Shown: in pieces, positions 1-64,000 of the stretch | How the letters are laid out: each line of letters opens with the position of its first letter | Position numbering within the stretch: the first letter of the stretch is position 1 | Assembly: GCA_963777605.1 (NCBI GenBank) | Contig: CAVZRV010000007.1 | Location: 672,001-736,000 of the forward strand | Reading direction: 5' to 3' | Length of the DNA: 64,000 nucleotides | Source of the DNA: an uncultured Acidobacteriota bacterium | Lineage (GTDB): Bacteria; Acidobacteriota; UBA6911; RPQK01; JAPXNP01 | Notes under the pieces: model-generated | Told to the model about the DNA's origin: nothing | Database searches by the model: none | What the model saw: only the letters and a program-made list of their open reading frames with translations | Position numbers and translations under genes: made by a program

Positions 1-517
1 CGCTCACTCCCGGTTCGATCAGTTCTCGTGCCCGCTCGTAGCAGGTTTCGCTCACCTCGATACCTTTCCGGAGCAGTTCCAGTTCGTCCGGATCCTTTCG
101 CCTGCGTTTCTGCCAAAGAATTGAACAGAGATCGACTGAGCCTTCCGCCAACTCGGGCACAACTGGTGCTGCCGTTGAGCGATCGAGCCCGACCAGTCCG
201 TCCACAGGCCCTATCTCTGCCCGAACCGCGTCCGCGACCTTCCGGCCGTGATCGAGGTGGGCGGTCGCCAGGTAGGAAGACTCTATCCACCTCACCTCGT
301 CAGCAGCAACTACCGGATTCTCGGTGCCGCAAAAGAGGGTCGCAGTTCCTCGGGCATCGAGAAGCAGGGCGCTGCGCTGCCCGGGAGGCGTCTCAAACCC
401 GGTCAAATAGAGGACGTGGGCGGGGTCACTCATGACCCCCACCGACACTCCAAAGACTTCCATTTCCGCTATCAGTCTGCCCTGCCGCGACCGGCAGCCG
501 TCTATGCTCAGCCTCAT
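1..517 (-). CDS. Xaa-Pro aminopeptidase/M24 family peptidase, 5' part (runs off window edge)
   Basis: Not in the ORF track; translated by hand from ATG at 517: MRLSIDGCRSRQGRLIAEMESL...DPAHVLYLTGF...RRRKDPDELELLRKGIEVSETCYERARELIEPGVS. The YLTGF and R.xK..DEL...R motifs are typical of M24/creatinase-N proteins. Confidence 0.8.
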   Translation of the reverse strand, partial: MRLSIDGCRSRQGRLIAEMEVFGVSVGVMSDPAHVLYLTGFETPPGQRSALLLDARGTATLFCGTENPVVAADEVRWIESSYLATAHLDHGRKVADAVRAEIGPVDGLVGLDRSTAAPVVPELAEGSVDLCSILWQKRRRKDPDELELLRKGIEVSETCYERARELIEPGVS

Positions 518-618
518 GCTGTCAGTCTTTACTGGTGTTCACGGACTGTCAAACTGATTTTCTCTGTCCAGTCCGAATTAGCTACTGCTGATCTCGAATC
601 GAAAACTCCAAAGACTCC

Positions 619-653
619 AAAAAAAAGGCGCGGGATTGCTCCCGCGCCTTTTT
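619..653. terminator. Intrinsic terminator of the TonB receptor gene (possibly bidirectional)
   Basis: AAAAAAAAGGCGCGGGA-TTGC-TCCCGCGCCTTTTT perfect hairpin, 21 nt downstream of the stop at 675; T-tracts on both strands. Confidence 0.85.
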
Positions 654-674
654 AGGTTAACAGGTCAGCGCCGA

Positions 675-3600
675 CTAGAAGATGAACTTCAAGCCGAAGC
701 GAACCACGCGCGCCGAGGAGTTCCCCGACGTGCTGGTGATGTACATGAAGTTACTGGAACCGGCACTGGAACTCGGGTTGTTGAACTTGGGCGTGTTGGT
801 GAAGTTGAAGAACTCCGCCCTGAACTCCAACGACTTCTGCTCCATCAGAGCAAAGCTCCGGAAGACAGAGAAGTCGAGGTTGTACCACGCCGGTCCACGC
901 AGGATGTTGCGCCCGGTGTTCCCGTAGCAGTCGTAGTTCGTGCAGGTGTCGCCAGGCTGACGGATGTTGGCCGCGAACGCGGTCGGATCCATGTAGGGGT
1001 CGCCCACACCGATTCCGCCCAGGACCTGGACGTTGTCCTTGACCTGGTCACCCGTGTTGCTGTTGCTGGCAGCATTCAAGAAGTTGCTGCTCGTACCAAC
1101 GCCGAACTGCCGGTTGGAGTTGGCGGCGAAGATGCCGTTCAACTGCCAGTTGCGGATGATCTTGGCACCCATGTCGTCGCCGTCTTTGCCGAAGGGCAGC
1201 GCGTAAACCGTCGCAAGTTGGAGAACTTGCGGCTGGTTGTAGCCAGCGTTGGCACGGTTCCGGTACATGATGGCGGGGTCGTTCCAGCTCAGGCCGGCCC
1301 AACCCTCGTCATCCGTCTGGTTGATGGCATGACCGTAGGTGTACGCACCCTTAACGAACAGGCCATTGGTGAACCGACGGTTGAGAGCGATCTGCAGCGA
1401 GTGGTAATTCGAATCACCCTGGCCATTCCACCACATGATGCTGGTGCTGCTGATCGGATAATACTGACGTCCGGAAGTACCGGTGCCAGGAGCCGACCAG
1501 TTGGTCTGCCAATCGAGCAGCTGGTGGGTCGTTTTGGTTCCAACGTAGCCCAGGGACATGACGAAGTCAGAAGGCAGCTTCCGTTCGTACATGACGTTCC
1601 AGGACTGGATGTAACCGCGGATGATTTTGTCCTGCGGCATCGTGCGCTGCTGCACGACCTGAGGCAGAGGAATCACCGCTCCCGGGCTCGTTTCCGGACC
1701 CGTGAAGAGAGGGATACCTCCCGAAAGCGTCCGTTCCAACACCAGGGAATCCTGGGTTGAGAAGTCGGCCCCAACCGTCGCCGGGTAGAAACCGCGCAGA
1801 GGACGCGAGAAGGGCAGCGGGCTGTTGGTGATACCGTAACCCGCGCGGATGACATCGTTGTCGGACAGGCGGTAGGCGAACCCGAGACGGGGCGCGAACA
1901 GCGTCTTGCTGACCGAGATGTCGTTGCCCAGAGTCATCTTGAAGCACTCGCCAGTCGGGTTCAGATCCGTCGAACATGGCATCGTTTCGGGGAAGTTGAG
2001 AACTTCCATTTGACGATCGGCACGGGTGATCAGCGGGTAGTACTCGTAGCGGAGACCCAAGGTCAGGGTCAGCTTGGGAGTAACCTGCCACCGGTCACGA
2101 GCGTACCAGGCATGCTGCCACTCGCGGGTGGTCATGAGTTCCCACTGGAGACTCTTACCAGTCTGCTGAACCATACCCAGCATGAAGCCGGCCCAAGCGT
2201 TCTCACGCTGGGTGACCTGGCCGGGTATCGCAGTAGAATTCTGGCTGAAGTTGAAGGTGCCGCGAGGGCCGTTTCCGATTTCAGGCTGCCAGTGGTCCAT
2301 CCGATAATGGATCAGGTCATACCCAAACCGTACTTCGTGGTTACCGTTGGTCCAGCTGAAGTTCTGGGTGAAGGTGGCGCTGTTCTCGTTTCGGAACAGC
2401 GGGCTCCATCCGTCAACCTGACCAAAGCCGGTGTAACCGGAAACGAAGAATCCGGGGATACCACCGCAACGGTTGGGACCGTCCACGATACAAGCCTGTT
2501 CCTGGCCTGCAGCGGCGTTGGTGCCGGGGATTCCCAGGACGTCCTGGCCGAAGTTGCCAAGACCCAGGTCACCCGTGATAACCGTCTGGTCCATGTCGTT
2601 GAAACCGAAGTTGCCGTCAATCAGGAAGGTCGGGGTGATCGTCCAGTTGTGGCCGAGACTGTAGACTTTGACGTTGGTGTCACCAGTGCCGTCGCCGCCG
2701 CCGTCAATGGCGCCGCCGCCGGCCGATCCGAAACGGGAACCTGAGGTAACCGTGGCCTTCATCAGGCTGAACTTACCCCAGATCCGATGGTTCTCGGTCC
2801 GATACCAGTCACCCTTTATGTCGTAGTTGTAGCGGTCCATGGGCCGCCCGCCGGAGACCTCGTAGTTATTGGTCCGACCGGCGATGTTGTTCGTCGGCAA
2901 AAGACCGGCCATCTGAACCGCCGCTTGAGAGAAGCGATCCGACGGGATGATGTTGTTCGCGAACGGCGTCTTACCAGAGCCATCGGGATTGCCCGTGTAC
3001 GGGTCATAGATGATGGTGCAATCCGTCGTGCAAGTCCCGCCGGCGCTGGTCGGCAGAAGTGACGAGAAGTCGCCCTGTCGGAAAGCAGTCGCAGGCAGCG
3101 TGTTGCTGGCGAAAATGGCCGAGTTCTGGTTCGTCGCCTCAATACCGCCAAAAAAGAACAACTTGTCTTTGATGATTGGGCCGCCAATAGTGCCGCCCCA
3201 AATATGACGCCGCCCGGGGGGCTTGTCGCCATAGTTGAAGAAGTCGCGAGCGTTCAGCGAACTGTTCTCATGGTTGTAGAACAGGTTGCCGTGAAACTCG
3301 TTGGTTCCCGACTTGGTGATAACGGTGACCGCGGCGCCGCCGGCGAATCCCTTCTCGGCGTCGAAGTTGTTGGTCGAGATGTCGACCACTTCGATGGTTT
3401 CCGAAGGGGGTACGTAGGCGGTGTGGTGCGGCAACCAGATGTTGACGCTCGAGGCGCCGTCAATACGGGTATTGTTCGAGTTTCGGTTGGTTCCGTTGAC
3501 GTTGGTCGTCAGCGCCCGTTCCGGAGTATCCGTGATGGCATTCTGGAACCGGGCCGGCGTCGCACCGGGGACCAGGTTGATCAGAGCCTGGTAATTCCGG

Positions 3601-4079
3601 TAGACATTCAACGGAAGGTCGGTGATCTCCTTGCTGTCCAGCTGAGTGGAGACGTCTGTCGTATCCGTCTGCAGCAGGGTCGCTGCACCAGAGACCGTGA
3701 CCGACTCGGTAAGTTGACCAACCTGCAGGGTAACCTGTTCACGGGTTACCTGTCCCGCTGCCACACTGACGTTCTGCGCCACGTATTCTTTGAAGCCCGT
3801 CAAGGTGACGCGCACAGTGTACGTGCCGTCGGGAATGTTCCTCAAGGTGTAATTCCCCACGTCATTTGTAACCGCGGTCTGCGTAAAGTTGGTACTCGGA
3901 TTGACGATAGTTACCTCGGCACCCGGAATGGCGCCACCCGTGGCATCCTTCACCTGGCCGGTGACGGTGCCATACAGTGCCTGTGCAAAAGACACCGTGG
4001 GCGTGCTCAAGCAGAGCACCAAGGCAACGCACAGCCCGAGCAGTACGAGACTACTCGGTCGTCGCATCGCTTTGATCAT
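675..4079 (-). CDS. TonB-dependent receptor, Oar-like, with N-terminal carboxypeptidase-regulatory-like domain
   Basis: 1134 aa; signal peptide; GTVTGQVKDATGGAIPGAEV N-domain; TKSGTNEFHG plug motif; C-terminal RVVRFGLKFIF beta-signal; SD AAGGAGG upstream. Confidence 0.93.
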   Translation of the reverse strand: MIKAMRRPSSLVLLGLCVALVLCLSTPTVSFAQALYGTVTGQVKDATGGAIPGAEVTIVNPSTNFTQTAVTNDVGNYTLRNIPDGTYTVRVTLTGFKEYVAQNVSVAAGQVTREQVTLQVGQLTESVTVSGAATLLQTDTTDVSTQLDSKEITDLPLNVYRNYQALINLVPGATPARFQNAITDTPERALTTNVNGTNRNSNNTRIDGASSVNIWLPHHTAYVPPSETIEVVDISTNNFDAEKGFAGGAAVTVITKSGTNEFHGNLFYNHENSSLNARDFFNYGDKPPGRRHIWGGTIGGPIIKDKLFFFGGIEATNQNSAIFASNTLPATAFRQGDFSSLLPTSAGGTCTTDCTIIYDPYTGNPDGSGKTPFANNIIPSDRFSQAAVQMAGLLPTNNIAGRTNNYEVSGGRPMDRYNYDIKGDWYRTENHRIWGKFSLMKATVTSGSRFGSAGGGAIDGGGDGTGDTNVKVYSLGHNWTITPTFLIDGNFGFNDMDQTVITGDLGLGNFGQDVLGIPGTNAAAGQEQACIVDGPNRCGGIPGFFVSGYTGFGQVDGWSPLFRNENSATFTQNFSWTNGNHEVRFGYDLIHYRMDHWQPEIGNGPRGTFNFSQNSTAIPGQVTQRENAWAGFMLGMVQQTGKSLQWELMTTREWQHAWYARDRWQVTPKLTLTLGLRYEYYPLITRADRQMEVLNFPETMPCSTDLNPTGECFKMTLGNDISVSKTLFAPRLGFAYRLSDNDVIRAGYGITNSPLPFSRPLRGFYPATVGADFSTQDSLVLERTLSGGIPLFTGPETSPGAVIPLPQVVQQRTMPQDKIIRGYIQSWNVMYERKLPSDFVMSLGYVGTKTTHQLLDWQTNWSAPGTGTSGRQYYPISSTSIMWWNGQGDSNYHSLQIALNRRFTNGLFVKGAYTYGHAINQTDDEGWAGLSWNDPAIMYRNRANAGYNQPQVLQLATVYALPFGKDGDDMGAKIIRNWQLNGIFAANSNRQFGVGTSSNFLNAASNSNTGDQVKDNVQVLGGIGVGDPYMDPTAFAANIRQPGDTCTNYDCYGNTGRNILRGPAWYNLDFSVFRSFALMEQKSLEFRAEFFNFTNTPKFNNPSSSAGSSNFMYITSTSGNSSARVVRFGLKFIF

Positions 4080-4460
4080 ACATTTCCCTCCTTAGTTGTT
4101 ACTGTATTGGTACGAATATGGAAAAATTGCCTTCCAGTAAACAATCCACACGTTGACAAACCAATCACTAAGCAATTCTCCAAACTATTATTCTTAACGC
4201 AAGACAGGTGCCAGTCACCACCACCCCGTAGGAGTCTCTCGCTGGATGCAGCGTAACCAACTGTATATCCAGCAGTTAACCGAATGAAACAGTCTCGTTC
4301 CGGAGCACCGGGAAATCCTTTGGAGCCCATATTATTCAATAATTTGAAGCCATTGTGTGCCGTATCCAAAAATTTGAAAGATGGATTGATCGAAGCAAGC
4401 CGCCTTGACCGCCTGTTTGCCCTGACAGGAAGGTTAATGGGTTAGAATGGGAAAGACGCC

Positions 4461-5948
4461 ATGTTACTGATTTTGACCCTCTTGACTCTTTTCGTCGGGG
4501 CGTCTCAACCGTTGGACCAGCAGGCTCTTGCAGCCAAGTCCAAACAGGCTCAGGAGGCGTTTCAGGCGGGCCGTTTTCGGGAAGCCGCCGGCGCCTACCG
4601 GGAGTTGGTTGATGCCCTTCCTGCGATACCCGGGCTGCGCATGAACCTGGGTATGGCCCTGTACCTGTCTGGCGACCCGGCATCCGCGATTGCGCCGCTC
4701 CGCAAGGCCGTAGAAGGAGACCCATCCTTGCCCCCGGCCTGGCTCTTCCTCGGAACATCACTCCTCGACACCGGAAAGGCCGCAGACGCCGTCGCACCGC
4801 TCATGACTTACCTGGCCAAGAATCCCCAGGAACCACGGGCGATTCAGCTCCTGGGCGACGCCTACCTCCAGTCCGATCAGCCGGCCAAGGCCGTTGAGGT
4901 CTTTCATCGACTGGTGCGGCTCGACGAGCAGAGTGCGCCCGGCTGGTTCGGATTGGGACGTGGCTACGAAGCCCTGGCTGGGCTGGCATTCGACCGGCTG
5001 AACCAGGCCGGCCCCGAATCGGAATACTGGTTTTCGCTCATCGCCGAGTCCCGAGTCGTGCAGCAGCAATACTCCAGTGCCTTCTTCTTCTATCGCAAGG
5101 CACTGGAAGCAAATCCCAACATGAGGGGGATGCACGCCGCCCTCGCCAATGTGTATCGTCGCTCTGACCATGCCGACTGGGCAGCCACCGAAGAGGAGAA
5201 AGAGATTGCGCTCGGGACCCCCGACTGTTCTCGTGAAACCTACGTCTGCCTCTTCCTGGAGGGCAAACTGAGAGAACTGTTCACAGAGTCCTCCGGGAAA
5301 GGTTCTCCTGAGGCTCTTTACTGGCAGGTAAAATCGGCCAACCAGCTGGCCACGAATGCATTCGACCGTCTCCAGAAACTCCCTTCTTCAGTGGAGCTTC
5401 ACCAGTTCCGGGCCGAGGTTCAGCGCAATCAGCACCGCTACTGGGAGTCGGTTGCGGAATGGAAAAAAGCGCTCGAACTCTCCCCCGGGAATCCCGGCCT
5501 GCAAAGGGAACTTGCTATTTCGCTCTACCTGAACCGCGACTATGCCGACGCAGCCAAGCTCGTCAACCAGTTGCTCGAGACCCAGCCCGATTCCGCCCAG
5601 CTCAACTTCCTGGCGGGGGACATTCTCCTCTACGAACAGAAAGCCGGCGAGTCGGTCCCGTTCCTGGAGAAGGCGGCCCGGCTGGCCCCCGACATGACAA
5701 GCGCACACTCGTCACTCGGACGGGCGTACATGTCGATTGAAGAACCCGAGAAGGCAATCCCTCATCTGAAGGCAGCCCTCGGGGAAGACGAAGACGGCAG
5801 TCTTCACTACCAGCTGGCGCTGGCATACCAGCGAACAGGACAGCGGGATCTCGCCAAAGAGACGCTGGTAACCTATCAGAAGATCAAGGCGCAGCAGCGT
5901 AAACAGCAGACAGAGGTCAAGGAAGAGGTCAAAATCACCCCTCCGTGA
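4461..5948 (+). CDS. Exported tetratricopeptide-repeat protein
   Basis: Signal peptide; many TPR-like helical repeats (e.g. AHSSLGRAYM, LHYQLALAYQRTG). Confidence 0.85.
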   Translation: MLLILTLLTLFVGASQPLDQQALAAKSKQAQEAFQAGRFREAAGAYRELVDALPAIPGLRMNLGMALYLSGDPASAIAPLRKAVEGDPSLPPAWLFLGTSLLDTGKAADAVAPLMTYLAKNPQEPRAIQLLGDAYLQSDQPAKAVEVFHRLVRLDEQSAPGWFGLGRGYEALAGLAFDRLNQAGPESEYWFSLIAESRVVQQQYSSAFFFYRKALEANPNMRGMHAALANVYRRSDHADWAATEEEKEIALGTPDCSRETYVCLFLEGKLRELFTESSGKGSPEALYWQVKSANQLATNAFDRLQKLPSSVELHQFRAEVQRNQHRYWESVAEWKKALELSPGNPGLQRELAISLYLNRDYADAAKLVNQLLETQPDSAQLNFLAGDILLYEQKAGESVPFLEKAARLAPDMTSAHSSLGRAYMSIEEPEKAIPHLKAALGEDEDGSLHYQLALAYQRTGQRDLAKETLVTYQKIKAQQRKQQTEVKEEVKITPP

Positions 5949-5953
5949 CGGTT

Positions 5954-6694
5954 GAGGCAACGGAAGCTGCCGCTTGCTGACAGGGACCGAAACGTTCCAG
6001 TCAGCGGGAGCCCTCCGGCCTGCGGAGACCATTCAAAGGGTGCAACTTGACCCGGCGCCTTGGTTTCAGGTCCCGGCAAGGCGATCGCGGCCTGTAAGGT
6101 CGCGCCGATTCTTCACGTCCGGAGAGCTGTGCCGCCCTTTCAGGGCTGGATTCTTGATGGGTGGGCCGTGAACCCAGGCAAATGCCTGGGCTGGAAACAG
6201 GCCCCCTTCAGGGGCCAGTCCGGCGCCGATCCCGTGATCATCACTCATCCACGTCTGGCACCGGACCAGGAACCAGGATCCAGCCGTTAATCGCGTCCCT
6301 GGCTCTCCACCGATCGCCTCAATCCCCGTCCAGACGCATCCAATTCGTCCAGGTTCTTCAACTCATTCCAAATGAAGTTTCAGGTCAGTCGGGCCCCCGG
6401 CGCCGCCGGACCATTCAATCAGTGAAACGGGTGGAGCATCGCCAGATGAGCGCGCCAACGGCGCAGGGTCATTTCCAGCCCGGCGGCAACGCCCCGGGAA
6501 TCGGAGCCAAGACGGCAATGCAGCACTGAAAGTGCGATTCAGTCCCGGTGGCGGACGGTTTCAGAAGAACCCGGAAATCAAGAATCCTGGATTGAGAAGG
6601 TTCACTTCCGCCGGGCAAGCTGCCCGGCCGCCATAGCAGGCAGGGATGCCTGGATTACTTTCCCTCCAGAAACGAGAAACCAGGAACCAGGAAC
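5954..6694. repeat. Intergenic patchwork of REP-like palindromic elements and heptamer repeats
   Basis: Inverted three-hairpin elements at 6133-6216 and 6452-6536; GGGCAAGCTGCCC and CAGGCAGGGATGCCTG hairpins at about 6611-6652; heptamers CAGAAAC GAGAAAC CAGGAAC CAGGAAC at 6667-6694; no credible ORF. Confidence 0.65.
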
Positions 6695-6716
6695 TCATCT
6701 CAATTGAACTTCCCGG

Positions 6717-8357
6717 TCAGCTGGTAGCCGTGACGACGGTGAATTCGCCCTTCTTTTGTAGCGTTTCGTTGGTCAGTTCGTCCTGGACCTCGATCTCAAC
6801 CTGGTATTGCCCGGGTTCAAGACCCGTAAGGCTCAGGTGCTTCATTACGACCACGCGGCGCCCCGAAAAGAACTGGATCGACTCACCATGTTCATCCACC
6901 GCCGAGGCCAGCAGCTTTCCTCCCTGGAATAGCTTGTAGGTCACCCTCAACGAGGGCTCGAAAGTGGCCTGATCCAGGCCCGCGTTGTAGACCTGGTAAT
7001 AAATTCCCAGTGGCATCTCGCTGGTGAAACGGTTGTCCGGCCGGGGAAGGACGCGAACGTCGCCCACGACGAACATCGGGTTGTCATCCGGAACGTCCGG
7101 CAGCGCTTCCACCTGATCCGACAACAGGAGTGAACTTCCCTGCAGATGCTGATCGTCAAACTTCGGGGGAACGAGTGCTTGCCGGATCACACCGGTCTTG
7201 CCGCTTCCCAGGTCCTTGAGAACGACCTCCACCTTGTACCGGTTGTGCAAGTCGAGCGGCAGGACCTTCTGGTAAACCGACGATTTCAGCATTCCCGTAG
7301 CCATTTCCTCGGGCTTGTAACGCACTACGAAATCGTCTTCGAACTCGGTGATGACCCGGTTCGTCATGGTCGAGACAATGGCATATACGCCCAGCCGGGC
7401 AACCTGCTGACCCTCCTCATCCTTGAACGTCAGTTCCCGGTTGGAAACTTCAAACGTGATCGGGACAAGCGCCTGGCCTTCATTGAGACGGAAGTAGTCC
7501 TCTTTGACCTTGAACGGGAGGTTCTCGTACCGGATATTGACCTCAACGAGTTCCTTGAGGTCCTTGTACTTGTTGACAGGGGCCAGGCCAATTCTCGCGA
7601 CCCTCTCGTAGCGGGCAAACGGCGTGTCGCTGCTGCGCCGGTACCAGTTCGCAGGGCCGTATCCTGCACCGCCGGCACCGGGACTGATTGCCTGGCGATC
7701 CGCGCGTTCGGCCTGCCCCAACTGCTCGGCAAGAGTGGGGCCTACTCCGAGCCAGGTCCCGGCGTCTTTCTCCCAGTCGAATACCGCAAGCTTGAACTCC
7801 CCGGTTCCCGTCGGGTCAACGAACTCAATTTCAATGTCTTCACCCATCCCGTCGATATGCCGGTAACGCCAGGTCTCGTAGGGATAGACAACGGTATTCC
7901 CACCGCCTTCCTCCATCTTTCTGATGTAACTTCCACCCATGGGGCGGGACTCGATCGAGTCGGGCTGGCCGTGAATGATGTAGGTTCGGCCTCGATCCGT
8001 CATCCAGCCGGGATCGCCGCTGGTGTAATGCTCGTTCGCGTAAGCAATCCGCCGATAGTGCTCTTCCTTGAACTCGTTGTTGGAGGTACGCGGATCCGGG
8101 TCGCGGCGAAACCAGAACTGCTCGATGAACTGTTCCTTTTCTTCGGGCGTGTTCAGACTCTTGAAGACCGTCCTCTCCTCGTCGGAGATGATGTACACCA
8201 CGTCCTGGTTCAACCAGCGGTCGTAATAGTCCTCCACTTCCTCCTGCTTCAGGGATTCAGCTTTCTTGTCCTGCGCGAGGGCAACCGGAACCATGAAGGC
8301 CAGGAAGAGTGCCCAGACAAGCACACGTTTCACAGGGAAAGGATGTTCTGAAGGCAT
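6717..8357 (-). CDS. GWxTD domain-containing exported protein
   Basis: WLNQDVVYII...EQFWFRRDP...EEHYRRIAYAN...GWMTDRGRTYI signature; signal peptide. Start placed at ATG 8357 (ORF track starts at 8378). Confidence 0.9.
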   Translation of the reverse strand: MPSEHPFPVKRVLVWALFLAFMVPVALAQDKKAESLKQEEVEDYYDRWLNQDVVYIISDEERTVFKSLNTPEEKEQFIEQFWFRRDPDPRTSNNEFKEEHYRRIAYANEHYTSGDPGWMTDRGRTYIIHGQPDSIESRPMGGSYIRKMEEGGGNTVVYPYETWRYRHIDGMGEDIEIEFVDPTGTGEFKLAVFDWEKDAGTWLGVGPTLAEQLGQAERADRQAISPGAGGAGYGPANWYRRSSDTPFARYERVARIGLAPVNKYKDLKELVEVNIRYENLPFKVKEDYFRLNEGQALVPITFEVSNRELTFKDEEGQQVARLGVYAIVSTMTNRVITEFEDDFVVRYKPEEMATGMLKSSVYQKVLPLDLHNRYKVEVVLKDLGSGKTGVIRQALVPPKFDDQHLQGSSLLLSDQVEALPDVPDDNPMFVVGDVRVLPRPDNRFTSEMPLGIYYQVYNAGLDQATFEPSLRVTYKLFQGGKLLASAVDEHGESIQFFSGRRVVVMKHLSLTGLEPGQYQVEIEVQDELTNETLQKKGEFTVVTATS

Positions 8358-8419
8358 GTCTTTACTCTCTACCACCAAATTAAAACAGACGGACCAATGG
8401 CCTCAAAGTTTCATCCTAG

Positions 8420-8438
8420 CATCGAATCTGATTCGATG
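8420..8438. promoter_or_regulatory. Perfect palindrome (putative operator) between divergent GWxTD and TPR genes
   Basis: CATCGAATC-T-GATTCGATG, lying between a minus-strand TAGGAT (8413-8418) and a plus-strand TAGAAT (8459-8464). Confidence 0.45.
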
Positions 8439-8470
8439 TGGAAAAGCGCGACAGGCGATAGAATGGGGGT

Positions 8471-9886
8471 ATGATCGGGAACATATTGACGGGCGCTGCA
8501 CTTGTTCTGGCTCTGGCCGCCCACCAGTCACCTCCACCTCAACTGCCGGCTGATCTGATCGAGACCCTGAGTCCATCAACGCAATCCGAGGTTCAGGACA
8601 TCGTTCGGCAACTGGCTGATGAACCCGATAATCCCGGACTTCTCGGGAGAATCGGCATGCTCCTCCAGGCCAACCAAAAGCCGGAACTGGCCATCGAGTA
8701 TTACGACCGGGCGTTGCAGATCGAGCCTGACCAGTTTCCCTGGGTTTACTATCGGGCCATCTGCAATGAGTCCCTTCGCAACCTGGAAGCAGCCGAAGAC
8801 GGTTTCCGGCAAGCCGCTACCATCGATCCGGGCTACGTCCCCGCCCAGATCCACCTGGGGCAGATCCTGGCCGACGCGGGCCGCTGGGAGGAGGCGACGC
8901 AGGTTTACCGCAAGATCGTCGAGCAGGTTCCCGACCTGGCAATCGCGCACTTCGGACTGGCGCGCAGCCTGGAAGGACTCGACCGCACTGAGGAGGCCGA
9001 GGAGAACTACCGGCAGGCCTGCCGGCTGCATCCTTCCTACGGAGCCGCCCACTATGGTCTCGCCCAACTTCTCAAGAAGAAGGGAGACCAGGACGGGGCT
9101 CGGGAGCAGCTCGAACTCTACCAGAAGAACCGCCTTACCCAACCGGTGGTTGGAGACGGGCTTCTCCAGGCAATCGACGAGCTCAAGAGCGGAAATCCCA
9201 AGGCTTTGCAACTGGTTAGCGAGGCCTCGTCGGAGGCTGACCAGGGACACACGCAAAAGGCGATCGACCTCAACCTCCAGGCCATCGAGATTTCTCCCGG
9301 GCTGGCCCAGGCCTACGTGAATCTTCTGGTTCTCTACGGGCAGGAGAAGCGCTACCAGGACGCTGACGAAATCTACAAAAGAGGTATCGAGGCGGCCCCT
9401 AATTTCGGGAAGCTTTACTACAACTACGGGGTCCTCCTGCTCCAGAGCAACCGCCCGGTCGAGGCCTATGATGTCCTCCTCAAAGCCCTCCAGATCAACC
9501 CACTGGATGCGTCCGCCCGGATCAACCTCGGTCGTATCGAGGAACTCAAGGGCGATCTGGCGGAGGCAGAACGGCAGTACCGGGAGGCCATTGAGTCCAA
9601 CCCCGATCTCCGGCTGGCCCACTTCAACCTGGCCCGGATCCTGATTGCGCGCAATCAGCCGGGTGAGGGAGCTGCCGAGCTCGAGAAGATTCGGAGTCCC
9701 GAGGACGACCAGACGCCTCTTTACCTTTACGCCCTGGCAACCGCACGCGTCCGCGAGGGGCGATTGGATGAGGCCCTCAAAGTCGCCGAAGAAGCCCGTG
9801 CGCTGGCGGAGAAGTACGGCCGCAATGACCTGCTTCCGGCCATCGATCGGGACCTTGCGACGCTCCGGGCGAATCTCGAGAAGTGA
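8471..9886 (+). CDS. Exported tetratricopeptide-repeat protein
   Basis: Signal peptide; about 10 TPR-like repeats (AHFGLARSL, AHYGLAQLL, YYNYGVLL, AHFNLARIL). Confidence 0.88.
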   Translation: MIGNILTGAALVLALAAHQSPPPQLPADLIETLSPSTQSEVQDIVRQLADEPDNPGLLGRIGMLLQANQKPELAIEYYDRALQIEPDQFPWVYYRAICNESLRNLEAAEDGFRQAATIDPGYVPAQIHLGQILADAGRWEEATQVYRKIVEQVPDLAIAHFGLARSLEGLDRTEEAEENYRQACRLHPSYGAAHYGLAQLLKKKGDQDGAREQLELYQKNRLTQPVVGDGLLQAIDELKSGNPKALQLVSEASSEADQGHTQKAIDLNLQAIEISPGLAQAYVNLLVLYGQEKRYQDADEIYKRGIEAAPNFGKLYYNYGVLLLQSNRPVEAYDVLLKALQINPLDASARINLGRIEELKGDLAEAERQYREAIESNPDLRLAHFNLARILIARNQPGEGAAELEKIRSPEDDQTPLYLYALATARVREGRLDEALKVAEEARALAEKYGRNDLLPAIDRDLATLRANLEK

Positions 9887-9887
9887 G

Positions 9888-9986
<99 letters not shown>

Positions 9987-10059
9987 GTAGGAATTGTACG
10001 GGTCTCGGGTTTTGGGTAGTGTCCCGGTTCCTCGTTCAGAGTTCAACGGTTCGGATCAG

Positions 10060-10158
10060 CCGGCACGCCAATTTGGGGTGCCGGAAGCGATAGCTTCCGC
10101 TTTTGCCCACCCGGGAACGACCCCGGCCGGGGCAGGAAGCGAAAGCTTCCGTTGCCTC
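10060..10158. repeat. REP-like paired hairpins GGAAGC-GAWA-GCTTCC
   Basis: GGAAGCGATAGCTTCC at 10083-10098 and GGAAGCGAAAGCTTCC at 10135-10150; 10145-10158 is the exact reverse complement of 5954-5967. Confidence 0.65.
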
Positions 10159-10315
10159 TCCCTTGGCATGCAGTTGGACCGTCCTCTTACAGCACGCCTG
10201 ATACGATGCAACTGATTGAATCCTGGCCGCTTCCGTGACGGGGTCTTCGTCGAGCACCACACCGGATGCTCTCGATTCCGTTCGACCTGCCCGGCTTCAA
10301 AGCGAAACCAGGATT

Positions 10316-11965
10316 CTACTCCACCGGCTCTTTGACCTGAACGACCCTATTTACATCAACGTCGGTCAGGACCTGGACAATGCCGCTCGGCCAGTGGAGT
10401 TCGACGCGGTCGAGCTTGGTTCGTTTGCCGAGTCCGAAGTGGACTCCGGAGTAGCTGGACGAAGCGTACCCAACCGAAGTCGTCATTGAGTTCGACTGGT
10501 CCGCCAGCAGGATTCTTGTCCCGATCCCGTCCCGGTTGCTTTTGGTGCCTTCGAGCTTGAAGATCACCCAGTTGTTGTCTTCCGGGCTGACGTTCTCCCA
10601 CAACTCGGTCTCATCCTGGATTGCGGTCACCACGATGTCGATCTTGCCGTCGTTGTTGAAGTCTCCGCAGGCACTTCCCCGGTGAGCCCTGGGGACCTGG
10701 AAGTCGGGACCGACCTGTTCTGATACGTCGGTAAAGGTCCCGTTCTTCATGTTGGCCAGGATCGTATTGGCCTGCCTGTAATCAGTCGATTCCCAAAGTT
10801 CGATCCGATTGTTGGCATGAGCGTTGGCGCTGAAGAAGTCCTTCCAGCCGTCGTTGTTGAAATCGAACATACCCAGGCTCCACGCACTGCGCTTGATCGT
10901 GGCCTGGGCCACTCCGGTCGGGTATGTTCGATCCTCGAACAAGCCTCCTCCCTCGTTGTGGAAGAGAGGAAAAGTCTCCCAGTCAAGCGCTGTCACCCAG
11001 AGATCGGGAAGCTTGTCGTTGTCATAGTCCCGGAATGCCGCTCCCATGCTCGAGACCGGTCGCCCATGCTCCCTCAGAGCCACCCCGCTCAGAAGCGCAA
11101 CTTCATCGAAGGTACCGTCGCCGTTGTTCTGGAAAAGGAAATTGGGCAGTTTGTCGTTGGTGACGAAAGCGTCGATGTGACCGTCTTCGTTGAAGTCCCC
11201 GAAAGCGACGCTCATTCCGCGACTCACAAATTGTCCGATACCCGATTTCTCGGTCACATTCTCAAAGGTCCCATCTCCCCGGTTGTGGTAGAGGGTGTTA
11301 GGCAGTCCTTCGAAATACTTGGGATGACAATAAACGCGGATTTTCCCCGTGGGATCTCCGCAGAAGCGCTTCCAGTTCAGGGTCCACTCCACGTAATTGA
11401 CCACGAAGAGATCGAGCAGCCCGTCGGCGTCGTAGTCGAACCAACCGGCCGCGACCGACCAGAGGTCGCTGGTGATTCCCGCCTCTGTCGTCACCTCTTT
11501 GAAGGTTCCGTCTCCAAGGTTGTGGAAGAGAATGTTGCGATAGACACCGGCAACGAAAATGTCTATGTTCCCATCGTTGTCGTAATCCGCTACCGCTACC
11601 CCCATCGAGTATCCGTCACCGATCACCCCGGCCTGCTCGGTAACATCCGTGAATTTCATGTTCCCGTCGTTGCGATAGAGACGGTTGTAAAACCGGGGAT
11701 CTTCCTTCTTCATCGAAGGCGTAACCGCACCGTTGGTGAAGTAAATATCCAGGAGCCCGTCGTTGTTGAAGTCGAGGGTTGCGACCCCGCCAGGCATGGT
11801 TTCGATCATGTGCCGTTCTTCGGACATCGCGTTGTCCAGAAGGAACTTGATACCGGCACTCGAGGCCACGTTTCGGAACTGTATCGGGTCAACGGGAACC
11901 TTGTCGTTGGCAGACAAAGCAACCCCGCCAGTCAGCAAAAATACCAGCAACAAACGAGATTTCAT
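10316..11965 (-). CDS. CRTAC1 family protein (FG-GAP/VCBS repeats plus C-terminal ASPIC/UnbV domain)
   Basis: Signal peptide; repeated DFNNDGLLD / DYDNDG motifs; C-terminal SNRDGIG...VHFGLG...WPSG. Confidence 0.92.
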   Translation of the reverse strand: MKSRLLLVFLLTGGVALSANDKVPVDPIQFRNVASSAGIKFLLDNAMSEERHMIETMPGGVATLDFNNDGLLDIYFTNGAVTPSMKKEDPRFYNRLYRNDGNMKFTDVTEQAGVIGDGYSMGVAVADYDNDGNIDIFVAGVYRNILFHNLGDGTFKEVTTEAGITSDLWSVAAGWFDYDADGLLDLFVVNYVEWTLNWKRFCGDPTGKIRVYCHPKYFEGLPNTLYHNRGDGTFENVTEKSGIGQFVSRGMSVAFGDFNEDGHIDAFVTNDKLPNFLFQNNGDGTFDEVALLSGVALREHGRPVSSMGAAFRDYDNDKLPDLWVTALDWETFPLFHNEGGGLFEDRTYPTGVAQATIKRSAWSLGMFDFNNDGWKDFFSANAHANNRIELWESTDYRQANTILANMKNGTFTDVSEQVGPDFQVPRAHRGSACGDFNNDGKIDIVVTAIQDETELWENVSPEDNNWVIFKLEGTKSNRDGIGTRILLADQSNSMTTSVGYASSSYSGVHFGLGKRTKLDRVELHWPSGIVQVLTDVDVNRVVQVKEPVE

Positions 11966-12045
11966 CGGGAAAAAACTCCAGCACGTTCAGCCTCAAAGCA
12001 GTATAGCACCCGTGCTGGAGGTTCCGGGGTTCCGGGTCGGGAGGG

Positions 12046-12108
12046 TTACGGGTTCCGGGTTCAAAGTTCCACGTTCAGAGTCTCCGGCCTCCTGTCTTCT
12101 CCTTCCTT
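12046..12108. repeat. Degenerate 7-nt periodic repeat
   Basis: TTACGGG TTCCGGG TTCAAAG TTCCACG TTCAGAG TCTCCGG CCTCCTG TCTTCTC CTTCCTT. Confidence 0.55.
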
Positions 12109-12183
12109 CTTGTCAACCGCTGCGTTTTCGCGGCGGCATCTCAGTCCCGCTTCCTGCTCGAAACCCGGACCCAAACGCCCCAC

Positions 12184-12735
12184 TCAACTCCCCTCAGCTG
12201 GTTTGGTCGCGGTTTCGGGAGGATGGTTTCGGCGGACCTCCTCCGTGCCATTCTTCAGGAACAGGCTCACGGTCTCGGCATGCTGTTGGATCAGCTTGAC
12301 CACTTCCGGATTGGCTGAAGTCTCAGTGACCCGGAGTCCCTTCTCGCTAGGCTCAATCTTGAGTTGGATCTCCTTGGCATGGTCAAAGATGGCGGCGAAC
12401 AGGGGATCCCGGCGATGAACGCCTCTGCCGTCCAGAAGGCGCTCGTGCATCGACTCGACATGCTCTCTCAACTTGCCCACCAGCGCCGGGTCGTTCGACT
12501 CGGTGACCGATTCAATCCCGTTGTCGAGCCTGCGGACTTCCCGCGTGATCTGATCCCGGTGGTCGAGCAGAAAGTGAAACAGCTCGCGATCCGTCTCGAT
12601 TCCCTCCTGCCCGTGCCTTCCCCCACCCCCCTGAGAGCCGTGGCGGTTTCGATGTCGCTGGCCCTGCCCGTAGAGACCGGTTCCGACCAGAAGTATCAGC
12701 GCAAGCGAAATCCAGAATACTCTTCGGTATCTCAT
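12184..12735 (-). CDS. Exported hypothetical protein with His/Gly-rich linker and internal duplication
   Basis: ATG 12735 (MRYRRVFW...) begins a signal peptide; two homologous segments end in ...KLREHV and ...LIQQHA. Confidence 0.75.
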   Translation of the reverse strand: MRYRRVFWISLALILLVGTGLYGQGQRHRNRHGSQGGGGRHGQEGIETDRELFHFLLDHRDQITREVRRLDNGIESVTESNDPALVGKLREHVESMHERLLDGRGVHRRDPLFAAIFDHAKEIQLKIEPSEKGLRVTETSANPEVVKLIQQHAETVSLFLKNGTEEVRRNHPPETATKPAEGS

Positions 12736-12745
12736 GTCTGTTTCC

Positions 12746-13756
12746 TCAACTCTCCGCTTCGTCGTCAATCCGCGAAAGGAGTCGCCGTCTGAGTTCCGGT
12801 AGCCTCCTCAATGCGGCCTGGGCACGCAGTTCCTCACGGTGATCGCGGGCCGGCGTCCCCGAGATCACCGAGTTTGAGGGAACGTCCTTGAACACTGCCG
12901 CCCGGGCCAGGATCTTCACGTTGTCCCCGACCCGGATGTGGTCGGCTATGCCGACCTGGCCCGCCAGAATGCAGTTGCGGCCGATCTCGACCGAGCCGGA
13001 GATGCCACAGCACCCGACAATCACCGTATTCGCACCGATCCGGCAGTTGTGGGCTATGTGGACCAGGTTGTCGATCTTGACGTGGTCCTCCACGACTGTC
13101 GCCCCGAAGGTGGCTCGATCGATCGCGCAGTTAGCGCCAATTTCCACGTCATTCCCGATTTCCACCCCGCCGGTCTGGGGAATCTTCAACTGGCGATCGT
13201 GATCGAACACATAGCCAAACCCGTCGGATCCCAATACCGTTCCCGAGTGAATGATGACCCGTAATCCCAGCTTCACTTCCGGGTAGAGAACCACGTTCGG
13301 ATGGAGGGTGCACCCATTCCCAATGACACAACCCTCTCCAATCGACACGCCGGAATGCAGGGTCACTTCACTTCCGATCGACACGCCGTCTGCAACTCTC
13401 ACAAACGGCTCGATAGATACGGCTTCGGCGATCTCACAGTCGCGGCCGATCGAGGCCAGTTCCGAGATGCCTGTTGCCTTGAAGGGTTCCGTTGTGAACA
13501 GGGCCAGGATCCTCGCAAATGCAACCTTGGGGTGGGGAGCGACCAATAGCGATTTTGACGACCCATAGTCTCCGGGGGGCACAATGATCGCCGAGGCGGC
13601 ACTGCTCTCGATTTGTTCGAGGAGGTGCGCGCTCGCCGCGAAGGTAATGGCCCCCTCGCTGGCAGACTCAAAGGGCGCCACTCCGTCGATCCGGACATCA
13701 CCGTCCCCCACAACCTCTCCGCCGACATGGGCGGCCAGTTCCTTCAATCTGTACAC
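12746..13756 (-). CDS. lpxD: UDP-3-O-(3-hydroxymyristoyl)glucosamine N-acyltransferase
   Basis: Hexapeptide repeats; GSDGFGY, KIPQTG, IDRATFG, KIDNLVHIAHN, GQVGIADH motifs. Confidence 0.96.
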   Translation of the reverse strand: MYRLKELAAHVGGEVVGDGDVRIDGVAPFESASEGAITFAASAHLLEQIESSAASAIIVPPGDYGSSKSLLVAPHPKVAFARILALFTTEPFKATGISELASIGRDCEIAEAVSIEPFVRVADGVSIGSEVTLHSGVSIGEGCVIGNGCTLHPNVVLYPEVKLGLRVIIHSGTVLGSDGFGYVFDHDRQLKIPQTGGVEIGNDVEIGANCAIDRATFGATVVEDHVKIDNLVHIAHNCRIGANTVIVGCCGISGSVEIGRNCILAGQVGIADHIRVGDNVKILARAAVFKDVPSNSVISGTPARDHREELRAQAALRRLPELRRRLLSRIDDEAES

Positions 13757-13860
13757 GAAGAGGATTTAACAACGCCGCTCTCAGGCGGTCAAGGCGCGTG
13801 CCCGGCACCGCGGGAAAAGGCCGGGAGACGACCCTTGTCGCGGGGAGGTTCATCCCCGCT

Positions 13861-15177
13861 TTAGCGATAGAAGGGCTGCACCCTGGATTTGGAGACACGG
13901 AACTTGCCGTTTGGATCGGTGGGCAGTTGTTCGTGCAGTTCCACGCGTCCCAGAAGTTGCCCCTCGGAAAACTCCGCCAGCAGTCGCTCTGCCGCAGACC
14001 GTTCCTCCGACGTCGGCGCGCGCAGCGGTACGATTCCCAGGACGAGGTCCTCGGTGTTGGGCTGGACCAATTGGAACTGGCGAATCCAGATACCCTGGGC
14101 GGCCAGTCTCGAAAACAGCCAATCCGGGTTTCTCAAGGTGCCGTCTTTCAGCACTATCCAATCCTGGAGCCTCCCTACGACTCGCCGAAGTGTCGAATAG
14201 GGGGCCCCGCAAGGACACGGGGTCGGGCCCAGTTCAACGCGGTCATCGAGGCGGTATCTGATGAAAGGCTGCGCGAACGACAGCAAGCCGGTCACCAGAA
14301 CATCGCCGATTTCGCCGGGCTGCACCGGCCGATTGCCGTCCACCACTTCAACGACCACTGAGTCGTCAGCCACGTGAAGCCACTCCGAAACCGGGCACTG
14401 CGACGCGATCAGATTGAATTCATGACTCGCGTAGATCTCCTTGACGGGGGCACCAAACCCTTCTTCGATTTGAGCTTTCATCAATTCCGTCATGGTCGAG
14501 CCGCCGGCCACGAGAAAGCGGAGGGGAAGTTGTCCAGCGAATCGCTTCCCGGCCGACAGTGCCAGCGTGGCAAGCACCGCCGGATACCCCGTAATGACAT
14601 GGGGCCTCAATGCCTCGAGTTCCTCGAGTACCCGGTCCACGGGTGCCAGTGAATCGATCTGGGCCAGTTTGAGTAGCCCGGCGCGTTTGAGAAGGCCGAC
14701 AAAGGCTGGGGGCCGGGTGTCGGCATTTTGGATTTTGATTCGCGCAAGGGCTTCCCAGGGACGCCAGCCCCAGCCAAAGAGTGGTCTCATCCGGCGGATG
14801 GCGAGCACTCGGTCCTCGGTCCAGGTCGTCAGAACGGAGAATGGCTCTCCCGAGGATCCCGAGGTTCGCCGACAGATCAAACACTCGACATTCACGCCTT
14901 CGGCAACGATTTCCGACCGCAGGAGTTCCAGCAATTGACGCTTCGAGGTTGGCGGGAGCCGGCGCAGGTCTTCCACGCTCTGAATCTGGGCACTAGTGAT
15001 GCCCGCTTCCGCGAACAGCCGCCGATAATAAGGAACCCGCCGGGCGGATGATTCCACAACTCGTCGGAGCCTCTTGGCCTGTTCCCGAACGAGCCCCTCT
15101 CGCTCTTCAGGGATACCTCCCAAAAGGACAGGAAACTGGTTTGCCGCGGCCCTTACCTTCATCTGTGCACTCGCCAT
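13861..15177 (-). CDS. Phenylacetate-CoA ligase-like / CapK family adenylate-forming enzyme
   Basis: VPYYRRLF, TSGSSGEP, YASHEF, PFIRYRLDD, CPCG, GKFR motifs. Confidence 0.85.
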   Translation of the reverse strand: MASAQMKVRAAANQFPVLLGGIPEEREGLVREQAKRLRRVVESSARRVPYYRRLFAEAGITSAQIQSVEDLRRLPPTSKRQLLELLRSEIVAEGVNVECLICRRTSGSSGEPFSVLTTWTEDRVLAIRRMRPLFGWGWRPWEALARIKIQNADTRPPAFVGLLKRAGLLKLAQIDSLAPVDRVLEELEALRPHVITGYPAVLATLALSAGKRFAGQLPLRFLVAGGSTMTELMKAQIEEGFGAPVKEIYASHEFNLIASQCPVSEWLHVADDSVVVEVVDGNRPVQPGEIGDVLVTGLLSFAQPFIRYRLDDRVELGPTPCPCGAPYSTLRRVVGRLQDWIVLKDGTLRNPDWLFSRLAAQGIWIRQFQLVQPNTEDLVLGIVPLRAPTSEERSAAERLLAEFSEGQLLGRVELHEQLPTDPNGKFRVSKSRVQPFYR

Positions 15178-15333
15178 CCCACGAAGCTACCAGTTTACAG
15201 AGACTCATTTTCTGAATCTCCCCTTGGACGATTTCACGCTGAACACAGAACCCTGCACGGCAGGAAGCGCCCCGCACACTCGGGCATTTCTTCTTTAGGA
15301 CATCTGCGCCACAATAGACACCAGGAGAAGCAG

Positions 15334-16590
15334 ATGGAACATCGCGCCACAAGCGAGCGCATCTACCGGATCATTCTTTCGATTTTTTTGGTGGCGACCC
15401 TGGCGGCATGGAGTTCATCGTGCCGGACCGTTCACGCTCCGGCGACGCCGGCCGAAAGCACATTCGGATACGACCTGTCCTTTCTGAAGGATCACGTCGA
15501 GGCGATCGTACTTCGGGATGGCCCTTCACAACTGGCTGTCGTGCCAGCCTGGCAAGGGAGGGTGGTCACGAGCACCAACGGAGGAGAAAGCGGGACGAGC
15601 TTTGGATGGGTCAACTACGACCTGATCCGGTCCGGAGAGCTGAAGCCGCACATCAATGCGTTCGGGGGCGAAGATCGCATCTGGCTGGGCCCCGAAGGGG
15701 GACAATTCTCCATCTTCTTCAAGGCAGGTGACCCGTTCGACCTCGAGCACTGGCAGACTCCCGCCTTCCTGGACTCGGAACCGTTTGAGACTGTCAGCAC
15801 GTCCGACCGCGAAGTCGCGTTCACCCGACACGTTGAAATCTCGAATTATTCCGGAGCAGTGTTTGCCCTGCAGATCAACCGCAAGATCCGCCTGCTCCCG
15901 GCTTCCCAGGTCTCAACTGATCTGAAACTGGACCTGGACGGCCTCGACGTGGTGGCCTTCGAATCTGAAAATCACCTCATCAACGAAGGAGATCGCCCCT
16001 GGGAAAAAGAGACCGGAGTGCTTTCGATCTGGATTCTGGGCATGTACGTTCCCTCTCCCCGCACCACCGTGATCATTCCCTACCGCTCCGATCCGAACGG
16101 CACGGCAGATGAGAAGATTGTCAATGACAGCTATTTCGGGACCGTTCCCCCGGATCGTCTGAAGATTACCGACCGGACCATTTTCTTCAAGGCGGATGGA
16201 GAATACCGAAGCAAGATCGGGCTCTCGCCCAAACATGCCACTTCGCTGCTCGGCAGCTGGGACGGTGAACGGGACGTGTTGACCCTGGTCTCGTACAATG
16301 TGGCGCCTTCTGAATCGGAGTTCGTCAACTCGATGTGGGAGATTCAGACTGAGCCTTATTCCGGCGACGTGATCAATAGCTACAACGATGGTCCGCCAGC
16401 ACCTGGAGTTGCCCCGATGGGCCCATTTTACGAACTGGAGACCTCTTCTCCGGCGGCCCCCCTTGAGCCCGGCACTTCCATCACCCACATCCACCGAACG
16501 ATTCACCTCACCGGCGACCGGAAGAGGCTCGATGCAGTATGCCGGCAGGCCCTCGGAGTGGGAATCGACGACATACCATTTCGCGAATGA
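15334..16590 (+). CDS. Putative lipoprotein, DUF6786-like
   Basis: Lipobox-like AWSSSC; QGRVVTS, FGWVNY, FGGEDRIWLGPEGGQFS, NSYNDG, FYELETSSPAA motifs recalled for this family. Confidence 0.7.
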   Translation: MEHRATSERIYRIILSIFLVATLAAWSSSCRTVHAPATPAESTFGYDLSFLKDHVEAIVLRDGPSQLAVVPAWQGRVVTSTNGGESGTSFGWVNYDLIRSGELKPHINAFGGEDRIWLGPEGGQFSIFFKAGDPFDLEHWQTPAFLDSEPFETVSTSDREVAFTRHVEISNYSGAVFALQINRKIRLLPASQVSTDLKLDLDGLDVVAFESENHLINEGDRPWEKETGVLSIWILGMYVPSPRTTVIIPYRSDPNGTADEKIVNDSYFGTVPPDRLKITDRTIFFKADGEYRSKIGLSPKHATSLLGSWDGERDVLTLVSYNVAPSESEFVNSMWEIQTEPYSGDVINSYNDGPPAPGVAPMGPFYELETSSPAAPLEPGTSITHIHRTIHLTGDRKRLDAVCRQALGVGIDDIPFRE

Positions 16591-16637
16591 TTGCCTTGTT
16601 TCCTTGAAGGCTGACCCGTACCATCAATTCGGGGAGC

Positions 16638-17315
16638 GTGGACGTGCCACATAGATTGCGGGTTGCACAGTCGGGTGGGGCTGAAACAAGGTCCGAGGCT
16701 CGGAATCCCGCAGACTTGCAGTGTCGGGAACCGGCAGACCCTTACCCTCCACTGAACGATCGGCCGGGAGGAGGCTTCCACCGGCGAGATTTCCTCCTGA
16801 TTGCCGCCGGCGGATCAATTTCAGGGCTGCTGCTCTTTTCCTGTGCGGGGCCCGGCTCCGCTTCGCCGTGGCGCTTTTTCAGTAGTGCGGAGGGCGCTCT
16901 CGTGGAAGGCCTCGCAGACCAGATCGTTCCTCCCGATCAGGATCCAGGAGGTCGCTGGGCCGGTGTTGCCCACTACATCGATCGTCAACTGGTCAGCTAC
17001 TACCGCCCGCTCCAGGAACGCTACCGTGCCGGACTGGCAGCAATCGAACGTTCCAGTAGGGAAATCACGGGCTCATTGTTCGTTGATCTTTCGAGGGACG
17101 ATCAGCAACAAATCCTGGAGGCCATCGAGCAGGATGACGTTCCTGATGGCATTTGGAAGGAAGAATCCGCCGCTTCGTTTTTCAGCCTGCTCCTCGACCA
17201 CTGCATGCAAGGGTATTACGGCACACCTCGGCACGGCGGTAACCGCGACTACGTCTCCTACCAGATGATCGGACTCGACTATCCCCAGATTCTGGGACGG
17301 GTTAAGAATGCCTGA
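16638..17315 (+). CDS. Gluconate 2-dehydrogenase subunit 3 (gamma) family protein, Tat-exported
   Basis: HRRDFLL twin-arginine motif; DQIVPPDQDPG, AGVAHYIDRQL, QGYYGTPRHGGNRD..S..MIG. Exact start uncertain. Confidence 0.85.
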   Translation: MDVPHRLRVAQSGGAETRSEARNPADLQCREPADPYPPLNDRPGGGFHRRDFLLIAAGGSISGLLLFSCAGPGSASPWRFFSSAEGALVEGLADQIVPPDQDPGGRWAGVAHYIDRQLVSYYRPLQERYRAGLAAIERSSREITGSLFVDLSRDDQQQILEAIEQDDVPDGIWKEESAASFFSLLLDHCMQGYYGTPRHGGNRDYVSYQMIGLDYPQILGRVKNA

Positions 17316-18447
17316 GGAACCCTCCGAGGTTGATCAATCTGCTGAAAGTTCCGGGAAATCCAGGAAGAGGCGCCGCTGGCCCTGGGTCCTTGGGCTCGGC
17401 GGGTTGCTATCAGTCGCACTGGCCGCCAACGCCGGCTATTACCTCGGCTCTGCCTATTCCGGGGAAATGTGTGGGCGGTGCCATGTCATCCAGTCCGCTG
17501 TCGATCAGTGGAGAGTGTCCTCGCATCGCGAAATCAGCTGCACCCGCTGCCACGGCAGCGCCCTGACGCTCAACCCTGGTGAAATCGAAACTCACTGGAG
17601 ACGGCTCTACCTTCAGCTGAGCGGCCGGATCCCGGAAAGGGTCAGACTGAAGGACGAGCACGTCGATACTGTCGTCGAGCGCTGCGCCGGGTGCCACCAG
17701 GCCGCCTACGCGGATTGGAAGGCAGGTGGACACTCCATGGCTTATGCCGACGTGTTTCTCAACCCGAAACAGAACACGGCAACCCGGTTAAACGACGACT
17801 GCCTTCGTTGCCATGCCATGTTCTACGAGGGCGGAAGCATATCGACGATCGTCTCCCCCATTTCCAACACAGGACCCTGGTCGATGGTTCAAAGCGGGAT
17901 GGGTTCGCGCCCTGCCATACCCTGCCTCGCCTGTCATCAAATGCACCGACGCGGAGAACCCTCCCGGTCTCCGGACTACGCCCATCCTGAACTGTTCTCC
18001 CGGCAAAGCAGGAGCGAAGTCTACTCGCTGGCGTTTTTCGACAGGAGTGAGCGCATCTATCGATCAAAAACGGAACTTGCCGCCCCGGCAATGAAGGAGG
18101 GCAATCGACTCGTGAAAGTGAGTCCCGACCCCCGACAGAATCTCTGCTACCAGTGCCATGCGCCACAGGCCGACTTCCAGGTGGCATCGGGCGATGACCG
18201 CACCCCGATCGGAGTGCACGAGGGGATCAGCTGCCAGGGCTGCCACCGGCCCCACTCGCAAGACGCGCGGGCGTCGTGCAAAACCTGCCATCCCCGGCTC
18301 TCCAATTGCGGCCTGGAGGTGGAAACGATGGATACGACCTTTCGGTCCCCGACGAGCCCGCACGACATTCACTTCGTCAAGTGTTCGGACTGTCACACGA
18401 AGGAAGTCCCCGCTCGTTTGCATTCTTCCGTATCCAGCGGACCATAA
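17308..18447 (+). CDS. Membrane-anchored multiheme cytochrome c (9 CxxCH)
   Basis: CGRCH, CTRCH, CAGCH, CLRCH, CLACH, CYQCH, CQGCH, CKTCH, CSDCH; N-terminal TM helix; start overlaps the upstream stop by 8 nt. Confidence 0.9.
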   Translation: MPEEPSEVDQSAESSGKSRKRRRWPWVLGLGGLLSVALAANAGYYLGSAYSGEMCGRCHVIQSAVDQWRVSSHREISCTRCHGSALTLNPGEIETHWRRLYLQLSGRIPERVRLKDEHVDTVVERCAGCHQAAYADWKAGGHSMAYADVFLNPKQNTATRLNDDCLRCHAMFYEGGSISTIVSPISNTGPWSMVQSGMGSRPAIPCLACHQMHRRGEPSRSPDYAHPELFSRQSRSEVYSLAFFDRSERIYRSKTELAAPAMKEGNRLVKVSPDPRQNLCYQCHAPQADFQVASGDDRTPIGVHEGISCQGCHRPHSQDARASCKTCHPRLSNCGLEVETMDTTFRSPTSPHDIHFVKCSDCHTKEVPARLHSSVSSGP

Positions 18448-18507
18448 CCGGCCTCTTTTCAATCCAAAACGACAAATCCACAAGAAATCAGGCTATTATT
18501 GACAACC

Positions 18508-19473
18508 ATGCAAAACCTTCGCGTCGCATCCATTCAAATGGAACACAAAGCCGGGGACAAAGAATCCAACTGGAAAAAGGTGGAGGTTTTCACCTCCATG
18601 GCGGCGGGCCTCGGGGTCCGAGTCCTCACTTTCCCCGAATGTTGCCTGACGGGATACTGGTTCCTCAGAAACCTGGATCGCGAGGCAATCGCCAGCCTTG
18701 CTGAGCCGATTGAAAACGGCCCCTCCGCGGAACGACTGCTCGCACTCTCGCGGGACTGCTCGATGATGATCGGTGTCGGGCTGGTTGAACGGGCTCCAGA
18801 CGGACGCCTTTACAATACCTATCTGGTCGCCTCCCCCGACGGGTCGATCCAGGCCCACCGAAAGCTCCACGCCTTCGTCAGCCCTCATATTGATTCGGGC
18901 GACTCGTTCACCGTCTTCGACAGCCCTTGGGGATGGCGAATGGCAGTTCTGATTTGCTACGACTGCAATATCGTCGAAAACGTCCGCATCTGTGCCTTGC
19001 GCGGAGCCGATCTTCTGCTGGCTCCCCATCAGACCGGTGGTTGCCGCTCAACCAACCCGCACACGATGGGGATCATTGAGCGCAGCCTGTGGGACAGACG
19101 GGGCGCCAACTCCGAGGCAATCGAGGAAGAACTGCGTGGGCCCAAGGGGCGCGGATGGCTGATGCGCTGGCTTCCTTCGAGAGCGCACGACAACGGGATG
19201 TTCGTGATCTTCAGTAACGGAGTCGGTGTTGACGACGATGAGATCCGCACGGGAAACGCCACGATTTTCGATCCCTACGGGAGGATTCTGGCGGAAACCT
19301 GGAAGGCGGAGGATCAGATGGTGGTCGCCGACCTGGACGCATCGCTTCTCGACCACTGCACCGGCAGGCGCTGGGTGGTCACCCGCCGGCCGGAGCTCTA
19401 TGCCGAGATCGCCGCTGCAACAGGCCAGGAGAGAGACACGCGCGAGGTGCGATTCGATTCCAAGGGAATCTGA
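18508..19473 (+). CDS. Carbon-nitrogen hydrolase (nitrilase) family protein
   Basis: Catalytic E-K-C triad contexts FPECC, HRKLH, LICYD. Confidence 0.9.
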   Translation: MQNLRVASIQMEHKAGDKESNWKKVEVFTSMAAGLGVRVLTFPECCLTGYWFLRNLDREAIASLAEPIENGPSAERLLALSRDCSMMIGVGLVERAPDGRLYNTYLVASPDGSIQAHRKLHAFVSPHIDSGDSFTVFDSPWGWRMAVLICYDCNIVENVRICALRGADLLLAPHQTGGCRSTNPHTMGIIERSLWDRRGANSEAIEEELRGPKGRGWLMRWLPSRAHDNGMFVIFSNGVGVDDDEIRTGNATIFDPYGRILAETWKAEDQMVVADLDASLLDHCTGRRWVVTRRPELYAEIAAATGQERDTREVRFDSKGI

Positions 19474-19630
19474 CACATCTACGATCTTCCGCTTTTGATT
19501 GTTGATTGCGAGTGGGGTTCCGAGGTTCCGGGATGTTCGCAGATTTTGGGGATTCGGACGTTCTTCCGACATTCAACGTCGCAGCGAGCGCATTCTGAGC
19601 TTGGAGCGCCCCGAATTCAGCCCGCCGGAC

Positions 19631-20920
19631 TCACTCTTCCCCCGGGGTGGACAACAACCGGAGGCACTCGAGCACGGCACGGCCGTTGTGGTAGGGGCTT
19701 TTCCAGGGTCCCGCTTTGAGGCCGCTGGTTGAGCCGTCCGGTTCCACAGTGGCGAACCAATCCCCGTTCTCCCAGTCAACCTGGCGACTGACAATCCAGT
19801 TCAACATGGCGGCAAACAGGTTCCTGTATTTCTCGTCGCCGGTTCTGAGGAACATGCGCAGCGATCCGACCATGACTTCTGCCTGGACCCACCATGACTT
19901 CTCCCGGTTCTCGGCCGGCTGGTTGAACGGACCCACATAGAAAAACCCGCCCTGTTCCGGGTCGAGGCCGTATTCGGTCGAGTAGTCGAACAACGTTCTG
20001 TACAGGTCGAGGAACGGGCCGTCCGGAAGAGCCACGCTGTCACAAGCATCCATCAGGAGCCAGACATTCTCCAGGTCGTGCCCGTACGACGCAACCTCCC
20101 GGGCGGGTCCGGTCAACGGTCTCCAGTCTCGCTCGTGTTGGTCAGAACAGGCTCCCACCCGCTTGCGCACCACGGCGCTGGTCTCGATCGTGATCAACTC
20201 GAGCAGTCGCTCCCGCACCAGCACGTCGCGGGTGACCCGGTAGTACGAGGCCAATGCCTCCATCAGGTGAAGGTGCGAATTCATCGACTTGACGCGATTC
20301 GGCGTTCCCAGGTAGCTCCTCTCCGAATCGTCGATCGGTGTCCAGTCCCGTTCGAATGACTCCCTGTAGCCACCAAATGCAGGATCATAGGCATGAGTCT
20401 CGAGCACCTGAAACGTCTTGCGGGCGAGGTCGAGAACATCCGCTCGGGGCGCGGCCCGGTACAGTTCGGAGAGAGCATAAAGTGCGAACGACTGGCCGTA
20501 GATATGCTTCTTCTCCATAACGGGCTTCTCTCCTCTCTCGTCCACCATCCAGAAGAAGCCCCCGTACTCGGGGTCCCACATCTTGTCGGCCAGAAATCGA
20601 AAGCCGTGCAAGGCCGCTTCGACATGTTCCGGCCTGCCGTAAGGCGAGTTCGCCAGGCGGGCGAAGAACCAGACCGTCCGGCTCTGGGTCACGAGGGCCT
20701 TTGGACCGGGCCCCAGCCATTGCCCATTCTTGTCGTGGTTGAGACGAAAACCTCCCGTCTCCCGATCGATACATCCCGGGAACCAAAACGGTATGATGTT
20801 TTGCGTGAGGATTCGTTCCAGTTCGGCTTTTGCCTGCGAGTCAGCGAGCGGTGCTGCTCCCGGAATGCTCGACATCAGGCAGGTCACCAGTGTGAAGATA
20901 AAAATGGAGGTTCTGGTCAC
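19631..20920 (-). CDS. AGE family epimerase (cellobiose/N-acylglucosamine 2-epimerase-like) with signal peptide
   Basis: DPEYGGFFW, YGQSFALY, KSMNSHLHLMEA, SYGHDLE, WWVQAE, WKSPYHNGRA. Confidence 0.9.
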   Translation of the reverse strand: MTRTSIFIFTLVTCLMSSIPGAAPLADSQAKAELERILTQNIIPFWFPGCIDRETGGFRLNHDKNGQWLGPGPKALVTQSRTVWFFARLANSPYGRPEHVEAALHGFRFLADKMWDPEYGGFFWMVDERGEKPVMEKKHIYGQSFALYALSELYRAAPRADVLDLARKTFQVLETHAYDPAFGGYRESFERDWTPIDDSERSYLGTPNRVKSMNSHLHLMEALASYYRVTRDVLVRERLLELITIETSAVVRKRVGACSDQHERDWRPLTGPAREVASYGHDLENVWLLMDACDSVALPDGPFLDLYRTLFDYSTEYGLDPEQGGFFYVGPFNQPAENREKSWWVQAEVMVGSLRMFLRTGDEKYRNLFAAMLNWIVSRQVDWENGDWFATVEPDGSTSGLKAGPWKSPYHNGRAVLECLRLLSTPGEE

Positions 20921-21028
20921 CCGCGAATCTTAGCACTGTGGCAATCAAATCGGGTCGGCCAATTTTCGAAGACTTCCCGCTAGACGGCCGCGCCGTCCCC
21001 GGTTGCCGAAACCAGTGAATTGGAGACC

Positions 21029-21217
21029 ATGCGATACATCATTCTCTTCCTGGTCGTGATTTGCATCGTTCTATGGCTGGAACGGTATTACTGGAGAAGA
21101 GTGGCGCAACTGATGGAAGCCCGCCTGCTCGGCACCCACCGTTCCGAGCTCGTGAAGAGCCTCCTCGATGCCTGGATTGACGGCCGCATCGAAGCCCGCC
21201 TGCGTAAGCGCCAGTAA
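21029..21217 (+). CDS. Small single-TM hypothetical protein
   Basis: GGAG SD; MRYIILFLVVICIVLWL hydrophobic helix followed by a basic tail. Confidence 0.5.
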   Translation: MRYIILFLVVICIVLWLERYYWRRVAQLMEARLLGTHRSELVKSLLDAWIDGRIEARLRKRQ

Positions 21218-21235
21218 GCGCGCGATTCTTCCGAA

Positions 21236-21253
21236 TTGTCACATTTCTGTAAC
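21236..21253 (+). promoter_or_regulatory. Pho box (PhoB-type binding site)
   Basis: TTGTCAC-ATTT-CTGTAAC, an 11-bp direct repeat resembling the CTGTCAT-N4-CTGTCAY consensus, about 205 nt upstream of pstS. Confidence 0.75.
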
Positions 21254-21458
21254 ATTTTCTGCCTGCACCGTTGGGCCGGCAATGAAACTCCGGTCCGAGG
21301 AAGGCCGTTCCACCAAGGTTTCCGCTGATTTCTAATGAAAATCGGCATTTCCGGGCCCCTTCCGGAGACCCGCGAGCCGGCTGATCATTAGGGTATGCTG
21401 CTGTCGCCTTCGGCAATCGAAGGTCGGGTTGTGTCCTTTGTATGCAGGGGTAATTTAT

Positions 21459-22335
21459 ATGAAAAGAAAACTGATCTTGCTTGCTCTAGCTCTGATTGTC
21501 TCCGCCTGTTCCCGTTCCGAACACGCGAATCGGGTGGTGATTCAAAACAAGGGGTCCGACACTCTGGTGAACGTCGCTCAGGCTTGGGCCGAAGCATACC
21601 GCGGAGTTAATCCGAACGTGGCGGTCGCGGTAACCGGAGGTGGTTCGGGGACCGGCATTTCGGCGATGATCAACGGAACGGTCGATATTGCCAACGCCAG
21701 CCGCGAAATGAGCGAGAGCGAAATCGAGATGGCGCGCAAGAATGGTCACGACCCCAAGAAATTCATTGTCGGCTACGACGCGCTGGCCGTCTATCTCAAC
21801 CCCAACAACCCGATCTCGTCCTTCACTTTTCAGCAACTGGCCGACATCTACGGAGAGGGGGGGGGCGCCGACAACTGGAGCGATCTCGGGGTGGAGGTTC
21901 CCGGTTGCAGCAGTAGTGAAATCGTCCGGGTGAGCCGGCAGAACAATTCCGGGACCTACGTCTACTTCAAGGAATCGATCCTGGGCGATTCCCGGGATTA
22001 CAAACTGGGTTCGCGGGACATGCACGGGTCCAAGGATGTTGTCGATCTGGTCGCCAAGACACCTTGTGCCATCGGCTACAGTGGACTGGCCTACTCGACT
22101 CCGGAAGTGAAAATGCCCTGCGTTTCAAAAGAAGCAGGGCAGCCCCTGTGTCGAGCCGTCAGAGCAGACCGCGAGCGATGGAACCTACCCCATCGCTCGT
22201 CCTTTGATGATGTACACGAGCGGCGAACCCCAGGGAGCGGTCAAGGAGTACATGGACTGGATCCTCAGTGATGCAGGCCAGTGCATCATCATGGAAAAGG
22301 GATACGCTCCGATCCGCCAGGTTAATTGCAACTAA
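21459..22335 (+). pseudogene. pstS: Phosphate ABC transporter substrate-binding lipoprotein, frameshifted near 22143-22146 (possibly an assembly error)
   Basis: Lipobox VSAC; GSDT, GGGSGTG, ASR, SRQNNSGT motifs. Removing one C from CCCC restores ...CVEPSEQTASDGTYPIARPLMMYT...KGYAPIRQVNCN* (stop at 22335). Confidence 0.9.
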
Positions 22336-22406
22336 ATCGTGTCCTGGTGACGGGTTAAAAGGTCGTCCGAGCACCGTCGGCTCGTTGTAGAAACGGCTTT
22401 CCGTTT

Positions 22407-23342
22407 ATGGCAGTCAACACAGCATCCAGCGCACGACAAACAAGACAAATTGGAGACGGAAGAAACCTTGCCTGGTACGTGGACAAACTCGTCCAGGTGC
22501 TGGTGTTCCTCGGCGGCATCTCGGGAATCGTTTTCGTCATCGGTATCTTTGTCTTCATCACCATGGAGGGTATCGGGTTCATCCTGCACCGGATGGACTT
22601 TTTGGAATTCTTCACTTCGCCGCGGTGGCGCCCGACCTCTCAGCACAACCCTACCTACGGTGCGCTGGCACTGATCCTCGGAACCGCCAGTGTGACCGGC
22701 CTGGCAATGGTGATTTCGGTTCCCTTTTCGCTGGGAGCTGCCATCTTCATAGCAGAATTCGCCAGGGGCCGACTCAGGGAAGCGTTAAAGATCCTGGTCG
22801 AACTGCTGGCCGCAATCCCTTCCGTGGTCTGGGGATTCATCGGCCTGAGCATCATGAACCCACTCATAATCGAGCTGTTCAACGTGCCGGTCGGGCTCAA
22901 CATTCTCAACGCGGGGCTGATCCTCGGGCTGATGGCCGCCCCGATCATGACCACAATCGCGGAAGATGCCCTCAAGGCGGTCCCTGACACCTACCGGGAG
23001 GCGGCGGAAGCACTCGGGGCAACGCGTTGGCAGATCATTTACAAAGTGATCCTGCCGGCGGCAAAGAACGGACTGGTTGCCGCGGTGCTCCTTGGCGTCG
23101 GCCGAGGTTTTGGGGAGACCATGGCCGTTCTCATGGCCAGCGGGCACTCGATTCATATACCGACCAGCATCTTCGATTCAGTCCGAGCGCTGACCGCCAC
23201 AATCGCGGCGGAACTGGGTGAAGCGCCGGTCGGATCCGATCACTATCGCGCCCTGTTCACACTCGGAATCCTTTTGTTCATCGTGACTTTCGCGATTAAC
23301 CTGACGGCGGATCTCGTCCTCCGCGGGATCCGCAAGAGGTAA
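22407..23342 (+). CDS. pstC: Phosphate ABC transporter permease
   Basis: ELLAAIPSVVWG, EAAEALGATRW, GRGFGETMAVLM. Confidence 0.95.
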   Translation: MAVNTASSARQTRQIGDGRNLAWYVDKLVQVLVFLGGISGIVFVIGIFVFITMEGIGFILHRMDFLEFFTSPRWRPTSQHNPTYGALALILGTASVTGLAMVISVPFSLGAAIFIAEFARGRLREALKILVELLAAIPSVVWGFIGLSIMNPLIIELFNVPVGLNILNAGLILGLMAAPIMTTIAEDALKAVPDTYREAAEALGATRWQIIYKVILPAAKNGLVAAVLLGVGRGFGETMAVLMASGHSIHIPTSIFDSVRALTATIAAELGEAPVGSDHYRALFTLGILLFIVTFAINLTADLVLRGIRKR

Positions 23343-23345
23343 CCG

Positions 23346-24215
23346 ATGTTCCAGGCAAGCAGTCTCAACGAGCGCAACCGGAAGAATGAGCGTCTGTTCC
23401 GAATGCTCTTTCTGATCATGACGCTCCTCCTGATCTTGCCCGTTCTGATCATCCTCGGTGTGCTGGTCTACAAGGGAGGGCCAAGGATTTCCCTTGAGTT
23501 CCTGTTCACCGAACCCACCCAGGGCATGACTGCCGGAGGAATCTTCCCGGCCCTGATTGGAACGGTCTGGCTGGTCAGCGTTGCCCTGCTCGTCTCGGTA
23601 CCAATCGGAGTGGCCGCAGCCCTCTACCTGAGCGAGTACGCGCCCGATAACTGGTTGACCCGGATCATCAACCTGGCCGTCATCAACCTGGCCGGCGTTC
23701 CGTCGATCGTTCATGCCCTCTTCGGTTTTGGGGCTTTCGTGATCTTCTTCGGGTTCGGAACCAGCATTATCGCCGCGAGCCTCACGCTTGCGGTGATGAC
23801 ACTCCCCGTCGTGATCGTCTCTACCCGGGAGGCGCTGCAATCGGTACCGAGGGCCTTTAGGGAGGCCTGCTGGAACATGGGTGCGACACGGTGGCAGACG
23901 ATCCGGACGGTGGTGCTGCCCAACTCGGTCAGCGGCATCCTGACCGGTATCATCCTGGAAGTCTCGCGGACGGCGGGAGAAACCGCTCCCATCATGTTCA
24001 CCGGCGCAGCCTTCTTTCTTCCTTTCCTGCCCCAGAGCATCTTTGACGAGACGATGGCACTCTCACTCCACCTCTTTGTCATCTCGACCCAGGTTCCCGG
24101 AGTACCGGAAGAAACTTCCTACGGAGTGGCACTGGTTCTGATCGGAATCGTGCTGGCCATGAATGCCCTCTCCATCGCGTTTCGCGTTTACCTGCGGGGG
24201 AAGAAGAAGTGGTAG
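23346..24215 (+). CDS. pstA: Phosphate ABC transporter permease
   Basis: GGIFPALIGT, YLSEYA, NLAGVPSIV, SRTAGETAP. Confidence 0.95.
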   Translation: MFQASSLNERNRKNERLFRMLFLIMTLLLILPVLIILGVLVYKGGPRISLEFLFTEPTQGMTAGGIFPALIGTVWLVSVALLVSVPIGVAAALYLSEYAPDNWLTRIINLAVINLAGVPSIVHALFGFGAFVIFFGFGTSIIAASLTLAVMTLPVVIVSTREALQSVPRAFREACWNMGATRWQTIRTVVLPNSVSGILTGIILEVSRTAGETAPIMFTGAAFFLPFLPQSIFDETMALSLHLFVISTQVPGVPEETSYGVALVLIGIVLAMNALSIAFRVYLRGKKKW

Positions 24216-24985
24216 ATTCCTCCAGTTCCTCGCCGGCAAAACTCCAGGTCCGGGACCTCTCCGTCTCCTACGGAGACAAACCCGCCCTTCGCAACGTCAC
24301 CCTGGATGTATACGACCAGGAGATCTTCGGGATCATCGGACCGGCCAACGCAGGGAAGACCTCCTTCCTGCGGACGCTCAATCGCATGGACGAGTTCGAA
24401 CCCCACATGAAGGTCACCGGTTCGGTCGTGTTCGACGGAACCGACGTTCGAAAGTGGAAGAATGTCTACAGCCTCCGGCGTCGAATTGGCGTGGTGTTCC
24501 CACTCCCGGTAGGTCTTCCCCTCAGCGTCTACAACAATGTTGCTCTGGCTCCTCGCCTTTCCGGCGTCCGCGACAGGCGGGTTCTGGACGAACTGGTCGA
24601 ACGCTGCCTGAAACGGGCGGCTCTCTGGGACGAAGTCAAGGACCGCCTGAACTCTCTGGGAAGCCTTCTTTCGGGTGGCCAGCAACAACGACTCACCATC
24701 GCCCGGGCACTGTCGCAGGATCCCGATCTCCTCCTGCTGGACGAATTCTCCATCGCAGTCGACCCGGTGACAACGATGCGAATTGAAGACGTTCTGAAGG
24801 AACTGCGGGAAGAGATCACGGTAATCCTGGTGACCAACCTGGTTCAGCAGGCCCGCCGCCTCGCCGACCGGACCGCCTTCTTTCTCGACGGTGAGTGCGT
24901 CGAGATCGGCAGCACCGCGGACCTGTTCGAAGGAGTGGTCCAGGACCAACGCACCAAAGACTACCTGGAGGGCCGCTTTGGATAG
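24209..24985 (+). CDS. pstB: Phosphate ABC transporter ATP-binding subunit 1 (degenerate Q-loop and H-loop)
   Basis: GPANAGKT, LSGGQQQRL, LLLDEF, VTN in place of VTH; C-terminal YLEGRFG. Confidence 0.9.
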   Translation: MVDSSSSSPAKLQVRDLSVSYGDKPALRNVTLDVYDQEIFGIIGPANAGKTSFLRTLNRMDEFEPHMKVTGSVVFDGTDVRKWKNVYSLRRRIGVVFPLPVGLPLSVYNNVALAPRLSGVRDRRVLDELVERCLKRAALWDEVKDRLNSLGSLLSGGQQQRLTIARALSQDPDLLLLDEFSIAVDPVTTMRIEDVLKELREEITVILVTNLVQQARRLADRTAFFLDGECVEIGSTADLFEGVVQDQRTKDYLEGRFG

Positions 24986-25745
24986 TCAGGCAGCAATCCA
25001 GACCGAGAAGCTGAATCTCTGGTACGGAACGTTTCAGGCCCTGATCGACATCGATCTGACTGTGAAACAGGGCCTGATCACCGCCCTCATCGGGCCTTCG
25101 GGGTGCGGGAAGACTACGCTTCTGCGAAGTATCAACAGGATCAACGAGCGACTGGGCTACGTTCGGACGACCGGCAAGATCGAGGTCATGGGCCATGACA
25201 TCTACCAGCCCTCGGTTGAACTGGTCCAGGTCCGAAAGCTGGTCGGGATGGTCTTCCAGCGGCCCAATCCGTTGCCGCTGTCGATTCGCGACAACGTCCT
25301 GTTTGGATACCGAGTGCACTCGGAGAAACGCTCCAACCGGGTTCTGGAAGAGGAACTGTTGGAGAAATCATTGCGGGAAGTGGTCCTTTGGGATGCCGTG
25401 AAGGACAGGCTCGACAGCAAGGCGACCGAACTTTCGCTGGAGCAACAGCAGAAGCTCTGCATCGCTCGACTGCTTCCGGTTAAACCTTCAATTGTCCTCA
25501 TGGACGAACCCTGTTCGGCGTTGGATCCGCGGGCAACCGAGGCGGTGGAGGAACTGCTCTGGTCACTCCGCGGCGAATACACCATCGTCATCGTGACCCA
25601 CAACATGGCCCAGGCCCGGCGCGCCAGTGACGAGTGCATCTTCATGCTCATGGGGAAGATGATCGAGCACGCGCCGACCGAACAGATGTTCGTCGTTCCG
25701 GCCCAGCGTCAGACGGCGGACTACATCGAGGGCCGTTACGGATAG
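24978..25745 (+). CDS. pstB: Phosphate ABC transporter ATP-binding subunit 2 (degenerate signature motif)
   Basis: GPSGCGKT, GMVFQRPNP, LSLEQQQKL, MDEPCSALDP, VTHNMAQA, YIEGRYG. TTG start at 24978 inferred. Confidence 0.9.
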   Translation: MDSQAAIQTEKLNLWYGTFQALIDIDLTVKQGLITALIGPSGCGKTTLLRSINRINERLGYVRTTGKIEVMGHDIYQPSVELVQVRKLVGMVFQRPNPLPLSIRDNVLFGYRVHSEKRSNRVLEEELLEKSLREVVLWDAVKDRLDSKATELSLEQQQKLCIARLLPVKPSIVLMDEPCSALDPRATEAVEELLWSLRGEYTIVIVTHNMAQARRASDECIFMLMGKMIEHAPTEQMFVVPAQRQTADYIEGRYG

Positions 25746-25748
25746 CCC

Positions 25749-27023
25749 TCAAGCCATCGGGTAGGCGGCCATCTCGGCAAAGGTCTCGTAAAGCGCAAGA
25801 ACGTTTTCGGGAGGGACCCGGGGTTGCACGTTGTGGATCGTGTTGAATACGAATCCGCCACCAGGCCCGAAGATCCTCATCCGGCTGCCGACTTCGTCGC
25901 GCACCTCTTCCGGAGTCCCAAACGGCAGCGTCTTCTGGGTATCCACAGCACCGCCCCAGAAGGTAACCTGGTCCCCGAAGTCCCGCTTCAGTTCTCCGGC
26001 ATCCATGTTGGCGGCACTGCATTGAACCGGGTTCAGAATGTCGAATCCGGCCTCGATAAAGTGAGGGATCAGTTGTCTCACCGACCCGCACGAATGGATG
26101 AACGTCTTCCAGGTCGTGTGCTCGTGAACCCAGTCATTCAACTTCCGCTGAAAGGGCAGATAGAGATCGCAGTAGTCCCGAGGCGACAGGAACGGGCCCA
26201 ACTGAGTCCCAAAATCGGTTCCCGACATGAAGATCACCGCCGGACGGTTGCCTACCGCTTCGTGGGCGCGTCTGAGATTTTCCAATGCGATTTCAGCCTG
26301 GCGCCGAAAGACCTCCCGGACGTAATCCCGGCGAATCGCCAGGCTCATGTACCACTCAGTCATGTCTCGAATACCCCTCGGGTTCTTCATCCAGGGCCCG
26401 GGCACGAGAGCGATGTCCCCAAAAGCAGTTCCCCCGAAGTTGACCAGGATCCCCTTGTCGCTTTCGGTCCAGATACGATCGACTTCGCGCGAGAAATGTT
26501 CCAGTTCCTGGTCGGAGATTGGCCCGAATTCCTCCAGGTTCTCTTCGATATCGAGGGCCTCTTCATCGATCGGCGGTTGCCGGACGATAGTATCGAAGTA
26601 GTACCCGCCCTCCGGCATGCGCCCGCTGGGCGGAGCAGTCAAGTCTCCCTCTGGATAGGCCAGCAGATCACCATTTTCCTCGACGGACGTATTGAACCCC
26701 TCCGGAACCAGTACCGGAGTTCCGTCAAAGGTCGTCCACGGCTTCCAGTTCTCGTTTCGATAGCCGAACATGTTCGCGGTCGGCCAGACTCCCACCACAT
26801 CCACGCCTAGCCGGTCGGCCAAATCAGGAGCTATCTCCCCAAGCATCTGGTACGGTTCAACGACCTTGACCGGAATCCCGGGTTGATCGAGCCCAAGGCT
26901 CTGTCTCAGGTGATACACCGTGCTCACGTGCATCCCGGTAACAGCGGAACTCCCCAGGTCCAGAGGAACCCGGTCCGACTCGCGATGTGTCAGGGCCGCC
27001 TCAAGTCGTTCTCTAGACGTCAT
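25749..27023 (-). CDS. Uroporphyrinogen decarboxylase-family (MtaA/CmuA-like) protein
   Basis: MTSRERL...DRVPLDLG start; DFGTQ, FIHSCG, LNPVQ, FWGGAVDTQ, HNVQ. Confidence 0.85.
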   Translation of the reverse strand: MTSRERLEAALTHRESDRVPLDLGSSAVTGMHVSTVYHLRQSLGLDQPGIPVKVVEPYQMLGEIAPDLADRLGVDVVGVWPTANMFGYRNENWKPWTTFDGTPVLVPEGFNTSVEENGDLLAYPEGDLTAPPSGRMPEGGYYFDTIVRQPPIDEEALDIEENLEEFGPISDQELEHFSREVDRIWTESDKGILVNFGGTAFGDIALVPGPWMKNPRGIRDMTEWYMSLAIRRDYVREVFRRQAEIALENLRRAHEAVGNRPAVIFMSGTDFGTQLGPFLSPRDYCDLYLPFQRKLNDWVHEHTTWKTFIHSCGSVRQLIPHFIEAGFDILNPVQCSAANMDAGELKRDFGDQVTFWGGAVDTQKTLPFGTPEEVRDEVGSRMRIFGPGGGFVFNTIHNVQPRVPPENVLALYETFAEMAAYPMA

Positions 27024-27024
27024 C

Positions 27025-27798
27025 TCACGCTCCCTTTCTCGCCAGGTTAGTGGCTTCTCGATCCTCCCCTGGGTAGAGACTGAAGACCGTTCGGAAACCT
27101 TGCTTCATGGCATCGGCCAGTTCCGGAAAATCCACCCGCCGCCCCGCCGCCTCAACGACCGAGATCATTCGGCTTTGCAGCATAGCAGGGGAGTATCCCA
27201 GTACCCTCCCCATCTGCTGATAATCGATTTCGATCGGCACCGAGCCATGCTGGAGAACCGACCTGCGCAGGCGCCTCTGCGCACTCCCGGCAACCTTGCG
27301 GCCCTCAACCAGCAGCTCGTAGCGGGACGGCGAGGCAAAGCACGGCTTTTGAACCACTCCGCGGAGCCGAACCGACTCCTCCAGCTCGGCACGGGCAGGC
27401 TGGACCGGCACCCCGACTAGTTCGAGACCCAACTGGAGGGCCTTCGCGATCCGTCGGTAGGTTTCCTCGATCCTACGACCGGTCAACTCTGGATCGTTGG
27501 AAACCACCGCATAGGTGAGTTCGGCACCGTGGAACACAGCCCGTCCCCCGGTCGGACGACGAATCCACGGGATTCCGCGACTTTGGCAATAGCCCAGATC
27601 CAAGGCCCGCGCCACCGTCTGGTGGCGTCCAATCGACACCGCTGCCGGATCCCACTGGTAGAAGCGACACACGGTTATCCGTGACACGCTCTCCTCGGCA
27701 AGGGAAAGCAGCCGGAGGTCCTCCTCCATGTTCCAGTGCCCGTCTCGGGGAGGATCAATTCTCAGACCCATCTGTTTGCCCACCCGGACTCCTCCCAA
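27025..27798 (-). CDS. Lipoate-protein ligase A / LipM family protein
   Basis: NMEED, RRPTGGRAVFH, RKVAGSAQRR, LQHGS. Start uncertain. Confidence 0.88.
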   Translation of the reverse strand: MGGVRVGKQMGLRIDPPRDGHWNMEEDLRLLSLAEESVSRITVCRFYQWDPAAVSIGRHQTVARALDLGYCQSRGIPWIRRPTGGRAVFHGAELTYAVVSNDPELTGRRIEETYRRIAKALQLGLELVGVPVQPARAELEESVRLRGVVQKPCFASPSRYELLVEGRKVAGSAQRRLRRSVLQHGSVPIEIDYQQMGRVLGYSPAMLQSRMISVVEAAGRRVDFPELADAMKQGFRTVFSLYPGEDREATNLARKGA

Positions 27799-27870
27799 AA
27801 CCGCACCTGCAGGACGAAGTTGCCCTCAGCCGCAAGAGAGGTTGCCGCTGCCATCGTCGTTGTTCGCCAC

Positions 27871-28989
27871 CTAAAAGAGATGTTCAACCGAAGTAAAAGG
27901 CACTCCCTGCGCCTCGGATACCGGCCGGCATGTGATTTTGCCCCGGTACACGTTGATCCCGTTCAGCAGGTGGCGGTCTTGTCGAGCCGCTTCGTCGATC
28001 CCCATCGAGGCAATCCGGCGGGCATACGGAAGGGTTACGTTGGTCAGGGCCCGGGTCGATGTCCGGGGCATGGCTCCCGGCATGTTGGTTACACAGTAGT
28101 GAAGGACACCATCCACTTCATAAACGGGATCACTGTGGGTCGTCGGCCGGGTCGTCTCGCAGCATCCTCCCTGGTCAACTGCCACGTCAACAATGACCGA
28201 ACCGGACTTCATGCCGGAAACCATTTCGCGAGTCACGATCTTGGGGGCATTCGCCCCCGGGATCAGAACGCCTCCGATCACCAGGTCCGCTAACTTGAGC
28301 GATTCAGCCACATGCATGGGGTTCGACATCACGGTCTCCACCCTGCCGAAATAGAGATCATCGATATATCGGAGCTTCTCCACGTCCAGGTCGAGGACGC
28401 TGACCTGGGCTCCGAGCCCCATCGCCATCTTGGTCGCGTTGAGGCCAACGATTCCGGCGCCGAGTACCACGACCAGGGCCGGACGCACACCCGGCACTCC
28501 CCCCAGCAGCACTCCCCTGCCGCCGCGGGGCTTCTGCAAGTAATACGTCCCCACGATTGTGGCCATCCGGCCCGCAATCTCGCTCATTGGAGTCAACAAC
28601 GGGAGGTGCCCACGAGGATCGGTAATCGTTTCATAGGCAACCGCGATCACCTTTCGCTCGACCAGCACACGGGTCAACTCCGGCAGTGGAGACAGGTGAA
28701 AATAGCCGAATACGATCTGACCTTCTCTGAGGCGGTGGTACTCTTCAGCCACCGGCTCTTTGACCTTGACGATCAGTTCGGCCTGCTCAAATACATCATC
28801 GGCAGTCGCCAGGATCTCCGCACCCGCTGCCACATACTCTTCGTCGCTGAAACCGGAACCGTCTCCCGCTCCTCTTTCCACAAGGACCTGGTGCCCATCG
28901 CCACAAAGGCTATGTACCCCGGCTGGTACCAAACCCACTCGATACTCGTTGTCTTTGACTTCTCGCGGTAATCCGATGTTCATACTCAT
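27871..28989 (-). CDS. ald: Alanine dehydrogenase
   Basis: [41 protein letters not shown]. Confidence 0.96.
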
Positions 28990-29023
28990 GCGATTCTAAT
29001 TGCGGGAAATTGAAATGAAAAGA

Positions 29024-29070
29024 GCCCGTGATTCCGCCCCGTTGGGCGAAACCAACGAAGAATCACGGGC
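29024..29070 (-). terminator. Putative terminator downstream of the Do protease gene
   Basis: GCCCGTGATTC...GAATCACGGGC inverted repeat followed on the minus strand by CTCTTTTCATT. Confidence 0.5.
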
Positions 29071-29094
29071 CCTGATATCAGCCTGACCAGCGGG

Positions 29095-30750
29095 TCAAGG
29101 CTTCACGAACGACGTGTAGGCAATCGACTTCTGGACACCGGCACCCGAAGGAGCGGTTCCAACAACCCGAAGCACGACCCCCGAACCGGAAGCAACAGCC
29201 GTCACGGCGTCCTTGAAGGCTTTCGCCGTCATGACCGGCTGGCCGTTGACGTGGGTGATGACCAGGCGCGGACGGAGTCCGGCATCATCCGCCAGGCTGG
29301 CCGGGGTCACATCTAGAATCAGAACACCCTTCTCATCGGGAAGCTTCAGTTCCTCGGCGTCCCGCTCCGTCAGGGTCTGAAACTCGAGCCCGATCTCCTT
29401 GGGCTTCTCGGCAGGTGCCGGTTCTTCCTCAAATGAATAGCCCTTGCTGTCGGCCCGCGCCTGGGCTTCAAGAGTGCGCTCAGCCAACTCCACCTGGGTT
29501 TGGACGATCTCACCATGGCGCACCACGATAACCGGGACTTTCTTTCCGGGAGGCGTATTCGCCACAGCCGTTCGCAAGTCCCAAAGGCCTTCGATTTCAC
29601 GACCACCAAACTTGACGATCACATCTTCGGGGCGGATCCCGGCCTTTGCTGCCGGCCCGCTGTCACTGGGCTCTCCGGTTTCATCGATCAACTGAGTGAT
29701 CACGACACCGTCGCCGTCCTTGATGCCTTCCTTGTCCTTGCCGACGACACCGAAGTACTTCGCCAGTTCCGGGGACATGGGGAAGGTGTTCATGGAAACG
29801 CCAAGCCAGCCGCGCTGGATCTTGCCGCCATTGATCAGCTGATTATAGGAGTTCACGAAAACAGCCGACGGGATCGCAAAACCAATCCCGGCAAACTGCC
29901 CCGTCCGAGTCGAGATGAACGTATTGATCCCGACGATCTGACCATTCAGGTTGACCAGAGGACCTCCACTGTTGCCCGGGTTGATGGCCGCGTCGGTCTG
30001 AATGTAGTCACTGAACGACTGGGTTTCCGGGACCACCCGCTTGGTGGCCGAAACAATGCCCGCGGTCACCGTCTGCTCGTAGCCGAAGGGACTCCCGACC
30101 GCGATCACCCAGTCTCCGACCTGGAGGTCGGAGGAATTTCCGACTTTCGCGAAGGGAAGCGATTTGCCGACATCGATCTTGAGCACCGAAATATCAGACT
30201 CAGGATCGACCCCGACGACCCGGGCTTCGTACGTTTCGCCCCCCTGGAGCTGAACGTCGATTCGATCCGCCAGCCGGGGGCCGGAGCGATCCGCCGTCGG
30301 CGCCACGACATGATAGTTGCTCAGGATGTAACCTTCGGGATTGACGATCACGCCCGAACCCAGGCTGGCGCGCTTCTGACGGCTCGGGCCACTTCCTTCG
30401 GGACCACCGAAGAATCGCTGCCAGAAATCATCTCCGAAGAACTCCTTCATCTCCGGATGGGGATTGCTGCGGGAAACTTCCACGATCGACTCGGTGCTGA
30501 TGTTCACCACAGCCGGCTCAATAATACCGGCCACTTCGCGGAAAGCCTGCTGGAGTTGCAGCGCAGCTGAATCCGACGAAGAGGACTCCGCATCCCCCTC
30601 AATCTTGAGTTCCGCAATTTTCTCCTGGGTCGCGCTGGCAACAGGGTCGGACACCACCGATCCGATGACGATGCCCAATGCCACCGCAACTACAAGGGCA
30701 ATAAAAATCAGACCCTTTCGAGTCTGAAACCACAATTGACGATTTTCCAT
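29095..30750 (-). CDS. Do/DegP-family serine endoprotease with two PDZ domains
   Basis: GSGVI, SNYHVV, D-loop, QTDAAINPGNSGGPL, two PDZ domains; GGAGG SD supports ATG 30750. Confidence 0.93.
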   Translation of the reverse strand: MENRQLWFQTRKGLIFIALVVAVALGIVIGSVVSDPVASATQEKIAELKIEGDAESSSSDSAALQLQQAFREVAGIIEPAVVNISTESIVEVSRSNPHPEMKEFFGDDFWQRFFGGPEGSGPSRQKRASLGSGVIVNPEGYILSNYHVVAPTADRSGPRLADRIDVQLQGGETYEARVVGVDPESDISVLKIDVGKSLPFAKVGNSSDLQVGDWVIAVGSPFGYEQTVTAGIVSATKRVVPETQSFSDYIQTDAAINPGNSGGPLVNLNGQIVGINTFISTRTGQFAGIGFAIPSAVFVNSYNQLINGGKIQRGWLGVSMNTFPMSPELAKYFGVVGKDKEGIKDGDGVVITQLIDETGEPSDSGPAAKAGIRPEDVIVKFGGREIEGLWDLRTAVANTPPGKKVPVIVVRHGEIVQTQVELAERTLEAQARADSKGYSFEEEPAPAEKPKEIGLEFQTLTERDAEELKLPDEKGVLILDVTPASLADDAGLRPRLVITHVNGQPVMTAKAFKDAVTAVASGSGVVLRVVGTAPSGAGVQKSIAYTSFVKP

Positions 30751-30954
30751 TCGTTCCTCCAAATGAAACGGATGCTCCCGACGCAAAATCAGTTCCAAAA
30801 ATGCGCCAAGACAAGTTGCCGCCCGGCAGAATGCTCCAGTTCGAACGACTGCGAGCGGTTCCCCCGTTTGCCCAAAACGGGCGACAGGCTGGGCACCGGC
30901 AGAAACCGACTCACTCAATTATACGAATCTATTCGAATGCGAGTTCTCATTCAC

Positions 30955-32310
30955 TCAATTTCCCGAACTCGCGGACCCCTTCCGGAAGTACCGCCTGGCG
31001 GCGGCCACGACCTTCGGGGAAAGGAGCAGCACCGCGATCATGTTCGGAAATGCCATGAGGGCGAAGGCCGTGTCGATCAGGTTGACCACGGCACGGGCAC
31101 TCCAGACTGCCGCAACCCAGAGCGAACCCAGGTAGATGAAATCGTAGATGCGTTCCCGTTCCGCTCCAAACAGGAAGCTGAAGCACTTCTTTCCATAGTA
31201 CGAGTAGCCGAACATGGTCGAGAGGGCGAACAGCGTCACGACAACGGTCAGGAGAAGTAGGCCGGCAGATCCCATCGACTCCTCGAACGCCTTTGCCGTG
31301 AGGGTGACCCCCTCGATCCCGGCGGTCTCCCGCCACAGACCGCTGCTCAGAATGACGAACGCGGTGAGCGAACAGACGGCTAACGTGTCGATGACCGGCT
31401 CGATCATCGCAGCAAGGCCCTCCTGAATCGGCTCGCTCGTCTTGGCGGCTCCGTGGGCCATGGGAGAGGTGCCGATGCCGGCCTCGTTGGAAAACGCGGC
31501 TCGCTTGATCCCGGTCTGGATAACAGCGATGAGACCGATCCCCGCCGCTCCACCCGCCGCGGCAGTTCCAGTGAAAGCATCGTGAAAAACGAGTTCCACC
31601 ACTTCGGGAAGGCGGTGAAGGTTTGTCGATGCAATGATCAGGGCACCGATGAGATAGAGAAGACACATCGCCGGCACGAGCGCGCTCGCGACGCGGGCGA
31701 TCCGGGTGACGCCTCCCAAAACAACGATTCCGACCAGAACCATCGTCAGCAACCCGGTCGTTGAACGATTGAGCCCGTATGTCAGGTCGAGCATCTCCGC
31801 CAACTGGTTCGCCTGGAAAAGAGCCAGGCAGCCGACCGTTCCGCAGAGAGAGAAGAACAGCGCCAGTGGGCGGGCCTTTGGGCCCAGCCCCTCCTGCATA
31901 TAGTACATCGGCCCGCCCTGGAGCCTGCCGAGGGAGTCCCTTCCGCGAAACATGACCGCCAGCGAGCAGGAAAAGAACTTGGTGGCCATGCCCACAAAAG
32001 CGGCGACCCACATCCAGAACAATGCACCCGGGCCTCCCTGGGTGATCGCGATCGCAACTCCACCTATATTGCCCATTCCGACCGTCGCCGCAAGAGCCGT
32101 GCTGACCGCCTGGAACTGGCTGATCTCCCCCGGGTCCTGGTCGCGCCGGTAATCTCCCCGGAGAACCTTCCAGGTCTGACCCAGACGGATCAGGGGCAAG
32201 AACCTGGAATAGAGAAGGAGCACACTGCCACCACCGACAAGAAGAATGAGCAGGGGCATTCCCCAGGCATATCCCACTGCGGCTGCGAGCAGTCGATCAA
32301 TTGTCGCCAT
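30955..32310 (-). CDS. Alanine/glycine:cation symporter (AGCS, AlsT-like)
   Basis: ATVGMGNIGGVA, GGPGALFWMW, GGPMYY, FSNEAGIG. Confidence 0.93.
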   Translation of the reverse strand: MATIDRLLAAAVGYAWGMPLLILLVGGGSVLLLYSRFLPLIRLGQTWKVLRGDYRRDQDPGEISQFQAVSTALAATVGMGNIGGVAIAITQGGPGALFWMWVAAFVGMATKFFSCSLAVMFRGRDSLGRLQGGPMYYMQEGLGPKARPLALFFSLCGTVGCLALFQANQLAEMLDLTYGLNRSTTGLLTMVLVGIVVLGGVTRIARVASALVPAMCLLYLIGALIIASTNLHRLPEVVELVFHDAFTGTAAAGGAAGIGLIAVIQTGIKRAAFSNEAGIGTSPMAHGAAKTSEPIQEGLAAMIEPVIDTLAVCSLTAFVILSSGLWRETAGIEGVTLTAKAFEESMGSAGLLLLTVVVTLFALSTMFGYSYYGKKCFSFLFGAERERIYDFIYLGSLWVAAVWSARAVVNLIDTAFALMAFPNMIAVLLLSPKVVAAARRYFRKGSASSGN

Positions 32311-32326
32311 AGGCTAACCAGTTGAC

Positions 32327-34561
32327 TCAGGCAGGCTTCAGTTTCGCATAACTCTGCAACAGTTTCTTGACTCCAAGCCCTGGAAATCGGACCGTGACCT
32401 TCAGATCGTCGCCGGTCGATTCCACGTCGAGAACCTGTCCTTTTCCAAAGCGCTCGTGAACGATCAGGGTTCCCTTCTGCAGGCCGCCGCTCGACTTCTT
32501 CGAGGTCCGGTTCGCGAGGGCCTGCTTGATGCTTTCCGGGGAATTGTAGGTTCGCCCCGAAAAGTTCGACTTTGGTTTGGCCGGCACGCTCAGGGACGAG
32601 GCCTGCAAGTGCACCGGCGCCGCAAACGAACGAGAACCGTGAAAACCGGCCGAGTAACGATTCTCGATCAACTCGGTCGGGATCTCATGGAGGAAGCGAC
32701 TCGGCTGGTTGATCTCGTTGCTGTCCCGACCGAAAAACCGACGGTGGCGGGAATAACTGAGATAGAGCCGCCGACGCGCGCGGGTCAGTCCCACGTAGCA
32801 AAGCCGGCGCTCTTCCTCGAGGTCGTTTTCGGCAATCGAACGGCTGTGGGGGAAGAGGCCCTCCTCGCACCCGGCCAGGAAGACCACCGGGAACTCCAGG
32901 CCTTTCGCATTGTGAAGCGTCATCAGGGTGACATCCGCGGTTTCATCGACGTCATCGAGTTCGGTGTGAAGGGCCGCTTCATCCAGAAACTGTTGCCAAG
33001 ATTCCGCCCCCTCGTATTCGCGGGCAACATTCATCAGTTCCTTCAGATTGAGGATCCGGTTGGAGGCTTCCTCCGAGCCGTCCTCTTCCAGCCAGCGAAA
33101 ATAGCCGACCTTCTTGAGGATCTTCTCCATCGCCAGGTGCAGCGGTAAATCCCTCATCTCACGACACGCCTCAACCAGGTCGGCGAAGTCCTGCAGAGCC
33201 CGGTGCGTCCGGGCAGGGAACTCCTGATCGGCAAGGGACTTCAGGATCGCCTCCCAGATCGGGATGGAGTGGTCGGATGACATCCGCAGAAGCCGGCTTC
33301 GGGTCCGTTCCCCTATTCTCCGGGGGGGTTCATTCAGAATTCGTCCCAGAGAAACATCGTCTCCGGGATTGAGGACGACTCGCAGGTAAGCCGTCGCGTC
33401 CCGCACCTCGCGACGATGGTAGAAGCTGACTCCCCCCACCAGCTTGTAGGGGATCGACAGCCGGCGAAACGCCTCTTCAAACTGCCGCGACTGGAAGTTT
33501 GTGCGATAGAGAACCGCAATGCTGCGAATGCCGTCCTGCCGATGCAGGTAGGTCTGCTGGGCCACGAATGCCGCCTCGGTCCCCGCGTCCTCCGCCACAA
33601 AAACAGTGATCGGCTCTCCCTTGGGTAGTTCCGTCCAAAGCACCTTGTCTTTGCGGTTCAGGTTGTTGGAAACCACCGCCGTCGCTGCACTCAGGATGGT
33701 TTGGCAGGAGCGATAGTTCTGCTCGAGTTTGATTACCACGGCCCCAGGGAAATCGGCCTCAAAACGAAGGATGTTGGTAATGTCGGCGCCCCTGAATCCG
33801 TAGATCGCCTGGTCTTCGTCCCCCACCGCACTGAGGTTCTGATGGGTAACCGTCATGAGGCGAATCATTTCGTACTGGGGTGGGTTCGTGTCCTGGTATT
33901 CGTCGATCAGGAGATAGCGGAAAGTGTCGCCGTATCTGCGGCAGAGCTCAGGATTATCGCGGAACAGCTGCACGCTCAGAATCAGGAGGTCGTCGAAATC
34001 GACGCCGTTGGAACGACGGATCAGTTCCTGGTAGCCCTTGTAGAGTTCGTAAAGGATCTCGGCATCGAAATCACGACTCTCCCTCAGAAAATCTTCGGGA
34101 GACCACCCTCGGTTCTTGGAGCGGCTGATCATGCCTCTCGTCTTCTCGAGAGGCACGTCCTCGTCTTTCAGTTCCCGTTCACGGTAAAGCTGCTTGATCA
34201 ACCGTTTCTGGTCATCGACGTCACAGATGGCGAAGTCGGTACGCAGATCCAGCAACCCGGCGTGGCGACGCAGGAGGCGTACTCCGAAGGAGTGGAAGGT
34301 GCTGATCAAGGGAGCATACATTGAACCGCCCACTAACTCCTGCACCCGGGTACGCATCTCGGCTGCAGCCTTGTTCGTAAAGGTGACCGCGAGGATTTGA
34401 TCGGGGCGGGCAAAACCGTTCTGGATCAGGTAGGCGATCTTGTAGGTGATCGTCCGCGTCTTCCCACTCCCGGCTCCAGCCAGAATCAGGACGGGGCCCT
34501 CCACGTGCCGAACGGCGCGCCACTGTTCCGAGTTCAGCTCTTTCTCGAAGTCAATTGCCAT
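32327..34561 (-). CDS. pcrA: UvrD/PcrA ATP-dependent DNA helicase
   Basis: AGAGSGKT, TFTNKAA, DEYQDTN, VGDEDQ, LEQNYRS, TLHNAKGLEF, EEERRL; C-terminal Tudor-like HERFGKG. Confidence 0.93.
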   Translation of the reverse strand: MAIDFEKELNSEQWRAVRHVEGPVLILAGAGSGKTRTITYKIAYLIQNGFARPDQILAVTFTNKAAAEMRTRVQELVGGSMYAPLISTFHSFGVRLLRRHAGLLDLRTDFAICDVDDQKRLIKQLYRERELKDEDVPLEKTRGMISRSKNRGWSPEDFLRESRDFDAEILYELYKGYQELIRRSNGVDFDDLLILSVQLFRDNPELCRRYGDTFRYLLIDEYQDTNPPQYEMIRLMTVTHQNLSAVGDEDQAIYGFRGADITNILRFEADFPGAVVIKLEQNYRSCQTILSAATAVVSNNLNRKDKVLWTELPKGEPITVFVAEDAGTEAAFVAQQTYLHRQDGIRSIAVLYRTNFQSRQFEEAFRRLSIPYKLVGGVSFYHRREVRDATAYLRVVLNPGDDVSLGRILNEPPRRIGERTRSRLLRMSSDHSIPIWEAILKSLADQEFPARTHRALQDFADLVEACREMRDLPLHLAMEKILKKVGYFRWLEEDGSEEASNRILNLKELMNVAREYEGAESWQQFLDEAALHTELDDVDETADVTLMTLHNAKGLEFPVVFLAGCEEGLFPHSRSIAENDLEEERRLCYVGLTRARRRLYLSYSRHRRFFGRDSNEINQPSRFLHEIPTELIENRYSAGFHGSRSFAAPVHLQASSLSVPAKPKSNFSGRTYNSPESIKQALANRTSKKSSGGLQKGTLIVHERFGKGQVLDVESTGDDLKVTVRFPGLGVKKLLQSYAKLKPA

Positions 34562-34696
34562 TGGTCTCTGCCCCGGAAATGCACAAAAACAGGTCTATCA
34601 GAGTAACACCCCTACACGACAGCCGCGCCAGTAGCTCCCTGGTCAGCCCCGCCCCCGTGCGGTGCGCCGACCATTCGCTGAAGTGAAACTGTTTTC

Positions 34697-34846
34697 GAAT
34701 CGGGAATCAGGAAGCGAGAATGAACCCACACTTCAGCGAGATCAGGCCGCGATGGAGTGAGAAGCACCCGATTTTCGTCATTCGACAACCATTCTCGATG
34801 CTCGCTTCTCGATTCCCGATTCCTCCCCCGGTCTCCGGTCTCCTGT
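34697..34846. repeat. Degenerate heptamer repeats in inverted arrangement
   Basis: GAATCGG GAATCAG GAAGCGA GAATGAA (34697-34724) versus ATTCTCG ATGCTCG CTTCTCG ATTCCCG ATTCCTC (34791-34825), plus GTCTCCG GTCTCCT. Confidence 0.55.
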
Positions 34847-34952
34847 CCGTGAAGTTTAAGGTTCGCGAAAGGGACTGGCCCGGCAAAAAAATTGGGGCGT
34901 ACCCGCGGCCGCGGATACGCCCCTGCAATGACCAGTTGCCGGGCCGGCGGAA

Positions 34953-35951
34953 TCAGTTTCCGGCAGCCCGCTCGAGAAATTCGTCGAAGCCGGCAAGCGA
35001 ACCATTGTGGGTTGCGCGATAGAGCTTCTCCAACTGCTTCCGGCAAGGATCGGCGTAATCCGTCCCGCCGAGAACCGTGCACTTGGCAAAAGACTTCATG
35101 GCCGGTTCAAACTGTTCCTGGTTCCAGTAGGCCATCCCGATAAAATACTCACCCTCGGCCACGCGGGTCTTGTTCTTGGGGGCCAGCTTCAGAGCAGGCT
35201 GGTACATTTTCGGAACATTCGCCCAATTCTTGGTCTCGTAGGCGTGATGCCCCATGATCGTATAGGCCACCGATTTCTCTTCGTTAACGAAGCTCTGCCA
35301 CTCGGCGTCTGGAACCTGGGCCGGCTTGGGCGCTTCGTCAAGGGCCTTGATGCTCAGGTTGGCGTACTTGTCGGCCGTGGCCCAGTCTTTCTTCTGGGCG
35401 TAGTACTTCATGATCGTGGGGAGCAGGTCGTAGCACTGTTCCGGAGAAACGGTCGGGCAGTACTTCTCAGCGAACTCAACCGCCTTCTCGGCGTTGCCCG
35501 AAGAGTTATAGGAACGTGCCAATATCATAACGATCTGCGGATCATCGGGCTTTGCCGCATAGACCTTCTCGCCATACTTGATCGCCTTGTCGTATTGCTG
35601 GGAGAAGTAATCCGACCAAGCCGTCAGATAGAGGATCGTGGCGTTTTCAGGATCGACGTCGTTCAGGAATTTCTCGCCCTGCGTTGCAGCCTTGGCGTAG
35701 TCCCCCTCCTGAACGTAACCATTCAGCAGCTTCGCGTACCCGTCAATCGCGTACTGCTTGAGCGATGACTGCGGATGAGCCTTGATGAAGACAATAATTG
35801 CATCTTCTCCATCCTCCATCGCTTTCTGATATTCGTTGTACTCTTCGATGGTGTAGTCCTGGGCGAAAGCCACACCGGCATTCAGCAGCAGTACGAACCC
35901 AAAGAAGAGAATTCCCCACCCAGATTTCTGTCTCCATTTTTCGCGTGACAT
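34953..35951 (-). CDS. Exported TPR-like protein
   Basis: Signal peptide ending AFA; helical repeats; strong coding-like composition. Confidence 0.8.
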   Translation of the reverse strand: MSREKWRQKSGWGILFFGFVLLLNAGVAFAQDYTIEEYNEYQKAMEDGEDAIIVFIKAHPQSSLKQYAIDGYAKLLNGYVQEGDYAKAATQGEKFLNDVDPENATILYLTAWSDYFSQQYDKAIKYGEKVYAAKPDDPQIVMILARSYNSSGNAEKAVEFAEKYCPTVSPEQCYDLLPTIMKYYAQKKDWATADKYANLSIKALDEAPKPAQVPDAEWQSFVNEEKSVAYTIMGHHAYETKNWANVPKMYQPALKLAPKNKTRVAEGEYFIGMAYWNQEQFEPAMKSFAKCTVLGGTDYADPCRKQLEKLYRATHNGSLAGFDEFLERAAGN

Positions 35952-36125
35952 TATTTGTCAAGGCCTCCATCCAGATTCGTTATTTCTCTCATGCCTTGCT
36001 TGCGAGGTGCCCCCGGCCCGAAGCCGGGCGCGGGAGAAGTTGCCATTGTAAGCACCTGCGAGCTTTCTGGCAATAGTTCTGATGAACGCGGATCCCTAAA
36101 GTTGCGCCCGTATAATGATCTGTAC

Positions 36126-37103
36126 ATGACGACTGGAAAGAGCACCAGCCTCCTGTCCATCCCTGTTGAACAGATCGATTCTACAGATTCGTTCTACTCG
36201 CATCCAACTTGCGACGCAAGCCCCAGTGAGTGCCTCCGAAGATCGATCAGCGCCTGCGGCATCGGCACTCCCCTGGTTCTGGAACCGGCTGGGACCCGGC
36301 GTTTTCGAATCGTGGACGGATTCCGTCGTTACCAGGTTGCTCTCGAACTCGGCTACCGCGAAATCCCGGGAACACTGGTCTCGGGCAATCCCACGGATCA
36401 TTTTCTGCTGGCGATCGCTCTGAACTCCGCGCACCGCAACTGGAGCGAGCTTGACCTCGCCGAACTGGTGGTCCGGCTGGAGCGCGAGTTCGGGCTTACC
36501 CGGGAGCGGGTCACTTCGAAGGTTGGCCCATTGGTCGATCGGCCGCTCCAGGGAGAAGTCCTGATCAGGCTCGAGCGTCTCGGCTCACTTCCGGACCGGC
36601 TTCGGGAAGCCGCCCGCGGCCGCCTCACGTCGTCCGCCGCCCTTTCACTGGCGAAGCTCCCAGAGGAGGACTGGCTCTTCCTGATCGAAGTGGTCGAGAA
36701 CCTCCAACTCGGCCAGAACAAGCAACGGGAAATTCTGGAGTTGTTCGAGGAACTGGTCCGCCGAGAGGAAGTGCGGGCAGCCGAGATTTGGGAACGGAGC
36801 GGTGCCGGGGCCATCGCGCAATCGTCAGAATTGTCTCCATCCGACCGGTTCCAAGGAGTGAAAAGAGCCCTCTGGCGACTTCGCTTCCCTACCCTGAGCC
36901 GCCATGAAGCCCGCTTTCAGGAACTGACGCGAGGAATGAAGCTTCCTCGCGGTGTAGGGGTCCACACGCCCCCCTTCTTTGAAGGTGACCGGCTCGAGAT
37001 CCGGCTCCGTCCCGCTTCTCAGGCAGAACTCCGAGAGGCTCTGGAAAAGCTTTCCTCCGGCCCGGTGCTGGACCGGTTCGAGGAAATATTTGAGATGCTT
37101 TAG
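36126..37103 (+). CDS. ParB/Sulfiredoxin N-terminal domain protein
   Basis: LRRSISACGIGTPLVL...RIVDGFRRYQVA (ParB GxxR arginine patch); helical C-terminus; TATAAT at 36111 supports ATG 36126. Confidence 0.82.
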   Translation: MTTGKSTSLLSIPVEQIDSTDSFYSHPTCDASPSECLRRSISACGIGTPLVLEPAGTRRFRIVDGFRRYQVALELGYREIPGTLVSGNPTDHFLLAIALNSAHRNWSELDLAELVVRLEREFGLTRERVTSKVGPLVDRPLQGEVLIRLERLGSLPDRLREAARGRLTSSAALSLAKLPEEDWLFLIEVVENLQLGQNKQREILELFEELVRREEVRAAEIWERSGAGAIAQSSELSPSDRFQGVKRALWRLRFPTLSRHEARFQELTRGMKLPRGVGVHTPPFFEGDRLEIRLRPASQAELREALEKLSSGPVLDRFEEIFEML

Positions 37104-37105
37104 AT

Positions 37106-38242
37106 ATGCTCCCCTATCGCCCCGAAAAGATCCTGGTCGAGCAGGGTGCGGAAACCAGTTCCGTTACCCGGCGCATACTGGCACGGCTCCCCGACGTTCC
37201 GGTCGAGACGGTGCCCTCTGCCGAAGCCCTGCTCGAATCGAAGAAACGGGAACGGCCCACTCTGACCGAGGCCAAACGGTCACTGCTGCTCGCCCGATTC
37301 AAGGGAGACTTCTTCAAGGAATGTCCCGGCCAGCAAAGCCGGGCGGTCGTTCCCAATGTTTGCTGCGACTACTTCGTCATCAACCTGACCAGCAACTGTC
37401 ACATGGAGTGCACCTACTGCTTCCTTCAGTCCTATCTCACCTTCCCCTACCTGGTCGTCTACGTGAACATCGATGACCTGTTTCGCGAACTGAGCCGGAG
37501 GTTCGCGGCCGAGCCAGATCGGGTCTTTCGAGTCGGAACCGGGGAACTGGCCGACAGCCTGGCCCTCGATCACCTGACGGGCTACGGCCAGAGCCTCGTC
37601 GGATTTTTCGCGACACAGCGGAACGCCATTCTCGAGCTCAAAACCAAGACCGGCATGGTGGATGACCTGATTGGGCTCAGGCACAACCGGAGAACAATCC
37701 TGGCCTGGTCGGTCAATCCTCCGGACGTGGTCCGGCTCGAGGAACTCAAAACGTCTTCCCTTTCGCGACGCCTCTCGGCAGCCTCCCGGTGCTGTGCGGC
37801 CGGCTATCCAATCGGGTTTCACTTCGATCCGCTCGTTCACTACCAGGACTGGGCTCGCGACTACCGGGAACTGGTTGACCGCATCTTCGCCGCGGTACCT
37901 CCCGACCAGGTGGCATGGATCTCCCTGGGCGGATTGCGCATGCCATCAGCACAGCGGGAAGGGATCAAAGAGCGATTCCCCCACAGCTCACTTCCCTACG
38001 GCGAACTGGTCCCGGCCGAAGACGGGAAGCTTCGCTATTTCAAAGCGATACGGCTGGAGATGTACCATTCGCTGCTGGGTTGGATCAGGGAACACTCGCC
38101 CCAGGCCCGGGTCTATACCTGCATGGAGCGCCCGGAGGTCTGGCGGCGGGTATTCGAAGGAACTCCACCATCCAACCGCGAGTTGAATGACTACCTGACC
38201 GGGGAGTGGGCCCCAACTGGGTCCGACCAGGCAGGCCTCTGA
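37106..38242 (+). CDS. Spore photoproduct lyase-like radical SAM protein
   Basis: NCHMECTYCFLQ (CX3CX2C); RVGTGELADSL, LELKTK, GFHFDP, DGKLRYF, YTCME. Confidence 0.88.
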   Translation: MLPYRPEKILVEQGAETSSVTRRILARLPDVPVETVPSAEALLESKKRERPTLTEAKRSLLLARFKGDFFKECPGQQSRAVVPNVCCDYFVINLTSNCHMECTYCFLQSYLTFPYLVVYVNIDDLFRELSRRFAAEPDRVFRVGTGELADSLALDHLTGYGQSLVGFFATQRNAILELKTKTGMVDDLIGLRHNRRTILAWSVNPPDVVRLEELKTSSLSRRLSAASRCCAAGYPIGFHFDPLVHYQDWARDYRELVDRIFAAVPPDQVAWISLGGLRMPSAQREGIKERFPHSSLPYGELVPAEDGKLRYFKAIRLEMYHSLLGWIREHSPQARVYTCMERPEVWRRVFEGTPPSNRELNDYLTGEWAPTGSDQAGL

Positions 38243-38253
38243 CCGAGGAAGCG

Positions 38254-39141
38254 TTAGGCCCGATTGGCGTCCAGGCAGTCGATGACCGCCGGCGCAATAT
38301 CATCGAGAGCGGCGGTCGAGTCAAAGTGCTCCCGGATCGGTCCCCAGAGCAGAGTGGGAACCTCGTTCAAGGTATGGGTCTTTCTGCTGAAATCTTCGAA
38401 ATTTCCATGATCGCTGCAGACCAGCAACGAAACAGTCTCCGGGTCGATCTCATCAACCAGTGCAGCCAGGAAGTCATCCAGGCAACGGGCCAGGTTCACT
38501 CCCTCGTCCAACGTGCCCCGGTGACCGACGAGATCAGTCATGAAGTACTCGTACAGGACCAGGTCGAACGGGCCGGAGAGCGCAGCCAGAATCTCGGCGG
38601 CACGGCGGGAAGTAAACGTCTTCACCTCCGCGTCGCGGTCCCGTAGCCACTGGTTCGTGAAATCCATGAAAAGGCCTCGATTTTCGCGGAGGTCGTCCAT
38701 CGTTCGAAGCGGTACACCGGCCGACTCGCACATCACCGTGGTCGCTGAGACCCACCGGGGACGCGATTGGAAGAAGCGAGGGGTGTAAACGTTCGCAAAC
38801 GTCACCGGACGTCCCCGGTCGCGCATCCGCCGGAAAAGGGAACCCTCAGCAAGTTTCTCTCGCAGTACCCGGTTTGGAAATCCCTGGAGATGGTAGCCCA
38901 GCAGGAGGGCAGCGTTTTCACCCGTAAAGAGAGTCGTCTGCCCGGTCGCGCTCTGGGGCAAGCCTTCGACAGACAAAGTTGCGTCTGTGCGGACACAAAC
39001 GCCTCCCTTGGGAAGAGAAGTTTGCCTTTCCTGAAAGAAATTGAGGACTGCGCCCGAGAACCGAGCCATCGGATTGACCGCAGGATCTTTCGGGCCGATC
39101 CCGAGGCCATCGATAAAAACCAGGATCATCTTGCTCTTCAT
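38254..39141 (-). CDS. Metalloenzyme (alkaline phosphatase superfamily; PGM/phosphopentomutase-like)
   Basis: FIDGLG, PQSATGQT, DLVGH, SDHGNFED, HT motifs. Confidence 0.82.
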   Translation of the reverse strand: MKSKMILVFIDGLGIGPKDPAVNPMARFSGAVLNFFQERQTSLPKGGVCVRTDATLSVEGLPQSATGQTTLFTGENAALLLGYHLQGFPNRVLREKLAEGSLFRRMRDRGRPVTFANVYTPRFFQSRPRWVSATTVMCESAGVPLRTMDDLRENRGLFMDFTNQWLRDRDAEVKTFTSRRAAEILAALSGPFDLVLYEYFMTDLVGHRGTLDEGVNLARCLDDFLAALVDEIDPETVSLLVCSDHGNFEDFSRKTHTLNEVPTLLWGPIREHFDSTAALDDIAPAVIDCLDANRA

Positions 39142-39261
39142 GGTGATACCCGATTCCGTCATCGGCGGCGGTTCCCGTACACGAGGGGTTAAAGCAGTGC
39201 CGCGGTCCGATATAATGACCACTTCCGAAGAGGTTTCAACTTCCCTTTCGCGAAGGTAACC

Positions 39262-41226
39262 GTGGACGCCCCAAAGTTAAAGCTCCCTCGAATGGCGGGT
39301 TACACAATTGTAGCAGCAGCCGTTTTCCTGGTTGGGAAGGTGACCTCCATGTTTCTTCCAGGGAACATCCTGGGCGTTCTGCAGGACATCGGCGTTCTCG
39401 CCCTGGCCGTCTCCGCCGTCTATTACGCCGTCCAGAGCTTCAACTGGATGCGGAGAGTGCTTCTCTGGAAGGTGCGCAACCGAATCATCGTTTCCTTTGC
39501 GGTCGTCGGCTTCCTTCCGCTGATAGTGCTGCTGATCTTCTCTTCAATCACCCTTTACCTGATCTCACAGCGCCTGAGCAATTTCTACCTCCAGAGCGAA
39601 CTCCAACAGATCTCCAGTATGCTCGACGAAGCTGGGCGCCAATCTGTCGTCAACTACCTGAGAAGACAGAACTCCAGCGTCCAGCACCTCGAAGAGGCAG
39701 CCCGCGCCGGGCTCCAGCGTATCCCCTTCGGCCTCAAGAACACCACCTGCTACATCTATCGGGCGTCTCCCCCCGGCACCCGGACGTTCAGCTGGGTCGC
39801 CACGGTCTCGGCGGAAGGAGGACCGACGCGCGAAGCCCCCCCGCTGTCACGCTGGATCCAGTCCGGCTTCTCGGGCCTGACGCTGGGTGCGGGCGGCCTC
39901 AGCTTCACCAGCGTCTTCGATCCCGACGACGATACCCGTTTCGTGATCCAGCTCCCGTTCGATACAGTAACGTTCGACTACCTGCGCAGGCGGACTTCCC
40001 TTGAACTGCTACTGACAAAATCGACGCCTCGCGACAATCCGGCGGCGTTCGAACGCGCCTATACGACGATCAGTGACGTCAATCGGCAGGGGATCGCAGT
40101 CCGAGGGGTTCACTTCTTCCGACCGGTCGACTGGGCAACCGGAGAACCCGGCGACTACTGGTCGATCGCCTTCTCCCTCCCGGTCCCGGTCCTGCTCGAA
40201 TACTTTTTCCATCAGGAGGTCGGATTCCTCGTACTCATTGCCGGCATCCTGATCGGGACATTTGTCCTGATTGAGATCTTGTCCCTGGTGATCGGCGTCA
40301 TGATTGCGCACCGGATAACCTTCTCGATCCACAACATTTACTCGGCCATCCAGAGCATCCAGGCAGGTGATTTCGGCGCCCAGATTCCCTCCCGGCACCG
40401 CGATCAGCTCGACAACGTGGCGGACTCGGTCAACGACATGTCCTCCAGCATCGTGCACTTGATGCAGGAAGTCTCACGCCGGGAAGCCCTGGAAAAGGAA
40501 CTGGAAATCGCCAAGGAAGTCCAGATCCAACTCTTCCCCCAGCAGTTGCCCACCGTCAACCGGCTGGCCATCTCCGCGGTCTGCCGACCAGCCCGCCAGG
40601 TCAGTGGTGACTATTACGATTTTCTGGTCCAGGATTCGGACGACGTGGACATCGTGGTTGGCGACATTTCCGGCAAGGGAATTTCCGCCGCTCTCCTGAT
40701 GGCGAGCCTCCAGGCCACGATTCGCAATGAACTTGTGGCAACCGACGGAGAGCCGCGGAAGAGGATGGCCCGGGTTGCCCATAACGTCAACCGACGACTT
40801 TATCGCAGGTCATCGCCGGAATCCTACTCGACACTGGTCCTCAACCACTGGGACGCCAGGGCCCGTCACCTCTATTACTGCAACGCCGGTCACCATCCTC
40901 CCCTCCATTTCTCGAAAGGCGAAGTCAATGGACTCACGGTCGGCGGTACCGTCGTTGGGCTATTCGAGAACTGGCAGTTCGAAGCCGGCGCCGTCGAGGT
41001 CAACCCGGGCGACGTCGTGCTCTATTTCACTGACGGCGTGGTCGAGGCAGCCAACGTCGATGGGGAGCAGTTTGGGACCGAGCGCCTCATCGAACTTGTC
41101 CAGCCGAACCTCTTCCTGACTCCCGAGGACATCCAGGAACTGGTCCTCGAGCAAGTTTTCTCCTGGAGCGAGGGTGAAGAGCAGGCGGACGACATCACCG
41201 TCGTTTGCCTCAAAGTGACCGACTGA
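39262..41226 (+). CDS. Membrane SpoIIE/PP2C (RsbU-like) phosphatase with HAMP domain
   Basis: TM helices, HAMP, ELEIAKEVQ, VSGDYYD, GDISGKG, NAGH, FTDGV, DDITV. Confidence 0.92.
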   Translation: MDAPKLKLPRMAGYTIVAAAVFLVGKVTSMFLPGNILGVLQDIGVLALAVSAVYYAVQSFNWMRRVLLWKVRNRIIVSFAVVGFLPLIVLLIFSSITLYLISQRLSNFYLQSELQQISSMLDEAGRQSVVNYLRRQNSSVQHLEEAARAGLQRIPFGLKNTTCYIYRASPPGTRTFSWVATVSAEGGPTREAPPLSRWIQSGFSGLTLGAGGLSFTSVFDPDDDTRFVIQLPFDTVTFDYLRRRTSLELLLTKSTPRDNPAAFERAYTTISDVNRQGIAVRGVHFFRPVDWATGEPGDYWSIAFSLPVPVLLEYFFHQEVGFLVLIAGILIGTFVLIEILSLVIGVMIAHRITFSIHNIYSAIQSIQAGDFGAQIPSRHRDQLDNVADSVNDMSSSIVHLMQEVSRREALEKELEIAKEVQIQLFPQQLPTVNRLAISAVCRPARQVSGDYYDFLVQDSDDVDIVVGDISGKGISAALLMASLQATIRNELVATDGEPRKRMARVAHNVNRRLYRRSSPESYSTLVLNHWDARARHLYYCNAGHHPPLHFSKGEVNGLTVGGTVVGLFENWQFEAGAVEVNPGDVVLYFTDGVVEAANVDGEQFGTERLIELVQPNLFLTPEDIQELVLEQVFSWSEGEEQADDITVVCLKVTD

Positions 41227-41727
41227 CTACCCTCGTGGTACGAGCCTGAAACCGCTCAGGGAGAGCTCGGCGTGGCTCGACAGCCAACCCTTGGGGAATT
41301 CCTCTATATAGAACGAGAAAGCCCTCTCGGTGAGCGGATCGATGGCCGGAGTATAGGGGCCCGGCTGAAGAGGAGTTCGCACTTCCTCGGCTACCGGTTT
41401 GTCGTAGTTGAAGAAGGTTAACTTGACCTCGACCACATCGACCGGCCGCTCGCCGTTGTTCACGACGACTCCCGAGACCATCACGATCCTCTTTTTGGCG
41501 AAGTTGAGCCCCATCTGAATATTGGCGTCCTTCAGCTCGAGGAATGACCGATAACGGTCAAACTCCGGATCCCCGGCATGAACAACGCCGGTCAGATCAA
41601 CCTTCTTCTCCTTGACGGAGTTGACGACAAAGATCGCCCCGGCTGCGAGAAGTCCCACGACCACGACAGCCAGGGGAACGATCTTGACCATTGAAAACGA
41701 CTTGCTGCTATCGGACTTCTCGAACAT
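41227..41727 (-). CDS. Single-TM hypothetical protein with Ig-like (FxLYD-like) domain
   Basis: TM helix, then VSGVVVNNGERPVDVVEVKLTFFN; start overlaps the Pal stop. Confidence 0.6.
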   Translation of the reverse strand: MFEKSDSSKSFSMVKIVPLAVVVVGLLAAGAIFVVNSVKEKKVDLTGVVHAGDPEFDRYRSFLELKDANIQMGLNFAKKRIVMVSGVVVNNGERPVDVVEVKLTFFNYDKPVAEEVRTPLQPGPYTPAIDPLTERAFSFYIEEFPKGWLSSHAELSLSGFRLVPRG

Positions 41728-42593
41728 CAGTGTTCCTTGAGGAGGACAAACTCGGTCCGCCGGTTCAGGGCGTAGGCTTCCTCCGTCTGCCCCTTGTCGA
41801 AGGGGCGTTCCTCACCAAGGGATACGGTGGCAATCCGGTTGGCGTCGATCCCATGCTCAACCAGGTAATCCCGGACTACGGCCGCCCGCTTGTCGCCCAG
41901 CGCAAGATTGTATTCTTCGCTTCCACGTTCGTCGGTATGTCCTTCCAGCACAAAACGGATCACTCGATTCTCGGGTCGGTTCAGCCATCGCACATCCGCA
42001 TCGAGCGTCAACCTCGATTCCGCCGTCAGTTCGGCGCTGTCGAAGGAAAAGAAAACCGGGTTCACTTCAACCTTAAACTGCTCGTCCGGCGTCAATCTTC
42101 TGAGGTTCTCGGAGCTCACGTCCCCGGCAACCGGGGCGCCGACTCTTACTTCCACCGTGGCCTTTCGGGTCAGCTCGCCCCCGGGCCCTTCCGCTGTAAA
42201 CGTGTATGTAGTGGTGGCGTCCGGGTAGAATTTGATCCGGCCCGAAGCCTCCACCTCTCCAATCGCCGGTTCGATGTTGACTCGCGTCGTATTCTGGCTT
42301 TGCCAGGTCAGGAGTGCCGACTCTCCAGGGTTGATAACCGACGGTTCGACTCGAAGCTCGAGCGTCGGAGCCATGACAACACCTCCCCTGTCGGTACCGG
42401 CCGATTCATCCACACTGGGAGTGCCGACAGGTCCCGGGGACGGTGGAAGCGGGGGAGGCCTTTTTCCACAACTGCCGAGGATTAGCAGGACCATCAGGAG
42501 AGCCGCCAGCTTCCCCGAAAGGGACAACCGGGCGATCCATCCCGGGCTCAGCCGACAACGATTTGGAATGCGCTTGAGTTCAGGAATTTTCAC
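41727..42593 (-). CDS. pal: OmpA/Pal family peptidoglycan-associated lipoprotein with Ig-like insert
   Basis: Lipobox LGSC; VFFSFDS, EGHTDERGSEEYNLALGDKRA, SLGEERP, NRRTEF. Confidence 0.85.
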   Translation of the reverse strand: MKIPELKRIPNRCRLSPGWIARLSLSGKLAALLMVLLILGSCGKRPPPLPPSPGPVGTPSVDESAGTDRGGVVMAPTLELRVEPSVINPGESALLTWQSQNTTRVNIEPAIGEVEASGRIKFYPDATTTYTFTAEGPGGELTRKATVEVRVGAPVAGDVSSENLRRLTPDEQFKVEVNPVFFSFDSAELTAESRLTLDADVRWLNRPENRVIRFVLEGHTDERGSEEYNLALGDKRAAVVRDYLVEHGIDANRIATVSLGEERPFDKGQTEEAYALNRRTEFVLLKEH

Positions 42594-43843
42594 GACGCGC
42601 CTACGATCACAGTGGTGTAGTTTAACGTATCCAAATAAAGTCGAGCAACCCGGGAGACGTCGCTAAGCGTAACAGATCTAATAAGATCCGGGTAACGGTC
42701 AGGGTACTCGGCCGAGAGCCCAAACACTTCGATCAGCAACAGCAAACGAGCCACAGAGAGGTTCGACTGGAGTTCAAAGACGAAGTTGCCGGTCAGAAAA
42801 GCTTGGGCCGCCTCAAGTTCGTCGGCCTGGGGCCCTCCTTCCACAAATGCTTCGATCTCCCGAAGCAAGGCTTCCCGTGCACGGGTCAGGTTCTCGGGGG
42901 CCGTCCCAATATAGGCAACGAACCTCCCAGGATAGATTCCCGCAGATCCGGCAAGATCGGAGTAGGTCAGGTAGGCTAATCCCCACTCATCTCTCAGGTG
43001 CCTGGGGATTCGGCTGGTGAAACCGGGGCCGCCCCCCAGAACCGTGTCCATGACCTGTGCCGCATAATAGTCAGGACTGCTGCGCGCGATACCGAGGTGT
43101 CCCAGATAGAGATTGACCTGTTCCTTGTCCATGAAGAAGGAATCCAGGACCGGTTCCGACTGCCGGGTCAAGCCCTCCAGGCTCGCCAGGTCCAGGTCCG
43201 GGTTGTTCCAATCGCCAAACTGCCGCCCGACCTCCCCGATCGCGACGCCCAAATCGATATCTCCAACGATTACGACAACACAGTTCTCCGGTCCGTACTT
43301 CCTGCGATGAAAGTCCTGGAGTTGTTCCCGGGAGATTTGAGCCACACTCTCCACCGTTCCAAGCACCGGGTCCGCCAGCGGAGTTCCCCTGTAGATCCAC
43401 CGATTGAGACGCTGGCTGCCGACCAGTTGAGGATCGTCGGCCATCGACATCAGGTGACCGATAACCTGGTGTCGTTCGAGCTCGATACGTCTCTCCGGAA
43501 AAATCGGCCGCTGCAACATGTCCGCCAGCAACTCCACTCCGATTCTGAGATGTCTGGAACGGAGGGTCAGACTGACACCCGACAACTCCCGTTCGCTGAA
43601 GCTGCTGATCTCGGCCCCGATGCCCTCGAGTTCCCCGGATATCTCCCGGTGAGTTCGGGACTCCGTTCCCTCCTCGAGGAGCCTCGCAGTCAACGAAGCC
43701 ATCCCTGGCCACTCGACAGGGTTCTGGTCCTTTCCAGCCAGGAAGAATGCACTCACGGATACAAGCGGAACCTTCCGCGTCCGATGGTGGAGAAGCCGGA
43801 GCCCGTTGTCGAGGTGCACCCTCTGAAACCATGGGTCAGCCAT
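42590..43843 (-). CDS. M16B (pitrilysin) peptidase, non-catalytic subunit
   Basis: LDNGLRL; no HxxEH; LGGGPGFTSRI...LRDEWGLAY (R/Y pair). Confidence 0.88.
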   Translation of the reverse strand: MADPWFQRVHLDNGLRLLHHRTRKVPLVSVSAFFLAGKDQNPVEWPGMASLTARLLEEGTESRTHREISGELEGIGAEISSFSERELSGVSLTLRSRHLRIGVELLADMLQRPIFPERRIELERHQVIGHLMSMADDPQLVGSQRLNRWIYRGTPLADPVLGTVESVAQISREQLQDFHRRKYGPENCVVVIVGDIDLGVAIGEVGRQFGDWNNPDLDLASLEGLTRQSEPVLDSFFMDKEQVNLYLGHLGIARSSPDYYAAQVMDTVLGGGPGFTSRIPRHLRDEWGLAYLTYSDLAGSAGIYPGRFVAYIGTAPENLTRAREALLREIEAFVEGGPQADELEAAQAFLTGNFVFELQSNLSVARLLLLIEVFGLSAEYPDRYPDLIRSVTLSDVSRVARLYLDTLNYTTVIVGAS

Positions 43844-45075
43844 GATTTTCCTCTGCTGGAAGTACGCAGGTGACGGCCGAACCCGGGGACAGATACCGCC
43901 GCACGCAATCTCGGATCTCGACCGGCTGGACCGCTTCCACGCGTTCGATCAGTCGGTTCAGGCTCTCCCAGTGGTCGAGCACCGCGAAGAGACCAAGCTG
44001 GAAAGCCTGGTCAAACGGGCTTTCCAGGTCTGTCAAGAAGCTGGTCAACGACTGGTTCTGAGCTTTGCCCAATTCGTCGTGGCCAATCAATTGATTCCCC
44101 AGGTCCTCGAGGACTTCTTCAACGGCCGCAACCACACGATCCGGGCTCACGCCCTCAGCCAGCTCGAAGCGAAAAATGAAGTGATAGGGGTCGATCGTCT
44201 CTTCCAGCTCGGTGGACTGAAACGAAACCAGTTCCTCTTCCTCTACGAGGCGCTGGTGGAGACGAGAGAGTTTCCCCTGTGAAAGGATTCGGTCAAGGAG
44301 CATGAATCGGACAAAATCGGGCGAGCTGAGGGCCGGCGCGGGAAAGGCCATCATGATTCGCGTGACACCGCTCGGCTGCTGGAGAGTTCCCCGCCAGGGC
44401 CCCGCTATCCGTCTGCCCCTGTGCCTGGCGTGGCGAGGTCTGCGCTCTCCCGGCAGCTTCCCAAAGTGATCCCGGATCGATTCCAGGACAGACTCTCGTT
44501 CGAAGTCTCCGGCAATCACCAGGGTGGCATTGCCGGGGACGTAGAACCTCCGGTAATAGGATCGCACCGCTCGGCGATTGAATCGGACAATGTCGTCAGG
44601 CAGGCCAACGATCGGCTTGCCGTACGGATGATCGGGGAAGGCGACCCGGTCAATCAGTTGCTGCATCGCCTCCCAGGGATTGTCCAGGCTCATCCTGGCT
44701 TCCTCGAGTACAACCTGGCGCTCCAGCTCGAACTCGTGCCGGACGAACCGGGTGTTGACCATTCGGTCCGCCTCCATCTCCAGCGAGTGGAGCCATCGAT
44801 CCGAGGCGAACGAGAAGTAATAGGCCGTGAAGTCATGCCCCGTGAAGGCGTTATTGTATCCGCCGTTCATCGTCGTCTGGAAGTCGATTTCTCCCTTGCC
44901 GAAGCGCTCAGTTCCCTTGAACATCATGTGCTCAATGAAATGAGACATCCCACTGAAACCGGCCCGCTCATCACGGCCGCCGACCCGGTACCAGATCATT
45001 GACGTAACGATGGGGACAGAGTGATCCTCACGAGTCAGGATTCTGAGCCCGTTTTCCAGCGATGACTCAGTAACT
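43836..45075 (-). CDS. M16B zinc peptidase, catalytic subunit (5' end unresolved)
   Basis: GMSHFIEHMMFKGT (HxxEH). The in-frame EVTESSLENGLRILTREDHSVPIVTS lies upstream of the ORF-track start at 44999, with no canonical start codon; probable frameshift near 45082. Confidence 0.85.
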
Positions 45076-45109
45076 TCGGTTAAACTGAACGGCAGAAGGC
45101 GGCATCTCC

Positions 45110-46474
45110 ATGAAAGTAGGACGGAAAATCAAACCCACGATTCTTGTAGCGCTCCTGATTATAGCCTCTACCGCACTCCTCGCTGAAGTGCCAGACATGC
45201 TCAGGCTGCCCGAAATCGACCGGCGGCCGCTCCTGAACGGAATGCAGACTCTCTTCTTCGATAGCGAAGGCGATCGCTGCCACTTTGTCATGATGATCGA
45301 GAACGGGGCTGCGTTCGACCCGGTCGACAAGTGGGGCGCCACCTACGTCATGATGGACCTGGTCGTTGAAGGGTTGGCTGAGCGGAACCTTGCCCCTGAG
45401 TTCACGGCGCGAAACATCGAACTCACCTACGAAGTCGATTGGGACGCACTCTATTTGATCGGCAGCGCGCCTTCCAAAGACATGGAATTCGCCCTGATGA
45501 CGCTTGCTGAACTCGTGGTCGAGCCCAATTTCACCGAGGAGGGTTTTCAGCGGTCACGCGACAAGCTGCTGGCCAAGCTCAAGGAAAAGGATTCGGACAT
45601 CGGCTCGATTACGCAGGCCCTGTTCATTTCCCGGATCTTCGGCGCCAACCCCTACTCCCACTCTGTCAAGGGTACCGTTGAGACGATCGAGAACCTGGAC
45701 CTGCGCGATATTAAGATTCAGGCTCGCCGGCTGCTTCTGCCTAACCAGGCCCGCCTCGCGCTCGCATTTTCGGGCGATCGTGACAACCTCTTCCGGCGCC
45801 TCAGTCGGAGATGGGGAGCCTGGGTCCGCCAGGAGGCGGCTCCCTTTACGTTCCGTCAGAGCAATATGCCGTCGGAAGACCAGATCGTCCTCGTCCCTCA
45901 TGCGGAGGAAGGCCGCAGCTTGATCCGCTGGGGCTATTTAGGAGTCGAGCGGTCCTCTCGGCAGTACTTGACATACAAGGTTCTGGAGCAGTACTTGACA
46001 CTCTCTCTTCCCGACTGGGCCCAGGAAGTCGCGGCCCAGACCCAAATTCGAGGATATGCCCGTGTCGAAGCCCGCAAGATGCCTGGGTTCCTGCAGATCA
46101 GCCTCGACTCGGCGCCGGAACGGGTTCCCACGTATCTGCGCAAGTTCAGGTCGGTTCTCGCCGCACTGAAAGAGGGCCAAATCAACGAGAAGCGGTTCGC
46201 AGAAGCAAAGCTTCTTCTTCTCCAGGAACTTCAGTCCAATATGGACAACCCGCTGGCCAGGATTCGGGAAGTACTGGCAACGGAATTGTACGACTTGGGC
46301 ATTAATTTCATCCCCACCTTTCCACTACGGCTCGAGAGAGTGACGCCGGAGGTGTTTCGAAATACTGTTAAGGAGGGCTTTCCGGAGGGAGGTTCGGTGG
46401 CAGTAATTGCAACTCCGAACGACTCGATGAAGGCTGAATTGGAGGAACTTGGCAAAGTAGAAGTCTTGAATTAA
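45110..46474 (+). CDS. Exported M16-family (insulinase-like) non-catalytic protein
   Basis: Signal peptide; LLNGM, GAAFDP, FGANPYSHSVKGT; no HxxEH. Confidence 0.75.
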   Translation: MKVGRKIKPTILVALLIIASTALLAEVPDMLRLPEIDRRPLLNGMQTLFFDSEGDRCHFVMMIENGAAFDPVDKWGATYVMMDLVVEGLAERNLAPEFTARNIELTYEVDWDALYLIGSAPSKDMEFALMTLAELVVEPNFTEEGFQRSRDKLLAKLKEKDSDIGSITQALFISRIFGANPYSHSVKGTVETIENLDLRDIKIQARRLLLPNQARLALAFSGDRDNLFRRLSRRWGAWVRQEAAPFTFRQSNMPSEDQIVLVPHAEEGRSLIRWGYLGVERSSRQYLTYKVLEQYLTLSLPDWAQEVAAQTQIRGYARVEARKMPGFLQISLDSAPERVPTYLRKFRSVLAALKEGQINEKRFAEAKLLLLQELQSNMDNPLARIREVLATELYDLGINFIPTFPLRLERVTPEVFRNTVKEGFPEGGSVAVIATPNDSMKAELEELGKVEVLN

Positions 46475-46516
46475 CTTCTTGAAGCCGCTAAAATTACGCC
46501 GGTAGGCGTCTACTCC

Positions 46517-46547
46517 AAAAGTGGGCACATGCCCACTTTTTTATTTT
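46517..46547 (+). promoter_or_regulatory. rimP leader hairpin (attenuator/terminator)
   Basis: AAAAGTGGGC-ACAT-GCCCACTTTT-TTATTTT just upstream of rimP, matching the known conserved GTGGG...CCCAC rimP leader. Confidence 0.8.
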
Positions 46548-46556
46548 GGGCGGGTA

Positions 46557-47015
46557 ATGATTGGCGTTGCGCAGCGGGCGCGGGATCTCATCAAATCAGT
46601 CGTTGAAGAAGAAGGTTTTGAGCTGGTTCACGTGGAATACACGGCGACGGGCTCTGCGCCTGTTCTGCGGGTGTACGTAGACAGACCAGGAGGTATCACC
46701 CTCTCGGATTGCGCGGGATTGAGTAGAAGGATCAGTGTCCTCCTCGACGTGGAGGATTTTATCCCGACTCATTACTTATTGGAAGTGTCTTCGCCGGGAA
46801 TCGAGCGTCCACTCTTTACAGAGCGCGACTATTTACGGTTCAACGGACGGGAAATCCGTCTGAGTACCCGAGAGAAGATAGACAAGCGAAGGAACTTTAG
46901 AGGGACTATAGAGGAATTCCATGACGGCATTGTGCGCCTTCGTTGTGCAAATCAGGTCTATGAGATCCCGTTTGCACAGGTGAAACGCGCTAACTTGGTA
47001 TACGACTTTGATTGA
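46557..47015 (+). CDS. rimP: Ribosome maturation factor RimP
   Basis: ELVHVE, LRVYVDRPGGITLSDC, YLLEVSSPGIERPL. Confidence 0.95.
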   Translation: MIGVAQRARDLIKSVVEEEGFELVHVEYTATGSAPVLRVYVDRPGGITLSDCAGLSRRISVLLDVEDFIPTHYLLEVSSPGIERPLFTERDYLRFNGREIRLSTREKIDKRRNFRGTIEEFHDGIVRLRCANQVYEIPFAQVKRANLVYDFD

Positions 47016-47065
47016 GCAATGGCCGATTGGCGGGCAACCGTCCGGCCGGCCGGGTAAGAGACAAG

Positions 47066-48466
47066 ATGGTAAACGCACTGACGCAAACCATTGAACAACT
47101 GAGCAAGGAAAAGGGCATCAATCCGGAACTGGTCTACCAGGCGTTGGAAGATGCCATGGTTGCTGCCGCCCGCAGGTACTTCAAGACCGAGGAAGAGCTC
47201 CAGGCGACGATCGACAGGGAGACCGGTCAGATCGAGGTGTTCGCGGTCAAGGAAGTTGTGGACGAGGTCGAGGACCCGGCGACCCAGATGTCCCTGGACG
47301 ATGCGCTGGCAATTGACGGGACCTTCGAGGTGGGTGACTACATCGAACTACCCAAGAAGATCGTCGAGTTTGGGCGGATTGCTGCGCAGACCGCCAAGCA
47401 GGTGATCGTCCAGAAGGTTCGTGAGGCGGAGCGGGAGATCATTTTCGCCGAGTTCTCCGATCAGATCGGCAGTGTGGTCAATGGTATCGTCCGACGCTAT
47501 GAAGGCAGGGACGTAATCCTGGACATCGGACGTACGGAGGCCATCCTCCCGCTGAACCAGCAGTCGAGAAACGAGATGTATAACCAGGGTGATCGGTTGC
47601 GCGCGGTCATCGTTGAAGTTCACCGCCAGGCCAAGGGCCCTCAGATCGTGGTTTCCCGAAACCATCCCAGCCTGTTGATTCGTCTGTTCGAGAGTGAGAT
47701 TCCCGAGGTCTTTGACGGGACCGTACTGATCAAGAATGCGGTCCGTGAAGGAGGCGAACGGGCGAAAGTCGCAGTCGCGAGTACGGATGCTTCGGTCGAT
47801 CCGGTTGGTGCCTGTGTCGGAATGAAGGGCAGCCGGATCAACTCGGTAATCCGTGAACTGCGCGGCGAGAAGATTGACATCATCAACTTCTCGGGCGACA
47901 TTATCGAGTACACTGTTCATGCTCTGAATCCAGCCAGAATCTCTCGGGTTCTCGTGGCAGATCCGGTCGATAAGATTCTCGAGGTCATTGTCGCTGAGGA
48001 CCAGTTGTCCCTGGCCATTGGACGCAAGGGCCAGAATGTGCGATTGGCTTCCAAGCTGTTGGGCTGGGAAATCAACATCAAGAGCGAACAGGAAAAGAAG
48101 CTGGAAATAATGAACCAGATGGACCAGTTGGACGCGTCCTCTGCGGCCGAGAAAGATGACATCCCGATCGTCCAGTTGCCAGGCGTCGGCGATGTGGTTC
48201 AGGGTCGGCTGGAAGAGGCCGGTATCGAAACGGTCCAGGATCTGGCCGCGTGTTCGTTCGAAGAACTGGTTTCCATTCCCGGCATCGGCGACAAGACCGC
48301 TCAGCGGCTGAAACAGAGTGCCGAACTGCTGCTGGCTGCCCCCGCGGTGGTGTTGGCAGAGGTCGCAGAGCGTCAGAAGGCCGAAAGAGCAGCGAAAGAA
48401 GGCCTCGTGGAAGAGAACACTTCGGAAGAAGCCGCCGCCGGGAACGAAGAGGAGACGCCCGCATAG
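47066..48466 (+). CDS. nusA: Transcription termination factor NusA
   Basis: FGRIAAQTAKQVIVQK, DPVGACVGMKGSRI, LSLAIGRKGQNVRLA; C-terminal HhH. Confidence 0.97.
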   Translation: MVNALTQTIEQLSKEKGINPELVYQALEDAMVAAARRYFKTEEELQATIDRETGQIEVFAVKEVVDEVEDPATQMSLDDALAIDGTFEVGDYIELPKKIVEFGRIAAQTAKQVIVQKVREAEREIIFAEFSDQIGSVVNGIVRRYEGRDVILDIGRTEAILPLNQQSRNEMYNQGDRLRAVIVEVHRQAKGPQIVVSRNHPSLLIRLFESEIPEVFDGTVLIKNAVREGGERAKVAVASTDASVDPVGACVGMKGSRINSVIRELRGEKIDIINFSGDIIEYTVHALNPARISRVLVADPVDKILEVIVAEDQLSLAIGRKGQNVRLASKLLGWEINIKSEQEKKLEIMNQMDQLDASSAAEKDDIPIVQLPGVGDVVQGRLEEAGIETVQDLAACSFEELVSIPGIGDKTAQRLKQSAELLLAAPAVVLAEVAERQKAERAAKEGLVEENTSEEAAAGNEEETPA

Positions 48467-48477
48467 GTAACGAAGGA

Positions 48478-51111
48478 ATGGAACAAATCACAGTAAAAGA
48501 ATTGGCAACCGAATTCGAGCTGAAGAGCACGCTCGTCATCTCCGAACTGAAGAAGATCGGAGTATGGGTTCCGTCTGCCACTACGCTGGTCGATACCGAC
48601 ATAGCCAATCGAATCCGGAAGCGCCTTCAGACTCTGGTGGAAGCAGACCAGGATGATAAGGACCGCAAGGCAGACCGTCCCCGCAAGGTTGCCGGCTCAA
48701 AGGCGCGGCGATCCATCAAGGAACTGGGTACGGCGCGCAAACGCTCAGCCAGCAAGAAGGTTGAAGAGGCCGCTACCGAAGCGGAAGCAGCCAGTCTGCT
48801 CGCTGGATCCTTGAAGCCACGTAAGGGGCGCCGATCAACCTATCAGAAGATGGAGGCCCTCAAGGAGGACCATGTCCCAGAGAGGACCGAGGTCACCATC
48901 GAAGACGAGCCGGTCATCGAACCGGCCGAAGTGACCGCACCGGAAGCTCCGGTTGAAGTGGCGGAGGAGTTGACGCTCGAGGCCGCAGGCGCCGAGACGA
49001 CGGAGGAGGCGCCAGTCGAAACGGTCTCGGAAGTCACCCGGGTGGAAGCCGCTGAACCGGTCGAGGAAGTCGTGCAGGAAGCCGGGTCGGCGACAGCAGA
49101 GGCAGCTGAAGAAGAGCCCCCTGCCGAAGAAGCCGAATCAGCTAAAGAGCAGGAGGAATCTGAACCCGTGCCGCCAGTGGATGCGATCGCTGAACCCGAA
49201 CAGGAAGTTGCCCAGCCGACGGCTGAGGAGTTAGTGGCCGAAGGACGGCCTCAGCGCGTGAAGCAGTCACTTGTCAGAAAGAAACAGAAAAAGGAGCGGG
49301 CCAAGGAAAAGGCGAAATCGGAGCCTGCCGCTGACGAAAAAGGCGGCGTAAGCGGTCCGCGTGAGATCTTCTTCCCTGAGCGAATTTCCGTCAAGTCGTT
49401 CGCAGAGGAGACCGGACTCAAGAGTAACGAGATCATCCGAACTCTGATGCAGCAGGGAATGATGGTCACCATGAACCAGCTCCTTGACGAGGCCACGGTA
49501 GAAAAACTTTGCGAGAAGTTCGAGATCGTTCCTCACTTTAAGACTTTTGAAGAGGTTGCGGCGATCCAGGAGCGGAGCGAAGAGCGGCCCGAAGACCTGG
49601 AAGGCCGGGCCCCGGTGGTTACCGTCATGGGGCATGTCGACCATGGTAAGACCACGCTCCTCGATTTCATCCGCCACACGCAGGTTGCTGACGGTGAGGC
49701 AGGCGGGATCACCCAGCACATTGGCGCCTACGATGTTTACACGAACGACCGGAAGATTGTCTTCATCGACACCCCCGGCCATGAAGCATTCACCCGAATG
49801 CGGGCCCGAGGCGCCCAGGCAACCGACATCGTGGTCCTGGTGGTCGCGGCCGACGACGGCGTGATGCCCCAGACCCTCGAGGCGATTGATCACGCGCATG
49901 CGGCCAAGGTTCCGATCATCGTGGCCGTCAACAAGATCGACAAACCGGGTGCTCAGCCCGACCGGGTCAAGCAGCAGTTGAGTGACCGGGGCCTGGTCCC
50001 CGAAGACTGGGGCGGTGACACCATCATGGTGGATGTCTCGGCCAAGGAGGGCACCAACGTCGAATCATTGCTCGAGATGATCCTGCTCGTCTCCGAGATG
50101 CAGGAAATGAAGGCGAACCCGAGTGTCGGTGCTTCGGGTGTTGTGCTGGAAGCCAAGATGGAGCGGGGCCGCGGCACGGTTGCGACCCTTCTGGTCCAGA
50201 ACGGAACCCTTCGGGTCAGTGACAACTTCATCGCCGGCAGCGCCTACGGTCGAATTCGTGCCATGAACAATGACCGCGGCGAAACCCTGTCCGAGGTCGG
50301 ACCGAGCAGTGCCATCGAGGTTCTCGGGCTCCAGGCAATGCCCCAGGCGGGCGATGCGTTCCAGGTCGTGGACGATGCCGGCAAGGCCAAGGACATGGTT
50401 TCCTTTCGGCAGGAAAAGCAGCGCGAACACGACCTCGCAAAATCGGCGAAGGTCAGCCTGGACGACCTCTTTGCCCAACTGCGGGAAGGCGAGGTCAAGG
50501 AACTTCCGGTCGTGCTCAAGGGTGACACCCAGGGATCCGTCGAGGTCCTCGAAGATACCCTCGGGAAGCTCAGCACCGCGAAGGTCCGCATCAACGTCAT
50601 CCACAAGAACGTTGGGGCGATTTCCGAGTCGGACGTTCTCCTGGCATCAGCATCGAATGCCATCATTATTGGGTTCAACGTTCGGCCGGAGAGCAGCGCC
50701 AAGAACCTCGCCGACAAGGAAGAGGTGGAAATTCGCTTCTACAGCGTCATCTACGACGTAGCTCGCGAGGTCGAACAGGCCATGCTGGGACTGCTCGATC
50801 CGACTTTTCAGGAACGCTATCAGGGACGGGCGGAGGTTCGGGACACCTTCCGGATTCCGAAAGTTGGAGCGATTGCCGGTTGTTATGTTCAGGACGGGGT
50901 GATTACCCGTAACTCCCTGGTTCGCCTCCTGCGCGACAGTGTGGTCACGTTTGAAGGAAGACTTTCCTCGCTGAAGCGCTTCAAGGATGACGTGGGAGAA
51001 GTAAAGACCGGTTACGAATGCGGCATCGGGATCGCCAATTTTAACGACATCAAAGTGGGTGATGTCATCGAGGCCTTCGTTCGAGAAGAAGTCGCTCCCC
51101 AGTTGACCTGA
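48478..51111 (+). CDS. infB: Translation initiation factor IF-2
   Basis: [33 protein letters not shown]; AAGGA SD supports ATG 48478. Confidence 0.97.
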
Positions 51112-51138
51112 CATCCCTGCTCCCGCTGCGATTGAGGA

Positions 51139-51435
51139 TTGCTTGTGCCTATTCTCTTTTGTTCTGCTGAGCTTTATCTGCCCTACTGCCACTCGCTCAA
51201 AGAGAAGCGGCGAGTCATCAAGAGTGCGCAGGAGAAGTTGCGGAACCGCTTCAAATGTTCGGCCAGCGAACTGGATCACCAGGAACTCTGGCAGCGAAGC
51301 CGCATCGGTCTGGCAGTGATTGCTTCCGACCGGCGTTTTCTCGATCAACTGGCTGACCGGATTCAGGAAGAGTGCGAACAGATTCTGGGCGGTAGCCTGC
51401 TCAACTTCACCTCGGAAATGCTGGAGCACCAGTGA
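51139..51435 (+). CDS. DUF503 (YlxP) protein
   Basis: HSLKEKRRVIKS...RF..S.SELDHQELWQR; canonical position after infB. Confidence 0.88.
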   Translation: MLVPILFCSAELYLPYCHSLKEKRRVIKSAQEKLRNRFKCSASELDHQELWQRSRIGLAVIASDRRFLDQLADRIQEECEQILGGSLLNFTSEMLEHQ

Positions 51436-52392
51436 TGATTCTTCGCGACATAGCCGCCTTCATTCAACGCTACGACAATTTCCTGATTACCGCCCACAGC
51501 CGCCCGGATGGTGATGCGATCGGGACCCAACTTGCCCTGGCGGCCGCCCTCCGGAAGCATGGCAAGAAGGTGGAGATCGTCAACGCAGACCCTTTTCCTC
51601 CCAGTTACCGCAATTTGCCGGGAGCGGGCGACATTCGGATCGCGCCGAGCGTGTCGGCCAGTTCGTTCGAGGCGCTGATCATCCTGGAATGCGCAAACCT
51701 GGAACGAACCGGCCTGCTGGGTCTGGAAGGACTCCCCACGCTCAACATCGACCACCACCCCGTCAACGATTATTATCGGTGAAATCAACTGGGTGGACCC
51801 GACGGCTGCCGCAGTTGCAGAAATGCTCTTCACTATGCTGGTGTCGATGGGATGGGAGGTCACGCCCGATATCGCGACCAATCTTTATGCCGCTATTCTC
51901 ACGGACACTGGATCCTTCCAGTTCTCGAACACGACCGCGGCAACCTTCCAGATCGTCTCTCAGCTGGTTCTGGCCGGGGCTCAGCCATCCGAAATCGCCG
52001 AGGAGGTGCTGCTCCGCCAGTCCGAAGCCCGGCTTCGCCTGATCGCCCGCCTCCTCAGCACTCTCGAAATCGACCACGGTGGGAAAATCGCCTGGATCCG
52101 CCTGGACCGAAAAATGCTCACGGAGACGGGGGCACACCGCCACGACACCGAGGGCCTGGTCAATTATCCGCTCAATATCAACGGGGTTCAGCTATGCGCA
52201 TTCTTCCGGGAGGAAGACGCACAAGAGTTTCGAGTCAGCCTCCGATCCAAAGGCCAACTTGACGTGGGGCAGGTAGCCCAGGAGTTTGGCGGGGGCGGGC
52301 ACCGTAATGCAGCCGGACTTTCGGTTGCCGGGACATTCGAAGAGGCCCGGGATGCGGTCATCGAGTCCCTTCGTCAGCTATTGGAGCCCTGA
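51432..52392 (+). pseudogene. nrnA: DHH/DHHA1 phosphoesterase (NrnA-like), frameshifted near 51777
   Basis: HSRPDGDAIG and NIDHH in one frame; YAAILTDTGSF, SLRSK and GGGGHRNAAG in another. Removing one base in TATTATCGGTGAA restores ...YYGEINWVDP. Confidence 0.88.
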
Positions 52393-52393
52393 C

Positions 52394-53299
52394 GTGCCTA
52401 ACGCCGTTGACGTCGATGGCGCTCTCGTTGTCGACAAACCTTCCGGTCCGACTTCCCACGACATTGTCGCTCTCGCCCGCCGATCGATTGGCTGCAAAAC
52501 CGGGCACACCGGGACTCTCGATCCAGCCGCGACCGGGGTGCTGGTGTTGCTTCTCGGCCGGGCAACCCGCCTCTCCCAGTTCATGCTGACTTCCGACAAG
52601 GAGTACCTGGCGTGGATTCGACTGGGGATCGTCACCGACACCTATGACGCGGATGGGCGCATCCTCGAGGAACATCCTGTGCCGCAAATCTCTGGGGAGG
52701 AAGCTGAGCAGGCTCTTTCACCCTTTCGAGGGGCAATCCTGCAGGTTCCCCCGATGTACTCGGCAATCAAGGTCGGTGGCGAACCCCTTTACAAGGCTGC
52801 CCGCCGCTCTGAGGAGGTGGACCGGCCGGCCCGTGAAATCACTGTCTACGGCCTGATCCTGGAAGAGCAAGCCAGCGACCGCTGGCAACTGAGAATCCAT
52901 TGCTCCTCGGGCACCTATATTCGGAGCATTGCACACGATCTGGGCCGGGCTCTCGGTTGCGGAGCACGGCTCGAGCAGCTACGACGAATACGGTCTGGAC
53001 CATTTTCAATCGAACGGGCGATTTCGGTGGATTCGATCCGAGAGAGCTGGCACCAGGGACTGGTTCCACTGGACGGACTGCTGCCCGATTTCCCCGAGGT
53101 GGCTCTGGACCGTGAACAGGCGCGCCGAGTAGTCAACGGGAACCCGATCCGACTTACTGGTCCGGAGGGGAACTGGAGGGAGAACGAGGGATGCGTCCGG
53201 CTCACCTATGCCGGCCGGGTGATCGCGGTTGGAGACGCCGGCGACGACACAGTTAAGCCCCGGATCGTGCTGCGGCAGGAACTGGAAATGAATCTCTGA
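52394..53299 (+). CDS. truB: tRNA pseudouridine(55) synthase
   Basis: DKPSGPTSHD, GHTGTLDP, PPMYSAIK, CSSGTYIRS. GTG 52394 inferred. Confidence 0.95.
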   Translation: MPNAVDVDGALVVDKPSGPTSHDIVALARRSIGCKTGHTGTLDPAATGVLVLLLGRATRLSQFMLTSDKEYLAWIRLGIVTDTYDADGRILEEHPVPQISGEEAEQALSPFRGAILQVPPMYSAIKVGGEPLYKAARRSEEVDRPAREITVYGLILEEQASDRWQLRIHCSSGTYIRSIAHDLGRALGCGARLEQLRRIRSGPFSIERAISVDSIRESWHQGLVPLDGLLPDFPEVALDREQARRVVNGNPIRLTGPEGNWRENEGCVRLTYAGRVIAVGDAGDDTVKPRIVLRQELEMNL

Positions 53300-53419
53300 T
53301 TCGGTCCTCCGGACTCGGTCCCGGAATACCCTCGCGGAGCACTTCCTCGAATGGACTTTGAATGGCAGACTCGCTATGATGCGGTCTTTCACTGAAAACC
53401 AGAGGATCGGAAATACTCC

Positions 53420-53689
53420 ATGTTCTTTCGAAAAGGACTCTCCGGCAGTTCCGGCAAGCTGCAACTCCCACGTACCTCCGAAATCAAGACCCGGCGAGTC
53501 GTGCGGATCGGCCGAAACGACCCGTGCCCATGCGGGAGTGGGAAAAAGTACAAGCAGTGCCATGAGGCAGAGGGGGACCTTTTCCTGTCGCGACTGGCCC
53601 GGCAGCAGGAAATGGAACGCCGCGAACAGGAAGAACGCCAGGCGGGCGTTCCCTGGTTCAAACGGGCGCTCCATCGCCTCGTAGGCTAG
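53420..53689 (+). CDS. Small SEC-C motif protein
   Basis: [19 protein letters not shown]. Confidence 0.8.
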
Positions 53690-54541
53690 TCAAAAATCGG
53701 CATCCCCTTGTTCGTGGAACTGGCGGATCAGATCCCAGGCTTCCCGGGGCGAATCGGTGTAACGGACCAGTTCCAGGTGCTTGTCGTCGATCGAGCCCTC
53801 ATCCGCAAGAAACCGGAAGTTGATCACCTGGTCCCAGTACTCCCGGCCGAACAGGATGATCGGGATCTCCTGCATTCGATGTGTCTGCCGCAGGGTGAGC
53901 CCGTCGAAGAGCTCATCGATGGTCCCGAAGCCACCCGGGAAGATTACCAGTGCGCGCGCCCGCAGGAGAAAGTGCATCTTCCGCAGAGCAAAATAGTGGA
54001 ACTGGAAACAGAGTCCCGGAGTGATGTAGGGATTCGGACGCTGTTCGGACGGCAAAGTGATGTTGAGCCCGATTGATTGTGCTCCGGCATCGTAGGCGCC
54101 CCGGTTTGCCGCTTCCATGATTCCGGGCCCGCCACCGGTCACGATCACGTATCGGTGATTCTCGCCTCCCTTGGCATCTCCTGCCACGATAGAGGCAAAC
54201 TCACGAGCCTTGTCGTAGAAGTGGCTCTTGTCAAGAATCCGCTTCGCGATTTCGACTTCCCGGGCCAGGCTGGCGTTCTGGGGAAAGGCCTCGTGGGCCT
54301 CCTTCGCCCGCTTCAGGCGCAACTCTGCCCGGTGCTTCTCGACGATCTGCGTCCCCCCAAAAACCACGATCGTCGAGTTGATGCCCTGCTCAGCGAAGAA
54401 TATCTCAGGTTTCAGCAGTTCCAGTTGCATTCGCACGGGGCGTAACTCGTCCCGTGCGAGAAATTCGATGTCTTTCTCTACGATCCGGTAACTTGGCGAA
54501 GTGAGAATGGCCGTCAGTCGCTCGTCGATGGTCTTTGGCAT
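53690..54541 (-). CDS. LOG family protein (nucleotide phosphoribohydrolase/lysine decarboxylase-like)
   Basis: TGGGPGIMEAANRGA, YFALRK, PGGFGTIDE. Confidence 0.92.
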   Translation of the reverse strand: MPKTIDERLTAILTSPSYRIVEKDIEFLARDELRPVRMQLELLKPEIFFAEQGINSTIVVFGGTQIVEKHRAELRLKRAKEAHEAFPQNASLAREVEIAKRILDKSHFYDKAREFASIVAGDAKGGENHRYVIVTGGGPGIMEAANRGAYDAGAQSIGLNITLPSEQRPNPYITPGLCFQFHYFALRKMHFLLRARALVIFPGGFGTIDELFDGLTLRQTHRMQEIPIILFGREYWDQVINFRFLADEGSIDDKHLELVRYTDSPREAWDLIRQFHEQGDADF

Positions 54542-54615
54542 GATTCGCTTTCCCGGTTGTCTGGTTAAACAGGGCTCGAAGAGGGGACCGTCCCCTTCCG
54601 GGTCGCCTGATCGGG

Positions 54616-57321
54616 CTAAAAGGTTACGGTAAGGACTTCTTCCGGCCCGGAAGGCGCCTTCAGTCCATTGATCACTTTCAATTTCCCAACGTCCGGATCT
54701 CCCACCCGCACCGTGTAACTGCCCGGATGGAAGACCCAGGGACGAAACGTGGGAGTCCCTGAGCGCAGCACGTAAACAAGTTCTCCGCCAACATCGTCAT
54801 AGACCTGGATGACAGGCTCGTCAATGCCCTCCACCTGTACGACCGGCAGGTAGGCAACCGGCTCGCGGGCGTAGTTGTCTTCAATCGAGATGGTCTTGGG
54901 CCACCCAGGATACTGCACGGTATCGGGATCACCTGGCTGGGCATAACGGGGCCAACACTCCATCGTGATGGTACGGCTGGATCGGTCGAACCGAATCAAC
55001 CCATAGCCCGGGGAACGGTCGTGCAAAACCCGGGGCTCGTGGCCGGACTCCACCGGATTTGAGACCGCCCAAACGGTCACCCGGTTCCCGAATCCATCTT
55101 TGAACCGCCCTGTGTACTCCGGCATTCCCGGCTCGCGGTCCGCCCCTGGGTGAGGCGGGTACCAGCGGCGGGGCCAGAGATTTGCGACCGACGGAACACA
55201 AAAGGAAAACCCGGCGTCATCCCAGTCATCCACCCCGTGGTGAACGATACTCGCCAGGTGCTGGTCTCCGCCAATCATGAAAGTAAACCCGCGCCTCAAC
55301 TCCCGGAGGGCCCGATCCCTCCCCGACCTGGGCCAACCATTGGAATCCATGTCTCCCGACAGTTCGTAACCTGGAGGGACGACGCCCTGCGGATAAACCT
55401 GCAATTCGCCGGCACCTTCATCCGTCTTGAATTCAGACGGGTAGGTAGAAATGGCAGCCAGAATTGTCTGTGAAAGGGCGACCTTGGCCCAAGTCCCCTT
55501 CCAGTCCAGAATCCATTTCGCGAGGAAGCGTTCCTGCCTTTGCCCGAGCAGTTCGGCTCCCGGGACGTCTGAATTCAAGAGGTCGTAGCCTTCGGCCTGG
55601 GCAAATCCGTTGACGACCTTTGCGTCCGGAAGCAGAACCGCCGGCGCAGATTTGAATTTCCGGTCCTCGAGAATTGCAAAGCTGATCCCGCCGTATGTCA
55701 TGCTCGTGAAGTAGACACCGATTCCCTGCTCGACCGGGGCAGGATCGACGGGAGCCGGCAAGTGACTGGTCTGGGTCCGCTGGACAAGGTTGACGAACTC
55801 GGGCGACATTACATAGCCACCTCCATCCTGCCGCCAGTTCCCCTCGAAGCCCTTGTAGTATTCGGGGTATTTGCCGTCCGGTGGGTTGGGGCGGGCCGCT
55901 CTCCCTCCGGCACCCCAGACGTTGCCGTGATAGACGTCGTGGTCATCCGGGAGGCAAACCGAGGGAGCGCTCCTGGTCAAATCCTGGTAGGCCCAGCACC
56001 ACATCAGCCACTTGTACAGGTAGTCCAGTTCCGAGTCGGTCCCTCCTCGCCGGTCGGGAGGGGTCGGCCTGGACTCGTAAACCTGGTCGCCTGTGAAGAC
56101 AAGCAGGTCGGGTTTTTCCGACGCGACGTGGGCAACCAGGTCCGAATGGGGGAACCAGATCCGGTTCCGGGCAAACGAGAATTCCTTTCCGAAAGATCCG
56201 TGAGTGTTGCTGTTACCGGTAAACGCCGCGACCACGAGTTGTCCGGTTGGGCGCGGGTCCGCTGGAACCCTGCCCTCAAAGTAGTGGTCGCGGGCCTCCC
56301 CGTCCCGGCCTCGGAGAGGATAGATCAGCCTGAATCGATGAGGCTTCGAGTCATCCCAGTTCTCCACGTGAAAGGATGCTGTCCAGCCAGGGACCATCAA
56401 CTCCGCTTCTCCTGCCGGCTTCCATCCAGTTCCTGCTTCCGGCTCGACTTCGAGACGAACCCTTCGCGAGTCCTCGAATCCCACCGGGGGAAGCTGGGCA
56501 GTCAGATTGAGCACTCCCTTGCTCAACGTAAAAAGGGAAGCGAAGATCGGCCCTACTGCCCGGCTATTGACGACTTCGAACTTGGAACCCTCGGCGGTCC
56601 AGTCACGGAACCAGAACGACTCTCCGCTCTCGGAGGCCGCACCATTGGCGATTAAAGCGACGTTTCCGGTCAATCGATCGCTGGAAACACCCGAGATGGT
56701 CCCTTCCTGGAGTCGTTCCCCGGTTCGATTGTCATACACGGCCAGGGTAATGGAGTATGCTCCCTGGTCCGGTCTGGCGAAGAGTTCGAGCCGGAGATCC
56801 TCGCTGCCGCTGCGTGGGAAGGTCCGACCATCCAGGGACGCCGGCCGCAGGAACTGGAGATCGCTCTCGTTGTCGTAAAAGCAGATATGTCCTTCGCCGT
56901 CGATCGCCGCGATGAGTCCGCCTCCCGGACCCGAGCCGAGGTGAACCAGGGACCTCGCCCGGTAGTCGAGGTCGATCCCGCCGGCCCCGAGCAGGAAACC
57001 GTTCCAACTCTGCCGGTCGAGTTGCTGATTCCCCATCAACCCTGTGCGCACCGTCATTTTGATGTCACCGGTCCGGGTGCTCAATTCCCGCGTCAGGAGG
57101 TGTACCGTACGCATTGGGAGTCGCCCGTCGGAACACTCGATTCGGCCGTCGCTGAGCTGCCAGTCCTGGAGCCGGTTCGCCCAGAACTCCGGCCCGATCC
57201 AACATCGATGGGTACCGCCCGGGAGGTCGGCCTCGAATCGAAACAGGTTTCTCTCGGTGCAGGAGAGCTGCAATCCGATCAACCCGCACAAGACCCAGAC
57301 TCGCGTTACCATCATTCTCAC
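54616..57321 (-). CDS. Alkaline phosphatase D (PhoD-like) family lipoprotein
   Basis: Lipobox-like LSC; GDQVYE, PDDHDV, EDRKFK, LLGQRQ, GDQH motifs. Confidence 0.8.
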   Translation of the reverse strand: MRMMVTRVWVLCGLIGLQLSCTERNLFRFEADLPGGTHRCWIGPEFWANRLQDWQLSDGRIECSDGRLPMRTVHLLTRELSTRTGDIKMTVRTGLMGNQQLDRQSWNGFLLGAGGIDLDYRARSLVHLGSGPGGGLIAAIDGEGHICFYDNESDLQFLRPASLDGRTFPRSGSEDLRLELFARPDQGAYSITLAVYDNRTGERLQEGTISGVSSDRLTGNVALIANGAASESGESFWFRDWTAEGSKFEVVNSRAVGPIFASLFTLSKGVLNLTAQLPPVGFEDSRRVRLEVEPEAGTGWKPAGEAELMVPGWTASFHVENWDDSKPHRFRLIYPLRGRDGEARDHYFEGRVPADPRPTGQLVVAAFTGNSNTHGSFGKEFSFARNRIWFPHSDLVAHVASEKPDLLVFTGDQVYESRPTPPDRRGGTDSELDYLYKWLMWCWAYQDLTRSAPSVCLPDDHDVYHGNVWGAGGRAARPNPPDGKYPEYYKGFEGNWRQDGGGYVMSPEFVNLVQRTQTSHLPAPVDPAPVEQGIGVYFTSMTYGGISFAILEDRKFKSAPAVLLPDAKVVNGFAQAEGYDLLNSDVPGAELLGQRQERFLAKWILDWKGTWAKVALSQTILAAISTYPSEFKTDEGAGELQVYPQGVVPPGYELSGDMDSNGWPRSGRDRALRELRRGFTFMIGGDQHLASIVHHGVDDWDDAGFSFCVPSVANLWPRRWYPPHPGADREPGMPEYTGRFKDGFGNRVTVWAVSNPVESGHEPRVLHDRSPGYGLIRFDRSSRTITMECWPRYAQPGDPDTVQYPGWPKTISIEDNYAREPVAYLPVVQVEGIDEPVIQVYDDVGGELVYVLRSGTPTFRPWVFHPGSYTVRVGDPDVGKLKVINGLKAPSGPEEVLTVTF

Positions 57322-57344
57322 GTTTACTCAATCCTCCCGGAAGC

Positions 57345-58715
57345 CTACAGCGACCAGGGCTTCCGATATTCGTAGTGGAGCAACTCGTTGGCGCCAACCG
57401 GATCGACGATCCGCTCGTGATGAGCATCCCACTCAATCCGCTGTCCCGTGACCAGGGCGATGTTGGCGAGGTGGGCGTAGGTCGTCGAACGATGTCCCTC
57501 TGCAATCGGGCAGGCCGGAGCCCGACGACTCTTCAGGCAGTCCAGGAAATTTCGGACGTGTGCGATCGTGGGATCGCCCTGCTCGACGGACACCTCATCG
57601 GGCCGGCATTTCAGTTCAGGAGGCTGAAACTGGCCGCCGGGCGAGGGAACAATCCGGTATCCGGCTCCCGACTCGTAGGCCGGGGTAGAGTAGAGGTTCC
57701 CAAGGGTTCCCCGCAACTCGACCTCGCCCCCTTCCAGGGCTTCGCCACCGCTCGCCTCGTACTGGCCGAAAACCAGGATCCTCTTCGAAGAAAACTCGTA
57801 GGTGACTTCCATCGTGTCCGGGATGGTCCGGTCATCGTCGACGGCATACTTTCCCCCGTGTGCGGAAATCCATCGCGGCGTCTCTTCGCCAAGCATCCAC
57901 CGGATTGCGTCGAAATAATGGACTCCCCAGTTCCCGACCTGGGATGAGTAGTCCCCCCACCATCGGAAACGGTAGGGGTGGATGTTCTCCTGGAAAGGAC
58001 GCCATTCTCTCGGGCCCAACCAGCTATCCCAGTCGAAGTCTTTCGGAGGTTCTGTCGGCTGCTTCCTGCCGATTCCCGAAGGGTACATGTTGCTCACGTG
58101 ATAAGCCCGCGCGACGCTGACGTGCCCAATTCGTCCTCCCTGGATCAACGGAGGCAGGTTCATGTAAACCGGAGAAGATCGGCGCTGCAGTCCCACCTGC
58201 ACAACCCGGCCCGTGCGTTCCGCCGTCGCGACCATCTTTCGGCCTTCGGCGATGGTGGCCGTCAAGGGTTTTTCAACATAGACGTCTTTGCCGCTTTCGC
58301 AGGCCGCTATCATCTGGAGGGCATGCCAGTGATCCGGCGTGGCGATGACCACGGCATCGATATCCTTACGATCGAGAAGCTCCCTGAAATCCCGGTAGCG
58401 GGCGACAGAATCAGGAAGATTCTCGTCCATCCGGGGAATCCTGCCTCCCAGTTCCTGAAGCCACTGCCGGCTGACCCGGCTGCGGTCCCGATAGAGGTAG
58501 GGCTCGTAGAGGTCACACAAGGCGGCGACTTCCACCTCGGGAAATCCCAGAAAGACGTCGAGCAACTGGCTCCCCCGGTTGCCGACCCCGATGAATCCCA
58601 CTCGGATACGGTCGTTCGCACCGAAACCGGCGGACCTTCCCGCGGTTATGCCGACGCCCAGTCCGGCGGCAACCGAGGTTTCAAGAAATCGTCTGCGATT
58701 AGTCTTCGTAGTCAC
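57345..58715 (-). CDS. Tat-exported Gfo/Idh/MocA oxidoreductase
   Basis: NRRRFL; IGVGNRG; ATPDHWH; EKP; NWGVHYFD; GGAGGT SD before GTG 58715. Confidence 0.92.
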   Translation of the reverse strand: MTTKTNRRRFLETSVAAGLGVGITAGRSAGFGANDRIRVGFIGVGNRGSQLLDVFLGFPEVEVAALCDLYEPYLYRDRSRVSRQWLQELGGRIPRMDENLPDSVARYRDFRELLDRKDIDAVVIATPDHWHALQMIAACESGKDVYVEKPLTATIAEGRKMVATAERTGRVVQVGLQRRSSPVYMNLPPLIQGGRIGHVSVARAYHVSNMYPSGIGRKQPTEPPKDFDWDSWLGPREWRPFQENIHPYRFRWWGDYSSQVGNWGVHYFDAIRWMLGEETPRWISAHGGKYAVDDDRTIPDTMEVTYEFSSKRILVFGQYEASGGEALEGGEVELRGTLGNLYSTPAYESGAGYRIVPSPGGQFQPPELKCRPDEVSVEQGDPTIAHVRNFLDCLKSRRAPACPIAEGHRSTTYAHLANIALVTGQRIEWDAHHERIVDPVGANELLHYEYRKPWSL

Positions 58716-58749
58716 GACACACCTCCGGTCCAGGCTGACGACGCATCTA

Positions 58750-59205
58750 TCAGCCGGTTTGCTTGGTCCAGCCGGACGACGGCCTCGACAATATGAGTCC
58801 GACAAGAGCCAAAAGCATGAATGGAACAGTCGCCGCCGAAGCTCCCCTGAGCAGAGCCAACAGGAACCCGATAATCGCAATGCTCTCGAACAGGGCGCAC
58901 CGCAACAAGAGCATCACCAGGGCAAACTGCTGAAGATTCTGCTGTTCGTTGAGCCCGTCGGATCTGGGCTCGAGAAACCGACTCAACTGGGTGGCCACTA
59001 TGAAGATGACCACGGCCGCCAGAGCAAAGACAAGCACAAGGGGATCCGACAATGAGACCGACACGCCTTCCCGGTCGGCGGGCACGGCAAGCCGAGCCGC
59101 AACCCAGGCGAGGACGCCCAGAATCACGGGGGTCGGAAGAAAGGCTATCCAGAGAATCTGAAGCAACCTGGCAGAATTTGAGTTCTGAACGTTCACTTCA
59201 CCCAC
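58750..59205 (-). CDS. Hypothetical membrane protein (about 4 TM helices)
   Basis: Hydrophobic helices; co-oriented with the downstream oxidoreductase. Confidence 0.65.
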   Translation of the reverse strand: MGEVNVQNSNSARLLQILWIAFLPTPVILGVLAWVAARLAVPADREGVSVSLSDPLVLVFALAAVVIFIVATQLSRFLEPRSDGLNEQQNLQQFALVMLLLRCALFESIAIIGFLLALLRGASAATVPFMLLALVGLILSRPSSGWTKQTG

Positions 59206-59340
59206 CCCTCAGTTCTTGCAGCGAACCACCCCTTCGCGACCTGCCCCAGGAAACGCTTGGCTTCAACTCCAGTTTAGGATAGCGCCGATACTTCACTCCG
59301 GCAAACAGGCCCTCGCCTGCTTGCTGTACAATCGTGCTCA

Positions 59341-59862
59341 ATGGAAGACCTGAGATATCCCGTCGGCAAATTCAAGTTTGATCCTGACATCACTCCCGAA
59401 AAGCGGCGCCAATGGATCGACGCCGTTGGCAGTGCGGCGAACGCCCTCGAAGCGGCGGTTGATGGATTAACCGAAAATCAGCAGGACCTACCCTACCGCC
59501 CGGGCGGTTGGACGGTCCGACAGGTCATTCATCACATGGCCGACAGCCACATGAATGCCTTCATTCGGTTCAAGCTCGCCCTGACCGAGGACAGCCCGAC
59601 CATCAAGACGTACGACCAGGACGGCTGGGCCAACACGGCCGACTCGGCCGCGTCGATCAAACCTTCCCTGCAACTCGTCGCGGCGCTCCACGAGCGGTGG
59701 GTCTCGCTCCTTCAGTCGATGAAGGACGAGGACTTTCACAAGGCGCTCGTGCATCCCGAGATCGGCCAAATCGACCTCGACAAAACGCTCCAGATTTACG
59801 CCTGGCACGGAGGCCATCACGCGGCTCAGATCACGGCCCTCCGCCGGCGCGAAGGGATCTAG
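59341..59862 (+). CDS. yfiT: YfiT/BstA DinB-family thiol transferase
   Basis: DLRYPVG, YRPGGWTVRQVIHHMADSH, LHERW, YAWHGGHH. Confidence 0.88.
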   Translation: MEDLRYPVGKFKFDPDITPEKRRQWIDAVGSAANALEAAVDGLTENQQDLPYRPGGWTVRQVIHHMADSHMNAFIRFKLALTEDSPTIKTYDQDGWANTADSAASIKPSLQLVAALHERWVSLLQSMKDEDFHKALVHPEIGQIDLDKTLQIYAWHGGHHAAQITALRRREGI

Positions 59863-59905
59863 TGTCCCCCTGCATGCACGACAGCTAATGTCCTGGGTCC
59901 CGATC

Positions 59906-60844
59906 CTACGGCGTCCGCTTCAGGTACTTGAGCAAATCACTGTCGGTCGTCAGGATGAGTGTGCTGTTCTCGTCGGCCGTCGTTTCATAGGTTTCCAGGC
60001 TTTTGAGGAACGTGTAAAAGGTCACATCCCGGTTATAGGCCTCGGCATACACGCCGGTAGCCGTTGCGTCGGCCTTGCCTCTCAACTCCTGTGCGGTTCG
60101 GTAGGCTTCCGACTGAATCTGCGCAAGGTCGCGTTCCCTCTCCCCGTGAATTCGGGCCGCTTCCCCCTCGCCCTCGGAGCGATACCGTTGCGCCACCCGC
60201 TTTCTTTCGGCAATCATCCGTTCGAAGACATCTCTCTGGACCTCGTCAACGTAGTTGATCCGCTTGAACCGGATGTCGATCAACTCGATTCCCAGGTCCG
60301 CGGCACGCTCCTGGGCGCGTGTCAGGATTTCCCGGGTGATTGCTTCGCGTCCCATCTGGATCTCCTCCAGGATGGCTCGTTCCTCATCCGACTCCACCGT
60401 GACTCCCTGTTCCTGCCGATTCGAGCTGCGCACGACTTCCACAAGGTTCTGCCGCGCAACGGCATTTCGAGTCTCTCCATCGAGGATGTCATCCAGGCGG
60501 GACTGGGCACCTCGTTCATCTCTGAGCCGTTGAAAGAATTTGAGCGGATCCGTGATCCTCCAGCGGGCGTAGGTATTGACCCAGATGAATCGCTTGTCCT
60601 TGGTCGGAACCTGGTTGGAATCACCATCCCACTCCAGGAATCGTTTCTCGAAAAAGTTTGCCTTCTGTATGAACGGCAACTTCACGTGAATCCCGGGTTG
60701 CGTGATCGGATCGCCAACCGGATCCCCGAACTGGGTGATGATCACCTGCTGGCTTTCAGAGATCGTGTACAAGGAACTGTTCAGAACCAGAAATACAAAG
60801 AAGGCCACCGCGAAAGCGGTCAAATTCCAGGCGCCGAATTTCAT
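59906..60844 (-). CDS. hflC: FtsH modulator HflC (SPFH domain)
   Basis: QVIITQFG, KRINY, RMIAER, RSEGEG, FYTFLKSLETY. Confidence 0.93.
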   Translation of the reverse strand: MKFGAWNLTAFAVAFFVFLVLNSSLYTISESQQVIITQFGDPVGDPITQPGIHVKLPFIQKANFFEKRFLEWDGDSNQVPTKDKRFIWVNTYARWRITDPLKFFQRLRDERGAQSRLDDILDGETRNAVARQNLVEVVRSSNRQEQGVTVESDEERAILEEIQMGREAITREILTRAQERAADLGIELIDIRFKRINYVDEVQRDVFERMIAERKRVAQRYRSEGEGEAARIHGERERDLAQIQSEAYRTAQELRGKADATATGVYAEAYNRDVTFYTFLKSLETYETTADENSTLILTTDSDLLKYLKRTP

Positions 60845-61857
60845 TGGTCACCCCCTGTCGGCTGGCTGGCTGGCGCGAGCTTTCTGAATGTATCCATGGG
60901 AAGGAGCGGAAGGACCCCGCTGGCACCGCTGTCAAGGAGGAGCTTCCCGCCGAGTTTGGGGACCACCTTCTGCATTGTTTCCAGGTAGAGTCGTTTGCGT
61001 GTCACCTCGGGAGCTCGCCGATAGGCCTCGTAGAGCGCTTTGAACCGGGCCGCATCACCTTCTGCCCGGTTCGTTCGTTCCAGGGCGTAACCTTCCGCCT
61101 GGAGCACCTGCTGCTGGGCTTCTCCCCGGGCCCTCGGGATGACTTCGTTGTAGGCGGCCTGGGCTTCGTTGATCAGCCGGTCCTTCTGCTGCTGAGCCTG
61201 GTTGACCTCGTCCCACGACGGCTTCACCGGGTCAGGGGGATTCACATCCTGGAGCACGACCTGATCGATCGTGATGCCGGTTTCGTATTGGTCGCAAAGC
61301 TCCTGCAGCAGTTGCTGGACGCTCACCTCGATCTCTTGCCGTCCCACCGTCAGGACCTCAGTCACAGTTCGATCGCCCACAACCTGCCGCATGGTTGCCT
61401 CGGTCATGTTTCGGAAAGTTTCCTCAACGTTTCGAACCCGGAAGAGGAACTTGAAAGGATCCGACACCCGATACTGGACGATCCACTCGACCACGGCGAC
61501 GTTCAGGTCACCGGTCAGCATGACCGACTCTCCGGCAAAACTGTCGTCTGAGTAGCGGGTCCGTACCCCTGCCTGCTCCGTACGAAACCCGAACTCCTGC
61601 TTCAACTGCCTTTGTACCGGAACCTTGAGCACATCCTCGATAAAAGGCACCTTCAAGTGCAGGCCGGGGTCGGTACTTCGAACGTATTTCCCAAACCTCA
61701 GGACGATACCAACTTCCTCCGGCTGAACCTGATAGAAACAGCCAAACAAGGTCACCAGAAGAATGAAGCCCACTGCGATCGCTGTAATCAGTCTTCCAGA
61801 AATCCGCGGAGGCCGGAATTCTCTCAGGTCAAACTCGAACACATTTCTCTTGTCCAT
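60841..61857 (-). CDS. hflK: FtsH modulator HflK (SPFH domain)
   Basis: MLTGDLN, LQDVNPP, PRARGEA, APEVTRKRLYLETM. Confidence 0.93.
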   Translation of the reverse strand: MDKRNVFEFDLREFRPPRISGRLITAIAVGFILLVTLFGCFYQVQPEEVGIVLRFGKYVRSTDPGLHLKVPFIEDVLKVPVQRQLKQEFGFRTEQAGVRTRYSDDSFAGESVMLTGDLNVAVVEWIVQYRVSDPFKFLFRVRNVEETFRNMTEATMRQVVGDRTVTEVLTVGRQEIEVSVQQLLQELCDQYETGITIDQVVLQDVNPPDPVKPSWDEVNQAQQQKDRLINEAQAAYNEVIPRARGEAQQQVLQAEGYALERTNRAEGDAARFKALYEAYRRAPEVTRKRLYLETMQKVVPKLGGKLLLDSGASGVLPLLPMDTFRKLAPASQPTGGDQ

Positions 61858-62067
61858 CAGCCTCCCCAGTTTGGTGATTTACGGTGGTTGTCAACGTTGC
61901 CCTACCTGCATCCTAACGAACTGGCCCCGGCAATATCGCCCGAGCCGACTCTGGTCTGGTACGTATTTCCGCACGAAGTTATTCAATTTCAGCAAGGATC
62001 TGTATCGCAGTGCTCGCATTCGATAAGATAGAAGTGATCGGAAACCGATCTCGGGAAAGGAGGGGCT

Positions 62068-63096
62068 ATGAGAGCCGTGATCGTTTCTCTTGCCGTCTTC
62101 TCGTTACTCGTCCCGGCAGTCGTCGCCCAGGGAGCCGAGGCCTGCGGTGTGTGCCACTCAAAGATTCTCTCGGAGTGGCAATCTTCCCCCCACGCCAGGG
62201 CCTGGAGCAGTGAGCGATTCCAGTCGGAACTCCAGAAAACGAAAAACGGCGAATTCTGTGCCAATTGCCACGCGTCACTCTCGATCTGGGCCCAGGTCAA
62301 GATCGAGGGAGCGCCCGAGGGCACCGGCATACTTGAACCAAAAGCGGCCGGGCCGGTAGCCTACATCGCGGCCTTATCGGAGATCCCGTCGGCGCGGACC
62401 GACACCCTGGACGAAGGGGACAACTGCAACTCCTGCCACCTTGTCCAGGTCTTCAGCCCGGCGGGAAAACGTGAAGATTTCATGGGCCCCTACCATACCG
62501 CTGACGGACACACCGGGCGAGAGGCCGAGGAGTTCAAGACCCTTCGGGTCTGCGGAGCGTGCCATGGAAGGGCGGCGGACGACTATCTACCCGATGGAAC
62601 CGGCCTGGGAGCCGACTACTACCACGCCGGTGCGGAAGCAATTACGTTCCTCCGTCAAGGGGTAGACTGCAACGGGTGCCACATGCCCCGCCGTGAGGCC
62701 CGGCTCGTTCAACTCCGCACCTTCCGGAACCTGCCCCCCCGACAAGTCGGAAGTCACACATTTGCCGAAGCCCGTTACGACGGGCTGGCCAAGGCGCTGG
62801 AACTGGCCGCATCTGCGAACCAGCTTTCGGTCACCAACCGCGGCGTGGGACACCCGCTTCGGGTCTGCACCGATTCCCGCTTTCAGATCTCGATATCGGC
62901 CGTGCGAGGGAAAACCGAAATTGGGTCCCACCAGGTTCCCTTCCTCTCCGACCAGCGGTTGCTGCCCGGAGAGACGATCAGCGTCGATCTGCCGTTTGAG
63001 CTGCAGGCAGGGGATACGGTACGAGTCCAGCTCGGGCTCTTGAAGGAGGGGGCGGAACCTCAAACCGTCCTCGATCAGAAAATCAAGGCTGGCTAG
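62068..63096 (+). CDS. Exported pentaheme cytochrome c (c554-like fold likely)
   Basis: Signal peptide; CGVCH, CANCH, CNSCH, CGACH, CNGCHMP; AGGAGG SD. Confidence 0.85.
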   Translation: MRAVIVSLAVFSLLVPAVVAQGAEACGVCHSKILSEWQSSPHARAWSSERFQSELQKTKNGEFCANCHASLSIWAQVKIEGAPEGTGILEPKAAGPVAYIAALSEIPSARTDTLDEGDNCNSCHLVQVFSPAGKREDFMGPYHTADGHTGREAEEFKTLRVCGACHGRAADDYLPDGTGLGADYYHAGAEAITFLRQGVDCNGCHMPRREARLVQLRTFRNLPPRQVGSHTFAEARYDGLAKALELAASANQLSVTNRGVGHPLRVCTDSRFQISISAVRGKTEIGSHQVPFLSDQRLLPGETISVDLPFELQAGDTVRVQLGLLKEGAEPQTVLDQKIKAG

Positions 63097-63158
63097 TGTC
63101 CGGTCACTCTACAAGCTCGTCAGCACGAGCTTGTAGAGTAGATGCAGGAGCTTGGCAG

Positions 63159-63917
63159 GTGATTGATTTAACCGGTCGCACAGCGATCATCACAGGGGGA
63201 TCCCGCGGAATCGGGAGAGCTGCATCAACGTTACTGGCAAAGGCAGGGGCGAATGTCGTAATCGGGTACAATTCGGATCATTCCGCGGCCCGCTCCATCC
63301 TGGAGGAATTGAGGGTCTCAGGACACCACGGAGCTCTTCACTGCGGTGACATTTCCGATCCGCAAGCGGTTCTTGGCCTGTTTGAGACAGCTCGACGTGA
63401 ATTCGGCAAGATCGACATTGTCGTCGGCAATGCCGGCATCTGGAAGCGCAGCCCGATCGACGAGATGACGGAGCAAGATTGGCATGAGACCGTCAACACG
63501 AACCTCAGCTCAATCTACCTGACCTGCCGTGAAGCGGCCCGCGAGATGAAACCTCGACGATCGGGAAATGTCATTCTGATCAGCTCAACCGCCGGGCAAC
63601 GGGGAGAGCCCTATTACTCGCACTATGCTGCGACCAAGGGCGCAATCATCTCCATGACCAAGTCGCTCGCCGCCGAACTGGGACCCTGGAACATCCGCGT
63701 CAATGCCGTCGCACCTGGATGGGTGACGACCGACATGTGCCGTGACGTGATGTCCGAACCGGAACGCCGTGAGTCCATCGGAAAACAGATCCCGCTGGGC
63801 AGAATAGCCTCTGCCATGGACATAGCCGGACCGATCCTCTTTCTGGCTTCCGATCTCGCCGCGCACGTTCATGGCGAGATCCTGAATGTCAACGGGGGCT
63901 CGGTCCTCTGCGGTTGA
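63159..63917 (+). CDS. SDR family oxidoreductase (FabG-like)
   Basis: TGGSRGIG, NAG, YAATK, VNAVAPG. Start is 63159 (GGAG SD) or 63096. Confidence 0.92.
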   Translation: MIDLTGRTAIITGGSRGIGRAASTLLAKAGANVVIGYNSDHSAARSILEELRVSGHHGALHCGDISDPQAVLGLFETARREFGKIDIVVGNAGIWKRSPIDEMTEQDWHETVNTNLSSIYLTCREAAREMKPRRSGNVILISSTAGQRGEPYYSHYAATKGAIISMTKSLAAELGPWNIRVNAVAPGWVTTDMCRDVMSEPERRESIGKQIPLGRIASAMDIAGPILFLASDLAAHVHGEILNVNGGSVLCG

Positions 63918-64000
63918 GCTCTCTGAACGGCCGTCTCAGGTCAAAATGTGAACAGAATTCCGCCAGAGAACTCCTGTTCGGTCACGGTCCGGCTCTCAAC

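Follow-up and report, generated by a model that had tools for sequence, protein, structure and literature searches.

A ParB-derived subunit and a radical SAM enzyme with the spore photoproduct lyase fold form a conserved bacterial gene module with a possible role in nucleic acid modification

From our comparative and structural analyses, we conclude that two adjacent genes of an uncultured Acidobacteriota bacterium are genuine and belong together as a conserved module. They lie in a stretch of 64,000 nucleotides, here called the window, and all features of the two genes given below are on its + strand. Gene 1 (36126-37103) encodes a ParB-derived partner subunit of 325 amino acids, and is followed after 2 nt by gene 2 (37106-38242), which encodes a radical SAM enzyme of 378 amino acids that has the spore photoproduct lyase (SPL) fold and belongs to a distinct subfamily. 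The best explanation, to which we assign a probability of about 40%, is that the two proteins make up one radical SAM enzyme of two subunits, which works on a nucleic acid base in combination with glycosylation. Its substrate would most likely be a nucleotide in nucleic acid, with a pyrimidine in DNA favoured. The rebuilt active site, the predicted docking to a ParB-derived partner and the frequent presence of a GT2 glycosyltransferase gene together make nucleic acid modification likelier than the repair of spore damage. A sequence-only reading of the same DNA had proposed an atypical SPL-like enzyme delivered by a ParB-like clamp. What it observed was confirmed, including the motifs DGFRRY, CPG...VCC, CHMECTYCFLQ and GTGELAD, and its interpretation is only partly supported. 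The GT2 glycosyltransferase, seen in the loci of relatives, is a third component and new beyond that reading.

The pairing was examined in the 80 loci closest to gene 2, a non-random sample of at least 600 GTDB matches; residues were counted in 133 distant representatives, fusions were searched for in 150 distant representatives, and 120 close homologues formed a further set. The joint presence of ParB-like and SPL-like genes, which the sequence-only reading had put forward as a check, proved to be conserved. A homologue of gene 1 lies upstream of the enzyme gene in 63 of the 80 loci, within approximately 300 nt in 58 of these, and is fused to it in one; in 16 loci no partner was seen within the fetched flank, which in one case comprised 170 nt upstream. 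A full-length fusion of partner and enzyme (P0158) shows 26% identity over 313 amino acids (E 1e-16). In addition, a profile of the partner's helical segment, built from stand-alone partners only, matches 26 of the 150 enzyme representatives at E<1e-3 (best reversed decoy 0.003), and such fused forms retain only this segment of about 80 residues. Modelling of the pair, likewise suggested earlier, gave a predicted complex with a score of 0.77, against 0.00 for the best of three controls; the mark for this score was attained by 116 of 157 solved pairs and by 2 of 215 mismatched ones, figures that apply only roughly here. At least 93% of the contacts were common to the runs, and the partner had a pLDDT of at least 87.

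The predicted interface comprises residues 209-213, 254-257, 283-288 and 324-325 of gene 1 and residues 295-305 and 312-315 of gene 2, where the invariant RFP and PFFEG motifs, the most conserved of the partner, dock on a shortened hairpin of the enzyme. The first motif ends the core helical segment (residues 179-257, 36660..36896; LGxNK...E...R, with R-F-P at 253-255), which is common to every form of the partner and, in many lineages, makes a single protein with the enzyme; R253 and P255 occur in 62 and 64 of 65 partner members, respectively. The PFFEG loop (residues 283-287; E286 in 64/65) is the second docking element and belongs to a C-terminal alpha/beta segment (residues 258-325, 36897..37100). 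This segment has a beta-beta-alpha pattern in the predicted model and no Pfam or structural match, and may resemble the ParB dimerisation domain. A fold search with residues 165-325 returned helical matches only (Z<=6.6) and thus gave no evidence for a new fold.

The membership of gene 2 in the radical SAM enzymes is evident from its CX3CX2C motif (C98-x3-C102-x2-C105, 37397..37420; 133/133), partial TIM barrel and SAM-binding residues. Its predicted structure (AF2 pLDDT 96) matches 4fhc (VIA Z 37.0, rmsd 2.4, 326 residues aligned) far ahead of the next best structure (Z 14.8), and the protein matches the SPL family PF20903 with E 1e-35 (123 bits, cut-off 27), while remaining under the cut-off of the SplB equivalog TIGR04070 (136.3 versus 400 bits). 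The SAM contacts D150 and K181 (both 133/133), S202 (125 S and 8 T) and Y104 (132/133) are retained, as are R278 (133/133) and K308 (125 K and 5 R of 133), the counterparts of the phosphate-binding pair Arg273/Lys309 of SPL (PMC3467042). The residues that contact dihydrothymine in SPL, namely Arg193, Glu268 and Tyr339 in Geobacillus numbering (PMC3467042), fared differently: at the first two sites, referred to below as Arg194 and Glu269, the family has S, A or G in 133/133 and S in 132/133. The third contact, Tyr340, is probably replaced across the family as well, judging from alignments of ambiguous register, one of which retains Y337 while the others, and the end point of the structural match to 4fhc, place the site at 338 (L, F or T). 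The hairpin (residues 300-311, 38003..38038) has 12 residues in 80/80 loci versus 18 in 4/4 references; K308 is retained, and the pair Arg304/Tyr305, the base-flipping wedge of SPL (PMC3467042), is gone.

New invariant polar residues are E147, E177, K179, H239 and D241. The counts for E147, H239 and D241 were taken from the 133 representatives, since these motifs served in the locus scan, which makes their invariance in the set of 80 partly circular. The net charge of the enzyme is near neutral (median +1.5). In a quick tree its branch is long and supported relative to references from Bacillus, Clostridium, Nostoc and Granulicella, all of which retain R194, E269, Y99 and the long hairpin, and the window enzyme is one of 14 rows that form a supported clade, the remaining 13 all being Acidobacteriota-labelled. 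With the wedge deleted and lesion contacts replaced, gene 2 probably encodes something other than a spore photoproduct lyase.

The sequence-only reading had reached the same view through Cys141, an argument that is not decisive. Its predicted loss of Cys141 and Tyr99 was borne out, with E147 (37544..37546; E in 125/133) and F106 at these sites. The reference for this alignment was SplB of Bacillus velezensis, which has C141, Y97 and Y99 at the B. subtilis numbers; E147 was also aligned to 4fhg. However, clostridial SPL has no Cys141 and uses an upstream Cys as H donor instead (PMC3467042, PMC5368176). Because this residue, C75 of clostridial SPL, aligns with C73 of gene 2, the loss of Cys141 alone proves nothing. 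The F at the second tyrosine is correct for the window copy, but was rejected as a family signature, since position 106 is variable (Y in 104 of 120 close homologues; I in 50, F in 46 and Y in 26 of the 133 distant ones). Similarly, the N-terminal cysteine cluster described as extra is present, but its first Cys has the clostridial precedent. This three-cysteine loop (C73, C86 and C87, 37322..37366) is a candidate second metal site, in which C73 may serve as a metal ligand with C86 or C75 and C87 rather than as H donor. C73 occurs in 129/133 and C87 in 130/133 representatives, and C75 stands in for C86 in one subgroup: the set C73+C86+C87+C339 is found in 93, C73+C75+C87+C339 in 30 and all five cysteines in 3 of the 133. 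C339 is part of a family-specific Y-x-C-M-E motif (38114..38128; C339 in 131, M340 in 131 and E341 in 132 of 133). Compared with SplB (Geobacillus 4FHC and the Bacillus/Clostridium types; about 25% identity), the enzyme thus combines the loss of the wedge, of Arg194, Glu269 and Cys141, and a variable Tyr99 with the addition of C86/C75, C87, C339, the five polar residues, a C-terminal CME extension, a partner subunit and a GT2 linkage.

If C73 were instead the H donor, the protein could be a true clostridial-type spore photoproduct lyase that relies on an accessory subunit for base flipping to be restored, and that repairs the spore photoproduct arising when cells are dry or frozen. The aligned donor Cys (PMC3467042, PMC5368176), the retained SAM and phosphate residues and the database names of these proteins, which are spore photoproduct lyase, agree with this, but we consider it very unlikely in view of the family-wide replacement of Arg194 and Glu269, and probably of Tyr340 (register ambiguous), the deleted wedge, the presence of Tyr99 as Y in only 26/133, the score of 136 versus 400 bits and the long supported branch.

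The ParB descent of gene 1 (AF2 pLDDT 95) is indicated by matches to ParB_N PF02195 (Pfam, E 6e-6), of its family profile to Myxococcus xanthus ParB (positions 11-180, E 5e-28) and of its N-domain and HTH region by hhalign (98.9%), with a score below the TIGR00180 cut-off (25 versus 58 bits). The nucleotide-binding domain at the N terminus (residues 9-104, 36150..36437) retains S40, G45 and GxxR (G65 and R68, in 46/46 full-length members), and the cytosine-contact S and G, the GxxR and the EN...R motifs of ParB are mostly retained in the family. E/D99 is found in 44/46 members and is L in the window copy, where the EN motif reads LN; the nucleotide pocket is retained in 46/46. Both residues for hydrolysis (Q52 and E93 of M. 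xanthus ParB; roles in PMC13229309, section 9) are missing from the family: position 66 is F, Y, L, V, W or R and never E (46/46), and at position 23 Q is outside the six commonest residues. The domain may bind CTP and act as a clamp, although passages of bioRxiv 10.1101/2025.10.10.680097 hold that nucleotide choice in the ParB-type fold is not predictable from sequence. Such a clamp would be optional to the system. The earlier proposal that it forms the core could not be upheld, because the partner lacks the ParB N-domain in 19 loci and the fusions keep only the helical segment. The HTH-like region (residues 105-178, 36438..36659) contains an insert of 6 residues, its recognition helix is not conserved, and it matches HTH_ParB in 9/65 partner members at E<=0.1. 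As had been claimed, parA is absent, both from the 54 window ORFs scanned with Pfam and from the recurring neighbours of the 80 loci, and the window has no evident parS. Two parS-like matches (26902 and 46624, each with 3/16 mismatches) both fall within genes, and neither qualifies as a clear parS; for the pattern used, the chance mean is 0.12, and 1/100 shuffles reached two. No parS with at most one mismatch occurs in 85 loci. Unlike the ParB, Noc and KorB CTP clamps, the gene 1 family thus lacks both hydrolysis residues, a conserved recognition helix and a nearby parA, and it adds the helical segment and PFFEG loop.

One GT2 group (median identity 50%) is encoded upstream on the same strand in 34/80 loci, which fall in 8 separate groups of the quick tree. 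It carries a loop W-x-R-x-G-x-R-V-N-P-x-x-K-H-x-K, with W, R, G, N, H and K in 29/29 and a median net charge of +6, and chondroitin synthase has nothing of this basic loop at the corresponding place. GT2 enzymes are mostly glycan makers, and the best PDB and NCBIfam matches of the group are glycan enzymes, all below cut-off. The group is present neither in the 64-kb window nor in any of the 25 Acidobacteriota-labelled loci. Its conservation in 34/80 loci moves the balance from repair towards modification.

Repair of another lesion, such as some other crosslink or a bulky adduct that might bear a sugar, for which the partner would scan DNA and deliver the lesion, is an explanation we regard as rather doubtful. 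It draws on the closest characterised homologue, a repair lyase with the same fold, on the retained phosphate pair and Cys at a known H-donor position, on the acidobacterial loci without adjacent GT2, and on the chromosomal location of the genes: the close enzyme, GT2 and partner C-half were absent from plasmids and phages (for the enzyme, 72,556 plasmids and 50,697 phages). It also agrees with passages in PMC4929162, PMC2628731 and PMC3765255, which propose lesions of other kinds as the repair targets of SplB-like enzymes in non-sporulating organisms. Gene 2 resembles such enzymes (TIGR03886, SOS-linked SplB-like and archaeal NreB-adjacent) in being an SPL-type radical SAM protein outside endospore formers, but reaches only 70 bits against the TIGR03886 cut-off of 437. 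Moreover, it differs from the Nostoc and Granulicella SplB-like enzymes, which retain Cys141 in addition to the residues named above and have no GT2 or ParB-like neighbour annotated. Repair would leave the adjacent GT2 in 8 separate groups unexplained, unless as ancestral synteny or a separate step, and 75 upstream regions have no common SOS-type box, spaced palindrome or repeat beyond A/T-rich chance words. Furthermore, no repair gene recurs across lineages beside the 80 loci. The uvrD/pcrA gene, reported at about 1.5 kb, indeed ends 1.56 kb off on the opposite strand; its linkage was rejected as lineage synteny, with 11/80 loci, all from Acidobacteriota. A mobile or defence element was likewise rejected: the enzyme has no PADLOC or PHROG match, PADLOC gave only a weak ParB-domain match to the MTase_II model (E about 1e-3), and no restriction or defence genes recur near the 80 loci.

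Four linkages of a PNP_UDP_1 nucleosidase-family domain to the module were seen: P0143 and P0194 carry it as a fusion, L029 has it upstream with an overlap, and L075 has it downstream; its matches to HpnG, futalosine hydrolase and MTAN are weak and in every case below cut-off. These linkages raise the alternative of an enzyme for a small molecule or nucleotide-containing metabolite, in a pathway that would join a nucleosidase step and glycosylation to radical adenosylation or sugar tailoring, with the ParB-derived protein as structural or regulatory subunit. The hopanoid (HpnH/HpnG/HpnI) and futalosine (MqnE/MqnB) pathways provide the model logic. The missing wedge and dispensable ParB N-domain are compatible with this alternative, and the new invariant polar residues would suit a sugar-like substrate. 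We nevertheless judge it unlikely, as the nucleosidase linkage is rare (2/80 loci and 2/150 representatives) and would also be expected from the disposal of 5'-deoxyadenosine, the partner is of DNA-binding descent with its pocket intact in all full-length members, and the GT2 loop is strongly basic.

For the favoured modification of a nucleic acid base, we propose the following mechanism. In a first step, which the predicted complex supports well, the partner's helical segment and PFFEG loop would bind the shortened hairpin at the site of the SPL base-flipping wedge. The partner would then supply the DNA grip that the enzyme is missing; where retained, the optional ParB N-domain may bind CTP and hold DNA, with hydrolysis probably poor. 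From family knowledge and the conserved residues, the [4Fe-4S]/SAM site would yield a 5'-deoxyadenosyl radical while R278 and K308 grip the nucleotide phosphate. The pocket appears remodelled to take a substrate that is not spore photoproduct, and the loop of three cysteines, possibly together with C339, may form a second metal centre or thiol relay. SAM is probably consumed, because there is no conserved Tyr99 relay. Finally, the GT2, with its basic invariant acceptor-side loop, would sugar the product or make a glycosylated substrate; in this genome its gene would have to lie beyond the window.

A more specific version, which we hold to be distinctly unlikely, is that cellular chromosomes acquire a base-J-like mark by a route that needs no oxygen. 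Here, the SPL-fold enzyme, loaded on DNA by the ParB-derived subunit, would abstract H from the thymine methyl, an auxiliary Fe-S centre on C73/C86/C87 would take the electron, water would add to give 5-hydroxymethyluracil, and the GT2 would glycosylate it. In SPL, the thymine methyl carbon has the donor Cys sites at a distance of 4.2-4.5 A and SAM at 5.3 A (PMC3467042). If true, this would be a radical SAM counterpart, across hundreds of bacterial species, of the phage ParB-dioxygenase-GT systems.

Our favoured reading, too, runs parallel to these systems. The phage thymine dioxygenases (5mYOX) require a ParB-like activator on dsDNA, mutations of whose NTP residues are tolerated, and their commonest co-occurring genes are GTs (31%) and ParBs (27%) (PMC13229309). 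In both cases a base-acting enzyme, a repurposed ParB-like partner and a GT would come together (the GT in relatives, outside this window), and the conserved ParB NTP residues are apparently not a core requirement. The likeness is one of logic and not of membership, as the catalyst here is a radical SAM enzyme rather than a Fe/2-oxoglutarate dioxygenase, and the genes are located in cellular chromosomes rather than phages. Unlike phage ParB176, which needs its N-domain, the partner here keeps the HTH-like region and can lose the N-domain. Fusions and a confident predicted interface are available here, whereas the complex could not be trapped in that study (PMC13229309).

Enzymes of this subfamily are found across hundreds of bacterial species that have received little study. 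Thousands of proteins in non-sporulating bacteria bear the names 'spore photoproduct lyase' or 'DNA photolyase' (at least 4,281 clusters at E<=1e-10 and at least 600 GTDB matches), and among them there may be a distinct enzyme that has its own dedicated subunit and glycosyltransferase. A passage in PMC8989533 gives SPL and phage gp53 as the only DNA-acting radical SAM enzymes known in 2021. The three-gene module offers a concrete test case for the role of SplB-like enzymes where spores are absent, and an example of a ParB turned enzyme subunit, with the nucleotide domain kept, lost or swapped for a nucleosidase.

An Rfam search of 30000-44000 gave no match. A palindrome GTTC-N4-GAAC at 36076-36087, which resembles a LexA box, was rejected as a sign of SOS control, as it occurs in 1/75 upstream regions (that of the window only) and in three further copies in the window. 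The two genes stand behind a -10-like TATAAT (36111..36116), 9 nt before the ATG of gene 1, as the sequence-only reading described; a consensus scan called no full sigma-70 promoter there on the + strand. The same spacing is found in L007 and L008, and 18 of 30 GT-less full-partner loci have a loose TAnnnT-type hexamer 4-11 nt before the start codon, a count made without shuffle control. The gene 1 transcript is thus likely near-leaderless.

From our sequence and structure comparisons, we conclude that the two genes constitute a real, conserved and apparently undescribed module. Gene 1 (36126–37103, + strand), with a weak ParB_N match (E 6e-6), is separated by 2 nt from gene 2 (37106–38242, + strand), with a Pfam match to spore photoproduct lyase (SPL; E 1e-35), and a TATAAT hexamer lies at 36111–36116 upstream of the pair. 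This arrangement had been described in the sequence-only reading and was borne out, as was the lack of parA, of which there is none among the 54 window ORFs scanned. Of at least 600 stretches matched in a scan of genomes, our analysis covers the 80 loci closest to gene 2. A gene 1 homologue, hereafter the partner, precedes the enzyme gene in the same orientation in 63 of these and is fused to the enzyme in one (L029); the other 16 show no partner, and in one of them the upstream sequence is just 170 nt long. The pairing recurs across phyla: by record label, which is to be read with care for bins L065, L057, L023, L027 and L058 because it conflicts with the tree, the partner is adjacent or fused in 24/25 Acidobacteriota loci and 40/55 others, including Binatia, Thermodesulfobacteriota, KSB1 and WOR-1. 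Among 150 distant enzyme representatives, P0158 is a complete gene 1–gene 2 fusion (26% over 313 aa).

A nucleotide-dependent clamp, proposed earlier as a possible means of delivery, is not the core of the module, since the clamp domain is not constant. The 63 adjacent partners comprise 43 of full length, 19 with neither the ParB N-domain nor the helix-turn-helix, and one (L006) truncated at an assembly gap; in 26/150 distant representatives the enzyme N-terminus carries the helical segment of gene 1 (residues 179–262; E<1e-3 with a profile of partners that stand alone, against 0.003 for the best reversed decoy). Because of these shortened partners and fusions, we regard the helical segment, which ends in R-[YF]-P, as the constant element. 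Unnamed ESM Atlas clusters of 160–190 aa in Binatota and Thermodesulfobacteriota resemble the C-terminal half of the partner. The gene 1 C-terminus may resemble the ParB C-terminal domain. We compared 46 full-length partners with Myxococcus xanthus ParB, using residue roles from PMC13229309. The cytosine contacts are retained (S40 in 40/46, G45 in 45/46), as are GxxR (46/46) and, mostly, E/D-N (E/D 44/46, N 38/46), with L at position 99 of gene 1 itself in place of the usual E/D. Both CTP hydrolysis residues are missing, R54 is present in only 13, and the recognition helix is not conserved. It is a fair prediction that the partner binds CTP and hydrolyses it weakly, with the limit that nucleotide choice is, according to bioRxiv 10.1101/2025.10.10.680097, not readable from sequence in this fold.

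The predicted structure of gene 2 with gene 1 residues 150–325 supports binding between the two products, and their physical partnership is likely. Three runs scored 0.77, 0.77 and 0.75 (best of three controls, 0.00), agreed on at least 93% of contacts and gave partner pLDDT values of at least 87. The score mark was reached by 116/157 solved complexes and 2/215 mismatched pairs, counts that hold only roughly with the alignments and ligands used, and the two parts of a gene that can occur fused often score well. PDB searches returned no relative of partner residues 200–325, which makes it unlikely that the model reproduces a complex already solved. The predicted interface comprises enzyme residues 295–305, 312–315 and 342–344, at a shortened hairpin, and partner residues 209–213, 254–257 and 283–288, the most conserved partner motifs (R253 62/65, P255 64/65, E286 64/65). 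The model supports placement of the partner at the site where SPL has its wedge.

Gene 2 is not a canonical SPL. Its AlphaFold2 model (pLDDT 96) aligns with SPL from end to end (Foldseek TM 0.76–0.85; VIA Z 37.0, rmsd 2.4, 326 aligned, next best Z 14.8), but it scores 136 bits against the SplB equivalog model (cut-off 400) and 70 bits against TIGR03886 (cut-off 437). In a quick tree, 98 family rows form a single supported clade far from four references, the SplB proteins of Bacillus velezensis and a clostridium and SPL-family proteins of Nostoc and Granulicella. We aligned 133 near-full-length rows (gene 2 and 132 representatives; 18/151 were fragments and left out) with these four references, taking residue roles from PMC3467042. 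The radical SAM cluster motif (133/133), the SAM contacts D150, K181, S202 and Y104, and the SPL intra-lesion phosphate pair (R278 133/133; K308 K or R in 130/133) are retained. SPL Arg194 is replaced by S/A/G (133/133) and Glu269 by S (132/133), and the hairpin has 12 rather than 18 residues in 80/80 closest loci, lacking the six at its tip that bear the SPL Arg-Tyr wedge. The register of Tyr340 differs, Y337 in one alignment and 338 in two others and at the structural end point. Gained residues are E177, K179, H239, D241, R142, R310, R316 and a C-terminal YxCME. These comparisons and the predicted complex support a heteromeric radical SAM enzyme in which the partner takes the wedge site, nucleotide-phosphate contacts are kept and lesion contacts are rebuilt.

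The claimed loss of Cys141 is real, with E in 125/133 rows, but cannot stand alone as an argument, because clostridial SPL uses an upstream Cys in its stead (PMC3467042, PMC5368176), and C73 falls at that position in the alignment. That of Tyr99 holds for this copy, which has F, but is not uniform (I 50, F 46, Y 26 of 133). True repair of the spore photoproduct by this enzyme is highly doubtful. Four or more extra cysteines occur in 126/133 rows (C73/C86/C87/C339 93, C73/C75/C87/C339 30, all five 3), and because the third shifts between positions 86 and 75, the set appears to behave as metal ligands would. The equivalent SPL loop holds the 3' thymine (PMC3467042). The cysteines may bind another metal at the pocket, or may relay through thiols in place of Tyr99. 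P0142, P0186, P0210 and P0221, a derived subgroup by alignment without the cysteine loop, lose C73 and C86 together, three also C87 and one also C339.

Clustering of all ORFs in the 80 loci yielded one further cross-lineage neighbour, a single family 2 glycosyltransferase (GT2) group. It occurs upstream, in the same orientation, in 34/80 loci (31 with the partner, three abutting the enzyme directly), by label 0/25 Acidobacteriota and 34/55 others, and is not found within the 64-kb window. These form eight separate groups on the tree, a fairer count than 34 because kin share gene order; some of the linkage could stem from an ancestral operon. Conservation of the GT2 is very high, with at least 6,978 clusters matching at E<=1e-60, and it passes no NCBIfam cut-off. 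The protein contains DxD and ED motifs and a pair of invariant cysteines; a basic loop of 17 residues (median net charge +6 in 29 sequences) is likewise invariant and is missing from the best PDB match. Because of this loop, its acceptor may be an anionic polymer. In our leading reading, the enzyme would act on a nucleic-acid base, its chemistry would involve an additional metal or thiol centre, and the GT2 would act in the same pathway; we give this joint reading a probability of about 0.4. The module follows the logic of base modification assisted by ParB and coupled to glycosylation. Its closest functional parallel is the phage thymine dioxygenase, which depends on a ParB-like activator and is often encoded near glycosyltransferases (PMC13229309). 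The present module belongs neither to that family nor to SplB or ParABS. An oxygen-independent radical SAM route to a base-J-like, glycosylated thymine mark in cellular chromosomes would, if true, be categorically new chemistry.

Repair of a lesion other than the spore photoproduct is somewhat improbable and is disfavoured as the default reading. The uvrD gene, noted earlier as lying close by, is a neighbour in just 11/80 loci, all Acidobacteriota, no other repair gene recurs among the neighbours, and no SOS-type box is common to the upstream regions of this window and 74 others. A palindrome at 36076–36087 (GTTC-N4-GAAC), which we take to resemble a LexA box, is not kept in those 74, and SOS control was rejected. 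A nucleoside phosphorylase/nucleosidase-family domain adjoins or is fused to the enzyme four times (L029 7024–7608, L075 9025–9807, P0143, P0194), three times in the usual position of ParB_N. That the enzyme serves a small-molecule pathway, with the hopanoid and futalosine pathways as presumed comparisons, is unlikely.

The literature, with subscription papers mostly outside coverage, yielded no description of the ParB-like and SPL-like pairing, and searches on radical SAM with ParB, glycosyltransferase, photolyase or hypermodification returned nothing on the module. The one paper matching both 'photoproduct lyase' and 'ParB' was an unrelated Clostridium genome paper; the main text of the ParB-fusion preprint (bioRxiv 10.1101/2025.10.10.680097) has neither 'lyase' nor 'glycosyl', and its supplementary tables might list such proteins. 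Earlier papers report SPL-like genes with unassigned substrate in non-sporulating organisms (PMC2628731, PMC4929162, PMC3765255, PMC9477430). According to PMC8989533, no radical SAM enzymes other than SPL and phage gp53 were known at the time to act on DNA.

A defence system (no PADLOC match) and a mobile element were rejected; 72,556 plasmids and 50,697 phages gave no close copy. Two window sites that we liken to parS (26902–26917 and 46624–46639; 13/16 each, shuffle mean only 0.12) fall within genes far from the pair, the second inside rimP. A Granulicella tundricola plasmid carries another SPL-family gene (L004, 2456–3550) beside an ATP-dependent ligase gene; because it retains the long hairpin as well as Cys141 and Tyr99, two unrelated subfamilies of SPL-like proteins exist in Acidobacteriota. 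On the tree, the 'Enterobacteriaceae' bin L065 falls within Binatia, whereas bins labelled 'Cytophagia' cluster with rows labelled Zixiibacteriota and Deferribacteres. Among partner-less loci, the gene after the enzyme encodes another radical SAM protein in L073 (5865–6821) and a ThiI-like/NFACT-R RNA-binding protein in L079 (9089–10060), each a single case. A basic protein of ~113 aa, presumably like the Rho N-terminal domain, directly precedes the GT2 in L030 (5470–5889), L046, L055, L067 and L074, within one Thermodesulfobacteriota-type clade.

A -10-like hexamer lies 4–11 nt upstream of the partner start codon in 18/30 full-partner loci without GT2 (loose pattern, no control), among them the window (36111–36128), L007, L008, L020, L033, L035, L039 and L043, a spacing suggesting leaderless mRNAs in these Acidobacteriota. 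A sigma-70-like TTGCCA-17-TACAAT (36073–36045, − strand) faces a divergent TPR gene (34953–35951), which is divergent from the partner in 18/80 loci. A metalloenzyme gene (PF01676; 38254–39222, − strand) is convergent with gene 2 and occurs in 7/80 loci, all Acidobacteriota, which we read as synteny.
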